In this document: one piece after another, positions 1 to 64,000 of the stretch
How the letters are laid out: each line of letters begins with the position of its first letter
Numbering within the stretch: the stretch's first letter is position 1
Assembly: GCA_964430885.1 (NCBI GenBank)
Contig: CAYSHM010000008.1
Span: 9,154 to 73,153 of the forward strand
Length of the DNA: 64,000 nucleotides
Direction: 5' to 3'
Source of the DNA: an uncultured archaeon
Lineage (GTDB): Archaea; Thermoplasmatota; Penumbrarchaeia; JASLWR01
Program-made: the position numbers and the translations under genes
Notes under the pieces: model-generated
Databases searched by the model: none
What the model was told of the DNA's origin: nothing
Seen by the model: the letters and a program-made list of their open reading frames with translations, nothing else

Positions 1-2
1 GG

Positions 3-536
3 TACCACCCGGTCAGTCGGAGCTCGGGGATAAAGGCATCTGAAACAGGCCGTCCGCCCCGGAACGAACACCGACACCCGTCCTTCCAGACCCTGACAGG
101 CGCCGTGGAACATGGGAATACCCAGCTCCAGTGACGCTTTATTCAGAACATACCTTGATGCAAAATTATCCAGACAGTCAACAATGATATCATGTCCCGA
201 GCACAGTTCCAGTGCGTTATCCTCATCCAGCTTGACCGGATGACAATCCAAAGCAACCTCGGAATTAAGAATTGATAATTTTTCAAAGGCGGAATCGATC
301 TTCAAAACACCGATATCATACTCAGAATGAAGGATCTGGCGGTTCAGATTGGAAACATCGACCTTATCAGGGTCCACAAGGGAGATGCTGCCTATACCTG
401 CCGCAGCGAGATAATAGCTCACAGCGGAACCCAATCCTCCAACTCCTACGATCAGGACCCTCGCCTGGGATAACTTCTCCTGTCCCTCTTCCCCGAAACC
501 ATCCATGATGATCTGGCGGGAATACCGGGAACCCAA
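3..536 (-). CDS. ThiF/MoeB/HesA family E1-like adenylyltransferase (UbaA-like), truncated at window edge
   Basis: Not in ORF track. Manual translation from TTG at 536: MGSRYSRQIIMDGFGEEGQEKLSQARVLIVGVGGLGS...VDPDKVDVSNLNRQILH...DCLDNFASRY...GRTACFRCLYP. Contains the RYSRQ, GxGGxG, SNLNRQ and CxxC hallmarks. Confidence 0.9.
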   Translation of the reverse strand, partial: MGSRYSRQIIMDGFGEEGQEKLSQARVLIVGVGGLGSAVSYYLAAAGIGSISLVDPDKVDVSNLNRQILHSEYDIGVLKIDSAFEKLSILNSEVALDCHPVKLDEDNALELCSGHDIIVDCLDNFASRYVLNKASLELGIPMFHGACQGLEGRVSVFVPGRTACFRCLYPRAPTDRVV

Positions 537-538
537 AA

Positions 539-3500
539 CTATCCTTCCTCCTTTTTTGGTGCAGGCGGTTTGGGTTTTCTTACCTTCTTGACAGCGGGTT
601 TTCGAGGTCTCTTCCTGGGAGGTGCAGGTGCTGCCTTCTTCTTCGGTTCTTCATCAGCTGGATTTTTCTCTCCAGGCTCGTCCACCTCGGGTTCCACCTC
701 GGATCCATCCTCTTCAGGTTCTTCATCCACCTGTTCCACCCGATCTTCCTCCTTCTCTTCCCCCTTCTTCCTGAACCTGGGGTAGATCCAGATGAATATC
801 AGAAGCAGTCCCAGGAAAATGAACAGTCCTAGTGCATAATAGTTAATGGTGAACTCCTTTTCGGAGCTGATGCTCACAAGGAGCACCGCCGTGTCATTGG
901 CCATATCATCATCTGTTACAGTAAGAACAACAGTGAAGTTGCCGTCCCTCTTGAACTTGTGCTCCACCTCCATACCCTCACCGGTCTTCCCGTCGTCGAA
1001 ATCCCATCTGTACTTTAGGATGGGCTGGTCTGATGGTGTATCAGTGGAGTTCTTGGCCGTGAAAACTATAGTTGAACCCTTCTTGGATGTGTAATTGGCC
1101 TCAGCGCTGGGAACCTTGTTGTAGATGGTAATGGGTGAAACGACCGATCCGACCCTGGGATCATCAAGATCAAGGTCGGTAATCCAGACCGTGATGTTGT
1201 AGGTACCCGATTTATAATAGGTATGGCTGGCATCAAGGGAATAGTTCTGGACCGATCCGTCGCCGAAATCCCAAACAATGTTCTGGTAGAATATCTCCGA
1301 TTCGTCGTCAGGATCGAAGGAATCATAAAGGCTCATGAATATGGACTCGTCCTCCTGTCCCCTCCCGGGAACGCTTATCTTGACAACGGGCGGGGCGTTG
1401 GAGACGCTGAAATAGATGGAGAATGTACTTTTCATACCGTAGTTGTCCCAGACCGAAAGAACTGTCTTGAACTCTCCCTTTGATTTGAAGGTATGTATCA
1501 CCGAGGTCTTGTTCTGGGAAACCTTGGTTCCGTCCCCGAAGTCCCATTTGGTGTTCACTATGCTCCCGCCTATGTCCTCAGAGGTGGACTGGAATTCCAC
1601 AGGCTGTCCGCCGGGAATGTCGACATAGCCCGAGGAGAGATTCAGGGGTCCCGATGCGTTGATGGCTGCTATGAAAGAAGCCTTGGGGGGCAGATTTGTA
1701 TAGAAATCCTGGCTGATGTGAACGGACTCCTCTTCCGAATCCTTCACATAGAGTGATACGGTGTATCGGCCCAACTCATCAAAGGTATGTTTGACCTTGC
1801 TGCCGTAGCCCATTACCTTGCCGTCCAGAAGCCAGGTGTAGTTAATAAGATTGCCGTCAGGGTCCATGGAGCCTGCAGATGTGAAGGTGTAGGGAAATCC
1901 CACTTCAAGGACGTTCTCGGCCTCAAGGTTCTCCTCCACATCCATGACCGGTATGGGAGGCCTGTTGTCCAAAAGAAGATGCATCAGCCCCCTGCCGAAC
2001 TGGAAATTGTCCAGTATCTGGTCCTGGTATTCCGCCAGGATATTATCATCCTCCAGAATACCCTCTATTACCACGGAGAACCTTCCGTAACCCACCTCGG
2101 AGAAGGACGACAGGTCCCCGGCCGTACCTTTTGTGGAAAGTATGTGAGAATCACCTCCCCTGATGAACCTGGTGTGATTGCTGTAATATACGTTGTCAAC
2201 ATACTCGAAGTTGCCGGTATCGTGGTTAACAAGGTCGGTAGTGCCGCCGGAAAAACTGCCCTCCTCTGACCAGCTCATGTTGGCCAGATCAAGAAGCGGT
2301 TCAGTGGCGTTCAATGAACCAGGCCCCACAATAAGGACGCTCTTGCCTTCATTCAGAAACTGGCTTATCTCAGAAAGCTCCAGAGGCGAGTATTCGACAA
2401 AAGGTGAGGCAGTTATGAACAGATCGTTCCGATTAAGGGCATACTTGATACCCGCATCATCCAAGAGCTCTATGTCATAGCTTTCCAGAAGGTATTCATC
2501 TGTGAGAATCGTATAGTTGAGCGAATTGCCGTGGAAGTTATCTATAAGTATCCTCTTCTTGGTATTAACGAACCTGGAATGGTAATAGCCTGTCATGGGT
2601 GATCGGGCATTGTTACCCGAGATAGATGAATCCGTAGCCTCTATCCAGTAATATACATCTGTGCCGTTGGGCTGGGGCGGGATGCTTCCGGAATACTCGG
2701 GATACTGGTTCTCCAGCATGTCAACCTCCACTGCGGGTGTTCCAGCGCCGGTATCATTTAGCTTATAATATATGTGAGTGTTATTGGTATCGATGCCCAT
2801 GGTGTCCATGATGGTGGCCGTGACTATGTAGGGCTCCTGTAGGTCCTTGATGAACTCCTTGGGAAAATGGGTGATACACGGCGGAGTTTTGTCAAGGCCC
2901 ACCCAGAAGGTATGAAGGGTCTCGTTCACCTCGGGTTGGGCGTTCCTGGGGTCTGTGAAGGTGGAATTGTCATCCAGGTAGAGCGTGATATAGTAATAGA
3001 CCCGGGTATTGTTCAGAGCGGCATCTATCTCAGCGGTATAAAGACCGCCCTGTTCGCTGAAAGCTATGGACTGGAAACTGCTGCCGTCAATGGAATAGTT
3101 GAGATCGACGCCTACTATCGTACCTTCTGGCGCATTTATCCTGGCCTGGAAGGTGTAGGGCCCGTCAAGGTCCTCGGTGTCCTCAAGAGGCTCATGAGTA
3201 ATGGATATCTCCGTAGGCTCGTCGAACTCCGCAAGGAACTCGTCCCAGTTCAGCTCGGAGAAATCGAAGTTCTGCTTGTACTTGGTCCTGTAGCTTGTGC
3301 CCTGAAAATTGGAGGGAAACCATACCGCGAGTCCTTTTGAAGTAGGATGCTGGGAGCCCGTTCCTGAAGCGATGATGGCGGATTCCAGTACGGTCCTGAA
3401 CTCCTGGGCTCTCTGGGTCAGTGCTAGGGGCAGTGAAGAGCGGGAATCGGTCAGGGCCTTTGCGAAACTGTAGAGGTCCTTGTAATTGGACTTGGGCGAG

Positions 3501-4522
3501 TTGGCCCTGGTCCTTGCGTTCCTTATTGACCCCTGATGCTCGTACATGTCAGATATCAGCATCTCGGCGAGATCGGTGAAAGTGTCCAGAAGAAGGTTCT
3601 CCATTATACCTATATCAAGGGCCATCATGGTGAGGTAGCTCTTGTCGTACTGCTCCAGATATCGCTCCACTATCTTTATGGCCACGTCTCTTGTGGAGGA
3701 TGTGGGATTCTCGGATATGCTGGCCAAGGCCCTCTCATAATCCCAGCCCGGAGCAGGTTCCTCGTCAGAAGAGCCAATCATATAATCGGTATATTTCCTG
3801 AACTCGTAGGCGGTCTCAAGGTAGGCGAAATAGCATACGTCAGCTGCTATTATGTCAAAATGAAGGGAATGGGAAGCGTTGAGGTCCGACAGTACCGATG
3901 AGATCTCCCAGATCTCCAGGTCGCTCCCTCCGGTCCAATCCTGGCACAGGCCCCTTGTGGGATCGTCATCATCCCCGCCCATACTGCGTCTGAAAAGACC
4001 GTTGCCATGGTCCCACAGTACTAGCATATATCGCTCTGCCGGAAAGGATTCCACACCCCAGATAAGAAACTCCTTCAGGGTCCCGGGGTCGCTCATATCC
4101 CGCTCTCCCATAGTGTCGTTCAGGGGCAGTGTGGCTATGTTCTGAGGGTCGTAATCCTGCTCCACCAGGAAACGCCGGGTATCATTCCAGTTGCCGTTGC
4201 TGCTGTCCCCGCCGGGTCTTCTGTCGAACTGGACCACGATATTTAAGTTGGAGTCGCTCCCTATCATCTCCATCTCGTTGAAATCGGCTATACCCACATC
4301 CTCCAGGTCGTTATCCGCAGCCATGTAAACGAAAACCGACCACTTCTTGGCAGCCCGGGTATCCTCGGAAATCCAGCGATAATTCTCCTCGGAAGCTTTT
4401 CCGGGAGTTATCACAAGACCGGATAGGATGATCATAGCTGTCAATATGAGCACAAGCCCGCCAAGAGGCAGACGGTGAACACTGCCCCTTCTATTCGATA
4501 CAAGAGAAGTCCCTGATCTCAT
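539..4522 (-). CDS. Membrane-anchored clostripain-family (C11) cysteine peptidase with Ig-like and PKD domains
   Basis: Signal-like N-terminus; WSVFVYMAADNDLE; catalytic His (WDHGNG) and Cys (ADVCY); several WDFGDG PKD repeats; C-terminal TM helix followed by an acidic then Pro/Lys-rich tail. Confidence 0.88.
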   Translation of the reverse strand: MRSGTSLVSNRRGSVHRLPLGGLVLILTAMIILSGLVITPGKASEENYRWISEDTRAAKKWSVFVYMAADNDLEDVGIADFNEMEMIGSDSNLNIVVQFDRRPGGDSSNGNWNDTRRFLVEQDYDPQNIATLPLNDTMGERDMSDPGTLKEFLIWGVESFPAERYMLVLWDHGNGLFRRSMGGDDDDPTRGLCQDWTGGSDLEIWEISSVLSDLNASHSLHFDIIAADVCYFAYLETAYEFRKYTDYMIGSSDEEPAPGWDYERALASISENPTSSTRDVAIKIVERYLEQYDKSYLTMMALDIGIMENLLLDTFTDLAEMLISDMYEHQGSIRNARTRANSPKSNYKDLYSFAKALTDSRSSLPLALTQRAQEFRTVLESAIIASGTGSQHPTSKGLAVWFPSNFQGTSYRTKYKQNFDFSELNWDEFLAEFDEPTEISITHEPLEDTEDLDGPYTFQARINAPEGTIVGVDLNYSIDGSSFQSIAFSEQGGLYTAEIDAALNNTRVYYYITLYLDDNSTFTDPRNAQPEVNETLHTFWVGLDKTPPCITHFPKEFIKDLQEPYIVTATIMDTMGIDTNNTHIYYKLNDTGAGTPAVEVDMLENQYPEYSGSIPPQPNGTDVYYWIEATDSSISGNNARSPMTGYYHSRFVNTKKRILIDNFHGNSLNYTILTDEYLLESYDIELLDDAGIKYALNRNDLFITASPFVEYSPLELSEISQFLNEGKSVLIVGPGSLNATEPLLDLANMSWSEEGSFSGGTTDLVNHDTGNFEYVDNVYYSNHTRFIRGGDSHILSTKGTAGDLSSFSEVGYGRFSVVIEGILEDDNILAEYQDQILDNFQFGRGLMHLLLDNRPPIPVMDVEENLEAENVLEVGFPYTFTSAGSMDPDGNLINYTWLLDGKVMGYGSKVKHTFDELGRYTVSLYVKDSEEESVHISQDFYTNLPPKASFIAAINASGPLNLSSGYVDIPGGQPVEFQSTSEDIGGSIVNTKWDFGDGTKVSQNKTSVIHTFKSKGEFKTVLSVWDNYGMKSTFSIYFSVSNAPPVVKISVPGRGQEDESIFMSLYDSFDPDDESEIFYQNIVWDFGDGSVQNYSLDASHTYYKSGTYNITVWITDLDLDDPRVGSVVSPITIYNKVPSAEANYTSKKGSTIVFTAKNSTDTPSDQPILKYRWDFDDGKTGEGMEVEHKFKRDGNFTVVLTVTDDDMANDTAVLLVSISSEKEFTINYYALGLFIFLGLLLIFIWIYPRFRKKGEEKEEDRVEQVDEEPEEDGSEVEPEVDEPGEKNPADEEPKKKAAPAPPRKRPRKPAVKKVRKPKPPAPKKEEG

Positions 4523-5401
4523 CTAACTGTCACCCTTGTCATCCTTGGTTCTTTTCGGTTCAGATGCATTATCCTTTTCTGGTTCCGTCTTTTCATTCTT
4601 GACCTTTTTCCCCTCTTCCCCCTTTTCCTTCTTATCCTTGGAGGGTTCGTCTGCCTTGAACATGTCCGAATCCCTCCTCCCCACAAGGATGAACCAGATT
4701 ATGAAGATAATTATCACCACTCCCAGCTGCCCGTACTTCCACCAGAATATGTGGATATCGTTCCAGGTTTCTACACCGAACCAGTTGAGGAGAGGGCCGT
4801 TCAGGACCAGACGGAGTTGGTTCTCAAGGAGGATTACACCGCTGAGAACGGCGGCCCATTTGAGACGTTTCTTCATGGTCATGTTTACGTTGAACCCGAT
4901 TATCATGGCAGTAATGAACATGATCTCCTGAAAGGCCACGCAGTCAGGTATAACGCTCATGGTATAGGGAGCGTCCAGACTGGCGTAGGTGTAGGTAAGA
5001 GTGGGTGAATATTTCGGTTCGTAGAAACCGTATTCCACAGGTATGCCGAATATCTTGGAAATATAATATGCGGACCTTGCAGTTATTATTTGAAAAAAAT
5101 AGAAGGGTCTCCAGCCGGCTATCTCTATCATCTTTCCGTTGTTGGTCCACACACCCCAGTAATGAAGAATGAGCCGTCCCAAAAGATAAGTGGGGAGAAC
5201 CCATATTATAAGGGATATATAGGTCTTGCCGGTCTTCTTGAAAAAGGAACCCAGAGGTATGTCCACATCCTTTTTCTTATTCTTCACAGGGGTCTTCTTC
5301 ACCCCCTTTTTTCCCCTACTAGTTTTCGGAGAAGGTCCCTTTGCAGTTGTTTTCTTCCCCGGATTACTGCCCTTTTCCATCATAATTATAATGGCCATCA
5401 A
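4523..5401 (-). CDS. Exosortase/archaeosortase family membrane protein
   Basis: Multi-TM protein with VIPDCVAFQE (Cys), ENQLRLV (Arg) and NDIHIF (His), in the order of the exosortase/archaeosortase triad; Lys-rich termini. Confidence 0.75.
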   Translation of the reverse strand: MMAIIIMMEKGSNPGKKTTAKGPSPKTSRGKKGVKKTPVKNKKKDVDIPLGSFFKKTGKTYISLIIWVLPTYLLGRLILHYWGVWTNNGKMIEIAGWRPFYFFQIITARSAYYISKIFGIPVEYGFYEPKYSPTLTYTYASLDAPYTMSVIPDCVAFQEIMFITAMIIGFNVNMTMKKRLKWAAVLSGVILLENQLRLVLNGPLLNWFGVETWNDIHIFWWKYGQLGVVIIIFIIWFILVGRRDSDMFKADEPSKDKKEKGEEGKKVKNEKTEPEKDNASEPKRTKDDKGDS

Positions 5402-5532
5402 TCTATTTTAAAACTATCTCAATTTTATTACATACCAATATTCCCAGGATTTGGAACAGCTTCCGTTCACTGTCTTTGACCCACGAAAACAATTTTCCCT
5501 TCCTACCAAACAAGATCCCAGCAAATCCGCCT

Positions 5533-5880
5533 CTACTCCAGGGCCACGAACACCGATCTCCGCATCTGACCCCTTACCGCTCTGCTCTTGTGACCTTTAC
5601 CGGTGGTGTCCTCCACTAGCACAATATCACCGGAATCGAATATCCTCCTCTCCCCGTCGCTCACCTGGATATCCACCTGGCCCAGCATGATGATGTACTG
5701 CCTTCGGGGCGCGGTATGCCAATCATAGTCATAATCCCCCCCTGTCTCCCTGAAGGATATGCTCGACACATCAATCGGGTCGGACAGCCTCCCGATGCTT
5801 CCACTGTCCTTCAAGGGTACCTCCATATCCTGAAAATGGGATTCCCCCTGCTCGTCCGAATAGATCCTTGTTATTATCAT
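5533..5880 (-). CDS. Small cupin-fold protein
   Basis: MIITRIYSDEQGESHF...WHTAPRRQYII...GDIVLVEDTTGKGHKS. Start reassigned to the ATG at 5880 because the upstream part of the track ORF (to 6078) looks non-coding. Confidence 0.8.
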   Translation of the reverse strand: MIITRIYSDEQGESHFQDMEVPLKDSGSIGRLSDPIDVSSISFRETGGDYDYDWHTAPRRQYIIMLGQVDIQVSDGERRIFDSGDIVLVEDTTGKGHKSRAVRGQMRRSVFVALE

Positions 5881-6210
5881 CTTGATCAATGGTGAATGAG
5901 GCTTTTGGTAAATATTGCTGCCCGTTAGAATAACCATGATGAAGAAGGGATCCCTTAAGAATATCTGGGAACGGAAGATGACGAAGATTTTAAATTTAAA
6001 AAGACTCCGATACCTAGACCTATCATAGCACAAGGGAATCCTTGTGATTCGAACTGATTTCCTACTACATGAAAACATTAATAAAGGGAATGAGTTGTTT
6101 TCCTAATTGCCCCTAATGATCCGATATCAGCTGGCAGTCCGTATTGATTTATTCGTTATCCGGCATTCAGGCGGTTCATATTTTATCCAATCAAACCCAT
6201 AGGTGCCCCC

Positions 6211-7068
6211 ATGAAGATCGTCGCAGGAAGTTCATCATCAGCATTGGCCGGCAAGCTCGCTTCCGAGCTGGGATGCGATCTGTGCAGAGTAGAGATTAAT
6301 AGGTTCCCGGACGGCGAATGCTATGTGAGGATACTTGAGGACCTAGAAGGACAGAAGGTGTCCATAGTATCAAATTCCCACCCGGATGTGAATATTATAG
6401 AGCTCATGCTTCTTCAGGATGCAGTTAGGGAATCCGGGGCGGCCCTAGTGGTTACAATTATTCCGTATTTCGGTTATGCCAGGCAGGACAAGGTGTTCAA
6501 AGCCGGTGAGACAGTATCCGCTTTTAGCATGGTAAAACGCATTCAGCTGGGCACCGACAGCATCATACTGGCGGACATACACGAGGCGAAGATACTGGAT
6601 TGGTTCCATGTGCCTGCCTTCAATGTGACGGCTTCGGTTGAGATGGGCAGAATCCTTAAGAACAGAGGCGTGGACCTGATCGTAGCACCCGACATGGGAG
6701 CAAAGGATATCGCTGAAAGAGTCGCCCAGAGCATGGACGCCGAGAGCGATTTCATAGTTAAAAAGAGATTGGATGCCAATAACGTGGCAATGAAACTGAA
6801 CCATATCAAGGCCAGGGGAAGGAACATCTGCATAGTGGACGACATCATATCCACGGGTTCAACAATGATCACTGCTGCTGAGAACCTGTATTCCCGGGGG
6901 GCGAATAAAATTTACGCTGCAAGCACCCATGGACTTTTCTCCAAGGAAAACCTGGCTAGACTTCGGGAAAGGCTCACTGGCATTTTCACGTCAGATTCCC
7001 TGGAAAATGAAAGCACAGTCTTCTCACTGGCGCCGGCAATAGCCCAATCGGTCAAAAACAACTTCTAA
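6211..7068 (+). CDS. prs: Ribose-phosphate pyrophosphokinase
   Basis: FPDGECYVRI, PYFGYARQDK, and PRPP-binding VDDIISTGSTM. Confidence 0.95.
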   Translation: MKIVAGSSSSALAGKLASELGCDLCRVEINRFPDGECYVRILEDLEGQKVSIVSNSHPDVNIIELMLLQDAVRESGAALVVTIIPYFGYARQDKVFKAGETVSAFSMVKRIQLGTDSIILADIHEAKILDWFHVPAFNVTASVEMGRILKNRGVDLIVAPDMGAKDIAERVAQSMDAESDFIVKKRLDANNVAMKLNHIKARGRNICIVDDIISTGSTMITAAENLYSRGANKIYAASTHGLFSKENLARLRERLTGIFTSDSLENESTVFSLAPAIAQSVKNNF

Positions 7069-7073
7069 TAATA

Positions 7074-8324
7074 TCAGTCGAACCATTCGTCCTCATCAAA
7101 ATCCTCACCCGTCCCTTTACTCTTTTCTGCTGACCTTTCCACCGATCGGCGGTTTTTGCAGCGGGACCCCCCACTACCGGATCTCCTGCCCCTTTTTCTA
7201 CCGGATCTCCTACCCTTTCCCCGCCGTCCACGGGACCTTCTACCCACCGATATCCCTTCATCATTATCATCACGAAGGTCCTCTTCAGGACTGGCCCGGC
7301 CGAAATCATTATCCACCTCATCACCCTTTTCAGCAATGGAACCGGCCCCGTCCCCATTTTCTTCGGGGTCATCCTCTATCACCTCAATGGTATCAGGAGG
7401 ACCGTCCTTATCAGCGTGAAACTCCCTTTCACCAGCACCAGCATCCTCTGATTCAGCCTGGTCATCCTTCTTCCGTCCCTTGATGGCCTTCTTGGTAGCA
7501 CTGGCAATGAAGCTTATGACAATGGGCAGACAGAGAACCGCAATTATCACCACAATGAACATGTACCTGCTGGTCCGGGGTATGGGATTGTTGTTCTCGG
7601 AAAGCCATAACTTGGCAACCCCCATCCAGGGAAGTTCGCCCCGGGCCTTGCCGATTATCCACTCCGGCTGTACAGGCCTGACCTTTTCAGCACCAGCATC
7701 AAGGTTTCCCTGGTCAATGCTGTTGCCGTTGTGGTCACCCAGGGTCACGAAACCGGAATGATAGGCCCGGTCACTGAAACATTTGTTGTGAATGTTATTG
7801 AGGTTGATGGTTATCTCTATCTTACTGTAGCCGTAATTGTTGATGGCTATGGTGAACTCACGGCCCAGGTTCCACCAGCGTCCAGGATCGTCGGGTTTGA
7901 GATACCAGTCGGCGTCAAGACCGTACTTGAGTTTTCCAAGTGCGGGTATATCGAAACTGCTGTCGGTGGATTTGTTCAGACCAAGATACAGCACTGGACG
8001 GTGTATGACAGGAGTATCCTTGTTATTGTTCTTTCTGTAAATGATAACATCGCCGTACTGGCTGTAGGTCTTATATCCCTTGGACATCCCCTCTACATAG
8101 CTGATAATGTCATCCTCGTTGTCGGTCTCCTTGACCAGCACCAGGTCCCCGGTGTCTATCACTCCCACCTCGCTGTCGTCGCCGTGCTGCATGGAATTGG
8201 ATTCTATAACAACCAGTGGAGGCCAGTTCCCGGTATATATGAAAAGACCCACCAGAAGAAGCATTATGATGGCTGCCGACACGGCCACATCCCTAATAAA
8301 ACCTAGGACACCCTTAAATTTCAT
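7074..8324 (-). CDS. S26 family signal peptidase I (archaeal type) with long charged C-terminal tail
   Basis: TM then VVIESNSMQH (Ser), GDLVLV, PVIHR (His), TLGDHN, WIIGKARGELPW; second TM followed by a disordered tail. Confidence 0.85.
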   Translation of the reverse strand: MKFKGVLGFIRDVAVSAAIIMLLLVGLFIYTGNWPPLVVIESNSMQHGDDSEVGVIDTGDLVLVKETDNEDDIISYVEGMSKGYKTYSQYGDVIIYRKNNNKDTPVIHRPVLYLGLNKSTDSSFDIPALGKLKYGLDADWYLKPDDPGRWWNLGREFTIAINNYGYSKIEITINLNNIHNKCFSDRAYHSGFVTLGDHNGNSIDQGNLDAGAEKVRPVQPEWIIGKARGELPWMGVAKLWLSENNNPIPRTSRYMFIVVIIAVLCLPIVISFIASATKKAIKGRKKDDQAESEDAGAGEREFHADKDGPPDTIEVIEDDPEENGDGAGSIAEKGDEVDNDFGRASPEEDLRDDNDEGISVGRRSRGRRGKGRRSGRKRGRRSGSGGSRCKNRRSVERSAEKSKGTGEDFDEDEWFD

Positions 8325-8435
8325 CGGAAGACCTCTCTCAAATAACTATACCCCAAAACCCATTATTGTTAATAATCATTTAGATTGTTTTCATTGTAAA
8401 CCCGCAACTTTTAGTCAAGGGTATTTCTAAATAGA

Positions 8436-9248
8436 TTATTTCAAAAAGGTCCATCTCTCATCTCCGTACTTCTCCGCTATAAGGCGGTCTCGCTCCACCA
8501 TTTCTTCCCGGGTGTAGGATGAAGGCATGAGCTCCACCGAGAAAGCGTCCTCAAAACCCCTAATGAGACATGATATGAGCTCCTTAATTTCGGGTAGTGG
8601 GTGGAGAAGGTCCTTAAGAGAGGATGCTTTCCTGAGAAAGAAGGTGGCGTAGCTGTCCCATTCCTTTTTGGGTATACCCATAACACCTAGCTGTTTCTCC
8701 ACATCCCAATCCAGGGGAAGCGAACCGTGCTGAAGAATGATCTTGTCACGTCTGGTCTGGGCCGAACCTATAAGCTTTCTACCCCCAGCGAGTATTTCAA
8801 AGGATGATGGAACTGTGAAACATACCTGTGTCCCCGGCCGTCCCGCCTTTTTCTCAGGAACCATCTCGGCATTTACCCCCATGTATTTCAGACCCAATAA
8901 CAGTGCCTGGGAAATGTTTTTATACGAGTCCGTGACCCCTGGTGAGGATATGATCCTGTGATTGGACGGTATGACTATTGAATAGGTGATCTCCATATGA
9001 TGGAGGACGGCCTTTCCTCCTGTTAGGCGTCTCACAAGGTCTACTTCATTCCTTCGGCATTCCTCAATGGAAACCTCTTCCCTGGCCCTTTGTAGATATC
9101 CCAAGGACAGAGCAGGGGGGGACCATGTATAGAACCTGATGCATGGAGCGGAACTGCTTTTAACAACGCTGTTCAAGAGACTCTCGTCCAGGGCCATGTT
9201 CTCCGCACCCGTGAGGGCCCTATCTATGAACAGTCTGAACGTCTCCAT
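8436..9248 (-). CDS. Lipoate-protein ligase A / octanoyltransferase family protein
   Basis: NMALDE, RRLTGGKAVLH, KLIGSAQ, LQHGS motifs. Confidence 0.9.
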   Translation of the reverse strand: METFRLFIDRALTGAENMALDESLLNSVVKSSSAPCIRFYTWSPPALSLGYLQRAREEVSIEECRRNEVDLVRRLTGGKAVLHHMEITYSIVIPSNHRIISSPGVTDSYKNISQALLLGLKYMGVNAEMVPEKKAGRPGTQVCFTVPSSFEILAGGRKLIGSAQTRRDKIILQHGSLPLDWDVEKQLGVMGIPKKEWDSYATFFLRKASSLKDLLHPLPEIKELISCLIRGFEDAFSVELMPSSYTREEMVERDRLIAEKYGDERWTFLK

Positions 9249-9250
9249 CC

Positions 9251-10486
9251 CTAATCACCTTTTTCCTCAATATCCAGAAGAGACCTGTATGTTTCCACTA
9301 GGTCCCTTGCCGAAACTGCCCATGAGAATTCACGTGCTTTTCTCATTCCGGCGTCCCTCATTTCCCGGGCCGCATCAGGATCTTCCATCAATCTCTTCAC
9401 ATTCCTGGCAATCTCTGCGGGATTCTCGGGATCCACTCTGATCTGACCATCACCCGCTACCTCTGAAAGCGCACCCTTTCCGGAATGAATGACCGGACAT
9501 CCGGAGGCCATGGCTTCAAGGACAGGGAGGCCGAAACCCTCTCCCAGGGAAGGAAACAGAAAACCACTGGCATTTCTGTAGAGTCCCGCGAGTTCACTAT
9601 CCGAAAGAAATCCCACCAATCGGATCCTGCCTGAGTTCCCGTTCCTCACGGCTGCCTTCAGAACCTCTGTGTCCTCCCAGCACTCCTGTCCCGCCCATAC
9701 CAGCAGTGGAGGGTTCTCATTGAAGAGGGACCTGTAGCGGTTCCATGCCTCGATAATTGTCCGAAGGTTCTTCCGGGGTTCCAGATTACCGACGCAGAGA
9801 AAATACGGTTCATCCTTACAAAGTGATATTTTCGCAACCAAAGCTTCTTTTCCATCCTCTTCTCCTTCATTCATGAATACAGGATCGATCCCATGAGGGA
9901 TGACACGGCATTTTTCCCAATTCTCCCTACCGTAATAATAGAGGATACGCTCTTTAGTATACTCAGATGGGACCAGAACAATGTCCGCCATGGAAACGCT
10001 TCTCTTGACGAAGCGGCCCCAGTAGAGCCTGACCTTTCCGGGAAAGAGCTCGGGCATGTCCAGGAAAAGCAGGTCATGGATGGTAACCGCTCTCTTGAAA
10101 CCCCGGGTCCGGGACCTGAACCAGGGAAGAACGAATTTAAGGGAATGATAGATTTGATGTCCAACGTCAAGGTTTTTTTCAGGATCCCTGAGATGATCGT
10201 GAGCTAGTTTGGACGCTGTTGAACTTGTATCCGAGACCATGAACCTGATACTGTGTCCTTCAAAACTCATAGTATCCTTTTTGGTACCGTCGGCAAGACC
10301 TCTGACCCTTTCATCCCGGTCCATATCCTCTCGACTGACAAGTATTGTCAGAGCCTTAAAACTGGATGCGAATTGAGCGATCAGGGTCTCCAGCAGGTTT
10401 ATTCCGTAACGGCCTATACCGCTGCGGTGAACTCCCAAGGCATCCCTGGCATTTATCACTACACGCATCGAATAACCTCTGATCAC
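9251..10486 (-). CDS. GT4 family glycosyltransferase
   Basis: SGIGRY, TIHDL, VGNLEPRKN, FPSLGEGFGLPVLEAMASGCPV. Confidence 0.92.
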   Translation of the reverse strand: MIRGYSMRVVINARDALGVHRSGIGRYGINLLETLIAQFASSFKALTILVSREDMDRDERVRGLADGTKKDTMSFEGHSIRFMVSDTSSTASKLAHDHLRDPEKNLDVGHQIYHSLKFVLPWFRSRTRGFKRAVTIHDLLFLDMPELFPGKVRLYWGRFVKRSVSMADIVLVPSEYTKERILYYYGRENWEKCRVIPHGIDPVFMNEGEEDGKEALVAKISLCKDEPYFLCVGNLEPRKNLRTIIEAWNRYRSLFNENPPLLVWAGQECWEDTEVLKAAVRNGNSGRIRLVGFLSDSELAGLYRNASGFLFPSLGEGFGLPVLEAMASGCPVIHSGKGALSEVAGDGQIRVDPENPAEIARNVKRLMEDPDAAREMRDAGMRKAREFSWAVSARDLVETYRSLLDIEEKGD

Positions 10487-11109
10487 GATATTTTCAAATA
10501 AGCGATTGCATCGTCAATTATCTTCCGGTGATCGAAGGCCATCTCTTGGGGGAGTTCATCAAAAGGGGTCCAGAATACATCAGAGGCATCGTCTCCCGCC
10601 TTCAGTTCACCTCCGGTGATCTTCAGAAGATAGGCTGCGCTCACAGTATGGCCCCGGGGATCCCTTTCAGGATGGGAATAGACCCCTATCAGCGCCTCTA
10701 CCCGGGTCTCAAGGCCTGTCTCCTCAAGAACCTCCCTGGCCACCGCCTCCTCCAGGGTCTCCCCGTAATCAAGAAATCCCCCTGGCAGGGCCGGTCTATC
10801 CATGAATGGAGGATTCCCCCGTCTGATGGTGAGGAGGTCCCTGCCTTTCATCACAATACCGTCAACGGTCAATCGGGGTTTTCTGCCGTATGCTAGAACC
10901 TCGGACATGCCTTCAAGCAGGTTCTCTTTCGTGCAGCCCTGAAAATTTTCGTGAAGGATATCGCGCTGGCTGCATAATCGGAGAAGCACCTCGGCCATAT
11001 TGTCCTTTCTCCCGCTGCACCGGGAATGTCCTTCTTTTCCGCACTTTTTATTGCTGCACGACGTGTCCCTGCACATACCTATTTCACCCCTTTGGAAAGC
11101 AATTAACAT
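10483..11109 (-). CDS. NUDIX hydrolase (ADP-ribose pyrophosphatase-like) with N-terminal extension
   Basis: Nudix box GGFLDYGETLEEAVAREVLEETGL, RDPRGHTVS, AFDH. The true start is probably the ATG at 11076, behind a GGGGTGA SD-like motif. Confidence 0.88.
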   Translation of the reverse strand: MLIAFQRGEIGMCRDTSCSNKKCGKEGHSRCSGRKDNMAEVLLRLCSQRDILHENFQGCTKENLLEGMSEVLAYGRKPRLTVDGIVMKGRDLLTIRRGNPPFMDRPALPGGFLDYGETLEEAVAREVLEETGLETRVEALIGVYSHPERDPRGHTVSAAYLLKITGGELKAGDDASDVFWTPFDELPQEMAFDHRKIIDDAIAYLKIS

Positions 11110-11221
11110 CCTTCGCCGGAATGAATATACCGACTGCTATAATAATGACCCAACCATTATATAACTTCATTTACGATTTACCCACGTATTTCAGTATATG
11201 CAGTTTTAGGAAGGTGGAAGG

Positions 11222-11965
11222 ATGAATATAGATGAGAATGAAGCTCCTCTTGAGGAAGAGGAAGAAGAGCAGGAAGAGATTCCAGTGGATGAAGGCCAGG
11301 AAGAGGAAGAAGTTATTGAAAAACCTGAATTTATACTGGAGAAGAAGGATGTGGATAAATATGAAATGCTGGTAAAACGGGCCTTCCATTCCCTTCCCGA
11401 GACTGTCAAGAATTCCGAACGGTTCACAATGCCTTCCATCAAGATCATTTACGAGGGAAAAACCTCGGTCCTGCAGAACCTCGGTGATATCAGCAAGACA
11501 CTGAACCGGGATAAGGAGCACATCTTCACCTACATGCTCAAGGAAGTGGGTACTGCAGGAAATGTTGAAAAGACCAGAGGTATCTTCAAGGGTAAGGTCC
11601 AAAGGAACAACCTTGAGGAAAAACTGCAGAAATACACCGAGACATTCGTGCTTTGCTCGGAGTGTCTCCGCCCTGACACCAGAATGGTGAAGGACGGAAG
11701 GACCCATGTCCTACAGTGCGATGCATGCGGAGCTCACCGGCCCATAAAGACCAAGAAGACAACCCTGACCTACAAGAAGGAACTCGGAATAGGAGAGACC
11801 ATTGAGGTGCTCATCTCCGATATTGGCGCAAAGGGCGACGGTGTAGCCAGAATGGGCAGGAACGTCATCTTTGTAACCGGGGTGACCAAGGGCGCAAAGG
11901 TCCAGATCAAGATTACAAATATCAAGGGAAACCTTATCTTCGCTAGAAAGGTCAAGGACCTTTAG
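11222..11965 (+). CDS. eif2b: Translation initiation factor 2 subunit beta with C-terminal TRAM domain
   Basis: ERFTMP, LNRDKEHI, ELGT-like EVGTAG, CSECLRPDT and CDACGA zinc ribbon, then TRAM motif GAKGDGVAR. Confidence 0.93.
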   Translation: MNIDENEAPLEEEEEEQEEIPVDEGQEEEEVIEKPEFILEKKDVDKYEMLVKRAFHSLPETVKNSERFTMPSIKIIYEGKTSVLQNLGDISKTLNRDKEHIFTYMLKEVGTAGNVEKTRGIFKGKVQRNNLEEKLQKYTETFVLCSECLRPDTRMVKDGRTHVLQCDACGAHRPIKTKKTTLTYKKELGIGETIEVLISDIGAKGDGVARMGRNVIFVTGVTKGAKVQIKITNIKGNLIFARKVKDL

Positions 11966-12062
11966 GCTCTAAAGAGCTTGGCTAGATTAAACCGGTCAGG
12001 ATAAGCAAAATAATAAATCAAATAAACCCCATTTCTAATCCCTCTCAAGGGGATGATGATAA

Positions 12063-14480
12063 TTGAACAGAAGGGCTTTCCTGGACGTGTTGGGATTATT
12101 CTTACTGGCCTTTACAATAAGGCTTATACTGGCGGAAAAGATGCCCCTGGATCTGGATGAGTCCTGGTATCTGGCCAATTCCCATCTAGTGTCAAAAGGC
12201 CTCATCCCTTACAAGGATTTCTTCGGGCGGTCTCCCTTTCTCTTATACCTTATGGCAGCAAGCGCATCCGTATTCACCAACGACATTTTCATCGGAAGGC
12301 TTCCCTCAGTTCTTTTCAGCACCGGAACCGTTGTGCTGGTATATTCACTTGCAAATAGGACGGCCGGAAGAAGGACCGCGGTGATCTCAGGAGCGGTGAT
12401 GGCCCTTGCACCCTTTTCACTCAGATACGGATATCTAGCCGTCACCGAACCCGTTTCGGTGTTCTTTGTTCTGCTGTCGGTATATCTGTATTATATATCT
12501 ACTGAACGAACCCTGCCGTATGGGGAAACTTGCTGGAGCACCTACCTGCTTTATTTAATATCCGGCGGAGTGCTTTGCTGTGCCGTCCTGACAAGACGGT
12601 CCTCGGCCATTTTCGCCCTGGCAATGCCTATCTTGTACATGCTCGCTTCATCGAAGACAAAAGGACAAAAGACAGGCCGGATCAAGGAATTCGCGGTTAA
12701 TAACAGTCTGTTCTATCTGGGGTTTGGACTGCCCTTTTTATTGGGACTTATCCTTATGTTCGGATGGGGTGATCTTCAAGTGGCCGTGGATATGTACGAC
12801 CTCAGGGAACTCTGGCGGTTCGCAAGGATGGAAAAGACCCTTATATGGAACATAAGAGAGCTGGGATACCAAGCCCTCTATGTCCTTGCTCCGGCAGTAA
12901 TTTTCTTATTGATCACCATGAAAAAACTTCTGAAGGATACCCTTTACCGAATATTCCTAGGTTCGACCGCCCTTATGGTAATCATTTACCTATCAACGAT
13001 GTTTCCCACGGGTACCATGGAAGGTCTTATCAGCTCAGATTCAGAGGGACTCCTGACGAGTATGGCTTTCATGGGCGGTCTTCTATTCTCGCTGATACTT
13101 ATTATCCAGCCTGAAAAAGGATTGGATCCCAGTCTCGGCACTCTCAAGGACAGGCTCTATTACTATCTGCCCTTCGCCCCGGCCCTGGCCGGTGTGTTCC
13201 TGATACCTGGGTTCAAACCCGATAATTCAACTATCCAATGGTTCCTGTACATCTATGTTATAACCTTCATGCTGCTGGTCCTTTACTCCTTAGATCCAAG
13301 AATAGAGAGGAGATTCGACAGTTCCACTTCAAAACTCTACAGGATCTGCCTCCTATCCGTTTATGCGGTATATCTGTTGGCCCTTACAGCCGCTCGGCTT
13401 CCAAACAGGGACATAGTTCTCATGCTGGCAGGTTCTCTTTTCATTTCAGCGGTAATAGGGGTGAAGTTAATTCTCATGTCCAAGGGTAAGAGGACAAGGA
13501 AAGTACTGTATGATCTGCTCACTAGAAAATGGTTCAAACCCCTGATGGCGGTCCTTTCCATCACCTCCTCCCTGGGTCTATTGATTCTTCTTCTAATCAA
13601 AGAAGATGTACTTGGAACATGGGAAAGCCTGCTTATTGCCGGGGGTACGGTGATCCTGCCGGCCGGAGCTGGAGCCCTGTCAGGGACGGAAAACTGCGGG
13701 AAGGACGGCAATGAAAAAAAGAACCCCTGCAGAAAAGGCTCCGCCTGCAAGAATAACGACGAAGAGAAAACAAAATACGTACTGCCCCTATTTCTGGCAG
13801 GCGTACCTTTCATATTCTATTTTGCAAGATCATGGTGGATGCCCATTTATTTCTATGAGATGATGCCCGGATTCAGTATCATGACTGGTATAGCTGCAGC
13901 ATATCTATGCTGTGGGTGCTGCAATAAAGAGAAAGGAAAAAAGATAGGGTTACGGTTATCTTGTAAAGTAAAGAATAGAAGCACTGGTTCCGGAGCCGGG
14001 CCTCTTTTTCTTCTCATTCTGCTGGTCCTTGTTATCATTACCCCTTTTGTGATAATGAATGATCCCTACAATATCTACCTGGGAGATACCCAAAGACATC
14101 CTGAACCAAAAACCATTCGAGATATCGGGTCATACCTCCGGGATAATACCAGCCCCGGGGAAGAAATATTCTGCTGGCCCGTCTATGCCTATCAGGCCCA
14201 AAGGCAGGTTCTCTTCAATATAACCCATCCCCTTATCTACAGCGAGTTCAGTGATGAAGAGGACGGGTCCATCACCTCCCAGGGCTATCCCGCAGTCAGG
14301 GGGATAATGGATAGAATGGAGAATGAAAAGGTGCGGTTAGTGGTCCTTGATGCCAATCTGGAGGATGTGTTCTTCACAGGCAGGGACTATTTCAGTGACT
14401 ATATCCATACCCATTACAACACGGTTCATTCCATTCACGGTACAAGGATCATGCTGAGGAATATAGAACCTGAAGAATAA
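12063..14480 (+). CDS. GT-C fold (ArnT/PMT-like, GT39/83) polytopic membrane glycosyltransferase
   Basis: DE motif after first TM (LDLDESWY), LIPYKDFF, GRLPSV; many TM helices; soluble C-terminal domain. Confidence 0.75.
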   Translation: MNRRAFLDVLGLFLLAFTIRLILAEKMPLDLDESWYLANSHLVSKGLIPYKDFFGRSPFLLYLMAASASVFTNDIFIGRLPSVLFSTGTVVLVYSLANRTAGRRTAVISGAVMALAPFSLRYGYLAVTEPVSVFFVLLSVYLYYISTERTLPYGETCWSTYLLYLISGGVLCCAVLTRRSSAIFALAMPILYMLASSKTKGQKTGRIKEFAVNNSLFYLGFGLPFLLGLILMFGWGDLQVAVDMYDLRELWRFARMEKTLIWNIRELGYQALYVLAPAVIFLLITMKKLLKDTLYRIFLGSTALMVIIYLSTMFPTGTMEGLISSDSEGLLTSMAFMGGLLFSLILIIQPEKGLDPSLGTLKDRLYYYLPFAPALAGVFLIPGFKPDNSTIQWFLYIYVITFMLLVLYSLDPRIERRFDSSTSKLYRICLLSVYAVYLLALTAARLPNRDIVLMLAGSLFISAVIGVKLILMSKGKRTRKVLYDLLTRKWFKPLMAVLSITSSLGLLILLLIKEDVLGTWESLLIAGGTVILPAGAGALSGTENCGKDGNEKKNPCRKGSACKNNDEEKTKYVLPLFLAGVPFIFYFARSWWMPIYFYEMMPGFSIMTGIAAAYLCCGCCNKEKGKKIGLRLSCKVKNRSTGSGAGPLFLLILLVLVIITPFVIMNDPYNIYLGDTQRHPEPKTIRDIGSYLRDNTSPGEEIFCWPVYAYQAQRQVLFNITHPLIYSEFSDEEDGSITSQGYPAVRGIMDRMENEKVRLVVLDANLEDVFFTGRDYFSDYIHTHYNTVHSIHGTRIMLRNIEPEE

Positions 14481-14515
14481 AAATAAAAACCGGAGCCAGG
14501 AGGAGAAGGCCCCGG
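14478..14515 (-). terminator. GC hairpin plus T-tract between convergent genes
   Basis: Minus strand reads CCGGGGCC-TTCTCCTCCT-GGCTCCGG followed by TTTTTATTTTT, just after the stop of 14534..17950. Confidence 0.55.
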
Positions 14516-14533
14516 TAGGATCAATTCTATTTT

Positions 14534-17500
14534 CTATTGCGGTCCCGGCTGCAGAAGAGCTTCAGTCGCTCCATAATAACCCCTGGCCAGGATTATTCTA
14601 TCAGTATATATTCTTGTATTGCTCACACTCCCCCTTAAGAGGATCATGCTCTCGAACTGAGTCTCCGGAAGGGTTGAGGTGGAATATACATAGAGCTTGT
14701 CCTCGGAATAATCTCTCAGGACCATATGGTTCTCGTCAACTTCCTGAAGGTTCAGGTCTCCCAGGAACTCAAATGTGACCAGCACTGAGGGATCCGCCGG
14801 AATGGAAAGGTCCAGAACGGTAAGTGTGGTGTTGAGCTCGATCTCCTGCCCGCCGTACTTGTAATCCCAGTAATAGTAGTAATCCGGCCCCTCAAGAAGG
14901 TAGGCCTTATCACCCACAATTCTAACATCAACCCAAGTGTCTCCAAGATCCAGTGCGGAGACCAGAACCGCGGTATCGTTGGTTCGTTCCAGGGTGTTCA
15001 GGGTTGCGTTTGATTGGCCGTCATACCACCTTGATACTGTGAAGATCACACCGTCAGCTACTCCAACCAATTCCCCGGGTACGCTGTAGTCATTCACTGC
15101 TGAAGGGGATAAGGGGTCGGAAAGGTCCATGACTTTGACATAGTTCTGATAGACCGAATCGTAATATACATAGTCATACCTGTACACTGGTTCATAGTTG
15201 GTCTGGACATGCTGAATGAACAGTTCACTGCCAAGGACCTTCATTATCCTGAATGAGTAGGAATCCATCTCGAAAGCTGTGGGTTCCGGAACATCCTCAA
15301 GGTCGGAAAGATCGAAGATATATAAAGTGTCATTACCCTTCTTTTCAGGATAGGGTCGGTACTCATCTATGGACTCGTCATACCTCCATGAGGAATACAC
15401 ATGCTCTCCGACATTGTAGAATACCAGATTGTCCTCAACCACCGCGAATCGGGTCTCCAGATTGTATATTGGATAGTAATAGTAGGGTTCCGACCGGCCT
15501 TTCTCCACCATGACATCGTCCTCCGCATATCCGTAATAGTCGTAGTAATTGTTGTAGTTGGCGCCGAAATGAATACCGGCTGGCATCCTTGCGACCTGTT
15601 CCAGCTGGATGAGTCCCTCTTCGGTTACATCCAGGGAATAAAGCACGCCGTTCACATCTGTGTCGTTGGTCCGTATATTCAGAGCAAGGATGAGGTTCCC
15701 ATTAACCTCGAAAAGCGTGCCGCCGTATGCCTCCAGGGGAACTCTGTCGATATAGACCAGATCCGACGGGGATGATACTGTACGGACCTCGGTTACATAG
15801 TTCTGATCGTCATTGATGATCTGCAGATAAATGCCATCGTCAATATAGAGGACATCCTGAATATCGGTACAGAGGTCTATTGTCTTCACCATCTCGGGGG
15901 TATCCAGGTCCTCTATGTCCACCACATACATGCCCTTGAAAGAAGTGGCTAGGATGTAATCGTCCACTACCCTTGTACGCTCCATGGTATATTTTCCGTG
16001 AACGCTTCCCTTGAGTTCCAGGTCACCTTCCTCGAGATCGAACTTCACTATCTGAATACCGGTTATATGTCCTTCGTCCCGGTCCCATGAACTATAGGGA
16101 ACTATAACTATGTCATGGGTGTCATCCACTGTAAGGGCCTTGGGCTCCCAGTTGGCCTCGGAATAGGCATAATCCCCTCCAAGCCGCACCCGCTCCTCCA
16201 TTACCACATTGTAGGGATCGGTGACATCGAAAAGGGATACCGCAACGTTTGTCTGGTTCCCGGAGTCATCCACACCCAGGGCAATTATCTTGAAACCTCG
16301 GACCTCCATATGGGTTACCCATCCCGGCATTTCAAAAACATCGCAGAGCTTGGGATCGTTTGGGTCGGACAGGTCCAGAACATCCAGGGGATCGATGGCC
16401 CTGGGAAGATGGATGGTGTAGCCCCGCTCCCCTGCGAACCGGGTGGCCATGAGCGAACCCTCGTCATCGATAAGAAGATCCCCCATGGGCTGGATCTTGT
16501 TGGGATTGCTGATATCAACAATATAGAGGCGCGATTGACCCATTCCTCTCCAGAAGTGGGATACCATCCTAAAGGTGTCCTCAAACTCGTCCATCTGATA
16601 CTTGTTGGTGACCTCTCCGGGGATCACGAACTCGTCCCTGATCTCAATATCTCCTGCAGGATCAGTGATATCAAGATAGGTGAACCGTGTGTAATATTCA
16701 TATGTGTCCTGATAGGGATATTCCCACATTGAATCTGGGCGTTTATCCTCTGAGCGGGTGGACCCCTTTTCATCATCATCGTAATCCACGGCGACTGCAT
16801 CGTTTGACCCTGAGCTAGAACCCCCGCTGACGTTTCCTTCCATGGGTTCGTCATCCGGATCAACCGGTTCCTCACGTTCCTCGAACTCCACTTCTCCCTC
16901 CTTCTCATCAGGGAAAAGTATGTCCCAGATATCATAGTCATTGTAAAAGTAATCATGCTGGGCCACATAGAAGGCTCTCCAGCTTGCGTGAACCTGGTTT
17001 GAATTACCGGAAAATGTTACCCTGTCCTTCATTCCAACTGTCTCAGGATCACCAAAATCAATGGAAGTAACAATGGTCTGGGGTTCCCAGTCATCATCGT
17101 AGTAACCGTACATACCGTAGTTGTTGGTGGTCTGATAGAGCACGTTCCCTACCCTTCTGGATTCTCCGGCATAACCCTCTACCTCGACTATTTTCAGTAT
17201 GACCGGATCACTAGGGTCTGCAACATTTATGATATATATCATCGTACCTATGGCCCCAGCACCATCGTCTCCGCCTTCCAGTTCCCAGTATCGGTACCAG
17301 AATGAGTAGTCAGTCCTTACGGTTACAATTGCCAGAAAATCAACCACATACATCTCCTCGGGGTAACCTACAACTGAACACTGTCCCTTCAATTCCGCAT
17401 TCTCCGGGTTGGAAATGTCTATAACGGACAGTCCCCGATACTGGTTCAGAACATAGATATGATCGCCTATGACCTTGATAATGTCTGCTTCCTCAACCTC

Positions 17501-17950
17501 CCTCGACGGTGTGTCATCGTTACTGGATTTATCGGACTCGTCTGCTGCCAATTCCTCTCGGGGTGCCCCCGAATCTACTTCATCATCATCATTTCCTCCG
17601 TCCCCATAATCACCACCGCCGTTCTGGGCGTTGTCAACATCGGACTGACTGTCATTGAACTCGTCCTTGCCCTCAAGTTCTGCAAGCTGTTTTAGATCGG
17701 GGCCCTTCACCGCCCGGGCAATACCGGGATCGATGGTGATTATCTCCGGTGTATCCACCTGCTCGGAATAATTTCTCCATTTCTCCTTTACATCATCATC
17801 AAGCTTGATCATATCCTCGGGTGTGAGACCGTTTCCCTTGTAGGGTTCTTCCCCCGCTTCACCCGCATCCTTATCATAATAATAGAATACCGTGCCCAAT
17901 CCTCCAGTGAAGATCAGGACGACCAACATCATTGCTATCAATTTGTTCAT
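14534..17950 (-). CDS. Secreted/anchored beta-propeller domain protein with LVIVD-like repeats
   Basis: N-terminal hydrophobic anchor; VEEADIIK, MDEF...FRM, ATRFAGERGY, DPLDVLDLSDP, VSLFDVTDP motifs of the secreted beta-propeller family; recurring hhDhSxP blades. Confidence 0.8.
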   Translation of the reverse strand: MNKLIAMMLVVLIFTGGLGTVFYYYDKDAGEAGEEPYKGNGLTPEDMIKLDDDVKEKWRNYSEQVDTPEIITIDPGIARAVKGPDLKQLAELEGKDEFNDSQSDVDNAQNGGGDYGDGGNDDDEVDSGAPREELAADESDKSSNDDTPSREVEEADIIKVIGDHIYVLNQYRGLSVIDISNPENAELKGQCSVVGYPEEMYVVDFLAIVTVRTDYSFWYRYWELEGGDDGAGAIGTMIYIINVADPSDPVILKIVEVEGYAGESRRVGNVLYQTTNNYGMYGYYDDDWEPQTIVTSIDFGDPETVGMKDRVTFSGNSNQVHASWRAFYVAQHDYFYNDYDIWDILFPDEKEGEVEFEEREEPVDPDDEPMEGNVSGGSSSGSNDAVAVDYDDDEKGSTRSEDKRPDSMWEYPYQDTYEYYTRFTYLDITDPAGDIEIRDEFVIPGEVTNKYQMDEFEDTFRMVSHFWRGMGQSRLYIVDISNPNKIQPMGDLLIDDEGSLMATRFAGERGYTIHLPRAIDPLDVLDLSDPNDPKLCDVFEMPGWVTHMEVRGFKIIALGVDDSGNQTNVAVSLFDVTDPYNVVMEERVRLGGDYAYSEANWEPKALTVDDTHDIVIVPYSSWDRDEGHITGIQIVKFDLEEGDLELKGSVHGKYTMERTRVVDDYILATSFKGMYVVDIEDLDTPEMVKTIDLCTDIQDVLYIDDGIYLQIINDDQNYVTEVRTVSSPSDLVYIDRVPLEAYGGTLFEVNGNLILALNIRTNDTDVNGVLYSLDVTEEGLIQLEQVARMPAGIHFGANYNNYYDYYGYAEDDVMVEKGRSEPYYYYPIYNLETRFAVVEDNLVFYNVGEHVYSSWRYDESIDEYRPYPEKKGNDTLYIFDLSDLEDVPEPTAFEMDSYSFRIMKVLGSELFIQHVQTNYEPVYRYDYVYYDSVYQNYVKVMDLSDPLSPSAVNDYSVPGELVGVADGVIFTVSRWYDGQSNATLNTLERTNDTAVLVSALDLGDTWVDVRIVGDKAYLLEGPDYYYYWDYKYGGQEIELNTTLTVLDLSIPADPSVLVTFEFLGDLNLQEVDENHMVLRDYSEDKLYVYSTSTLPETQFESMILLRGSVSNTRIYTDRIILARGYYGATEALLQPGPQ

Positions 17951-18064
17951 AATATCACATCTCCCTGCTTAATATTAAGTTTACAGTGATAATATTGTTT
18001 ATCATTATAAATATGGTTTTTGGAACGACCGTCGAAATGAAGGCCGTTTTTTGGATTTTCGTGC

Positions 18065-18928
18065 TCATATCTTCCTGATCCATTTGATCCTGTGAATCCA
18101 TCCTTTTTCCTTTTCAATATATTCGACTTCCCGTGATCTTTCAAAACTCCATTTTCCTGCAATATCCGCCTTTTCCGCACCATACTTGAAATGATACATA
18201 GCAATGCCCATATCCGCATTCTGCAGACCAATACTCCCCTCAAGCATTCCGTAGCCCTTGGTGGGTCGTAAATAGAAATCCACACTGCCTCTTTTATTGT
18301 CCACTGCCAGACGCCACGGCTGTTTGTTGGAGGCCGAAGGTGCCAGACGGACGCATTCCAGGGGAACTGCGTATTCCGAGCTTATTTTCAATTCCTTCAA
18401 TTTATTCCCCTTTGAACTGAAAAAGAGCTCAGACCAGGGTTTTCTTTTATTGGACCCTGCGCCGAATCGGATAAGTTTTTCCAGGGTCCTTTTTTTTTCC
18501 GCAGGAAAACCGAATGGAATGGACGCAGGCAGCATCTCATTTTCCTTTAATTTCATGATCTCCGCCATCCTGCTCCGCTTGAAGGTTCCTCCTAGCCAGC
18601 AGGTACCCAGGCCCATCTCAGTCAGGTACAGTATAATGGATTCGGTCTGATAACCAAAATCTTCCATACAGCCATTACCCTTTGCCACAACACCTAGTAT
18701 GTAATATTCAGCACCCCTTATGAATCCATAGGTACCGTAATCAGACAGCTCCCTTGAGGACATGTTTTTCAGTTCAGCTATACGAAAGCGGACAGTATTC
18801 CCGTAGGGACCTTTATGTTCCCTTGATAGAAGTGAGCGAATATTCTTCAGTATACTTGAGGAAATGGGCCTCCGGCCATAGGTCCTGACACTACAGCGAC
18901 GAATTATTGATTCTGGAATACCGTCCAT
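18065..18928 (-). CDS. Nitroreductase family protein (two-domain, TM1586-like)
   Basis: RCSVRTY, GLGTCWLGG, RLAPSASNKQPW, DMGIAMYHF. Confidence 0.88.
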   Translation of the reverse strand: MDGIPESIIRRCSVRTYGRRPISSSILKNIRSLLSREHKGPYGNTVRFRIAELKNMSSRELSDYGTYGFIRGAEYYILGVVAKGNGCMEDFGYQTESIILYLTEMGLGTCWLGGTFKRSRMAEIMKLKENEMLPASIPFGFPAEKKRTLEKLIRFGAGSNKRKPWSELFFSSKGNKLKELKISSEYAVPLECVRLAPSASNKQPWRLAVDNKRGSVDFYLRPTKGYGMLEGSIGLQNADMGIAMYHFKYGAEKADIAGKWSFERSREVEYIEKEKGWIHRIKWIRKI

Positions 18929-19050
18929 TTTCTTTCACTCCTTTAGAAAAATTGAACTGATGCATCAGCACACAAGCTGTTCAATAGAAATAAAACAATA
19001 ATATGGTATTCTCCAGTATGAGATAATTTTACCGGCACTGTCTCGGAAGT

Positions 19051-19479
19051 TCAATACTCCGATGTCTGGGCTGGTTCGCCCTGGCCTACCTTGGATGTGG
19101 CTTTCTGGCAGAAGGGACACACGCTGTATCTGACATCCACCATCTGACCGCAGGACAGACACGCCTTTTTCTGGGGCTGGGCGGGCTGCTGGGAGGAGGG
19201 CTGTGCCGGTGCGGATTCCGCCGTCGGGGCTTTATTGGCAGCATTGGAAAAGAATGTCAATTGATTAATGGCTCCGCCATTCTGGAGTACTATGGCCTGC
19301 TTGTGAACGTCGAACCATGAGATTATCCAAATAACCCATCCAATACCTGCTGCAAGAAGTAATATCTGAATTATTGCCTTCAACCATTGACCTATGTAGA
19401 AATAGCCTATTGCAAAGGGAATAATGTTCAAGAGCACTGCCAATGTGGGATTCTTTTCACCTCTTATCTCCTGGGCCAT
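19051..19479 (-). CDS. Small membrane protein (TM2-like N-terminus) with C-terminal zinc ribbon
   Basis: KNPTLAVLLNIIPFAIGYFYIGQW; Pro/Gln linker; CLSC...CPFC. Confidence 0.75.
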   Translation of the reverse strand: MAQEIRGEKNPTLAVLLNIIPFAIGYFYIGQWLKAIIQILLLAAGIGWVIWIISWFDVHKQAIVLQNGGAINQLTFFSNAANKAPTAESAPAQPSSQQPAQPQKKACLSCGQMVDVRYSVCPFCQKATSKVGQGEPAQTSEY

Positions 19480-19734
19480 TTTATCATCCTCTTTTCATGA
19501 AACTGTATTTGTTTTACTGATAAAAACTATATTAAATTGTACTGAACCGAATCAAATAAGCCATATCTTGATTATAATATTTTTCATTGGAATTCGAAAA
19601 CAGCTTGATATAATGCCTTGATGGAACTGATCGATGGATTGAAAAGAACAAAGCACGCTGTGTCGTACCGAGTAGAAATCAGGAGGCCCGTCACTTAATT
19701 GAGTAAACAGGCCTCGGTCAGTCCGGATAAGGTC

Positions 19735-20817
19735 CTATTCGCTCTCTTTCTGGAATCTTTCCAGGAACTCAACCAGGAATTCCACACCCTCCCTGGGCAT
19801 GGCATTGTAGATGGAAGCCCTCATTCCGCCAACGGACCTGTGACCCTTGAGACCCACAAGACCCAAAGCCAGTGCCTCTGCTGCACATTTATCCTCCAGT
19901 TCCTTAGTCCTGAGATTGAAGGTCACGTTCATCAGGGAGCGGGAATCCTTTCGGGCATGTCCCTTGTAGAAACCGCCGCTTCCGTCGATGAGATCATAGA
20001 GAAGCTTTGCCTTATCCCTGTTCTTCTTCTCGATGGCAGGAATGCCGCCCATGTCCCGGAGGTGCTCAAGGCACAGCTTGCACATGTAGACCGCAAAACT
20101 TGGTGGTGTGTTGAACATGGATCTTTTCTCAATGTGGGTCAGATACCTGAACATTGTGGGGACATCTACCCCGTGGAGACCCACAAGGTCATCCCTGATC
20201 ACCACTATTGTGGTTCCGGCAGGACCTATGTTCTTCTGTGCTCCGGCAAATATTATCCCGAACTTGGAATAATCCAGTTCCCTGCACATGAAGTCCGAGC
20301 TCATATCGCTTACCAGAGGCACATCCCCGGTATCCGGGAAATCCTCTATCTGGGTTCCGTTTATGGTATTGTTGCTGCAGCAGTGGAAATAGGAAGCGTC
20401 GGGATTGATCCGGTAGTCCGTGGGAATATAGCGGAAACCCTCATCCTCGCTTGAGGCTACAATATTGCATCCCCCGAGGATATTGGCCTCAGTAATGGCC
20501 TTCTTGGTCCAGGTTCCAGTATGAAGAATATCCGGGATTTTTCCATGGGTATTTATGTTCATGGGAACCAAGGCAAACTGCTGGCTCGCTCCTCCCTGGA
20601 GGAACATCACGTGATATTCCTTACCGAGACCCAAAAGCTCCCTCACCAGGTCCTGGGCTCCATTCATGACCTCGTCGAACCATTTGGAGCGGTGGGACAA
20701 CTCCATGATCGACATTCCGGTTCCGTTGTAATCCAACAGCTCTTCCTGCGCTTTTTCCAGTGCCGGCAGGGGCAGTGTGGCCGGTCCTGCATAGAAATTA
20801 TATGCTCTGTGTACCAT
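19735..20817 (-). CDS. serC: Phosphoserine aminotransferase
   Basis: NFYAGPA, MELSHRS, LQGGAS, DMSS, AGAQKNIGPAG (PLP lysine), NTPP, GHRSVGGMRASIYNA. Confidence 0.95.
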   Translation of the reverse strand: MVHRAYNFYAGPATLPLPALEKAQEELLDYNGTGMSIMELSHRSKWFDEVMNGAQDLVRELLGLGKEYHVMFLQGGASQQFALVPMNINTHGKIPDILHTGTWTKKAITEANILGGCNIVASSEDEGFRYIPTDYRINPDASYFHCCSNNTINGTQIEDFPDTGDVPLVSDMSSDFMCRELDYSKFGIIFAGAQKNIGPAGTTIVVIRDDLVGLHGVDVPTMFRYLTHIEKRSMFNTPPSFAVYMCKLCLEHLRDMGGIPAIEKKNRDKAKLLYDLIDGSGGFYKGHARKDSRSLMNVTFNLRTKELEDKCAAEALALGLVGLKGHRSVGGMRASIYNAMPREGVEFLVEFLERFQKESE

Positions 20818-20869
20818 TTTTATTACCTCTTTTCTTTTTTTAAACGGTATTGTTCAAAGGATCTATTCA

Positions 20870-22216
20870 CTATTCTAACTTGTTTATGGTGAGACCAGTA
20901 TACACCTTGGGATAGAAGAAGGTGGATTTCTGGGGCATTGTCTCATAGTTGCCCGCCACATCGCCTACCTCCTCGATCCTGGTGGGATTCATGAAAAATA
21001 CAGCCTGGGATCCCCGATCCACCTGTTTTATGGATTGGTCAACAGCATCGCCTATCCCTTTGATGAACTCCACATAGGAACCTCCCTCTATTGTTCCCTG
21101 GGCCATCTTCTCCTTGTCGATCCCAAGGTACCTGTCCAGTATAAGAGAATGCAGTATGGTGACATCCAGCTGTTTCCATTCCTTGCTTCTCTCCTCGGGG
21201 ATTGTATCCATCACAGCTATGTCATTGAGGGTCATCCCGTAGAAGTTCCCGTCGTAGGAATATATCCCGAAGCTGTGTTCACTCTTGTTAAAATCTGCAT
21301 CCATATCCTGGAACATTCTCTTCTTGGCATCTCCGCCCTTTCCGTAGCGCCTTATTTCAAAATCCGATTCCAGATTTTTAATGAGTTCATCAATATCAAA
21401 GCCCTCAATGTTCTGGACCTGACGATGGGTGGGAAGTACCACAAGGCCGGGATTGGACATGTTAACGAAGGTGAGCATCCTGTATCTTGCACTGTGCATA
21501 TCGGGATTCTCCTTCATATAGGCCAAGGCAGTCTTGTACCTATGATGGCCATCTGCGATTATAACATATCTGCTCTTCATATGATCTGCTATGGATCGTA
21601 TATCATCCGCATCGTCGATTACCCAGAGCTTGTGAACGACCCCTACCCCGTCGTCAATATCCATTACCGGTGAATCTGACATCCATCTCTCAAGAATGGA
21701 ATCCACCTTACCCTCACTGTCAGGGTAAATAACGAAGATCTGACCGAAATTGGCCTTGGTGTTCCTCAGGAGGTTCAACCTGTCCTCAATATCCTTGGGG
21801 AGGGTCTCCTCATGCTGGAGCACACCGGCAAAATCCGCATCATCCTCAGCGTCCGGACTACCGAACTCCTCGAGTTCTATCAGACCCACGAAACCCCATC
21901 TTATGTGATGCTGACCGTGTATATCGAACTCCTGGGCATAAACATACAGGGCCTCTTTGGATTCCTGTTTCAGAACACCTTTCCCAACCCACTCCTCAAG
22001 AAAATCCCTGGCCCGCGTATAAACGTTCACACTAAAACCGTCGGTCTCCTTTTTATCTCCCTTTATAATATGGGATATGTTATAGGGTGAGCGGTTGTGA
22101 AATAGATCCACCAATTCTCCCTTTATCACATCATAGGGCGGTGAGACAACATTCTCAAAATCTGTTATGATTTCCTTATTGTATCTGTATCCTTTGAAGG
22201 GGGCAATCGTTACCAT
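20870..22216 (-). CDS. DUF1015 family protein (ParB/Srx-like)
   Basis: SPPYDVI, HEET, IADGHHRY, LPTHR, MPQKSTFFYPK; adjacent to serC, as is typical for this family. Confidence 0.88.
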   Translation of the reverse strand: MVTIAPFKGYRYNKEIITDFENVVSPPYDVIKGELVDLFHNRSPYNISHIIKGDKKETDGFSVNVYTRARDFLEEWVGKGVLKQESKEALYVYAQEFDIHGQHHIRWGFVGLIELEEFGSPDAEDDADFAGVLQHEETLPKDIEDRLNLLRNTKANFGQIFVIYPDSEGKVDSILERWMSDSPVMDIDDGVGVVHKLWVIDDADDIRSIADHMKSRYVIIADGHHRYKTALAYMKENPDMHSARYRMLTFVNMSNPGLVVLPTHRQVQNIEGFDIDELIKNLESDFEIRRYGKGGDAKKRMFQDMDADFNKSEHSFGIYSYDGNFYGMTLNDIAVMDTIPEERSKEWKQLDVTILHSLILDRYLGIDKEKMAQGTIEGGSYVEFIKGIGDAVDQSIKQVDRGSQAVFFMNPTRIEEVGDVAGNYETMPQKSTFFYPKVYTGLTINKLE

Positions 22217-22411
22217 CAGTTCGGGTAATTATGGTACTCCATTTAAAAATTTCTGTGATGTTATACCTTAGTCTATTACATTAGCCTTCAATGCCCCTGT
22301 TCAAGAATTTATAACATCCTAAACGGGATGACAAAAAGGGTTAATCGGGCGGAAATTCCATTTGATGAAAAAACCGTACCTAGCAAACAGTTCAGGCAGT
22401 TCAGTGACTAG

Positions 22412-23620
22412 CTAGAGAATGAGAACGCCTACCAGAAAACAAGCGGCCAAAGCGGAGAATGCTGGGATGGCCAGTCTCCTCATTGCATCCTTATAGCTCA
22501 CCTTGAAATACTCCAATGAGACCGCCAGGCAGGGATGTACCGGGGATATCACATAGCCTACAAAGACCGCCAGATACATGAGCATGAAGGCATTAAGGTT
22601 CATTGAATGGAACTTCTCCATGTAGATGGGATATATTATGAAGATAGGTGCTGAAACCCTGCCCATGGCCAGACCGAATACCACGCCAACACCTACAAGA
22701 AGAAATACCCTTGACAGAGGAAGACCGGTGATTGCATCGTCGGCCGTGGAGGCCTTGAAAACGTTCAGGAAGAGGAACATACCGAATATGATGAGTGCAT
22801 AGTTCCAGGGTTTCATCTTCAAAGCTACCCTGCCGAAAACAGAACTTTTCATTTTGATAAAAAAGACCGCATAACACAGACTGAATATGACCCCTGCAAA
22901 TAATGCAGCTTCACTGAATCCGTTATAGGTCAAACCGATCTTCTTTTGTAATTGTGTCAGTAAAATGTGCAGTACGGGGGCCCCTAGAACTATATAAAGG
23001 GGAACAAGCAGGCCCATGAGCCTGAATTTTTCCTTGTACTGTATCTCTCCGTGGATCTTCCTCAGAATAAAAATGTACCCGAGAACGCAAAGCAGAAAGA
23101 AACCGGGTACTGAAAAAAGAACCGCCTTGTAGAGATTTATCTCGGCCATCTTTGTGACTGTCAGAAGCGTACCCAATGGATAGATGTAGATGAAGATATG
23201 TCGATACCAGACGTTGGCGGCCACCTTGATGTCTGAGGGCACATCCCTGCCGCCTCTGTCGATAAGCGGTGCCGAGAGCAGAGCGCCTCCCGGCATGGGA
23301 AGAAGGCCTATAAGGGCAGGAGCGAATCCCATGAACATCCTCTTTTTCATCCGGAGGTTATTGAGGAGATCGTCCATAAGCCCTGCATGCTCCATTACCC
23401 CTCCGATAACAGGTATCACACCCACCGCTAGAGAAAGGAACACTATGGAAAGGTCCGTTGAGGTATCATATAAGACCTCGAAGAATCCTTTGATCCCAGG
23501 ACTGAAAATACAAAGGAAAAACGCGGCGCTGAACATGGCCAACCAGAGGCTTTTCCTTGCGATAAAGAGAAGGATTATCAATGCCAAGGGAAAGACCACG
23601 TACATCTGATCGAATTCCAT
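22412..23620 (-). CDS. DUF401 family polytopic membrane protein (putative transporter)
   Basis: PALIGLLPMPGGALLSAP, NVWYRH, SPVHPCL; about 11-12 hydrophobic segments. Confidence 0.8.
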   Translation of the reverse strand: MEFDQMYVVFPLALIILLFIARKSLWLAMFSAAFFLCIFSPGIKGFFEVLYDTSTDLSIVFLSLAVGVIPVIGGVMEHAGLMDDLLNNLRMKKRMFMGFAPALIGLLPMPGGALLSAPLIDRGGRDVPSDIKVAANVWYRHIFIYIYPLGTLLTVTKMAEINLYKAVLFSVPGFFLLCVLGYIFILRKIHGEIQYKEKFRLMGLLVPLYIVLGAPVLHILLTQLQKKIGLTYNGFSEAALFAGVIFSLCYAVFFIKMKSSVFGRVALKMKPWNYALIIFGMFLFLNVFKASTADDAITGLPLSRVFLLVGVGVVFGLAMGRVSAPIFIIYPIYMEKFHSMNLNAFMLMYLAVFVGYVISPVHPCLAVSLEYFKVSYKDAMRRLAIPAFSALAACFLVGVLIL

Positions 23621-23713
23621 CCTGTGGTTAAACGTTTGATTGGATAATAAGCTTTGTGCCGGGGTTGGACGGTTTTATAGGTTCATCAGCAAACAAAATT
23701 TTAGGCCCTTTTA

Positions 23714-24139
23714 TCAATCCAGATATAAGCCCATGAGTCCAGTCTCCTCCTCCAAACGCCTTGCCAGATCTATTTGGGATTCCAGTATCACTATCTCATT
23801 GGTAACTACAACCGTACCTTTTAAAAGATGACCGCCTAGGCATCCCTTGTTTGAATCACCCAGGACCGCGTGGAGATGGAAAAGATAATCACCGTTCTGC
23901 CGGATGATGTTCCCGGAAAGGCTCAAAAGCTCGTGGGGGGAACTGAAGTGAGTGGGTGAATAATCCCCCTTTTCCCTGAAGTAACCAAGAGCAAATTCTT
24001 TCAGCTGTCCGATGCCTGAGATAACTATTCCAGTTTTCAGTTCGTGCTCTCTACAGGCATTCTCCAGACCCTTGAAAATATCGGCACCGGACATCAGTCT
24101 AATGAACAACTGCCCGTCCTTCTTCTTCGACATATACAT
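23714..24139 (-). CDS. PPC/DUF296 domain protein
   Basis: SGIGQL, ELLSLSGNI, HLHAVLGD, GGHL. Confidence 0.88.
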   Translation of the reverse strand: MYMSKKKDGQLFIRLMSGADIFKGLENACREHELKTGIVISGIGQLKEFALGYFREKGDYSPTHFSSPHELLSLSGNIIRQNGDYLFHLHAVLGDSNKGCLGGHLLKGTVVVTNEIVILESQIDLARRLEEETGLMGLYLD

Positions 24140-24215
24140 ATTGTCCCCTCGCTATCATTGTTATTATCTGCATAAGAAAAGGTTTACGTCTCCCGATAAC
24201 ATCTAATACCGTAAT

Positions 24216-24959
24216 TCAGAGATAGGTCATGAACCAATCGAGTGAAAGGTCAATCAGCCTGGATCTGTGCTCCCACCTGCTGTAGCTGTGGTCCGCTCCA
24301 TCGATTATCACCAGTTTGGAATTCGAGCCCAATTGTTCATTTATGACCCTGGCATGATCCACCGGAACCAAGGGATCGGCACCCCCGTGAACAAGGAGAA
24401 CCGGACACTCGATCCGATTCAGGTTTGAACAAAGCTTCTGATCGTATACTACCGCATCGGTCACGAACTCATTGCTTATGTGATATTCGTCAATAATAAT
24501 CCGACCCGAACTGTCTCGGATACTCTCCAAGAGCTCTGCCATGGTAAAGGGTGACGATACCGACACCAGACTGGAGATTTCTCCGCAAGATGCTTTCAAC
24601 AGGGAAACAAATCCGCCCAGGCTGGACCCGAAAAGGCCTATCTCTTCCATACCAAGATCATCCCTGGCGAATTCAATGACCCGCTCCAGGTCCCTGTATC
24701 TCCTGGAGGAAAGCGAATCCTTCAGTTCCCCGGAACTACTGCCGCACCCCCTGAAATCGAAACGCAGTACGTTCAATCCCTGGACCGCCGCTTTCTCTGC
24801 CAGATCGACTGCCTTCTGACTGTTCATGTCCGATAGCATCCCGTGGCATGTGATAATACATTTCTTCGAGCCGGTAGACCCATCCTGACTTGGATGGAAG
24901 CAGGAAGCTATACTGTCCGCACCTATGTTGATGTAAATATTCTCAACCATGATCAGCAC
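24216..24959 (-). CDS. Alpha/beta fold hydrolase
   Basis: CHG, RFDFRGCGSSSG, GSSLGG nucleophile elbow, HGGADPLVP, GADH. Confidence 0.9.
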   Translation of the reverse strand: MLIMVENIYINIGADSIASCFHPSQDGSTGSKKCIITCHGMLSDMNSQKAVDLAEKAAVQGLNVLRFDFRGCGSSSGELKDSLSSRRYRDLERVIEFARDDLGMEEIGLFGSSLGGFVSLLKASCGEISSLVSVSSPFTMAELLESIRDSSGRIIIDEYHISNEFVTDAVVYDQKLCSNLNRIECPVLLVHGGADPLVPVDHARVINEQLGSNSKLVIIDGADHSYSRWEHRSRLIDLSLDWFMTYL

Positions 24960-24977
24960 CTCGGATAATACTCGTTC

Positions 24978-25376
24978 TCATTCTTTCTTTTCCGGATCAC
25001 GATCCCTTCTTGAAAAGGTGTTCACATACAGTCCGCCTCTGGGGCTCCACCGGATATCCACCGTGATCCATTCCGCCTGACAGGCATCGAAAAGTACTTG
25101 TGCTATCTCCTCGGTTATGTATTCCTGCCAGTTCCGCATATTCCTCCAGGAGGAAAGATAGTCTCTCACCGATTTGCCTTCAAGTATACTTCCGTCAGGT
25201 TTGTAGTTAATTGACAGGTTCCCCTGGTCGTGTCTCCCCGATAGGGGGCAAAGGGATTGAAATTCCTGAAATATGATCTCAACTTCCGGTGTATGGCCCT
25301 TTGAGGGAATAACCACCAGTCCTTCTGTGTCCGGAGTAAATGTCTCCGCTTCCGCTGCCTTGGAATAGTCAGTCAT
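24978..25376 (-). CDS. queF: QueF-family T-fold protein (preQ0 reductase-like, divergent)
   Basis: EFQSLCPLSGRHD (catalytic Cys/Asp), degenerate QueF motif EGKSVRDYL, conserved Glu in WQE, SPRGG. Confidence 0.75.
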   Translation of the reverse strand: MTDYSKAAEAETFTPDTEGLVVIPSKGHTPEVEIIFQEFQSLCPLSGRHDQGNLSINYKPDGSILEGKSVRDYLSSWRNMRNWQEYITEEIAQVLFDACQAEWITVDIRWSPRGGLYVNTFSRRDRDPEKKE

Positions 25377-25429
25377 GAAAATCTTCTCCTACAATAATGG
25401 AATTATCCATACAATGATCTATATTTTTT

Positions 25430-26350
25430 CTAGGCCCAGTAGGGGTCCATCATATCCTCGAAAGCAGTCAATGACGCTACTGCCCCTTCGCTGCTGGCTA
25501 TTAGAGCCTGCTTCACACCGCCAGTGATATCTCCTGCAGCGTAGATACCCGGAATATTGGTGCGCTGACTCCGGTCAGTCTCGATGAAACCCTTGGCATC
25601 CACCTTGACCCCCAGTCCCTTAGCGAGCTCGGAATTGGGAAGCACACCTATGGTCACAAAGACCCCGTCAATAGCCATTTCCCGGTTCTCCCGAGTCTTG
25701 ACATTCTGGAGGACCACTGCTTCCACTGAATCCCCGCCCTTTATCTCCTTGACCACGGTATCCCAGATTATATCCACGCCTCTCTCCATCAGGGCTTCCT
25801 GGAGCGAGCGCTCGGCTCTGAGCTGGTCCCTTCTGTGAACAACATGCACCTCGGCTCCCAGATCATGAAGGTGCAGGGCATCCAGGACTGCAGCGTTGCC
25901 ACCTCCCACTATCACAGCGCTTCGGCCTCTGTAAAAGAAACCGTCGCAGGTAGCACAGTAGGACACTCCGGTTCCTGTGAAATCAGATTCACCCTTGACA
26001 CAGAGCTGGGCATGCCGAGCGCCCATGGCAAGAATTACGGCCCGGGACAGATATTCCTCCTTTACGGTCACCACCTTGAAACCCTTTTCGATCGATTCTA
26101 TACTCCTCACTTCCTCAAGTTCCCGGATGTCGGAATATTCCTCGGCATGGGCCTTGAACTTCTCCGAGAGCTCCATACCCGTCAAGGTTGAAAACCCAAC
26201 GAAGTTTGCCACGTGGGACGCAGTTGCAATGAGACCGCCACATATACCCTTTTCCAGAACCAAAGTATCCAATCCGTTTCTGGAAGAATAGATCGAAGCT
26301 GAAAGACCTGCTGGCCCTCCGCCTATGATTATCATGTCCTTCTCAATCAA
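25430..26350 (-). CDS. trxB: Thioredoxin-disulfide reductase
   Basis: GGGPAGL, GVSYCATCDG, VGGGNAA, HRRDQLRA, AAGD. Confidence 0.93.
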   Translation of the reverse strand: MIEKDMIIIGGGPAGLSASIYSSRNGLDTLVLEKGICGGLIATASHVANFVGFSTLTGMELSEKFKAHAEEYSDIRELEEVRSIESIEKGFKVVTVKEEYLSRAVILAMGARHAQLCVKGESDFTGTGVSYCATCDGFFYRGRSAVIVGGGNAAVLDALHLHDLGAEVHVVHRRDQLRAERSLQEALMERGVDIIWDTVVKEIKGGDSVEAVVLQNVKTRENREMAIDGVFVTIGVLPNSELAKGLGVKVDAKGFIETDRSQRTNIPGIYAAGDITGGVKQALIASSEGAVASLTAFEDMMDPYWA

Positions 26351-26584
26351 GATATCCCGTCCACTTAAGTAAATCCCAATCTGGTATGTACACTTATTCT
26401 ACTGGATGTTTTCATACCTGAGCCCGATTTTTTTATATTAAATTTCTCATAGCGACATATTTATAATGACAATATAACAGTTAATTGGAATAGTTCCGTT
26501 TGGAGGCGGTATGCTGGGCATAATATATTTCCGAATTTTGCCCTGAAAGCATTCCCTTTCCAGTAGAACTATGAATATGAACAG

Positions 26585-27229
26585 GTGGACCAGATGATCG
26601 ATATAGAAGAACTTGTAAAAAAGGTCAAGGAACTGCATAGTAAAGGATATAATCACAAGGAGATCTCTAGCGATCTTCATCTTGCCATTGATACTGTTAC
26701 ATGGCTGTTGAGCGGTGCTCCCAGCAAGGAAACCCCTCCCTCCGATGTCAAGATCGGCTGGACATCCATAGGAGTCTTCGGGACAAGGATCAAATATACG
26801 GCCCATATCTTAGCTAACATTATCAAGGAAGAACTGTCCGACGAGAACCAATACGATACCATCATGGGTATAACTATCAACGGTGTTCCCTATGCTACTT
26901 TCCTCTCTGATCTACTGGGCAAGGAACTAGCGGTCTACAAACCCGAACCTCAACCCATTAAGGGAGGTCATTTAAGCTCCAATTACTCAGGAATGAAAGG
27001 CAAGAAGGTCATTATCGTGGACGATGTCCTGTCTACCGGGAATAGCCTCAGAGGAGCAGTGACAGAGATCAAGAAACAGGGCGGAGAAGCAGTAATGTGC
27101 TGTGTTCTGGTCAATAAAACTCAGAACGATGATGTTTACGGAGTGCCACTGAGGGCCCTGATAAGGACTGAATCCATAAGCGGAACTGTCCTGGGCGGCG
27201 GACCTCTTCACTCATTCCCATACGCCTGA
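26585..27229 (+). CDS. gfcR: Orotate PRTase-like protein with N-terminal HTH (GfcR/PyrE2-type regulator)
   Basis: HTH-like N-terminus (EISSDLHLAIDTVTWLL), DVKIGW, NGVPYAT, SSNYS, VDDVLSTG. Likely start is the ATG at 26594. Confidence 0.8.
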   Translation: MDQMIDIEELVKKVKELHSKGYNHKEISSDLHLAIDTVTWLLSGAPSKETPPSDVKIGWTSIGVFGTRIKYTAHILANIIKEELSDENQYDTIMGITINGVPYATFLSDLLGKELAVYKPEPQPIKGGHLSSNYSGMKGKKVIIVDDVLSTGNSLRGAVTEIKKQGGEAVMCCVLVNKTQNDDVYGVPLRALIRTESISGTVLGGGPLHSFPYA

Positions 27230-27252
27230 ACTTCTCTCGGGCAGAATAAGGA

Positions 27253-27753
27253 TCAATAGCAGGTATTCTTAATAAGACCAATGCATTTTCCGCATGGCTC
27301 AGTACCCTTTCGGTCGGTATCATCTAGGCAGTTGGAGAAGAACATCACGCAGTCAGGATCCCTACAGTGCGAAAGACCGAAGGTGTGACCTAATTCGTGG
27401 TTAGCCTCCTTCAGAGCCCTTTTCAGAAAAACATATGAAGTACAGTTCTCCTTCAGTCGGGTCAAGGATATCAGAGCCACTCTGCCCCCTTTCCGGGCCA
27501 GACCGAAAACAAAATTAAGCTCGGGAACAAACAGGTCCCGGTCCACAACTCCCAATACTTTCTTTCCCTGGTAAATTGATATCAAATCCAATATAGGTTT
27601 AGCATCATATTGCGCTCTTCGGGGATCGAAGGATGTATCGGGGAAGGTAATTTTACTGCGGAGGCAGATGGGCATACTGCGGAAAAAAAGATTATCCCTG
27701 ATATATTCAATAGCACTCTTAGAACAATCACCTATCGGTATTAGGGTTATCAT
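27253..27753 (-). CDS. amzA: Archaemetzincin (M54 zinc metalloprotease)
   Basis: LNFVFGLA, HELGHTFGLSHC, CVMFFSN, and Cys4 zinc site (C..C..CGKC). Confidence 0.92.
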   Translation of the reverse strand: MITLIPIGDCSKSAIEYIRDNLFFRSMPICLRSKITFPDTSFDPRRAQYDAKPILDLISIYQGKKVLGVVDRDLFVPELNFVFGLARKGGRVALISLTRLKENCTSYVFLKRALKEANHELGHTFGLSHCRDPDCVMFFSNCLDDTDRKGTEPCGKCIGLIKNTCY

Positions 27754-27758
27754 GGATT

Positions 27759-28628
27759 TCAGTTATCCTCACTTATTCTGGGCAGAAGCGAGACTATCTT
27801 GTCCCATGTGGTTGCATCCTCCACAATATCCGGTTCCCAGAGGTTGCCCTCGCTCTCAACCTTGACAATGGAATAACCTATGAAATAATTATAGGAATTA
27901 TCGCCGGGATTTGCCCAGATCAGCATTACTGCTGTAACGTCCCCCTTGACCCGCTCACTAGAGCTCACGCCTACTGTGGCCTTTGCAGCATACCTGTAAT
28001 ATTCCACACTCTGACCGTCTATCTCATATTCATAGGTCTTGATCTCCCTGAGCTCCAGGGTGCGGAAGTTCCTGAATGACATCATCTCGTCCAATCTGTC
28101 CTTTGCGTATTTGTAGCACATTGAACTGGGGGTATCGTCCAGGGTTTTAATGCAGCCTAAATGGAATTGACCGAAGAAAGGAGGTTCTCGTGAATTCTGG
28201 TCAAGCCTATTGGTGTAGGTTGTCTCCTCTTGCCGGATTGGAATTATCTTGCTCCTGTAGATGGTCCGATCCTTCTCAAAGGCCTTCTCGCGGTAGAAAC
28301 GGACGTCCACGGGCTGGAACATATAACCTGAACCTATGGTATTGGGTTCTCCGGGATAATAATAATCAAGCTGGTCCTCGGGTACATCCGATAGTGAGGT
28401 CTGTCCAACCCCGTAATACAGAAAGGCGATATATGTGGTAGTGGCTATTATGATGGCAACAAGCACCACCAATACTATCCGGTAAAGGGACTTTGATTTT
28501 TTCTTTTTTTTGGCTCCCGTTTTTTTTTCCCCGGCCTTGTTCTCCCCTTTTTCTTCTTCCACCTCCGGTACTACCTCGAGGGCGGGAGTATTTTCTTCCG
28601 ATTTATCTTCCCGGGGATCAAAGGCCAT
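27759..28628 (-). CDS. Membrane-anchored hypothetical protein
   Basis: Charged N-terminal tail, Lys cluster, single TM helix and a soluble domain; SD-like AGGTG upstream; no family recognised. Confidence 0.65.
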   Translation of the reverse strand: MAFDPREDKSEENTPALEVVPEVEEEKGENKAGEKKTGAKKKKKSKSLYRIVLVVLVAIIIATTTYIAFLYYGVGQTSLSDVPEDQLDYYYPGEPNTIGSGYMFQPVDVRFYREKAFEKDRTIYRSKIIPIRQEETTYTNRLDQNSREPPFFGQFHLGCIKTLDDTPSSMCYKYAKDRLDEMMSFRNFRTLELREIKTYEYEIDGQSVEYYRYAAKATVGVSSSERVKGDVTAVMLIWANPGDNSYNYFIGYSIVKVESEGNLWEPDIVEDATTWDKIVSLLPRISEDN

Positions 28629-28900
28629 GAATTTACACCTGCGGAATTCTGAATACTGGTAATCTGTAATCCTGGATATATGAAACTTACGTGATTATAT
28701 ATCTATCTGCATATTTGTACTCGATGTTTTGGTAAGGATCATAAAATGCGAATCGATCGGAAATACGGGCACATCCGTCTTATTGAACATACTTGGATTA
28801 ATCATAAAAAGAATAATATATGCATGATACCATAACTTTTCAGCCTCTATACCCTTTTACAAGAAGGCAATCCAGAGAAAAACCAGGGATCGGGATCATT

Positions 28901-29617
28901 ATGCCGGGAGAACAGAACAAGTATGACACTTCAATAACCAGCTTCACTCCTGACGGCAGGGTGCTTCAGGTGGAATACGCTAGAAAGGCAGTGGGCAGAG
29001 GCGCGCTCTCATTTGCCATGAAATACCGGAATGGTATTCTGCTAATGGCTGACCATCAATCCCGCTCAAGACTCATCGAGGAATCCTTCAGGGAAAAGAT
29101 CACAAAGATCAATGAAAGATGCTGGGGAGTATCTTCCGGACTGGTGGCCGACTCGCGCATTCTGATCAACTATGCCAGAAGAATGTCCGTCTATAACAAG
29201 GTAAAATATGACGAACCCATCGATATCAGGATGATGGTATCTAGAATATGCAATATCAAGAGGGCCATGACCCAGTACGGGGGTTCCCGGCCCTTCGGCG
29301 TATCAATGCTTTTCTGCGGCATTCAGGACAATGAGAGGTTCATTTTCAAAACTGATCCCAGCGGTGCATTTTCCGAATACAACATAACCGCCATCGGCCA
29401 TGGTTCCGAAGGTGTTAAGGAAGCCTATAACGATCTCCATGATGATTTCACGGATAATTATTCCCTTGAGGAATCCTTCAAATACATCCTGGAGATATTG
29501 AAACGTTCCAAAGAGGATTTCATTCCGGATAATCTGGAGATCTGCGTTATTGACAAAAAGGAGCAGAGCAATTACGATTACGGGGATTTTCTCAAAAAGT
29601 TCAGCATTGAATTGTGA
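28901..29617 (+). CDS. psmA: Proteasome alpha subunit (divergent, possibly a paralogue)
   Basis: YDTSITSFTPDGRVLQVEYARKAV, SGLVADSRIL, TQYGGSRPFGVSML, TDPSG, AIGHG. Start moved from 28820 to the ATG at 28901. Confidence 0.88.
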   Translation: MPGEQNKYDTSITSFTPDGRVLQVEYARKAVGRGALSFAMKYRNGILLMADHQSRSRLIEESFREKITKINERCWGVSSGLVADSRILINYARRMSVYNKVKYDEPIDIRMMVSRICNIKRAMTQYGGSRPFGVSMLFCGIQDNERFIFKTDPSGAFSEYNITAIGHGSEGVKEAYNDLHDDFTDNYSLEESFKYILEILKRSKEDFIPDNLEICVIDKKEQSNYDYGDFLKKFSIEL

Positions 29618-29739
29618 TAATTTATCAATTATGAATATGAACGGATTCTCTGGAGCACCAGACCTTTTTCAGCAGAAAGATACCAAGGGGAAGGATTGAT
29701 GCCTGCAGATATCGGATTGTACATTATCAGGTCGATCAT

Positions 29740-30081
29740 ATGGATAAATCAAAACCGGAGATCATTACAATAGAGAAACTCAACCACATCATTTCTTCTC
29801 ACCCCTCGGGCACCTGTATTGCGGTCAGAGTAACCCCTGGATCATCTGAAAATGGAATATCCGGAATTGATCAATGGAGGAAATCGCTTAAGATAAAACT
29901 GGTACAGCCAGCGGTCAAGGGAAAGGCCAACAGAGGTTTGATAGAATATCTGGGGACCATTTTCGGCAGAGATCATTCCATAGAGCTCATTCACGGCCAA
30001 ACATCAAGGGATAAGAGAGTTCTTATCAAGGGTCTGGTAAAGGACGCCTGCCTGGACTTGCTTGCTGATAAGATTTCATGA
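29740..30081 (+). CDS. DUF167 (YggU/UPF0235) family protein
   Basis: VRVTPGS, PAVKGKANRGL, GQTSRDKRV. Confidence 0.88.
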   Translation: MDKSKPEIITIEKLNHIISSHPSGTCIAVRVTPGSSENGISGIDQWRKSLKIKLVQPAVKGKANRGLIEYLGTIFGRDHSIELIHGQTSRDKRVLIKGLVKDACLDLLADKIS

Positions 30082-30124
30082 TTTCCATTAACCAAAATTA
30101 CCCATTACAAGGAGTGCAGCTTGC

Positions 30125-30514
30125 ATGAAGGGAAAGGAGATACTTGAGGACCTTGAAAGGATCTTGGCTGGACTTTTGGAGAGAAACATAGGGACACCCG
30201 TTGTGGTAGAGGGAAAACACGATGTGGATTCCCTTAGGAATCTGGGATTGAAAGGTGAGATAATCTCCTATAACAGGGGCAAGGGATTGGTGGAGTTCAG
30301 CGAATGGCTGAAGGAAAAATACGATTCTGTAATATTGCTTACCGATTGGGACACCAGGGGTGTTCAGCTCATGAAGGGTTTAAGAGAACAGCTTACTGCC
30401 CTAGATATCACGGTGCAAGACGATATCTGGATAGAATTACTGAAACTCGTAACAAAAGAGATAAGATGCGTAGAGGATTTGGATAATCTGATTTTCAGAT
30501 TAAGAGAAGAATAG
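30125..30514 (+). CDS. Small stand-alone TOPRIM domain protein
   Basis: VVVEGKHD and ILLTDWDTRG TOPRIM motifs, plus EDL. Confidence 0.88.
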   Translation: MKGKEILEDLERILAGLLERNIGTPVVVEGKHDVDSLRNLGLKGEIISYNRGKGLVEFSEWLKEKYDSVILLTDWDTRGVQLMKGLREQLTALDITVQDDIWIELLKLVTKEIRCVEDLDNLIFRLREE

Positions 30515-30597
30515 AATGTTCAAGAAAAAAAACAATCCCGGATTCGAATCTCCTTATCCATACCCGGGAACATATTATGGAAAAATTTTCGATTGTT

Positions 30598-30996
30598 CTA
30601 TATCAGATATGCAGTCAGGACAATCGCCATAGCAAGTACAAGACCGAACTTTAGAACTGAATCCTTTGTGTTCATTATACCGAACAGAAGTGCGATGGCA
30701 GTCAGCAGTCCGCCTATGTTGATTATAAGACGGCCTACAAAACTCATTGCTTTAAATGCATCTGCATCGGTGATAAAGGAGGTATTTATGTTCATGAGCA
30801 ATCCCCCGATGAACATGATGCCAAAACCGATTACTGCAAAAATTATGGTTTTTTTCATTTTTTTCTCGGTCTTATGCCTGAAGAAATTATCATATTTGTA
30901 TTGTTTTCCTTCTGATTGAACTGGTACTTCTCTTTCCGGATATCCGCTAGGAAGTCTTTTTTGAGATCCGTATGGCGGTGGTGGGTATTGTGTCAT
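30598..30996 (-). CDS. Small three-TM membrane protein with Pro-rich N-terminus
   Basis: MTQYPPPPYG start preceded by GAGGTGA SD; three hydrophobic helices. Confidence 0.65.
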   Translation of the reverse strand: MTQYPPPPYGSQKRLPSGYPEREVPVQSEGKQYKYDNFFRHKTEKKMKKTIIFAVIGFGIMFIGGLLMNINTSFITDADAFKAMSFVGRLIINIGGLLTAIALLFGIMNTKDSVLKFGLVLAMAIVLTAYLI

Positions 30997-31159
30997 ATGT
31001 ATCACCTCATGTTTTAGCAAGCGTCAATAAATTTACCTATTTATATATTATTCGGTCTAATATTAGGCTGGTTAATATTCAATATGTGCACATCATACGC
31101 CAAAACTCCATTGGCGGGATCAAGAAAAATGATTCAATAACAACTTATTAGGACATTTC

Positions 31160-31786
31160 TCACTCCCATTCTTCAAGTGCCCTTTCCAGACTCTTAAGGT
31201 TTTCCTTGCACCTTTTCAGATGATGCAGTGCCCGATTATAAAGATATTCTAGTTGATCAGTATCCGGATAAATCCGGCCATTCTCTCCCAGGGGAACATG
31301 AAGTGTCTCACTGCTCAGCAGTTCAACTGTGATCTTTGTTATTCTGCTGCCTTCCCCGTTTAGCCTCAAGGATCTTATGGTCGAGTACTTGAATGAACTC
31401 TGCTGTCCCAGGTTCCTTAATCTGACACTGCTCTTTAGACCTGCACATTCTATATGGAAGATGGGGGACTGTACCATGAGGTACAGATTTGATCCAGCCT
31501 TCCATTGGATAATTTCCTGCTTGAATTCTTCCAGGGTAGGTGCATTATGCCATTTCTTCAAGACACTCGATTCCTGTTTATCACCCACGTTCTTGAATTC
31601 CAGAAGCTGGATCCGGCCAGAACAGGAACTTGTGGTCATGTATTCATTTCGGGAATTTATGAGGTGCAGCAGAGGCTGAACCTCCGAATCCACAAGTCCC
31701 TGATCTATGAGACCTTGAAGCTCTTTGAGCCTTTTGTTCTTATTCCCTATTGGACCAGTATTTGCAGTGAGCATTGACATCCCCAT
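31160..31786 (-). CDS. taw3: tRNA(Phe) wyosine-derivative methyltransferase Taw3/TYW3
   Basis: GLVDSEVQPLLHLIN, TTSSCSGRI, KWH, PIFHIEC, FKYS. Confidence 0.88.
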   Translation of the reverse strand: MGMSMLTANTGPIGNKNKRLKELQGLIDQGLVDSEVQPLLHLINSRNEYMTTSSCSGRIQLLEFKNVGDKQESSVLKKWHNAPTLEEFKQEIIQWKAGSNLYLMVQSPIFHIECAGLKSSVRLRNLGQQSSFKYSTIRSLRLNGEGSRITKITVELLSSETLHVPLGENGRIYPDTDQLEYLYNRALHHLKRCKENLKSLERALEEWE

Positions 31787-31894
31787 GGCTGTAAACTATT
31801 ATACCTATTTATCATTATCAACTCAAATTCAGTAATAATAGGTCTAAGAAAATAAAAAGAGACTTGAAATTGAGGGATAGCTTGTTTGTAGAAA

Positions 31895-32077
31895 AAGTTG
31901 ATAAAAATAACGAGAAGGGTACCATAGTATACCACCATAGCTTACTAAGGTACCCAACTCTAGGAGGAGATACATAGAGCGTTATTGTGTATTATTCTGT
32001 TATGAATTGAGGCGGGCCCCGAAAGACCCGCCAAGCGGAGGAACAAACCAGCAGATAAACCCCTTCCCTCTGGCTAC
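31895..32077 (-). ncRNA. Candidate structured RNA or structured 3' UTR (three tandem hairpins ending in a U-rich tract)
   Basis: Hairpins at about 32046-32075, 32011-32032 (GGCGGGUCU-UUCG-GGGCCCGCC on minus) and 31917-31955 (12/13-bp inverted repeat). G-U pairs favour the minus strand. Confidence 0.35.
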
Positions 32078-32105
32078 TACTGACCTGATATGATACTTTG
32101 TTAAT

Positions 32106-32510
32106 CTAATATCTCAATTCTTCTATCTCATGCTCGAGATGTTTTACCCTTGCCAAAGCCTTCTCGTGTTCCAATTCCTTGGCCTTAAGCATTTCATTCT
32201 CAACCCGCACCTTCTCTTCCATGTTCTCCTTGTAATCCTGGAGCAACTTTATCACCAGGAATTCCAGGTTCAACACTTCTCCTTTCTGGATCACATTCCG
32301 CTCCAGCCATTTCAGAAGCCGTTTCGGAATTCTGAATACCTGCGTATCTGCATTGACGGACACGGAATGTCGATGGAGCATATCTGCGACACTTTTCCGC
32401 AGAAAGTCGCTCCGGGACCTGAACTTTTTCTTGAATACTAGGGAATCGATCTCATCGATAACTTGGGGATTCTCACGGAAATTCAGAATCGACTGCTCTT
32501 CATCGATCAT
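32106..32510 (-). CDS. Ribbon-helix-helix (CopG/MetJ-like) protein with second RHH-like unit and coiled coil
   Basis: LNFR...IDEIDSLV...FRSRSDFLRKSV, then VFRIPKRLLKWLE; heptad-rich C-terminus; GAGGTGAGG SD upstream. Confidence 0.72.
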   Translation of the reverse strand: MIDEEQSILNFRENPQVIDEIDSLVFKKKFRSRSDFLRKSVADMLHRHSVSVNADTQVFRIPKRLLKWLERNVIQKGEVLNLEFLVIKLLQDYKENMEEKVRVENEMLKAKELEHEKALARVKHLEHEIEELRY

Positions 32511-32525
32511 TTGCCCTCACCTCTT

Positions 32526-32860
32526 GTAATATAATATAATATTTAATACTTAAAAATTACCCCACTTTTTTGTTGATTCCGCAGGAAATCCCCAAGATTT
32601 TGTATTACTTTTTTAGTAGTTATTTTCCCTCTCTCTACATAGGCATAAAACGTATTATTATATATAGTTTCCCCCCATTATTCACCCAGTAATAAATCAA
32701 AATTAAAAATATTACAAATTTTAAATAATATATTACTAAAATTTAATTGTATTACGATTTTATTACGAAGAATAATAACATTATGCATTCTAAATAAAAT
32801 AAAATTATAAGAACATATATTTGAATAATATTTAAAAAAAATAAAATAATATTTAAAAAA
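32526..32860. promoter_or_regulatory. AT-rich intergenic region with repeated TATTAC/GTAATA motifs and a 16-bp direct repeat
   Basis: TATTAC at 32603, 32710, 32731, 32750, 32761; GTAATA at 32526 and 32689; AATAATATTTAAAAAA at 32824 and 32845. Confidence 0.5.
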
Positions 32861-32903
32861 TTTATGATTTCGTTTATAAAAAATGTATAATTCAAAAAAG
32901 GAA

Positions 32904-34100
32904 CTATAATAAGGGTCTGCCCCTTATGAGCATTGCATCCCCAAAAGAATAGAAGCGGTACTCACTCTCTATTGCTTCACGGTAGGTTTTTAAAATCCTA
33001 TCCCTTCCGCAGTAAGCGCTGATCATCATGATTAGGGTCGATCTCGGCAGGTGAAAATTGGTGAGAAAGAAATTCGAAGGAGTCTTGAATCTATAGGGTG
33101 GATAAATAAAAATCCCGGTGTTTCCGCTATAAGGTCTCAGCCGGTCATGTTTGGAGAACAATGTTTCAAGGGTCCTCATTGTTGTGGTTCCGACAACCCA
33201 TATACGATCGCCATTGTCCAGAGCCTGATTCACCAGCTTCGAACATTCTTCACTGACTGAAATGAACTCCATGTCCATCTCATGTTCGTCAACCCTTTCA
33301 GCCTTTACAGGTCTGAAGGTCCCTGTGCCGACATGGAGGGTCACCTGGGTTCTAGTGATGCCTATGTCATCGATTTTTTTCAGCAATCCTTCTGTAAAAT
33401 GCAGACCTGCTGTTGGAGCAGCAATAGCACCTGGATCTCCGGCGTAGATGGTCTGGTATCGGTCATCCCTGTCCAGCTCCTTCTTGATATAGGGAGGAGT
33501 GGGCATTACTCCTACGGCATCCAATATATTCTGAAGGGTAATTCCATCTTCCCCTGAAAAATGAATTCCGGTCCCTACCGATATCCAATCCTCTCTTGAT
33601 CGGAGCCATTCAAACAAACCATCCCCTTCAAAGAAACTGATCAAATACAATCCTTCGTGGATTCTTTTCTCAACAAACACCGTCAGGGGAATATCATCCA
33701 TGAAAAGCTTGGATGATGGTTTGATATTCTTACCCTTCAAGAATGCCTTCCATTTATTTGATTTAATTGGACGGTCTGCACATAGCATAGCCCTGCCCTC
33801 TCCGTGCAGAGAATCCATCAGTATCTCCACCCTTCCCCCGGTTACCTTTTTGGCAAACAACCGGGCCGGGATCACTTTCGTATCATTTACTATGAGTAGA
33901 TCCCCAGGTTCGAAAATATCCAGTATCTGATGGAATATTCTATGAGATACACACCCGCTCTTATTATCAAGCACTAACAACCTGGATGAATCCCTGGGCT
34001 CTATAGGCTCCTGGGCAATAAGCTCCCTCGGAAGATGATAATCATAATTGTCAGTCCGGTTCATATCCTCGCTCAAGTTATCCTTTCCCTTATCTATCAA
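32904..34100 (-). CDS. queA: S-adenosylmethionine:tRNA ribosyltransferase-isomerase
   Basis: YDYHLPRELIAQEP, NDTKVIPARL, PPYI, YQTIYA, AAPTAGLHFT, TLHVGTGTFRPV, VGTTTMRTLET, TNFHLPRSTL, YRFYSFGDAMLI. Confidence 0.95.
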   Translation of the reverse strand: MIDKGKDNLSEDMNRTDNYDYHLPRELIAQEPIEPRDSSRLLVLDNKSGCVSHRIFHQILDIFEPGDLLIVNDTKVIPARLFAKKVTGGRVEILMDSLHGEGRAMLCADRPIKSNKWKAFLKGKNIKPSSKLFMDDIPLTVFVEKRIHEGLYLISFFEGDGLFEWLRSREDWISVGTGIHFSGEDGITLQNILDAVGVMPTPPYIKKELDRDDRYQTIYAGDPGAIAAPTAGLHFTEGLLKKIDDIGITRTQVTLHVGTGTFRPVKAERVDEHEMDMEFISVSEECSKLVNQALDNGDRIWVVGTTTMRTLETLFSKHDRLRPYSGNTGIFIYPPYRFKTPSNFFLTNFHLPRSTLIMMISAYCGRDRILKTYREAIESEYRFYSFGDAMLIRGRPLL

Positions 34101-34137
34101 TAAAATGATTATTAGTCCAAAGAAATATACCGAAGGT

Positions 34138-34905
34138 TCAATCAGCAGTAAAATGGAAGGTCATATTGGCATTGGATGACCTAAGTTCATCCAGGGAAGG
34201 GTAACCCATGGCCCTTGCTGTCCTCTCGTCAATATTGCCCTTTTCATCCAGCATCTTTCTCAGCATGTCCAATCTTATAATCTTCTTGGGATTGCTGCCT
34301 AACAGCTTCGATATGCCGTCAATATGCCCATCCCCGACAACAGCGAGAACATGAGGATAGAGTTTTGATAAACGCAGTATCTTTGCAGCCATATACCGGT
34401 TGCGATCATCAATCAGAGCTTTTTTGATATGAGGATAATGTTTGCCTATCACTGAAAGATATTTTTCCGGATTATCCCTGAACTTCTGCAATTCCTTCTC
34501 TATACGCTTCTTTTTCAAAAATTGACCAGCTATAGCTCCGAAGATCAGCATGACCTTCTCCTTGAAGGAAAGCATTTCGAGGAGACCTCCGCCTTGGCGG
34601 CTGTCTGGAGAAACGGTGGGAACATCAATAAATGCCACAGGAATCCCCATATCCTTTGCCACCTCTGTTGCGGCAAGCATCTCATCACCCACCTTGCTGT
34701 CATACCTCAAGGCCACTTTCTGCTGAAAATTCGAAAGAAGCTTATAAACCAAGGGTGTCGCCGAGCCCCGTTCCCCTGTCAATATGGCCCGGTACCTGTG
34801 TTTGTCAAGTTCGATGCCGATTACATTGGGCTGGGATATCTGTATTACCCTTTGAAGCCCCTTTCTGATTTTTATAACATGAGCTATCCCGATCAGAGTT
34901 ATCAT
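34138..34905 (-). CDS. TraB/PrgY/GumN family protein
   Basis: LIGIAHV, IELDKHR, GDEMLAA, LIDDRNRYMA, AVVGDGHIDGI. Confidence 0.85.
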   Translation of the reverse strand: MITLIGIAHVIKIRKGLQRVIQISQPNVIGIELDKHRYRAILTGERGSATPLVYKLLSNFQQKVALRYDSKVGDEMLAATEVAKDMGIPVAFIDVPTVSPDSRQGGGLLEMLSFKEKVMLIFGAIAGQFLKKKRIEKELQKFRDNPEKYLSVIGKHYPHIKKALIDDRNRYMAAKILRLSKLYPHVLAVVGDGHIDGISKLLGSNPKKIIRLDMLRKMLDEKGNIDERTARAMGYPSLDELRSSNANMTFHFTAD

Positions 34906-34978
34906 TATCTACAGCTCCCAATCTCTATCTGCGGGTTGAACATCTTCAATCGGATGGATAAAATTGCTGATCCCTTCC

Positions 34979-35137
34979 TTATTCATTCTGCAGGGGCAGT
35001 ATGCGGTTGAGCTCGGAATAATACCTTGTAAAGAGGTTTATGACCTCATGAAAATTCTCTTCTGTCTTGGAGGTGTTGATTATATGGGAGGCAGTTAATA
35101 CTGCTGATAGCAGTTCCAATCGTTCACATCGATCCAT
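34979..35137 (-). CDS. Small hypothetical protein (52 aa)
   Basis: Below the track cutoff: MDRCERLELLSAVLTASHIINTSKTEENFHEVINLFTRYYSELNRILPLQNE. GAGG SD about 7 nt upstream and an AT-rich TATA-like box further upstream. Confidence 0.5.
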   Translation of the reverse strand: MDRCERLELLSAVLTASHIINTSKTEENFHEVINLFTRYYSELNRILPLQNE

Positions 35138-35256
35138 GGTAAAACCTCGTTTTCAGTTCATAAAGGAGAACATAAGATATATATTATTTCGAAGGAAAGG
35201 TCAGGAAAGATAAATTTATTTTCCACCGGATTCTCATCTATGCAAAGTTTATTTTG

Positions 35257-36219
35257 CTAAACTGGATATTCTTCAATACTTTTTGAGTATTTTATCCGTT
35301 CCCACAGCTTGAGATGGAATCTGGAGAATAGAACGCATATGACCACAAGGGGAAATGCAGCTATTACATCAATGGCGTAATGATACCTTAAGTACATGGT
35401 GGATGTTATCAAGAGAGTTGTAATGGGAAGCATGAAGAACAGTGTTCTTCTATCCGTTCTGAACATACTGTAAGTGACAAGAATAAAAAGCCCAGAATGC
35501 ATGCTTGGGAAACAATCATAGGCAGTTGACCTGACAGATTTAAAAATATGTTCATTGAATTTGGTCAGGGACCATCCCCCCAGTTCACTAGTGAAATCCA
35601 GGGAGTAATGATATTTTGGGCCCTCAACCGGAAATGCTATGAAGAACATAAGAGCAATATAATGCATAAAGATGGTGGTAAGCTCCAGTTCCCTGTAGGT
35701 TCTCTCCTTTCCCTTGATATAGACAAAGAAATATACAAAAGGTACAAATAAATAAATAAGATAGAAAATGGACATTGTTTCAGTGAGCAGATCTGAATAG
35801 AGCGACTGCATCGTGAAGACGGGTGATCTTCCGAATATAATTTCGTCTATAAGGAGTGCTTCGCTGTCATAGATTCTGTTTGGGGTTCCGAAAAAAGAAA
35901 GATTCTGATATATTATAACAAGGGGTACGAAATGAAGGAGCGATGAGCGGAGCCTTTTCTCTCTCTTGATCAGTTCTTCCCTGCTCTTCGTCCCCGCTCG
36001 GATCTTTTTCAATAAGAGACGTGTTCTTAACTTCGGAAGGAGGAAAGCGCCCAATAGTGCCGCTGCGGGGATAAGGATATCTAAATTCCCCTGCTCCAAT
36101 CTATCCAGGAAAAGCACTGCAAAAAGTATGTAAACCGGAAAGAAAAGAAGAGTGACCGTATGAACAGGCCCAATATCCAGAAGGATCCCGCCAAATCCTC
36201 GTCTATTCTCTGAGCTCAT
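35257..36219 (-). CDS. PAP2 superfamily membrane enzyme (Aur1/IPC-synthase-like subgroup)
   Basis: FPVEGP, DCFPSMHSG, STMYLRYHYAIDVIA; multiple TM helices. Confidence 0.82.
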   Translation of the reverse strand: MSSENRRGFGGILLDIGPVHTVTLLFFPVYILFAVLFLDRLEQGNLDILIPAAALLGAFLLPKLRTRLLLKKIRAGTKSREELIKREKRLRSSLLHFVPLVIIYQNLSFFGTPNRIYDSEALLIDEIIFGRSPVFTMQSLYSDLLTETMSIFYLIYLFVPFVYFFVYIKGKERTYRELELTTIFMHYIALMFFIAFPVEGPKYHYSLDFTSELGGWSLTKFNEHIFKSVRSTAYDCFPSMHSGLFILVTYSMFRTDRRTLFFMLPITTLLITSTMYLRYHYAIDVIAAFPLVVICVLFSRFHLKLWERIKYSKSIEEYPV

Positions 36220-36362
36220 AGTAATTGTTTAAATATATCTATTCATTATTAAGGTTTTCCAAGGGTCAGGCTTTTTATAAAATCAAGTTATAGTGAAAAG
36301 TTACTGTTATGATCCCCTTACCGAAGTAGGGATTTGGTCAGCACAGCAAAGAAAAGGGTGAA

Positions 36363-37442
36363 ATGATGTCCATAGTTTCCATTCCCGATGATGAATCCAT
36401 AAGAAGGTATCTGCAGAAAAGATACGGGAAGGTATCAGATATAAAATGCATAAGATTGGGCGCGGGTGTCCACGGTGAAGGCTACCGGGTATCCTTTAGA
36501 AGCAATGCTTTTAAGGGAGAAATGAACCTGGTTCTGAAAACCCTTTCACCGCAGAACTTCGGACATGATTACATGGCTGATCGGGCCTCGGTCAATCTGC
36601 TTGCAAAGGACAGCTATTCCAAGCTTCCCGGACACGTCCGCTGTGTGGATGTCATGGCATACAATGAGAAAGACCTCTATTCGGTAAAAGGCTCAAAGGA
36701 GTTCTATGTTCTGATGCAGGAAGCAAAGGGGCATGAATATTTCGGGGACCTGAAGGATATACTTTCAAGGGGTGATCTGAACGAGCGGGATATCAAGAGG
36801 GCAAAGGCTCTAGCGGATTACCTCATCAATATACATTCTACGAAATACAAAGGCGATAATGCCAAATCCCTCTACAGGCGGAAGATACGTGATACCGTGG
36901 GTCACGGCGAGTGCCTAATGGGAGTACTGGACACCTACGAGGATTGGCCTTTTATAAAGCGTAAAGATATGGTTGAAATAGTCTCAAAGAGCATCAGCCA
37001 TTGGGACCGTTTGAAGGACAATATGGACCGACTATGTCAGGTGCACGGTGATTTCCACCCTGGTAATATCTGGTTTGATGAGGATGACAATATAGTACTA
37101 TTGGACCGGTCAAGGGGTATATGGGGAGAACCGGCTGATGATCTTTTCTGTCTGCTTGTCAACTATCTTTTCTATTCAATTCTTCATACCGGTGATTTCA
37201 GCGGTCCTTTCAGAGAGCTCTTTGAATTGGTGCACAGCAGATATATCGGTATGACATGGGATAATAATATCAATCTTGCCGGACCGCTCTTTCTTGCATT
37301 CCGGATACCTGTACTTACAAACCCACATTTCTACCCTCATGTGGATGATACAACCAGAACCAAACTGATCGGATTTGCCAAAAATGTACTGGATGATCAG
37401 GAATTCAGTATTGACAGAATACGGGATTATTTGAAGTTATGA
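36363..37442 (+). CDS. Aminoglycoside phosphotransferase/choline kinase-like small-molecule kinase
   Basis: Gly-rich LGAGVHGEGY, VLK, HGDFHPGNIW catalytic loop, LLDRSRG...GEPADD. Confidence 0.8.
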   Translation: MMSIVSIPDDESIRRYLQKRYGKVSDIKCIRLGAGVHGEGYRVSFRSNAFKGEMNLVLKTLSPQNFGHDYMADRASVNLLAKDSYSKLPGHVRCVDVMAYNEKDLYSVKGSKEFYVLMQEAKGHEYFGDLKDILSRGDLNERDIKRAKALADYLINIHSTKYKGDNAKSLYRRKIRDTVGHGECLMGVLDTYEDWPFIKRKDMVEIVSKSISHWDRLKDNMDRLCQVHGDFHPGNIWFDEDDNIVLLDRSRGIWGEPADDLFCLLVNYLFYSILHTGDFSGPFRELFELVHSRYIGMTWDNNINLAGPLFLAFRIPVLTNPHFYPHVDDTTRTKLIGFAKNVLDDQEFSIDRIRDYLKL

Positions 37443-37547
37443 CGAAGGATTTTTTTTATGGATAAATAAATAATAATAGAACCCCTCATATGCCTGTTTT
37501 AAGATAGAAAACTTGAAGGAGCTATTGACTAGATTACTTTCACAGGG

Positions 37548-38537
37548 ATGATGAATATGGCATCAATATTGCAGATATGGACCGAGAAATACCGTCCGCA
37601 GAAGATAGATGACATCGTCGGACAGGATCCCATCAAGGAACGTCTGAAAGCCTATGTGAGGGAGAAGAACATTCCCAACCTGCTCTTCGCAGGTCCCGCA
37701 GGAACGGGTAAAACCACTGTGGCATTGGCCCTGGCAAAGGAGTTGGCTCCAGACAATTGGAAACAGAATTTCCTTGAACTCAACGCATCGGACGAGAGAG
37801 GCATCTCCATTGTAAGGGAAAAAATAAAGGATTTTGCTAAAACATCCACCTTCGGGGATTCTCTGAGCTTCAAGATGATATTTCTTGACGAATCCGATGC
37901 ACTTACCGGGCCCGCCCAGCATGCCCTTAGAAGGACCATGGAAAGATATACCGGGGGCTGCAGGTTCATACTCAGCTGCAACTATTCTTCAAAGATAATT
38001 GATCCCATTCAATCCAGGTGCGCTCTTTTCAGATTCCCAAAGATACACCGGGAGGACATCAAGGACCATCTCTTCAATATTGCAAAAATGGAGAACCTGG
38101 AGATAGAGGAGGACGGATTTGACGTACTTCTTGAATACGCCAATGGCGACATGAGGAAAGGTATTACAATGCTCCAGGCTGTGGCATCCTCCGAGGGGAG
38201 GATCGATTCCAACGGTATCTACAAGGTATTCAGTATTGTGAATCCCGGGACCATCAAGAAGATACTGGAAACTGCCATCGAAGGTAATTTCAACGCCGCC
38301 AGGACAGAATTGAGGGATCTCATCATCAAGAACGGACTTGCGGGATCTGACATAATAAAGGATATTCACAAGGAGATATTCAATCTGAACATTCCTGATC
38401 GTTCCAAAATGGTCCTGGTGGACAAACTGGCGGAATTCGAATTCAGAATGGTGGAAGGATCAAATGAGATGATCCAGCTTGAGGCACTTATCGCAAATAT
38501 AGCCCTGAATGTCAAGATTGGGAACAAGGATCGTTGA
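37548..38537 (+). CDS. rfcS: Replication factor C small subunit
   Basis: WTEKYRP, GPAGTGKTT, LELNASDERGI, LDESDALT, IQSRC, GDMRK. Confidence 0.96.
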   Translation: MMNMASILQIWTEKYRPQKIDDIVGQDPIKERLKAYVREKNIPNLLFAGPAGTGKTTVALALAKELAPDNWKQNFLELNASDERGISIVREKIKDFAKTSTFGDSLSFKMIFLDESDALTGPAQHALRRTMERYTGGCRFILSCNYSSKIIDPIQSRCALFRFPKIHREDIKDHLFNIAKMENLEIEEDGFDVLLEYANGDMRKGITMLQAVASSEGRIDSNGIYKVFSIVNPGTIKKILETAIEGNFNAARTELRDLIIKNGLAGSDIIKDIHKEIFNLNIPDRSKMVLVDKLAEFEFRMVEGSNEMIQLEALIANIALNVKIGNKDR

Positions 38538-38656
38538 TATGAGGAGCTTAACCGAATATATTTTATTTCAAAATAAGGAATATTTAGTATGTTGGCGAGG
38601 CGTAGAGGTGATAATAAACACTTCAAAATTTAAATAATATTACTACAATCTGTGCT

Positions 38657-39064
38657 GTGATTTTCATGCGTAAGACGACATTGATAAAATGTAATAATTG
38701 TAACAAGACAATTGATTCTCTTGGCAAGAACAAGGTAAGCTGCCGTTACTGCGGTAAGGTTACCGCAATCGACACCGACGATTCGGATTCGGATGTCATG
38801 AGGAGAGCCCAGATATTCAATCTTGATGATATCATAAAGAAAGAATCCTTCATGAGGAACATGGCCCTAGGTGAATCAGTACTTACACTGGCTGTGGGAT
38901 TGTTCCTCCTGCTGTTCGTGACTACAAACATTGCCATCATGGTTTTTGTTTTTGTTGCCTTTGCAGCATGTGTCACTTTTGCACTTATGAAGCATACTAA
39001 ACTGGAGAAGACCAAAGGAATGAAGAGCGATCTTGATGGTGGGAAATTGCTCTCTGAATATTGA
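38657..39064 (+). CDS. Zinc-ribbon plus two-TM membrane protein
   Basis: CNNC...CRYCG at the N-terminus and two hydrophobic helices. Confidence 0.65.
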   Translation: MIFMRKTTLIKCNNCNKTIDSLGKNKVSCRYCGKVTAIDTDDSDSDVMRRAQIFNLDDIIKKESFMRNMALGESVLTLAVGLFLLLFVTTNIAIMVFVFVAFAACVTFALMKHTKLEKTKGMKSDLDGGKLLSEY

Positions 39065-39138
39065 ATTGATCTTTTCACGGCCCCTAGGGCTTCCTATGGA
39101 TCTAGAACAAACTACATTTATGGTATACAGGTGGTATA

Positions 39139-42100
39139 TTGAAGAAAAGAACACTGTTTTTAATAGTGGTATCAGGATTATTGCTGATCAGCATCTCTTT
39201 GAACCATGTCAGCTTCGGTTTGAATGCAAGCATCCATAATGATTCCAATGTCGTTGTGGATACTGACAACAAGGCAGAATACCTATACAAAAGCCGGATC
39301 AATGAATCCTATCTAAGTATAAGCGAGAACACTGTAACACTGGGACCCGAGGACAGCGGTAACTTCACTGGCATATGGGTTCACGGTACTGGCACACTCA
39401 TTCTAAACGGATGTGAATTGAATATTGTTCAGGATGAGGGGCATTACGGTGAGTTCAATGTCACTGGTGACGGCAGCCTTAGCATCCTTGGCGGATCAAA
39501 GATTCATATCAACAAAGGCAACTTCTCGTTCAGAGGCCGAAACTTTGAGATGGCCGGAGATTCAGTGATCAAAGTTACAAATATCACAGGGGGCCAGACC
39601 GGAGATCCCCAGGGTTACGGGCTTGAGAGGGACGGAAGACTGGGGAACAATTCTGTTGTGGAGATCATCTCAAAAGAACCTATCACCATCAGCGGCTCGG
39701 AGATATACAGCTACGGCGGGGGAGGTGGAAACGGTGCACCAGGATTGAACGAAGAACTTAAGGATGGTGGAAGAGGCGGTGAAGGAGGGGTAGGTAAAAT
39801 CATAGTGGAAGGACCCCAGATCAATATAATTGAAAACTCCGTATTGAAGGCCGTAGGTGGAGACGGCGGAAAGGGCGGTGAAAGAGCTTTCGGGTCTGAA
39901 CAGGGCAGAGGAGGAGACGGGGCCAAAGGCGGATTCGGAGAGGTAATCATTCAAACAAAGACCAAACAAATGGTCGACCCAAAAATTGGACTTTATTCTT
40001 CTGAGATAAATGCCAGCGGAGGTGTCGGAGGAGAAGCATCCAATGTAATAGGCGATGAGCTTCTCGGAGACGGCGGAGACGGCGGAAATACAAACATGCT
40101 GATACATGCCCATAACGACATAACCTTCAGCGATTGTACGATATATTCCCTGGGTGGAGTGGAAGGTAGAGGTGCGGGGGGCGATGGCGTAGCCGGATAT
40201 GATGACCTGATAATGAGGAGCGAACTGAACGTTGCTACTGGGTCCGATACATTGATCCGGATATCCAAGGATTCCTTCGGTATTGACTGTCCTTCTGGTG
40301 AGAACGAATTGAACAACGTACTCATACTTGACGGGACTGGTGGTCAGGTCAGGCCCTTCAGTGAAAGGGAATCGGTCATAATAATCAAATGGGATGTGAA
40401 TGTCCATGTGATAGATGACTACCAGAGGGAACCGATTTCAAATGCAGAGGTGGAGGTCTTCATCAAAGATGACGATGACAGCTGGGACAGTGTAGGAGCA
40501 GAGAACACGGATTCATCAGGCAACGTTCTCTTCGAGAATGTGGAAGCAAGAAAGATCAAGGGTAATGAACTTGGTCAGGATCAGACTGTAAGGATCATTG
40601 TTAGAAAACACGCTTATGAAACTCAAGCATCAGTTCCACTCTCCAGATCCGTTAAGAAAACTATGATACTGAAGATCCTGAGTCTTGAGATCTCCAAGAT
40701 ATACTACAGGAGCGCTCTAATGGGGAGCGACGGGCTGCTTAAAATTTCCGAATCCAACATCAGGGGCGGCCAGGAGATAGGAGGTATAATCTACATTAAC
40801 GGGACAGCTAGCCTGGAGAACGCAGGCTCATCGGCCTATATAACCGGCGTCACCGTTGCCATCAACGATGGAAAAGCTCAGACCGTAACTGATACAAGTC
40901 AGAATCGTGATTGGTCCGAATGGAGCTTCATTCTGGAGACCGCCCAGTTATCCGGCAAAGGGTCCAAGTCAAAACTGACAAAGCTGTATGATGATGAGAC
41001 CTTGATCCTGGAGTTCGAGGTATCAGAGAACAACGATTTCCTAACAGGTATTCAGCTGCCCATACACATCAACCAGAGCAATCTGAACAATCCTCCTTAT
41101 TGCGAGATCATTTCCATAAACGACCTTGAGGTCGACCCCGAGACAGAGTTCGAGGTCAAGATGCCTCCGGAGAAGCAGACCACAGTGGTAATTAAGGGAG
41201 AATACTTCGACCTAGATAACGGTGATAGAGTTTCGGTGAACAACGTTCGGCTTTCGGTCCAATCAGTGGGTAAGGATGACCGGACCCCGATCTCAAACCT
41301 GGAGAACACGAAAGTTCAGAAATCCGATGAGAACAGCGGCACATGGGAAGTAACCTGGGAACTGAAAACCGCCAATTTCCAGCCAGGATCATATATAATG
41401 TCCATTGATGTAATGGATAATTCCAAATCAAATCCCTACAATGCATCGGACAGCGATCACTTCCAACTTATAGATATTCCTTTCAAGATCATACTGGAAT
41501 CCCCGCCTTCAGCAACAATAGATACTATAGCCGGCGAGAAACTGGAAACATACTGGTCTGATGATGAGGACATACATATTATTGACACTAATACAGCTGT
41601 GGGAGAGAAAAGAATAACCCTGGCATTTGTAGGCAATGGTTTCCATAATGACCCCAATGTGGAAGGGGGATTCAAATATACTTGGAAAGTTCTTAACAAG
41701 ATTACCGCAAAGGAAGTAAATCTAGGCGATAAGGCGTCCTTAAATAATCCCACGCTTTCATTTTCTATTGGAGAGAACGAAGAATATGCCGAGTTCGAAG
41801 TATCATTGAAGGTCTCAGACAGCAGGAGTTATTCCAGTGCTTATACCGAGAATAATAAGGTACTGATAAAACTTCATTACCAAGCACCCCCCCCAAAGAC
41901 AAAGGGGTTCATGGGTGATATCGATGTAATTAGCTTATTTATTACAGGCGAGGACGGTGAGCATGATGACGGCGACGTTCTGCTAATCGGTCTCGTTGTG
42001 ATATATATCCTCGTCGCTCTGTTATTGATCAGAAAGCACAAAGCTATACAGAAGAGAGTGGGTACACGTCTGAAAAACGCCAAACTCAAGATAGAACAGA

Positions 42101-42741
42101 AACGAAGGCAGGAAGAGATGGAGAAGGAGAAGAAAAAGAAGAAGCTGAGCCTTGCGGAGCTTGGAGGAAGGATTGACGGAAAAAGATATGTTGCCCAGGG
42201 AGCGGGGTCCCAGGATTACAACAGAATGGGATACGGCGATGTTACCCTGGCAACCACAGTGCAGCAGGGGCCATCGGCACCCTATCCAACCCAACCCCAG
42301 GAAGCCCCGGCAGCACAGCCATCAGAAGAAGAGGTTGTGGATTTTATGGCCGGACCGGCCCCGGAATCGGCACCTCCTGAAATACCCCCGGAAGAACCTG
42401 CTGCTCCGGTACCAGCTATTGTTTCATCCACACCTCCGCCAGTTGATGATGAACCTGAACCTCCTGCAGTCGCTCCGGTTCAGACAACTGCCCCTGTTAC
42501 AGCAACTGCTCCAACCACTACAGCTCCGGTACAGACAACTGGTCCAGTAACCACTATGAGACCCGTCACATCCACGGTAGTGACCACAGCGCCGGTTACA
42601 ACCACGGCTCCAGTTCAGACAACAGCTCCCGCCGCAGCACCGCAGCAACAGACGGCTGATCAGGGAAATAAATGCTCAAAATGCGGTGCGGATGTGAAAC
42701 CTAACTGGTTCATCTGCCCAAACTGCAAGAATATGCTCTGA
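39139..42741 (+). CDS. Large single-pass surface protein: Gly-rich repeats, Ig-like domains, TM, Pro/Thr-rich tail, zinc ribbon
   Basis: Signal peptide; GGxGGxG repeats; beta-rich domains; TM VLLIGLVVIYILVALLLI; TTAPV repeats; CSKC...CPNC at the C-terminus. Confidence 0.8.
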   Translation: MKKRTLFLIVVSGLLLISISLNHVSFGLNASIHNDSNVVVDTDNKAEYLYKSRINESYLSISENTVTLGPEDSGNFTGIWVHGTGTLILNGCELNIVQDEGHYGEFNVTGDGSLSILGGSKIHINKGNFSFRGRNFEMAGDSVIKVTNITGGQTGDPQGYGLERDGRLGNNSVVEIISKEPITISGSEIYSYGGGGGNGAPGLNEELKDGGRGGEGGVGKIIVEGPQINIIENSVLKAVGGDGGKGGERAFGSEQGRGGDGAKGGFGEVIIQTKTKQMVDPKIGLYSSEINASGGVGGEASNVIGDELLGDGGDGGNTNMLIHAHNDITFSDCTIYSLGGVEGRGAGGDGVAGYDDLIMRSELNVATGSDTLIRISKDSFGIDCPSGENELNNVLILDGTGGQVRPFSERESVIIIKWDVNVHVIDDYQREPISNAEVEVFIKDDDDSWDSVGAENTDSSGNVLFENVEARKIKGNELGQDQTVRIIVRKHAYETQASVPLSRSVKKTMILKILSLEISKIYYRSALMGSDGLLKISESNIRGGQEIGGIIYINGTASLENAGSSAYITGVTVAINDGKAQTVTDTSQNRDWSEWSFILETAQLSGKGSKSKLTKLYDDETLILEFEVSENNDFLTGIQLPIHINQSNLNNPPYCEIISINDLEVDPETEFEVKMPPEKQTTVVIKGEYFDLDNGDRVSVNNVRLSVQSVGKDDRTPISNLENTKVQKSDENSGTWEVTWELKTANFQPGSYIMSIDVMDNSKSNPYNASDSDHFQLIDIPFKIILESPPSATIDTIAGEKLETYWSDDEDIHIIDTNTAVGEKRITLAFVGNGFHNDPNVEGGFKYTWKVLNKITAKEVNLGDKASLNNPTLSFSIGENEEYAEFEVSLKVSDSRSYSSAYTENNKVLIKLHYQAPPPKTKGFMGDIDVISLFITGEDGEHDDGDVLLIGLVVIYILVALLLIRKHKAIQKRVGTRLKNAKLKIEQKRRQEEMEKEKKKKKLSLAELGGRIDGKRYVAQGAGSQDYNRMGYGDVTLATTVQQGPSAPYPTQPQEAPAAQPSEEEVVDFMAGPAPESAPPEIPPEEPAAPVPAIVSSTPPPVDDEPEPPAVAPVQTTAPVTATAPTTTAPVQTTGPVTTMRPVTSTVVTTAPVTTTAPVQTTAPAAAPQQQTADQGNKCSKCGADVKPNWFICPNCKNML

Positions 42742-42924
42742 GTGTCAGAATGAAGATACAGCATGGATTGCACAAATGAACTTTTCATAATTAAGCTCCT
42801 AGCTTATGTTCATAGGGCCATGCTTTGTTATCTGCCATTATATAATATTATATTTAGAATTATTACAATACACCCATGACCTGGGCGTCAGACAGTAAAC
42901 CAAAGCAAATATTCAGTCTTTTAA

Positions 42925-43578
42925 ATGGGATCATTTACATTACAATCGAGGACTCAAATGAAGGTTATTGCCATCGCTGGAATGCCCGGGGCCGGTAAGA
43001 GCACGCTAATCAATGAGGGAATCAAAAGGGGTGCTTACTCCATTAGGATGGGCGACCTTGTTATCGAAGAGGTCAATAGATTGGGCCTTGAGATAACCGA
43101 TTCGAATGTTGGCCATGTGGCTGATAAGGTAAGACAAGAGCACAGGGCCAAACTATACGGCAACCGTATCCCCCTGGAACTATTTGATGTAGAGATACAG
43201 AAAATAATGGAGCACGAAGGTTACGGGATCTGGGCAAAGAAGACGGTTGAAAAGATCAAGAAGGAAAGCAAGAGCGAACTGGTTCTTATAGACGGTGTGC
43301 GGGGAAACAAGGAGATCGACATCTTCAGGACATATTTCAATAATTTTGTAACCCTATCAATTTTTTCATCCAGAAAGGACAGATTGGAGAGGATATTGAG
43401 AAGGAGCAGGGAAGATGACATATCGGGCCTCGGGGATCTTAAGGGGCGTGACCGGAGGGAATTGTCATGGGGCCTCGGCAAGGTAATTGCCATGTCGGAC
43501 CATATGATAATAAATGACTGCTCATTCAAGGAATTCCATAAGCGCATTAAAGATTTTTTCCGCAAGATTATTAAGTGA
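42925..43578 (+). CDS. Dephospho-CoA kinase-like P-loop nucleotide kinase (UPF0200-type)
   Basis: AGMPGAGKS, MGDLV, IDGVRG, RSREDD, RDRRELSWGL. Likely start is the ATG at 42958. Confidence 0.82.
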   Translation: MGSFTLQSRTQMKVIAIAGMPGAGKSTLINEGIKRGAYSIRMGDLVIEEVNRLGLEITDSNVGHVADKVRQEHRAKLYGNRIPLELFDVEIQKIMEHEGYGIWAKKTVEKIKKESKSELVLIDGVRGNKEIDIFRTYFNNFVTLSIFSSRKDRLERILRRSREDDISGLGDLKGRDRRELSWGLGKVIAMSDHMIINDCSFKEFHKRIKDFFRKIIK

Positions 43579-43634
43579 ACCCCAAAACTATCCGAAAGGA
43601 TATGGTGATTTCTAGATACCTAAGAATCTTGTGA

Positions 43635-46600
43635 ATGGTAGAGAGCCATAGAGGCGGTACAATGCTGCATGAACACAAGTATGATCATAGATATAATGGA
43701 AAAGAAAAGAGCCGAACATCCCTTTTCAGGGTCTTTAGAATAACTGCTTTTTATTCAGTTATTTTTCTGCTCTTATCAAACTTCCTGTTTATTGGACTGT
43801 CAATAGACCATAAGGACACCTACAGGGCTTCTGTTAAGGGCGATATCAAGTGTGATAAAAAGATCATACAAATAGCTGATGAACAAGACCTGAAAACTGC
43901 CGCTAGGTCCCGTGATGGAAACAGCAATGATTGGAGCATGTTCGGAAAGGATAGTAACCATACATTCTTCACCAGCTCCCCAGGTCCTGTAAATGGTGAC
44001 CTCCTCTGGTCATTCGATATGAAAGAACTCTCCGGGCAGACTGCTGCTGATGTTGTTTCTTCACCTGTAGTGGTGAACGATACGGTCTACGTCTGCTCCT
44101 CTAATTATTTCATGGCCGCCTTCGATATTGATAACGGCAACCTGAAGTGGGAGACCTATCTTGAGAACCGAATACGCTCCACACCTGCCTACCATGACGG
44201 TGAGCTGTTCGTTGCAGCATACAACAAGGTATGGAAGGTCAATGCACTCAACGGATCAAAACAGCTTCTATTCCAGACCCCGAAGGAGATAAGCAGTTCC
44301 CCGGTGATCTACAATGAAACCATATACATTTCCACACTTTTCTCCGGCAGCAGAATGTACGCCCTCAATATATCCGGAGAGGAGAAATGGAATATCTCCA
44401 TGGGTGATTCTCTGTGGGGAACCCCCGGCACACCGGCTCTGTCTGGGGGTGTGCTGTACATTGGAAGCGCCAACGGATGGTTCTATGCACTGGACTCCGA
44501 TGGTTTATATAATGGAGACCAAGGAACACTGGATAATGGTGACGGAAACCAGGCAGATATTATTTGGAGTGTGAACATATCAAGAGAGATAATGGCATCA
44601 CCAACCATAGTAGAGGATTCTGTGATTTTCGGAACCTTCAGTGATCAAAAAACAAATCGCCTATATTCCCTTTATCTGAGCAATGGTACTGAGAAATGGA
44701 ACACGAGTACTGCCGCAAGAGTACAATCCACCGCTTCCTACTCACCTGATACTGAGCTGCTGTATCTGGGTACCTACGGGGACGGACTCAAGGCAATTGA
44801 CGCTCAAACAGGCAGTACTGCATGGACATTCGATACAAAGGGAGAGTCCATCCTGTCATCACCAGCCGTATCCAATGGGGTGGTGTACTTCGGCTGTTTC
44901 GATAACAGGTTATACGCTGTGGATTCCCAGGGAAACCAGAATGGTTCTGCAGACGAACACTGGAACTTCACAACCATGGACATCATACATTCAAGTCCTG
45001 CGGTATCCAGGGGAAGGGTTTTTATTGGAAGCAACGATGATCGCATATATACAATAGGTGCGCCTGACCTTGCGGTTTACCCGGCTGAGATTGTGATCTC
45101 TGACCTGCATCCGTTCCCCCGGGAAAGGGTATCCATTGAAGCCAACATATCCAATCGGGGTTCGTTGGACACTCAATCCCTAATAGAGATCGCGGCCAAG
45201 GACCGTTATAACAATACTGTACATAGTATTTATTCAGAAATGCATCTTGTCGAGAGAGGTGCATCCCTGAAGATATCCGCCCACTGGAGAATACTGGACA
45301 ACCCGCTGCACGTCTGGAACATATGGGTAACTGCAACTAACTTCAGCCATTCCGAGCCTAAGCAGAATAATAATCTGGCCAAGTTGGAATTGACCGTATC
45401 AACTGAGCTGAGGGATTACTGGAGTATGTCCGGGGGCGGAGCCGATCATGCGTTCTATCAATCCAATGCTCCTGAGAAGAACAACACGTTATGGAAAAAA
45501 GAGCTGGATGAGGTGCTGGATTCTCCTATTATCTATAGGGACAACGCCGTGATCAATTCAAATGAAGGAAATATCAAATGCATATCATTGCTCACTGGTC
45601 AGTGGAAATGGAATCTGACCTTGGGTGAGACCCCCGCCGGCCTTCCTGCAGCCGGTTACGGAAAAGTTTTTATTTCCACATCACAACACCTTTATGCCCT
45701 GGATATTGACGGGCTGGAGAACGGTAACAGTGGTATTGTCATGGGAACCCATGAAGATCAGGGCGCGGACATCCTATGGAGAGCAGATCTTCCCGAAGGT
45801 CCCACAGGCGATATTATACTTGCAGGGGGATTAATCGGCCTGATCCTGGGTGATTCCCTGCTGTTCATTGATGAGGATTCCGGCCTTTTGGAGAAGGAGC
45901 TGGACCTTTCAGCGGATATCACAACCAACATGGTAGCTGCGGAAAATTACTTCATCTACGGAGACAGCGGCAGGTCCATCTATGCCCTCCATATGGATAA
46001 TTTCACCCAAGCTTGGAGTCGAGAGATAACAAACACATCCGAAATATCGGGAATTCTTTGGCCCGGTTCCAAGGAGATCATCATAACAACGGACCACAAA
46101 TGCCAGGGTTTGGACCTTTATTCTGGTAATATCTCCTGGGCCTATTATTCCCTGGATACTATCACAACCCATCCAGCCTACTCAGCGCAAACTGGAGCGG
46201 TTTATTTCATCACGGAAACAAAGGAGATCATCAAGTTATCATTATCCGGTGAGGAATTGGACAGAATGGTCTATCACCATGATCATGCAGTATCTCTCGC
46301 TACCGGTGGTAATTCCATTCATATCTCCACTGTGTCTGGGAACATTATAATGCTTAAAGATTTCGATGTTATTAGGGGAAGAGGTATAGGTGACGGAAAC
46401 GACACAGGCCTGGTAATGAAATGGAGCTACTCTACAAGCGGGGATCTAACCCCAGAGATGGCTTTGGACGAGGTGCTTCTTGTCACTTCATCAAAGGGTC
46501 ATATTTACTGTATCGGAGGAAGGAACCAGAAACCGGTGGCTACCATCGACCAGCCCGAAGCCAGGTCCAACCACTTTCTTGGAGATGAAGTGACCGTAAA

Positions 46601-48200
46601 CGCTACTGGATCCTGGGACCCTGACGGGGACCGGCTGTGCTACAGCTGGGTAAGCAGTCTTGACGGTGAACTGTATTCTGGATACGACGCTAAAACATCA
46701 GTCAAATTCCAAACCGCCGGCAGCCACAATCTTACCCTGGTGGTGGATGACGGTTACCAGGGCGTATCCAGGGTATGGAAGGAGATAAGTATATTCCAAA
46801 GGCAGCGCATTGTCAAGAATATGGAGATGAACTGCTGCAGTTCCAATCTTTCCCTGACAGCCGAGATCGGAGGAACTGAACCTGATTTCATCCTCAAGGA
46901 GACAGGCAATCCGTCGAGTATAAGGGACAGGGATATTGGGATATTCTTCAGTATTTCGAAGATTAACATTACAATACTGGACTGGATAGAACTGAAGCTA
47001 CGCCTTGATCTGACCAAGATACCATTTGAGATCAACCCTTCCCAACTGTCCTTTTTCAATCATAAGATCAATGAAACCTGGGAACTGATACCGTCCCATG
47101 TGGATGTGGGAAACAGCACAATTACGGCCAATATCTCAGACATGAAAAATATCAATTGGATTAATGATACATCTGTTTTCAGTATAGGGTTCTTCCATAA
47201 CAACCCTCCCTCCCTTGAAGGGCTGAACATAACCCCCTTGGAAGCAGGATATGACGAAACTTTCAATCTTTCGGTGGTCTATACGGACCCGGACGGAGAC
47301 CTACCAATAATAATAATCCTGGTAATCGATGATAATATCTCATTGATGATGAAATCCTTGGATTCAGTAAACAATACGCTTCATGGAAAGAGGTATTTCA
47401 TCACTTTTGACCATCTTCCACCCGGCAATCACACCTACGAAGTTAGAGCAAATGACGGTGTTCTCTGGATCAGTTCGGGTGTCAGAACGGATCTAATCAC
47501 TTTCAATCCATGGCCCAATGCGGTGATAACAAACCCCGAAGGTAAAAACAAATTGAAGGTTAATGAGATATTGAGACTGGATGCTTCATCCTCATGGGAC
47601 AGCGATGACAGTGTGATTATGTATATCTGGACCATAAAGGAACTGAACTGGACAGAAGTGATAACCTTTAACCTGACCGGACCCCAACTAGAATTTGAAT
47701 TCACCCAACCGGGCTTATACTCAATTAGTTTGAAGGTGGTTGATTCCAAAGGTCATGTTTCGAAAACTGCAGTGATTGACAATATATTTGTAGCAGAGGA
47801 GAAGGAAACCGCCGATGATTACGGAGAACTGTTATTCTATAGTGCTATCGGAGCACTGCTGATACTGGTGATACTGCTTCTTGTTTTCTTCAGGAACAGC
47901 AAAAAGAAAGAAGAATCGGGTGAAATCAAGGGAAATGATGGGGAAGGCGATGATCTGGAATATCCAGGAAAATCTGAAGATCATGATACCGTAGACGATG
48001 ACAAGAGTTTTGAAGGTGAAGACGGCCTTGGCGATGATGTAGGTAATGAGGACCATGGAGAGACGGGCGCAGGGAAAGAGGTTTCAGAACCGGAGGAGAA
48101 GGGCCCGGCAGATTCAGGAGAGGAAAATGATTCTGCATATAAAGATGATAGCAGTGAGGGAACAGCTGGTAATGAGGATATTAAAAGTGGTGAAACCTGA
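43635..48200 (+). CDS. Surface protein with two PQQ/BamB-like beta-propellers, CARDB/PKD domains, TM and acidic tail
   Basis: WSMFG...H starts; repeated SSPAV...GS.D..YA blades; PDLAV CARDB-like unit; SWDPDGD PKD motifs; C-terminal TM. Confidence 0.85.
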   Translation: MVESHRGGTMLHEHKYDHRYNGKEKSRTSLFRVFRITAFYSVIFLLLSNFLFIGLSIDHKDTYRASVKGDIKCDKKIIQIADEQDLKTAARSRDGNSNDWSMFGKDSNHTFFTSSPGPVNGDLLWSFDMKELSGQTAADVVSSPVVVNDTVYVCSSNYFMAAFDIDNGNLKWETYLENRIRSTPAYHDGELFVAAYNKVWKVNALNGSKQLLFQTPKEISSSPVIYNETIYISTLFSGSRMYALNISGEEKWNISMGDSLWGTPGTPALSGGVLYIGSANGWFYALDSDGLYNGDQGTLDNGDGNQADIIWSVNISREIMASPTIVEDSVIFGTFSDQKTNRLYSLYLSNGTEKWNTSTAARVQSTASYSPDTELLYLGTYGDGLKAIDAQTGSTAWTFDTKGESILSSPAVSNGVVYFGCFDNRLYAVDSQGNQNGSADEHWNFTTMDIIHSSPAVSRGRVFIGSNDDRIYTIGAPDLAVYPAEIVISDLHPFPRERVSIEANISNRGSLDTQSLIEIAAKDRYNNTVHSIYSEMHLVERGASLKISAHWRILDNPLHVWNIWVTATNFSHSEPKQNNNLAKLELTVSTELRDYWSMSGGGADHAFYQSNAPEKNNTLWKKELDEVLDSPIIYRDNAVINSNEGNIKCISLLTGQWKWNLTLGETPAGLPAAGYGKVFISTSQHLYALDIDGLENGNSGIVMGTHEDQGADILWRADLPEGPTGDIILAGGLIGLILGDSLLFIDEDSGLLEKELDLSADITTNMVAAENYFIYGDSGRSIYALHMDNFTQAWSREITNTSEISGILWPGSKEIIITTDHKCQGLDLYSGNISWAYYSLDTITTHPAYSAQTGAVYFITETKEIIKLSLSGEELDRMVYHHDHAVSLATGGNSIHISTVSGNIIMLKDFDVIRGRGIGDGNDTGLVMKWSYSTSGDLTPEMALDEVLLVTSSKGHIYCIGGRNQKPVATIDQPEARSNHFLGDEVTVNATGSWDPDGDRLCYSWVSSLDGELYSGYDAKTSVKFQTAGSHNLTLVVDDGYQGVSRVWKEISIFQRQRIVKNMEMNCCSSNLSLTAEIGGTEPDFILKETGNPSSIRDRDIGIFFSISKINITILDWIELKLRLDLTKIPFEINPSQLSFFNHKINETWELIPSHVDVGNSTITANISDMKNINWINDTSVFSIGFFHNNPPSLEGLNITPLEAGYDETFNLSVVYTDPDGDLPIIIILVIDDNISLMMKSLDSVNNTLHGKRYFITFDHLPPGNHTYEVRANDGVLWISSGVRTDLITFNPWPNAVITNPEGKNKLKVNEILRLDASSSWDSDDSVIMYIWTIKELNWTEVITFNLTGPQLEFEFTQPGLYSISLKVVDSKGHVSKTAVIDNIFVAEEKETADDYGELLFYSAIGALLILVILLLVFFRNSKKKEESGEIKGNDGEGDDLEYPGKSEDHDTVDDDKSFEGEDGLGDDVGNEDHGETGAGKEVSEPEEKGPADSGEENDSAYKDDSSEGTAGNEDIKSGET

Positions 48201-48302
48201 AGGACCATTCAACTGAATTCACCGATGAATTTCTCATCTATCAAATAATTCAATCACCCATAAATAAGAACTAAACCTTATACATAAAAGAAGGATGATA
48301 TC

Positions 48303-48533
48303 ATGGATCTAAAAAAACAAGTTGAAGATATTATTGAAAAAAGGATCAATCCCGCTCTATCCGTAGACGGGGGAAGCGCCGAACTTGTCAGCGTTGATGA
48401 TGGTGTGGTCAAGCTCAGAATGAAGGGACATTGTGCAGGATGCCCCATGAGACAATACACAATCAGCACTTTCATTCAAAGGACGCTAAAAGAGGAGATT
48501 CCCGAAGTCAAATCCGTGGAAGCTGTAGTCTGA
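48303..48533 (+). CDS. NifU/Nfu-type Fe-S carrier domain protein
   Basis: INPALSVDGGSAELV, GHCAGCPM (CxxC), EIPEVKSVEAV. Confidence 0.92.
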   Translation: MDLKKQVEDIIEKRINPALSVDGGSAELVSVDDGVVKLRMKGHCAGCPMRQYTISTFIQRTLKEEIPEVKSVEAVV

Positions 48534-48614
48534 TCCATTGTTCATTATATTCCGACAAAAGCTCAAAATGCACTCATTTTTTTCAGAGTGAACCTTTCAA
48601 CTGTGTGAAATATC

Positions 48615-49415
48615 ATGCCTACTGACAAAAAAAATCGTTTGGAAAAACTGTTAGCGGATAAAAGCAAGCTTCTGGTATCCTTTTCCGGTGGCGTTGATAG
48701 TTCCGTAGTAGCCAAAATAGCCTTGGACAACCTGGGTAAAAAAAACCTTCTTCTTGTAACAGCTCATACCGATTTCACGGCAAACCGGGATATTGAGGAC
48801 TCCATGAAGATGGCCAAGGAGATGGACCTTGAGCATATTATTGTGAAAATCGACATCCTAAATGAAGCTGAAATGAAGGTTAATCCCAGAGAGAGATGCT
48901 ATCTGTGCAAGAAAAAAATGATAGCAGTTCTGAAAGAAATCGCTAATGAAAGAGGTATTGAAATCATTGCTGACGGATTGAACGCCTCAGATACAGGCGA
49001 GTACCGACCGGGTATGAAAGCCTCTGATGAGGGAAATATCTGGCATCCTCTGCTCGAAGCAGACCTGAGGAAGGATGAAATAAGGGAATTGGCGAAAGAA
49101 CTGGGGCTATGGGTCCATTCCAAACCCAGCGAATCCTGTCTGGCTACGCGATTACCCTATGGAGATCCCATCACCAAGGAGAAATTGAAGATGATTGGGG
49201 AAGCAGAGGCCATTATCAAGGAAATGGGATTTGAACAGATGCGGGTCAGGAACCATGATAATATTGCCAGGATAGAGGTGGGTCAGGATGAGATCGTAAG
49301 ATTCAATGAACCTTCAATAAGGAAAAAGGTTATAAAAGGGCTGAAAAAGTTGGGATTTGTTTATATCACCCTGGATCTGGAAGGATTCAAGTCAGGCAGT
49401 ATGGATCAAAGCTGA
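48615..49415 (+). CDS. larE: ATP-dependent sulfur transferase LarE family
   Basis: PP-loop SFSGGVDSS, RCYLCKK, DGLNASD...YRPG, KPSESCLATR, RVRNH, GFKSGSM. Confidence 0.9.
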   Translation: MPTDKKNRLEKLLADKSKLLVSFSGGVDSSVVAKIALDNLGKKNLLLVTAHTDFTANRDIEDSMKMAKEMDLEHIIVKIDILNEAEMKVNPRERCYLCKKKMIAVLKEIANERGIEIIADGLNASDTGEYRPGMKASDEGNIWHPLLEADLRKDEIRELAKELGLWVHSKPSESCLATRLPYGDPITKEKLKMIGEAEAIIKEMGFEQMRVRNHDNIARIEVGQDEIVRFNEPSIRKKVIKGLKKLGFVYITLDLEGFKSGSMDQS

Positions 49416-49426
49416 GTATTTCATTA

Positions 49427-60400: not shown

Positions 60401-63400
60401 CGAATCCTCTAATTACCTGTTCTACAACAGCCAGCTGGAGAGATTCTACTACAGCCATGAAATGGAAACTGCGCAGGAGTTCCATGTTCTTTTCAGGAAT
60501 GCAGAGGATAATCTTAGCGGGATGTACGGGCTCAACCATTCCACATTTCAGGAGACCATGGAAATGTTCACAGGAATGGTATACAACCTATCCTTCATGA
60601 TAGAGCCTGATGAGGACATGACAGGTCCGTTTACCTTTGTACTTCATGACCGGGTCAACAATACTGCCGAATGGTCATTCGATCTTATACTGGATACCGA
60701 GATACCTATGGGTGGGTATGATATTGAAGAGATAAGTCATTTTCTCCACTTTGACGGGGAATCCATTCTCTTCTACGGTGATGATATGGCAAGCCTTGAG
60801 GAGTTCAAATTAATGGGGGTGAATCTGCAGGATAACCATAGCGGAATTGCTGGTATGATCTTCCCGGATGCTTTCGACATTCCCGCCCTTGAAGCAACAG
60901 ATCTACCATTGGAGAGAAATTATTCCGTGGGTATTTCTCATGATCTAACCGGTATAATAGAAATAATAATTTTCGATAATACATACAACATGAGACACCT
61001 TTATCTTACCATAGCAAAGGACACCTCGGAACCCCTGAGCATTATTGAAATGACCGATATGCCTTCATATATGCATTATGATCCATCTACAGAGACATTT
61101 TTCTACAGTGATGAGATGCCGGGATCAGTTTCCTTTACCATAAGACTTTCCAATGCCATTGACAATGAGAGCGGTATATTCGGGGCATCCTTCCCGGCGA
61201 TGTTCGGTAAGATATCAGTATTCGATCAGAGCCCTAACTACTCAACCCAGTACAGTATTAATGAGATAGAGACCTTCCAGGGTATGGTCAATATCACCGT
61301 TAGGGACAATGTGGGAAATGAACTCATACTGCCATTGGTGATAATCAGGGACGTGAATGGCCCGGTCATATCGCTGTTCAGCATTCTCGAGAACTCGAAC
61401 AGCATCTATTTCGACGGTAGCTCAGGTTTCTTCTACAACACCCAGAACATGCTTACCTACCAGGACTTCACCGTGATATTTGACAATGTGAGTGATGAAC
61501 TTAGCGGATTTTACCAGATATCATATCCGGCCCTGTTCTCGACACCTGACAACATCACTCAATCCCTGAACTACACTTACAGGATCAACATATCTGACAG
61601 CTCAAAAGGAAATTTCGTGTTCAAGGTCTATGACAATGTGGGCAATTCTCTGGATATAGTGCTTAAGGTAATATCCGATACGGATGCCCCTGTAGCTCCT
61701 GGAATCAATATTACTGAAAATGAAGACCATATATATTTCGACCTGACCAATAAGGACCTATGGTACAGTAATAAGATGGGATCCGCGGAGAATTTTACCC
61801 TGAACATCTATGATCTTCTTGATATGGGACAGGGAAGCGGGATCTACGGTATCATGATACCAGGTATGTTCGACAGAACCGAAGAATTGATACCCTATAC
61901 TGGAGAAAATATTTCAGTAAGCTATATGGTCAGGTCCACTTCATCATTCAACGGTACAGTTCCCATCAATGTATACGATAATGTCAATAACGTCGTTCCA
62001 GTACTACTGAAGATCAAACTGGACAATGAGATCGAGTTCGATAAGAGCGGGGTTACAGTTCATTCAGAGGACTCTGATAGAATATACTTCGATCATGAGA
62101 AAAGGATACTCTATTATGGTGATTTCAATACCCCCGAGGAATTCAGGATCGAATTCGAGCTAAACTCCATTACCGAGATAGGAGCGGGATTCCTCGATGT
62201 TCAGAATTCCGATATCTTCAGTCTCAGCCAATACCAGGACCTAATCTTCACCTTCACGGTAGATTCCCAGTATGCCGAAGAAGGAGATTTCACGTTCCGG
62301 GTAATGGACCGGGTCCACAACTATGTACCCTATACGATTAACATTGTCAGAGATACCGTTAAACCAGCAGGTACATTTTTACTTAACGGAAAGGAAATGA
62401 CATCGTTCAGTTCTCTTGAGAAGAAAAAATTTAACATTGAATATGATCTGAGCGATGATATCAGCGGGGTTGAGGAACTCTTGATCAGCAATGATGGATC
62501 CCAATGGAAGAAGATTACCTTATCCCTTCTTGATGGAGAAACAAAGTGGGACATCACCGATGAACAGGCAGGGGGCAACACAACCGAGGGAGAACGGACA
62601 TTGTACATTAAGGTGGTAGATCATGTGGGGAATGAGAACGTCTATACTGTTGAATACAAATACACTGCCCCTGTAAAGGTAAGCCTCTTTGAAAGACTGC
62701 CTTTCCTGTTCGGAGTCTTTGGATTCCTGGGACCCTGGGGGTTGCTCCTGGCCGGGTTAGCCATAGTTGGATTGGTTGGAATAGCTGCAAAAAGGCGAAA
62801 AAAGGACATGGATGATGATCTGGCTGAAGATGAAGGTGATATGGTACTAGAAGAAGGAATGGGACCTACGCCATACGAGATCCAGGACCCAAAAGCAAAA
62901 CCGGAAATAGTGTTTGATGATCCCTACATGGACGGTGCAAATACGGATGCTGTAGTGTCCCTAGAGGAATGGACCGATGCCCAAGAAGATGAGGAATGGA
63001 CACGGGATGCTGAGAAGGATACCTTTGTCTCCGGTGGAGTTTGGGATGAGGAGGACGGGGAGGATAGAGAGGAAGAAAATCCATGGGATGATGACGGTGG
63101 AAACCATGAAGTATGGGACAACGAAGAGGGTGAAGCTGATGAAGATATTCCCCTTGGAGAAGATATAGGTCATGAACTTGATATGGATACTGTTGGAGTG
63201 GGTAAAGATGTCTTAAAGCCGGATATGGAGGAAGAACCCCCGGAAGAAATTGTACAGGGCGAATTGATAGATGATTCCAACTTGGAAGGCGAGATAATTA
63301 TTGATGCAGAAGTTGTGGAGATAGAGGACGGAATTCAGGAAAGCCCAGAACCCGATACTGCTGTTCCATTGATACAGGATGATGACCATCCAGAGGAGGA

Positions 63401-63722
63401 AAAACCTTCCAAAATTGTTGAAGAACAAGTAGAAACCGAAGAACCGGAAGTTTTGGAAGAGGAAGAACTGCCGGAAAAACCTCCGAAACCCACAATCATT
63501 GGCGATCTTGATTCGAAAGCGGATGTTTCTGGAAAAACCGCTGTACCCAATCTTGAACTGCCGGGAAGCCCGTCCCTCTGCGTCAGCTGTAACGGTATTA
63601 TTAAAAAGGACGAACGTGCTTTGAGATGCCCCAACTGCTCCAAATACATTCACCCTAATTGCGGGGACGGGCTGGACAGCTGTCCTGAATGCGGTATCGG
63701 ATTAAACATGGATCTGAAATAG
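54453..63722 (+). CDS. Giant (3089 aa) repetitive Ig-like surface protein with TM anchor, acidic tail and C-terminal C4HC3 zinc finger
   Basis: Signal-like N-terminus; many ~110-aa repeats with E-x-S-x-Y-h-Y...LYYS and YDNVGN motifs; TM plus AKRRKK; acidic tail; CVSC...CPNC...H..C...CPEC. Confidence 0.85.
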   Translation: MIENETMDSARIFKNKYLRIPIVTTFLLGLGIFFIVLLFCRTAKGDLVATPADEAPSWIRENSSQVVMMNITAYNNSQGAGNAISSINVSVTNVQNFDPTDELAALANDATSGVSIYQESNGQSGFQTGDTRIGTQNGWYGMGPTWNVNFTFTPSISIPSASPGEANFYIIVRTSGNLDANDQFKVTVNQTSVVSTFGSAPGGNTDSSTTEGDTQAPTNPSNFQFTSDGDSGGDGIIPEVYFNDDWEIDLSWDGSSDPGTGSGISHYRIGVNWGTSSGEYAEDDNYMVGADGNYTLYICAVDGVGHNSSEVEMADWVICNTTLPNGTVSITEQSDVDYIYFDLATYTLYYTDHAASFNISAAFDAGESNEKEVKFGSAFDQGVEYTDDSSTYDSNTYAIVIADTDTLITVKFVDRAGNVGYNNITCEKDTWGPTIISPIASESSIYLYINGSQIWYGDDMAGAESFTLSGSGNDSQSGLWKMTFPNNALGNPGDDNTPATWQGIYNSVENGDSVTGALTITLYDLVNNQATFSYTLVRDTSNPTIDDGDWSEADMYLYVDTSTDNSDNTIYYSNLMGEVESGTLSLTFSDDQGLHNVTYSSGVGVDQAVDVISGISNSSTAVYGFDSSDVFSNTITVTVVDKCGNALVDSSTFTITRDTAGPSVDSQDADENSPYLHVSGTTIYYSDLMVGNQAFNVTGTSSDSGAGLFKATFSSNDLGSPGEDGAPGGWSGTYNGVGSADTWEGTITVTFYDMVNNTNTCTYTVTRDNDVPGMSVNFISESSDHIDFNNDVLYFSSDQAMSESFTIEILDTEGDSGRASAQGETEFGDSPNDNSYGAFGWELTYTIDQGETCGGNNIIITVYDNVGNSNSTILSVQIDNVAPICSLLGITESSSYIYISGNILYYSNDQAMDDVFNIRITDDESGSGREKADGETAFGETPSDNSYNGGFWQITYTISQGETCDGEITITVYDNCGNTGTYNLTVVLDNTAPTLTIDDVSITGDNIYYSGGTLYFSNDQGMADIFEIRINDTEYGAGASGRQNASGESAFGNTPTDNSYSSYWSLQYTINQDETCDGSLIINVSDNCGNWNTTILTVTIDNGEPALSDFAFNENIGFQAWGENWFDPAVLSTMEFTWTNSDGVSGLGKGNLDWDSSHNPDDNPALNSGTGGSYTVLNLADDSTGNITVTLYIYDNVNNVNTSVLTFNFDSDDPSNLDITGINEISNGANIYYDTGTDTLYYNSSIAIEFHIIVTFDEVGSGRNKTVGPNLFGDTPENSTYAAGHYLYYTIEISASDSGVQTVTVYDNIGRSDTITFTVVTDNTAPTVSSVTPVEVLHTGNLYFNNTSEVFYYNNGANEPQFAIRIVTSDAGSGREQCVGQALFGDNPTDAVYTTYYEITYSVELGASYNGTVNVTIYDRVNNHITVALNVKRDVYAPHTPQNIKADPDGLGTYLKYDDDTGIYLYWDFTTDDAGGSDIYYYFADVNDNTPQTAVTQGHDYHSASAPEGNNTFYVWVADNVGNYCPVGSDWIIVDTGAPTITGITVSSNKTWYYSAGLDPDTGGDVWFNSNMNQGQGQIITLTFTWNDGYRDYVNCSGVFGGDPDQDTNDQGGWTLDFQVPQGAGDRIAIIFWVVDMAKNNDTVQINFYVDNNAPTAPQAVRASPNNNFDASEYTNSSTVWVVWADSAGDAGVGLKEHRMGISANAMDNDIHNSGDSVPGQEGLETFYVYAIDLVGNNISRTDTITIDLTNPVITQLTVSSTSRYYYNQSLGTNGGTVWFNSMAGMGADQELTLYFSWTEANKANITGSSAFGDSPFTDSIPWTINYTVEAGSGDQIVNILLKDLSGRLLSIQITFLEDNEVPTAGDLVIGDDSSPYVYFDQNGNVLYYSREMNVEQLVSFQLTAADDQESGVANVTFPGVLEHNLFSDDTAPYARNYGFNRSDNYEGTVIITLYDNVGNHINITLDIERDLAAPVWEGVEVGESSNYLFYNSQLERFYYSHEMETAQEFHVLFRNAEDNLSGMYGLNHSTFQETMEMFTGMVYNLSFMIEPDEDMTGPFTFVLHDRVNNTAEWSFDLILDTEIPMGGYDIEEISHFLHFDGESILFYGDDMASLEEFKLMGVNLQDNHSGIAGMIFPDAFDIPALEATDLPLERNYSVGISHDLTGIIEIIIFDNTYNMRHLYLTIAKDTSEPLSIIEMTDMPSYMHYDPSTETFFYSDEMPGSVSFTIRLSNAIDNESGIFGASFPAMFGKISVFDQSPNYSTQYSINEIETFQGMVNITVRDNVGNELILPLVIIRDVNGPVISLFSILENSNSIYFDGSSGFFYNTQNMLTYQDFTVIFDNVSDELSGFYQISYPALFSTPDNITQSLNYTYRINISDSSKGNFVFKVYDNVGNSLDIVLKVISDTDAPVAPGINITENEDHIYFDLTNKDLWYSNKMGSAENFTLNIYDLLDMGQGSGIYGIMIPGMFDRTEELIPYTGENISVSYMVRSTSSFNGTVPINVYDNVNNVVPVLLKIKLDNEIEFDKSGVTVHSEDSDRIYFDHEKRILYYGDFNTPEEFRIEFELNSITEIGAGFLDVQNSDIFSLSQYQDLIFTFTVDSQYAEEGDFTFRVMDRVHNYVPYTINIVRDTVKPAGTFLLNGKEMTSFSSLEKKKFNIEYDLSDDISGVEELLISNDGSQWKKITLSLLDGETKWDITDEQAGGNTTEGERTLYIKVVDHVGNENVYTVEYKYTAPVKVSLFERLPFLFGVFGFLGPWGLLLAGLAIVGLVGIAAKRRKKDMDDDLAEDEGDMVLEEGMGPTPYEIQDPKAKPEIVFDDPYMDGANTDAVVSLEEWTDAQEDEEWTRDAEKDTFVSGGVWDEEDGEDREEENPWDDDGGNHEVWDNEEGEADEDIPLGEDIGHELDMDTVGVGKDVLKPDMEEEPPEEIVQGELIDDSNLEGEIIIDAEVVEIEDGIQESPEPDTAVPLIQDDDHPEEEKPSKIVEEQVETEEPEVLEEEELPEKPPKPTIIGDLDSKADVSGKTAVPNLELPGSPSLCVSCNGIIKKDERALRCPNCSKYIHPNCGDGLDSCPECGIGLNMDLK

Positions 63723-63931
63723 CTGGAATATAAGATATTACCCGAAAGCGGACATGGAAAGGGCGGGTGCAGATTCAATGAAAAGTAAAAATGATGATAA
63801 TTTATAATGGTGAAATATTTCTTTTTAATTGCAGCAACTTTACCATTGCTTTACGGGAAATAAAAAGGGGCGGAATAATCAAATAGGTCAAATTCCACCC
63901 TTGAATTATTGCATTAGGTACTGCTCTTGGC

Positions 63932-64000
63932 CTATGGCTTGAAATCAGCTGGCAGATACTTCTTGCAGGCATCGCAGTAGTATCTCTTGTACTGCTCGAT
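63932..64000 (-). CDS. 3' end of a gene with a C-terminal zinc-ribbon half-motif (truncated at window edge)
   Basis: Minus-strand translation IEQYKRYYCDACKKYLPADFKP-stop. This resembles the YIxQYxRWYCxxCxKY tail I recall from archaeal membrane proteins. Confidence 0.65.
   Translation of the reverse strand: MEQYKRYYCDACKKYLPADFKP

What the first reader, a model, noticed from the sequence alone, without database searches (positions are those of the whole stretch)
32904..34100. Bona fide queA in an archaeal chromosome: possible queuosine pathway in archaea
Seen: an intact QueA with all hallmark motifs and apparent insertions in domain 2, embedded among archaeal genes (taw3, psmA, rfcS), with a QueF-like gene in the same window. 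Known: QueA converts preQ1-tRNA to epoxyqueuosine at position 34 in bacteria; characterised archaea make archaeosine at position 15 and are generally held to lack queuosine. Inference: this lineage may synthesise Q34 de novo via horizontally acquired genes, alongside archaeal wyosine.
Basis: partly seen in the sequence, partly recalled or inferred. Interest (0 to 1): 0.7.

Follow-up and report, generated by a model that had tools for sequence, protein, structure and literature searches.

The report
Bacterial-type queuosine pathway in an archaeon
This archaeal genome carries an intact queA gene together with every other gene needed to make the 'bacterial' tRNA base queuosine, a trait shared by many of its relatives and already noted in print for other archaea, but never yet confirmed by chemistry.

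Summary
Window 32904-34100 (-) encodes a full-length QueA that passes both NCBIfam equivalog cut-offs and folds like solved QueAs. It lies among archaeal genes (Taw3, proteasome alpha, RFC small subunit), and its gene order is conserved in another genus, so it is not an assembly chimera.

The genome has a bacterial-type Tgt with its catalytic, zinc and preQ1-pocket residues conserved. It also has QueH, a QueF (in this window), QueC, QueD and a QueE-family protein, alongside arcTGT and an ArcS-like protein for archaeosine. All four GUN tRNAs carry U33-G34-U35.

The organism is a non-methanogenic Thermoplasmatota archaeon. In 401 sampled genomes of its phylum, 77 have a high-scoring QueA, 73 of those also have bTgt, 63 add QueH, and 39 have all four genes including QueF. 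QueF was never found outside Q-module genomes (0 of 297). In two trees the archaeal QueAs separate from all sampled bacterial ones.

The idea is not new. Castelle et al. 2021 reported QueA/QueH/Tgt in 34 archaeal genomes, and NCBI already names QueA in Aciduliprofundum boonei. The new parts are the lineage, the phylum-wide module and the de novo QueF link. Queuosine itself remains undetected in any archaeon in the literature searched.

The parts
32904..34100 (-). queA: tRNA preQ1(34) S-adenosylmethionine ribosyltransferase-isomerase. The maximal ORF is 398 aa from a TTG; the probable start is the ATG at 34064, giving 386 aa.
   Evidence: ORF. PF02547 385.6 bits, full length. NF001140 406.2 bits (cut-off 324) and TIGR00113 364.8 bits (cut-off 267.45). 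PDB QueA chains 1vky and 1yy3 at E about 1e-91. AF2 model pLDDT 87.3, matching only QueA structures. Start-codon reasoning.
24978..25376 (-). queF homologue (132 aa, unimodular type): putative NADPH-dependent preQ0 reductase that makes preQ1.
   Evidence: PF14489 62.4 bits, cut-off 27.3. TIGR03139 77 bits, below its 86.9 cut-off. It aligns only to NADPH-dependent QueF structures, with the catalytic Cys, Asp, Glu and the E-x-K-S...Y...R-N motif conserved. It occurs only in genomes that carry other Q genes: 47 of 47, against 0 of 297.
34138..34905 (-). TraB-family gene immediately upstream of queA on the same strand, 37-73 nt away. It is a conserved neighbour and possibly co-transcribed. Context only; no role in the pathway is claimed.
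   Evidence: PF01963 and TIGR00261, below cut-off. TraB-QueA adjacency is conserved in G001 (L020) and G002 (L048).
31160..31786 (-). taw3 (archaeal wyosine-pathway methyltransferase): an archaeal marker 1.1 kb downstream of queA, in conserved synteny.
   Evidence: PF02676 119.8 bits. NF047731 Taw3 148.7 bits, below its 200 cut-off. The same relative position is seen in G002.
28820..29617 (+). Proteasome alpha subunit (archaeal/eukaryal marker; context).
   Evidence: PF00227 and PF10584.
37548..38537 (+). Replication factor C small subunit (archaeal marker; context). It was used here to place the organism taxonomically.
   Evidence: PF08542 and AAA domains. Named homologues are Thermoplasmata, Thermoplasmatota and Methanomassiliicoccales at 56-59% identity.

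Best explanation
The ORF is a genuine, functional queA. It belongs to a complete bacterial-type queuosine pathway native to this uncultured, non-methanogenic Thermoplasmatota archaeon.

Proposed flow:
- QueD and QueC (contig C2) and a QueE-family protein (C10) make preQ0.
- preQ0 is then split between two routes.
- (a) arcTGT (C15) and an ArcS-like protein (C5) use it to make archaeosine at position 15.
- (b) QueF (this window) reduces free preQ0 to preQ1. The bacterial-type Tgt (C6) exchanges G34 for preQ1 in tRNA-Asp, -Asn, -His and -Tyr. QueA (this window) transfers and isomerises the ribosyl moiety of SAM onto preQ1-tRNA to give epoxyqueuosine. QueH (C10) reduces that to queuosine.

Shown here: gene identities, conserved key residues, native archaeal context, co-occurrence of the genes as a module across the phylum, and separation of archaeal from sampled bacterial QueAs in trees.

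Inferred: enzymatic activities, the tRNA substrates, the actual presence of Q34, and that the module entered archaea by ancient horizontal transfer and was then inherited largely vertically.
For: Identity:
- QueA passes two equivalog cut-offs. It aligns over both conserved domains with T. maritima and B. subtilis QueA, leaving only the expanded middle segment unaligned.
- 52 columns are invariant across the 24 archaeal and bacterial QueAs of alignment A1.
- The AF2 model has pLDDT 87.3. The only Foldseek hits at E <= 0.001 are 4 QueA chains from 1yy3, 1vky and 1wdi.

Partners in the same genome:
- bTgt scores 417.4 bits on TIGR00430 (cut-off 306.75), whereas the separate arcTGT scores 541 bits on TIGR00432.
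- In the alignment to Z. mobilis TGT, counted by hand, D102, D156, C158, Q203, G230, L231, D280, C318/C320/C323 and H349 are conserved. Position 232 is Cys and position 233 is Ile, as in T. maritima. The residue numbers and their roles are recalled, except L231/A232, which names.
- QueH scores 202 bits and keeps the Cys clusters of T. maritima QueH.
- QueC scores 196 bits (cut-off 150). QueD and QueE are best hits but fall below their cut-offs.

Substrates: the tRNAs His-GUG, Asp-GUC, Asn-GUU and Tyr-GUA all have a C32-U33-G34-U35 loop.

Native context: archaeal genes flank queA on both sides. The order APH-like / PAP2 / TraB / QueA / Taw3 is conserved in G002, and TraB-QueA in G001. queH lies beside L7Ae and a TrmB-like gene.

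Distribution in G000 plus 30 relatives:
- QueA in 28 of 31 genomes.
- bTgt over its cut-off in 28 of 31.
- QueH in 23 of 31.
- QueF in 9 of 31.

Distribution in 401 genomes sampled from the phylum:
- QueA in 94, bTgt in 95, QueH in 73, QueF in 47.
- High-scoring QueA in 77, of which 73 have bTgt. 63 have QueA, bTgt and QueH. 39 have all four genes.
- QueF is in 47 of 47 genomes that hold another Q gene and in 0 of the 297 that hold none.

Trees: the named bacterial QueAs fall on one side of a branch, with SH-aLRT 99 in the 68-row tree and 98 in the 75-row tree with 29 named bacterial rows. This family's clade has support of 99-100.
Against: - No chemical or expression evidence exists here. The sequencing-run tool gave no answer, so transcription and read coverage are untested.
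- QueF (77 bits against 86.9), QueD (72 against 89), QueE (176 against 300) and ArcS (345 against 440) all fall below their NCBIfam equivalog cut-offs.
- GTP cyclohydrolase was not searched for.
- queA, tgt and queH are unlinked in this genome, although queA and tgt are adjacent in most relatives.
- This QueA carries about 40 extra residues in its middle domain, and part of that is modelled at low confidence (pLDDT 51-71 around residues 170-190). Their effect on activity is unknown.
- QueA was not found in 3 of the 31 genomes and QueH not in 8 of the 31; most of these genomes are incomplete.
- Related genomes are not independent samples, so the co-occurrence counts overstate the statistical support.
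- The split into 'high-scoring' and 'weak' QueA was made after seeing the scores.
The trees used the quick method and the archaeal backbone is unresolved. Neither donor, direction nor number of transfers is established.
Confidence: 0.8

Rival explanations
1. The genes are real and native, but the pathway's output differs from canonical de novo Q34. Possibilities: it stops at preQ1 or oQ; it serves mainly salvage of environmental preQ0 or preQ1; it modifies another position or another nucleic acid; or the expanded QueA middle domain redirects it to a different substrate.
For: - QueF was not found in 22 of the 31 closest genomes, including 0 of 18 in family f7, all of which still have a TGT hit and most of which have QueA. 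Salvage is therefore plausible in relatives.
- A YhhQ/Vut_1 family transporter is present.
- QueH was not found in 10 of the 73 genomes that have QueA and bTgt.
- The QueA insertions have no solved counterpart.
- 22 genomes of the phylum have bTgt without QueA, and 17 have a divergent QueA-like protein without bTgt. Members of these families can therefore evidently act outside the canonical module.
Against: - This genome has all of QueF, bTgt, QueA and QueH.
- The Tgt keeps the bacterial preQ1-pocket residues and the UGU-containing substrates exist.
- The four genes co-vary as a set in 39 genomes.
- The Vut_1 family also occurs in the archaeal controls that lack QueA, H. volcanii and M. acetivorans, so it does not discriminate.
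Confidence: 0.12
2. Artefact: queA, or the unlinked tgt and queH contigs, come from a bacterial contaminant or a chimeric join in a metagenome-assembled genome.
For: The genome is a 44-contig assembly with an estimated 1.4% contamination. Contig C8 has two runs of N outside the window. tgt's immediate neighbours, a thiolase and a TSP3-repeat protein, are not diagnostic of domain. Read coverage could not be checked.
Against: - There is no N in the window, and archaeal markers lie within about 4 kb on both sides of queA.
- The gene order is the same in independently assembled genomes of two other genera.
- QueA and bTgt are each present in 28 of 31 genomes, including single-contig G012, where they are adjacent. 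They are also present in single-contig G079 and G141.
- In the trees this QueA groups with its own family, not with bacteria.
- GC content around queA (0.41) is within the range of the genome's contigs, 0.395-0.507.
Confidence: 0.02
3. A decaying relic: the genes were acquired once and are now non-functional remnants.
For: There is no expression evidence. The genes are scattered over three contigs here, and QueH and QueF are patchy among relatives.
Against: All the ORFs are intact and full-length with catalytic residues conserved. The genes are retained across 20 or more families of a phylum with family-level clades congruent with taxonomy, which implies long-term purifying selection.
Confidence: 0.03

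Closest known systems
Bacterial QueA (TIGR00113 / PF02547; structures 1VKY from T. maritima and 1YY3 from B. subtilis)
   Same: Both conserved domains align with the solved QueAs at E about 1e-91. It has the same two-domain fold by AF2 and Foldseek. It shares 44-47% identity with Bacillota, Halanaerobiales and Anaerolineae QueAs. It also has the same genomic partners: Tgt, QueF, QueH and QueCDE.
   Different: The host is an archaeon. The protein carries about 40 extra residues in the middle (beta-barrel) domain. It falls outside the clade of all sampled bacterial QueAs. It is unlinked from tgt and sits next to a TraB-family gene and taw3.
Archaeal 'bacterial queuosine pathway' reported by Castelle et al. 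2021 (PMC8204110) in DPANN and Methanosarcinales
   Same: It is the same gene set (QueA, QueH-like/DUF208, bacterial-type Tgt) in archaeal genomes, and the same inference that Q may be made in archaea (passages read). DPANN (Woesearchaeota, Nanoarchaeota) and Methanosarcinales-labelled QueAs are homologues at 45-54% identity.
   Different: - The lineage is Thermoplasmatota, which that paper's main text does not mention in this context. Its Supplementary Table 5 could not be seen and may list such genomes.
- Here the genes are not co-localised, and QueF plus the preQ0 genes make the pathway de novo.
- The phylum-level frequency (77 of 401 sampled genomes) and the tie between QueF and the module are added here.
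NCBI-annotated QueA of Aciduliprofundum boonei T469 and 'Thermoplasmata archaeon' MAGs
   Same: They belong to the same phylum. The QueA of family f36 (handles G079, G141) is 97-100% identical to proteins that NCBI names from Aciduliprofundum. Those genomes also carry bTgt, QueH and QueF.
   Different: They are only 43% identical to the window's QueA over the aligned region, lack the long insertions (332 aa against 398 aa), and belong to a different class. No paper on their function was found.
Archaeosine pathway (arcTGT + ArcS), the canonical archaeal 7-deazaguanine system
   Same: It shares the preQ0 precursor and the TGT superfamily. It is present in this same genome, with arcTGT at 541 bits and an ArcS-like protein at 345 bits.
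   Different: It has a different enzyme (672-aa arcTGT with a PUA domain), a different base (preQ0) and a different position (15). QueA has no role in it.

Membership tests
QueA (tRNA preQ1(34) SAM ribosyltransferase-isomerase; TIGR00113 / NF001140 / PF02547) | Full-length match to the curated equivalog models above their cut-offs | tested here: met
   NF001140 406.2 bits (cut-off 324) and TIGR00113 364.8 bits (cut-off 267.45). PF02547 covers model positions 2-322 of 322. The clade-specific model NF002398 is not passed (232.6 bits against 588).
QueA (tRNA preQ1(34) SAM ribosyltransferase-isomerase; TIGR00113 / NF001140 / PF02547) | The QueA two-domain fold | tested here: met
   AF2 model pLDDT 87.3, pTM 0.86. 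The Foldseek PDB hits at E <= 0.001 are only 1yy3, 1vky and 1wdi (4 chains), with TM normalised to the target of 0.63-0.70. The global rmsd is high (about 9.7 A), which I attribute to domain orientation and the insertions; that attribution was not tested.
QueA (tRNA preQ1(34) SAM ribosyltransferase-isomerase; TIGR00113 / NF001140 / PF02547) | Conservation of the family's invariant sequence blocks | tested here: met
   52 columns are invariant across 24 archaeal and bacterial QueAs, including the blocks PPY, YQT, AAPTAG.HF, GT..T..E, TNFH.P.ST and YRF.S.GD.M. That these blocks are functionally critical is recalled, not tested.
QueA (tRNA preQ1(34) SAM ribosyltransferase-isomerase; TIGR00113 / NF001140 / PF02547) | Co-occurrence with a G34 tRNA-guanine transglycosylase that supplies the preQ1-tRNA substrate | tested here: met
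   bTgt is present in the same genome. 73 of the 77 genomes with a high-scoring QueA also have bTgt.
QueA (tRNA preQ1(34) SAM ribosyltransferase-isomerase; TIGR00113 / NF001140 / PF02547) | Catalytic conversion of preQ1-tRNA and SAM to epoxyqueuosine-tRNA | not testable with these tools
   This needs an enzyme assay or genetic complementation.
Bacterial-type de novo queuosine (Q34) pathway | Bacterial-type Tgt with the catalytic Asp residues, the zinc site and a preQ1-sized pocket | tested here: met
   TIGR00430 417.4 bits (cut-off 306.75). In the alignment to Z. mobilis and T. maritima TGT, D102, D156, C158, Q203, G230, L231, D280, C318/C320/C323 and H349 are conserved and position 233 is Ile. 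Positions were counted by hand; residue roles are recalled, apart from L231/A232, which names.
Bacterial-type de novo queuosine (Q34) pathway | preQ0 reductase QueF (NADPH-dependent, acting on the free base) | tested here: inconclusive
   It passes the Pfam QueF cut-off (62.4 bits against 27.3) but not the equivalog cut-off (TIGR03139, 77 bits against 86.9). The catalytic Cys and the QueF motif are conserved, and it matches only QueF structures. It is restricted to genomes that carry Q genes. The balance favours a true QueF.
Bacterial-type de novo queuosine (Q34) pathway | Epoxyqueuosine reductase (QueG or QueH) | tested here: met
   QueH PF02677 scores 202.1 bits over model positions 1-175 of 175. 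It matches T. maritima QueH 7lc5 at E 6e-35 with the Cys clusters conserved. QueG was not found.
Bacterial-type de novo queuosine (Q34) pathway | preQ0 synthesis genes QueC, QueD and QueE | tested here: met
   QueC TIGR00364 scores 196 bits (cut-off 150). QueD lies next to it: PF01242 76 bits, TIGR03367 72 bits against 89. The QueE-family protein's top five hits are all QueE models, at 176 and 171 bits, below the clade cut-offs. GTP cyclohydrolase was not searched for.
Bacterial-type de novo queuosine (Q34) pathway | Substrate tRNAs with GUN anticodons in a U33-G34-U35 context | tested here: met
   tRNA-His, -Asp, -Asn and -Tyr all have a CUGUN loop. The UGU requirement is recalled; the title of a cited reference seen states it.
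Bacterial-type de novo queuosine (Q34) pathway | The queuosine nucleoside present at position 34 of tRNA | not testable with these tools
   This needs LC-MS/MS or APB gels. No report for any archaeon was found in searches.
Archaeal QueF-like (QueF-L) amidinotransferase of archaeosine synthesis (considered for the window's QueF homologue) | Loss of the NADPH-binding QueF motif, and use in place of ArcS in archaeosine-making genomes | tested here: not met
   The E-x-K-S...Y...R-N motif is retained. An ArcS-like gene is present. The homologue was not found in the 297 sampled genomes that lack the Q genes. The definition of QueF-L is taken from passages of PMC5699537.

The most novel reading that the evidence does not exclude
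Queuosine is not confined to Bacteria and Eukarya. A whole swathe of the archaeal phylum Thermoplasmatota makes Q34 with a module inherited since an ancient acquisition. About one in five sampled genomes carries QueA, at least 20 families are involved, and cultured Aciduliprofundum is among them. Many of these genomes make Q de novo through QueF. They run it side by side with archaeosine from a shared preQ0 pool, so one cell partitions one precursor between a structural D-loop modification and a decoding wobble modification. In this family QueA has also acquired a lineage-specific expansion of its middle domain, which may adapt it to archaeal tRNAs.
Probability: 0.7. Interest if true: 0.65.

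Novelty: new member of a known kind. Interest (0 to 1): 0.45.

Why it matters
Reviews and even a 2026 preprint still present Q as a trait of Bacteria and Eukarya and archaeosine as the archaeal one. If these archaea really make Q34, that domain-level rule is wrong.

It would also raise concrete questions:
- How is preQ0 shared between arcTGT and QueF?
- What does Q do for NAU/NAC decoding in archaeal translation?
- How does Q insertion relate to splicing of intron-containing archaeal tRNA-Tyr?

The full four-gene module is present in genomes whose QueA is 97-100% identical to that of Aciduliprofundum boonei, which I recall is a cultured archaeon. So the question can be settled by mass spectrometry, without relying on uncultured lineages.

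As a discovery it is incremental. The gene-level observation has been in print since 2021 and is in NCBI annotation.

Tried and rejected
- Working assumption that the lineage is Methanosarcinales. This was prompted by a 'Methanosarcinales archaeon' hit and a 'Ca. Methanoperedens' locus. I rejected it: named relatives of the RFC small subunit are Thermoplasmatota, no McrA was found, and the QueA of a sister family is Aciduliprofundum's.
- The search for related loci with the single protein in genome contigs found nothing. The bacterial outgroup is therefore narrow and no donor can be named.
- QueG search: no match; QueH fills that step.
- No tRNA genes lie in the window.
- An ARAGORN call of a 'tRNA-His(ATG)' with a 1466-nt intron on C13 was disregarded as a likely artefact of intron mode.
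- Immediate neighbours of tgt on C6 are not taxonomically informative.
- Supplementary tables of Castelle et al. 2021 could not be opened, so which 22 non-DPANN archaeal genomes they list is unknown.
- Not done: a 'careful' bootstrap tree, an AU test, a search for GTP cyclohydrolase, and a search for the RaSEA partner of ArcS.
Full report
**1. Observation**

The ORF listing finds an ORF at exactly 32904..34100 on the minus strand (398 aa, TTG start).
- It matches Pfam PF02547 (Queuosine_synth) over model positions 2-322 of 322 at 385.6 bits.
- It passes two NCBIfam QueA equivalog cut-offs: NF001140 at 406.2 bits (cut-off 324) and TIGR00113 at 364.8 bits (cut-off 267.45).
- A third, clade-specific model (NF002398) is not passed (232.6 bits against 588).
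- It is the only QueA-family match in the 3.13-Mb, 44-contig genome. That genome is estimated at 91.6% complete with 1.4% contamination.

Against solved structures it aligns with T. maritima (1vky) and B. subtilis (1yy3) QueA at E about 1e-91. An AlphaFold2 model built on a 24-sequence alignment has mean pLDDT 87.3. In Foldseek against the PDB its only hits at E <= 0.001 are four QueA chains from 1yy3, 1vky and 1wdi.

The N-termini of homologues align with Met13, so the real start is probably the ATG at 34064, with GAGG just upstream.

The protein is about 40 residues longer than bacterial QueAs, and the excess lies within residues about 97-195. MAFFT places it as two insertions, about 98-115 and about 159-187, which the closest relatives share in part. 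The first is modelled confidently. The second is a low-confidence helical excursion (pLDDT 51-71). HMMER places the excess somewhat differently, so the exact boundaries depend on the alignment.

**2. Context**

The neighbours are archaeal:
- Taw3 at 31160-31786.
- Proteasome alpha with the A_N signature at 28820-29617.
- RFC small subunit at 37548-38537 and archaeal Nre at 49427-50665.

The window has no N. The gene order APH-like / PAP2 / TraB / QueA / ... / Taw3 recurs in another genus of the same family (G002, locus L048), and TraB-QueA recurs in a third (G001). Independent assemblies sharing this order rule out a chimeric join. GC content around queA (0.41) lies within the range of the genome's contigs.

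**3. The rest of the pathway**

It is present. Contig C6 encodes a 366-aa protein scoring 417.4 bits on TIGR00430 (tRNA guanosine(34) transglycosylase; cut-off 306.75), and only 160.6 bits on the archaeosine TGT model.

In the alignment with Z. mobilis TGT, counting along the chain:
- D102, D156, C158, Q203, G230, L231, D280, the zinc ligands C318/C320/C323 and H349 are conserved.
- Position 232 is Cys and position 233 is Ile, as in T. maritima TGT.
- This is a bulky, preQ1-type pocket, not the queuine-type one.
- Residue roles are recalled, apart from L231/A232, which a review passage names.

The genome also carries:
- QueH at 202 bits, with the Cys clusters of T. maritima QueH conserved. QueG was not found.
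- QueC at 196 bits (cut-off 150) with QueD adjacent.
- A QueE-family radical-SAM protein whose five best NCBIfam hits are all QueE models.
- A YhhQ/Vut_1 family transporter.
- A true arcTGT (541 bits, cut-off 350) and a full-length ArcS-like protein (345 bits, below 440) for archaeosine.

The 'QueF-like gene in the window' is at 24978-25376 (-). It passes the Pfam QueF cut-off but not the TIGR03139 equivalog cut-off (77 bits against 86.9). It aligns only to NADPH-dependent QueF structures. It keeps the catalytic Cys, the substrate-binding Asp and Glu, and the E-x-K-S...Y...R-N motif. Loss of the NADPH-binding site is what defines the archaeosine-making QueF-like enzymes.

All four substrate tRNAs (His-GUG, Asp-GUC, Asn-GUU and intron-containing Tyr-GUA) are present with C32-U33-G34-U35 loops.

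**4. Who is the host?**

I first assumed a Methanosarcinales-type lineage, from labelled hits. That was wrong.
- The RFC small subunit's named relatives are 'Thermoplasmata archaeon', 'Thermoplasmatales archaeon SG8-52-1', 'Candidatus Thermoplasmatota archaeon' and Methanomassiliicoccales, at 56-59% identity.
- No McrA was found.
- The QueA of another family of the same phylum (f36, handle G079) is 100% and 97% identical to proteins that NCBI names from Aciduliprofundum.

The host is therefore an uncultured, non-methanogenic Thermoplasmatota archaeon. Its class was not determined.

**5. Distribution**

| Gene | G000 + 30 closest relatives (31; 9 families, 18 genera of one class) | Even sample of the phylum (401) |
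|---|---|---|
| QueA | 28 | 94, in 58 of 162 genera |
| bTgt | 28 over cut-off | 95 |
| QueH | 23 | 73 |
| QueF | 9, including all 4 of this family | 47 |

Among the 31 genomes, two of the three without QueA also lack bTgt. In one further genome bTgt is cut off by a contig end next to queA.

In most relatives queA and tgt are adjacent, and in two queH joins them. One of these relatives is a single-contig genome (G012). In this family the genes are dispersed.

Overlaps in the phylum sample:
- 77 genomes have a high-scoring QueA, and 73 of them have bTgt. The four exceptions are incomplete genomes, or the gene is truncated or lies at a contig edge.
- 63 genomes have QueA, bTgt and QueH.
- 39 genomes have all four genes.
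- QueF occurs in 47 of 47 genomes that hold another Q gene, and in 0 of the 297 that hold none.

The last point argues that this QueF serves Q and not archaeosine.

Caveats: related genomes are not independent samples. The split between 'high-scoring' and 'weak' QueA was made after seeing the scores. Three large families have no QueA in the sample (0/48, 0/36, 0/53).

**6. Phylogeny**

Two quick maximum-likelihood trees were built (LG+C20+F+G4).
- In the 68-row tree, all named bacterial QueAs fall on one side of a branch with SH-aLRT 99.
- The 75-row tree adds 16 further families of the phylum. Its 29 named bacterial rows plus two unnamed rows fall on one side with SH-aLRT 98.
- Every archaeal sequence lies on the other side. 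That includes the 'Ca. Methanoperedens' locus and the proteins NCBI labels 'Methanosarcinales archaeon' and 'Euryarchaeota archaeon'.
- The window's QueA sits in a clade with its family (support 99-100), and other families are also clades (98-100).
- The archaeal backbone is unresolved.

The data fit an old acquisition followed by mainly vertical descent. They do not establish the donor, the direction or the number of transfers.

**7. Literature**

Castelle et al. [quoted passage not shown] Their Figure 4 is titled for DPANN 'and some Euryarchaeota (Methanosarcinales)'. Thermoplasmatota is not mentioned there in this context. Their Supplementary Table 5 could not be opened and may list more.

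Seven searches found no other paper on Q genes in archaea, and none reporting Q detected in archaeal tRNA. The one paper holding both 'Aciduliprofundum' and 'queuosine' is unrelated. A 2016 review and a 2026 preprint still present Q as bacterial and eukaryal and G+ as archaeal. NCBI's own annotation already names these archaeal proteins QueA.

**8. Verdict**

The most likely mechanism is the canonical one: QueF makes preQ1 from the shared preQ0 pool, bTgt inserts it at G34, QueA builds epoxyqueuosine from SAM, and QueH reduces it to Q, in parallel with archaeosine synthesis.

My confidence is about 0.8 for the native, functional Q pathway, and slightly lower that fully formed Q is the end product.

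In kind it is not new. It is a further archaeal lineage with a pathway already predicted for archaea. The additions here are:
- the Thermoplasmatota placement;
- the module's frequency and co-variation across the phylum;
- the QueF link, which makes the pathway de novo;
- the family-specific QueA expansion;
- a pointer to a cultured archaeon in which the chemistry can be tested.

Noticed in passing
Other genomes of the phylum, e.g. L146 806-1825 (+), L147 765-1829 (-), L148 395-2707 (+), L149 1351-2667 (-): 17 of the 401 sampled genomes, including single-contig G232, carry a divergent QueA-like protein. It scores 182-246 bits on PF02547 and is 25-29% identical to the window's QueA. None of the 17 has bTgt, QueH or QueF. 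It may be a QueA paralogue with a different substrate. Some of its ORFs are long (up to 770 aa as called here) with no Pfam domain in the extra N-terminal part.
   Followed up: partly
Family f21 of the phylum sample (e.g. G042, G366, G222); no loci fetched: 20 of 53 genomes in family f21 have a very high-scoring bacterial-type Tgt (460-481 bits on TIGR00430) but no QueA, QueH or QueF. This 'Tgt-only' state is reminiscent of salvage of a finished base, or of another use of the enzyme.
   Followed up: no
G012:C1:1721922-1724395; G010:C280:1478-4523; G014:C201:20357-23462; compare window 32904-34100 with G000:C6:59520-60620: In most relatives queA and tgt are adjacent, and in two of them queH-tgt-queA form a cluster. 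In this family the three genes are dispersed, and queA instead sits in a conserved TraB-queA-...-taw3 arrangement.
   Followed up: partly
G000:C31:263-386 (-): The only tRNA-Tyr(GUA) gene carries an intron (48 nt as called by ARAGORN) just 3' of the anticodon. If Q is made, the order of Tgt action and splicing becomes a question. A 2025 paper, seen by title and abstract only, reports that Q is inserted before splicing in a eukaryote.
   Followed up: no
window 48615-49415 (+): A 266-aa PP-loop ATPase gives weak hits to NAD_synthase, QueC and ThiI. It lies next to the archaeal Nre gene. It is not the genome's QueC, which is on C2.
   Followed up: no
window 39139-42741 (+), 43635-48200 (+), 54453-63722 (+): Three very large ORFs of 1200, 1521 and 3089 aa. 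The 1200-aa one has no Pfam match at E <= 1e-5. The other two were not examined.
   Followed up: no
window 32106-32510 (-): A 134-aa ORF between queA and taw3 has no Pfam match at E <= 0.001. It has a coiled-coil-looking, Glu/Lys-rich C-terminal half. Whether it is conserved in relatives was not checked.
   Followed up: no
G000:C5:78272-80284 (-): The ArcS-like protein (670 aa) matches the ArcS model end to end, but at 345 bits it falls below the 440-bit equivalog cut-off. It may be a divergent ArcS. Its RaSEA partner was not searched for.
   Followed up: no
window 1-26000 compared with 28000-38000: GC content falls from 0.45-0.51 in the first 26 kb to 0.41-0.44 around queA. This stays within the spread of the genome's contigs (0.395-0.507), and the low-GC stretch includes clearly archaeal genes, so it is not evidence of a recent island.
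   Followed up: partly
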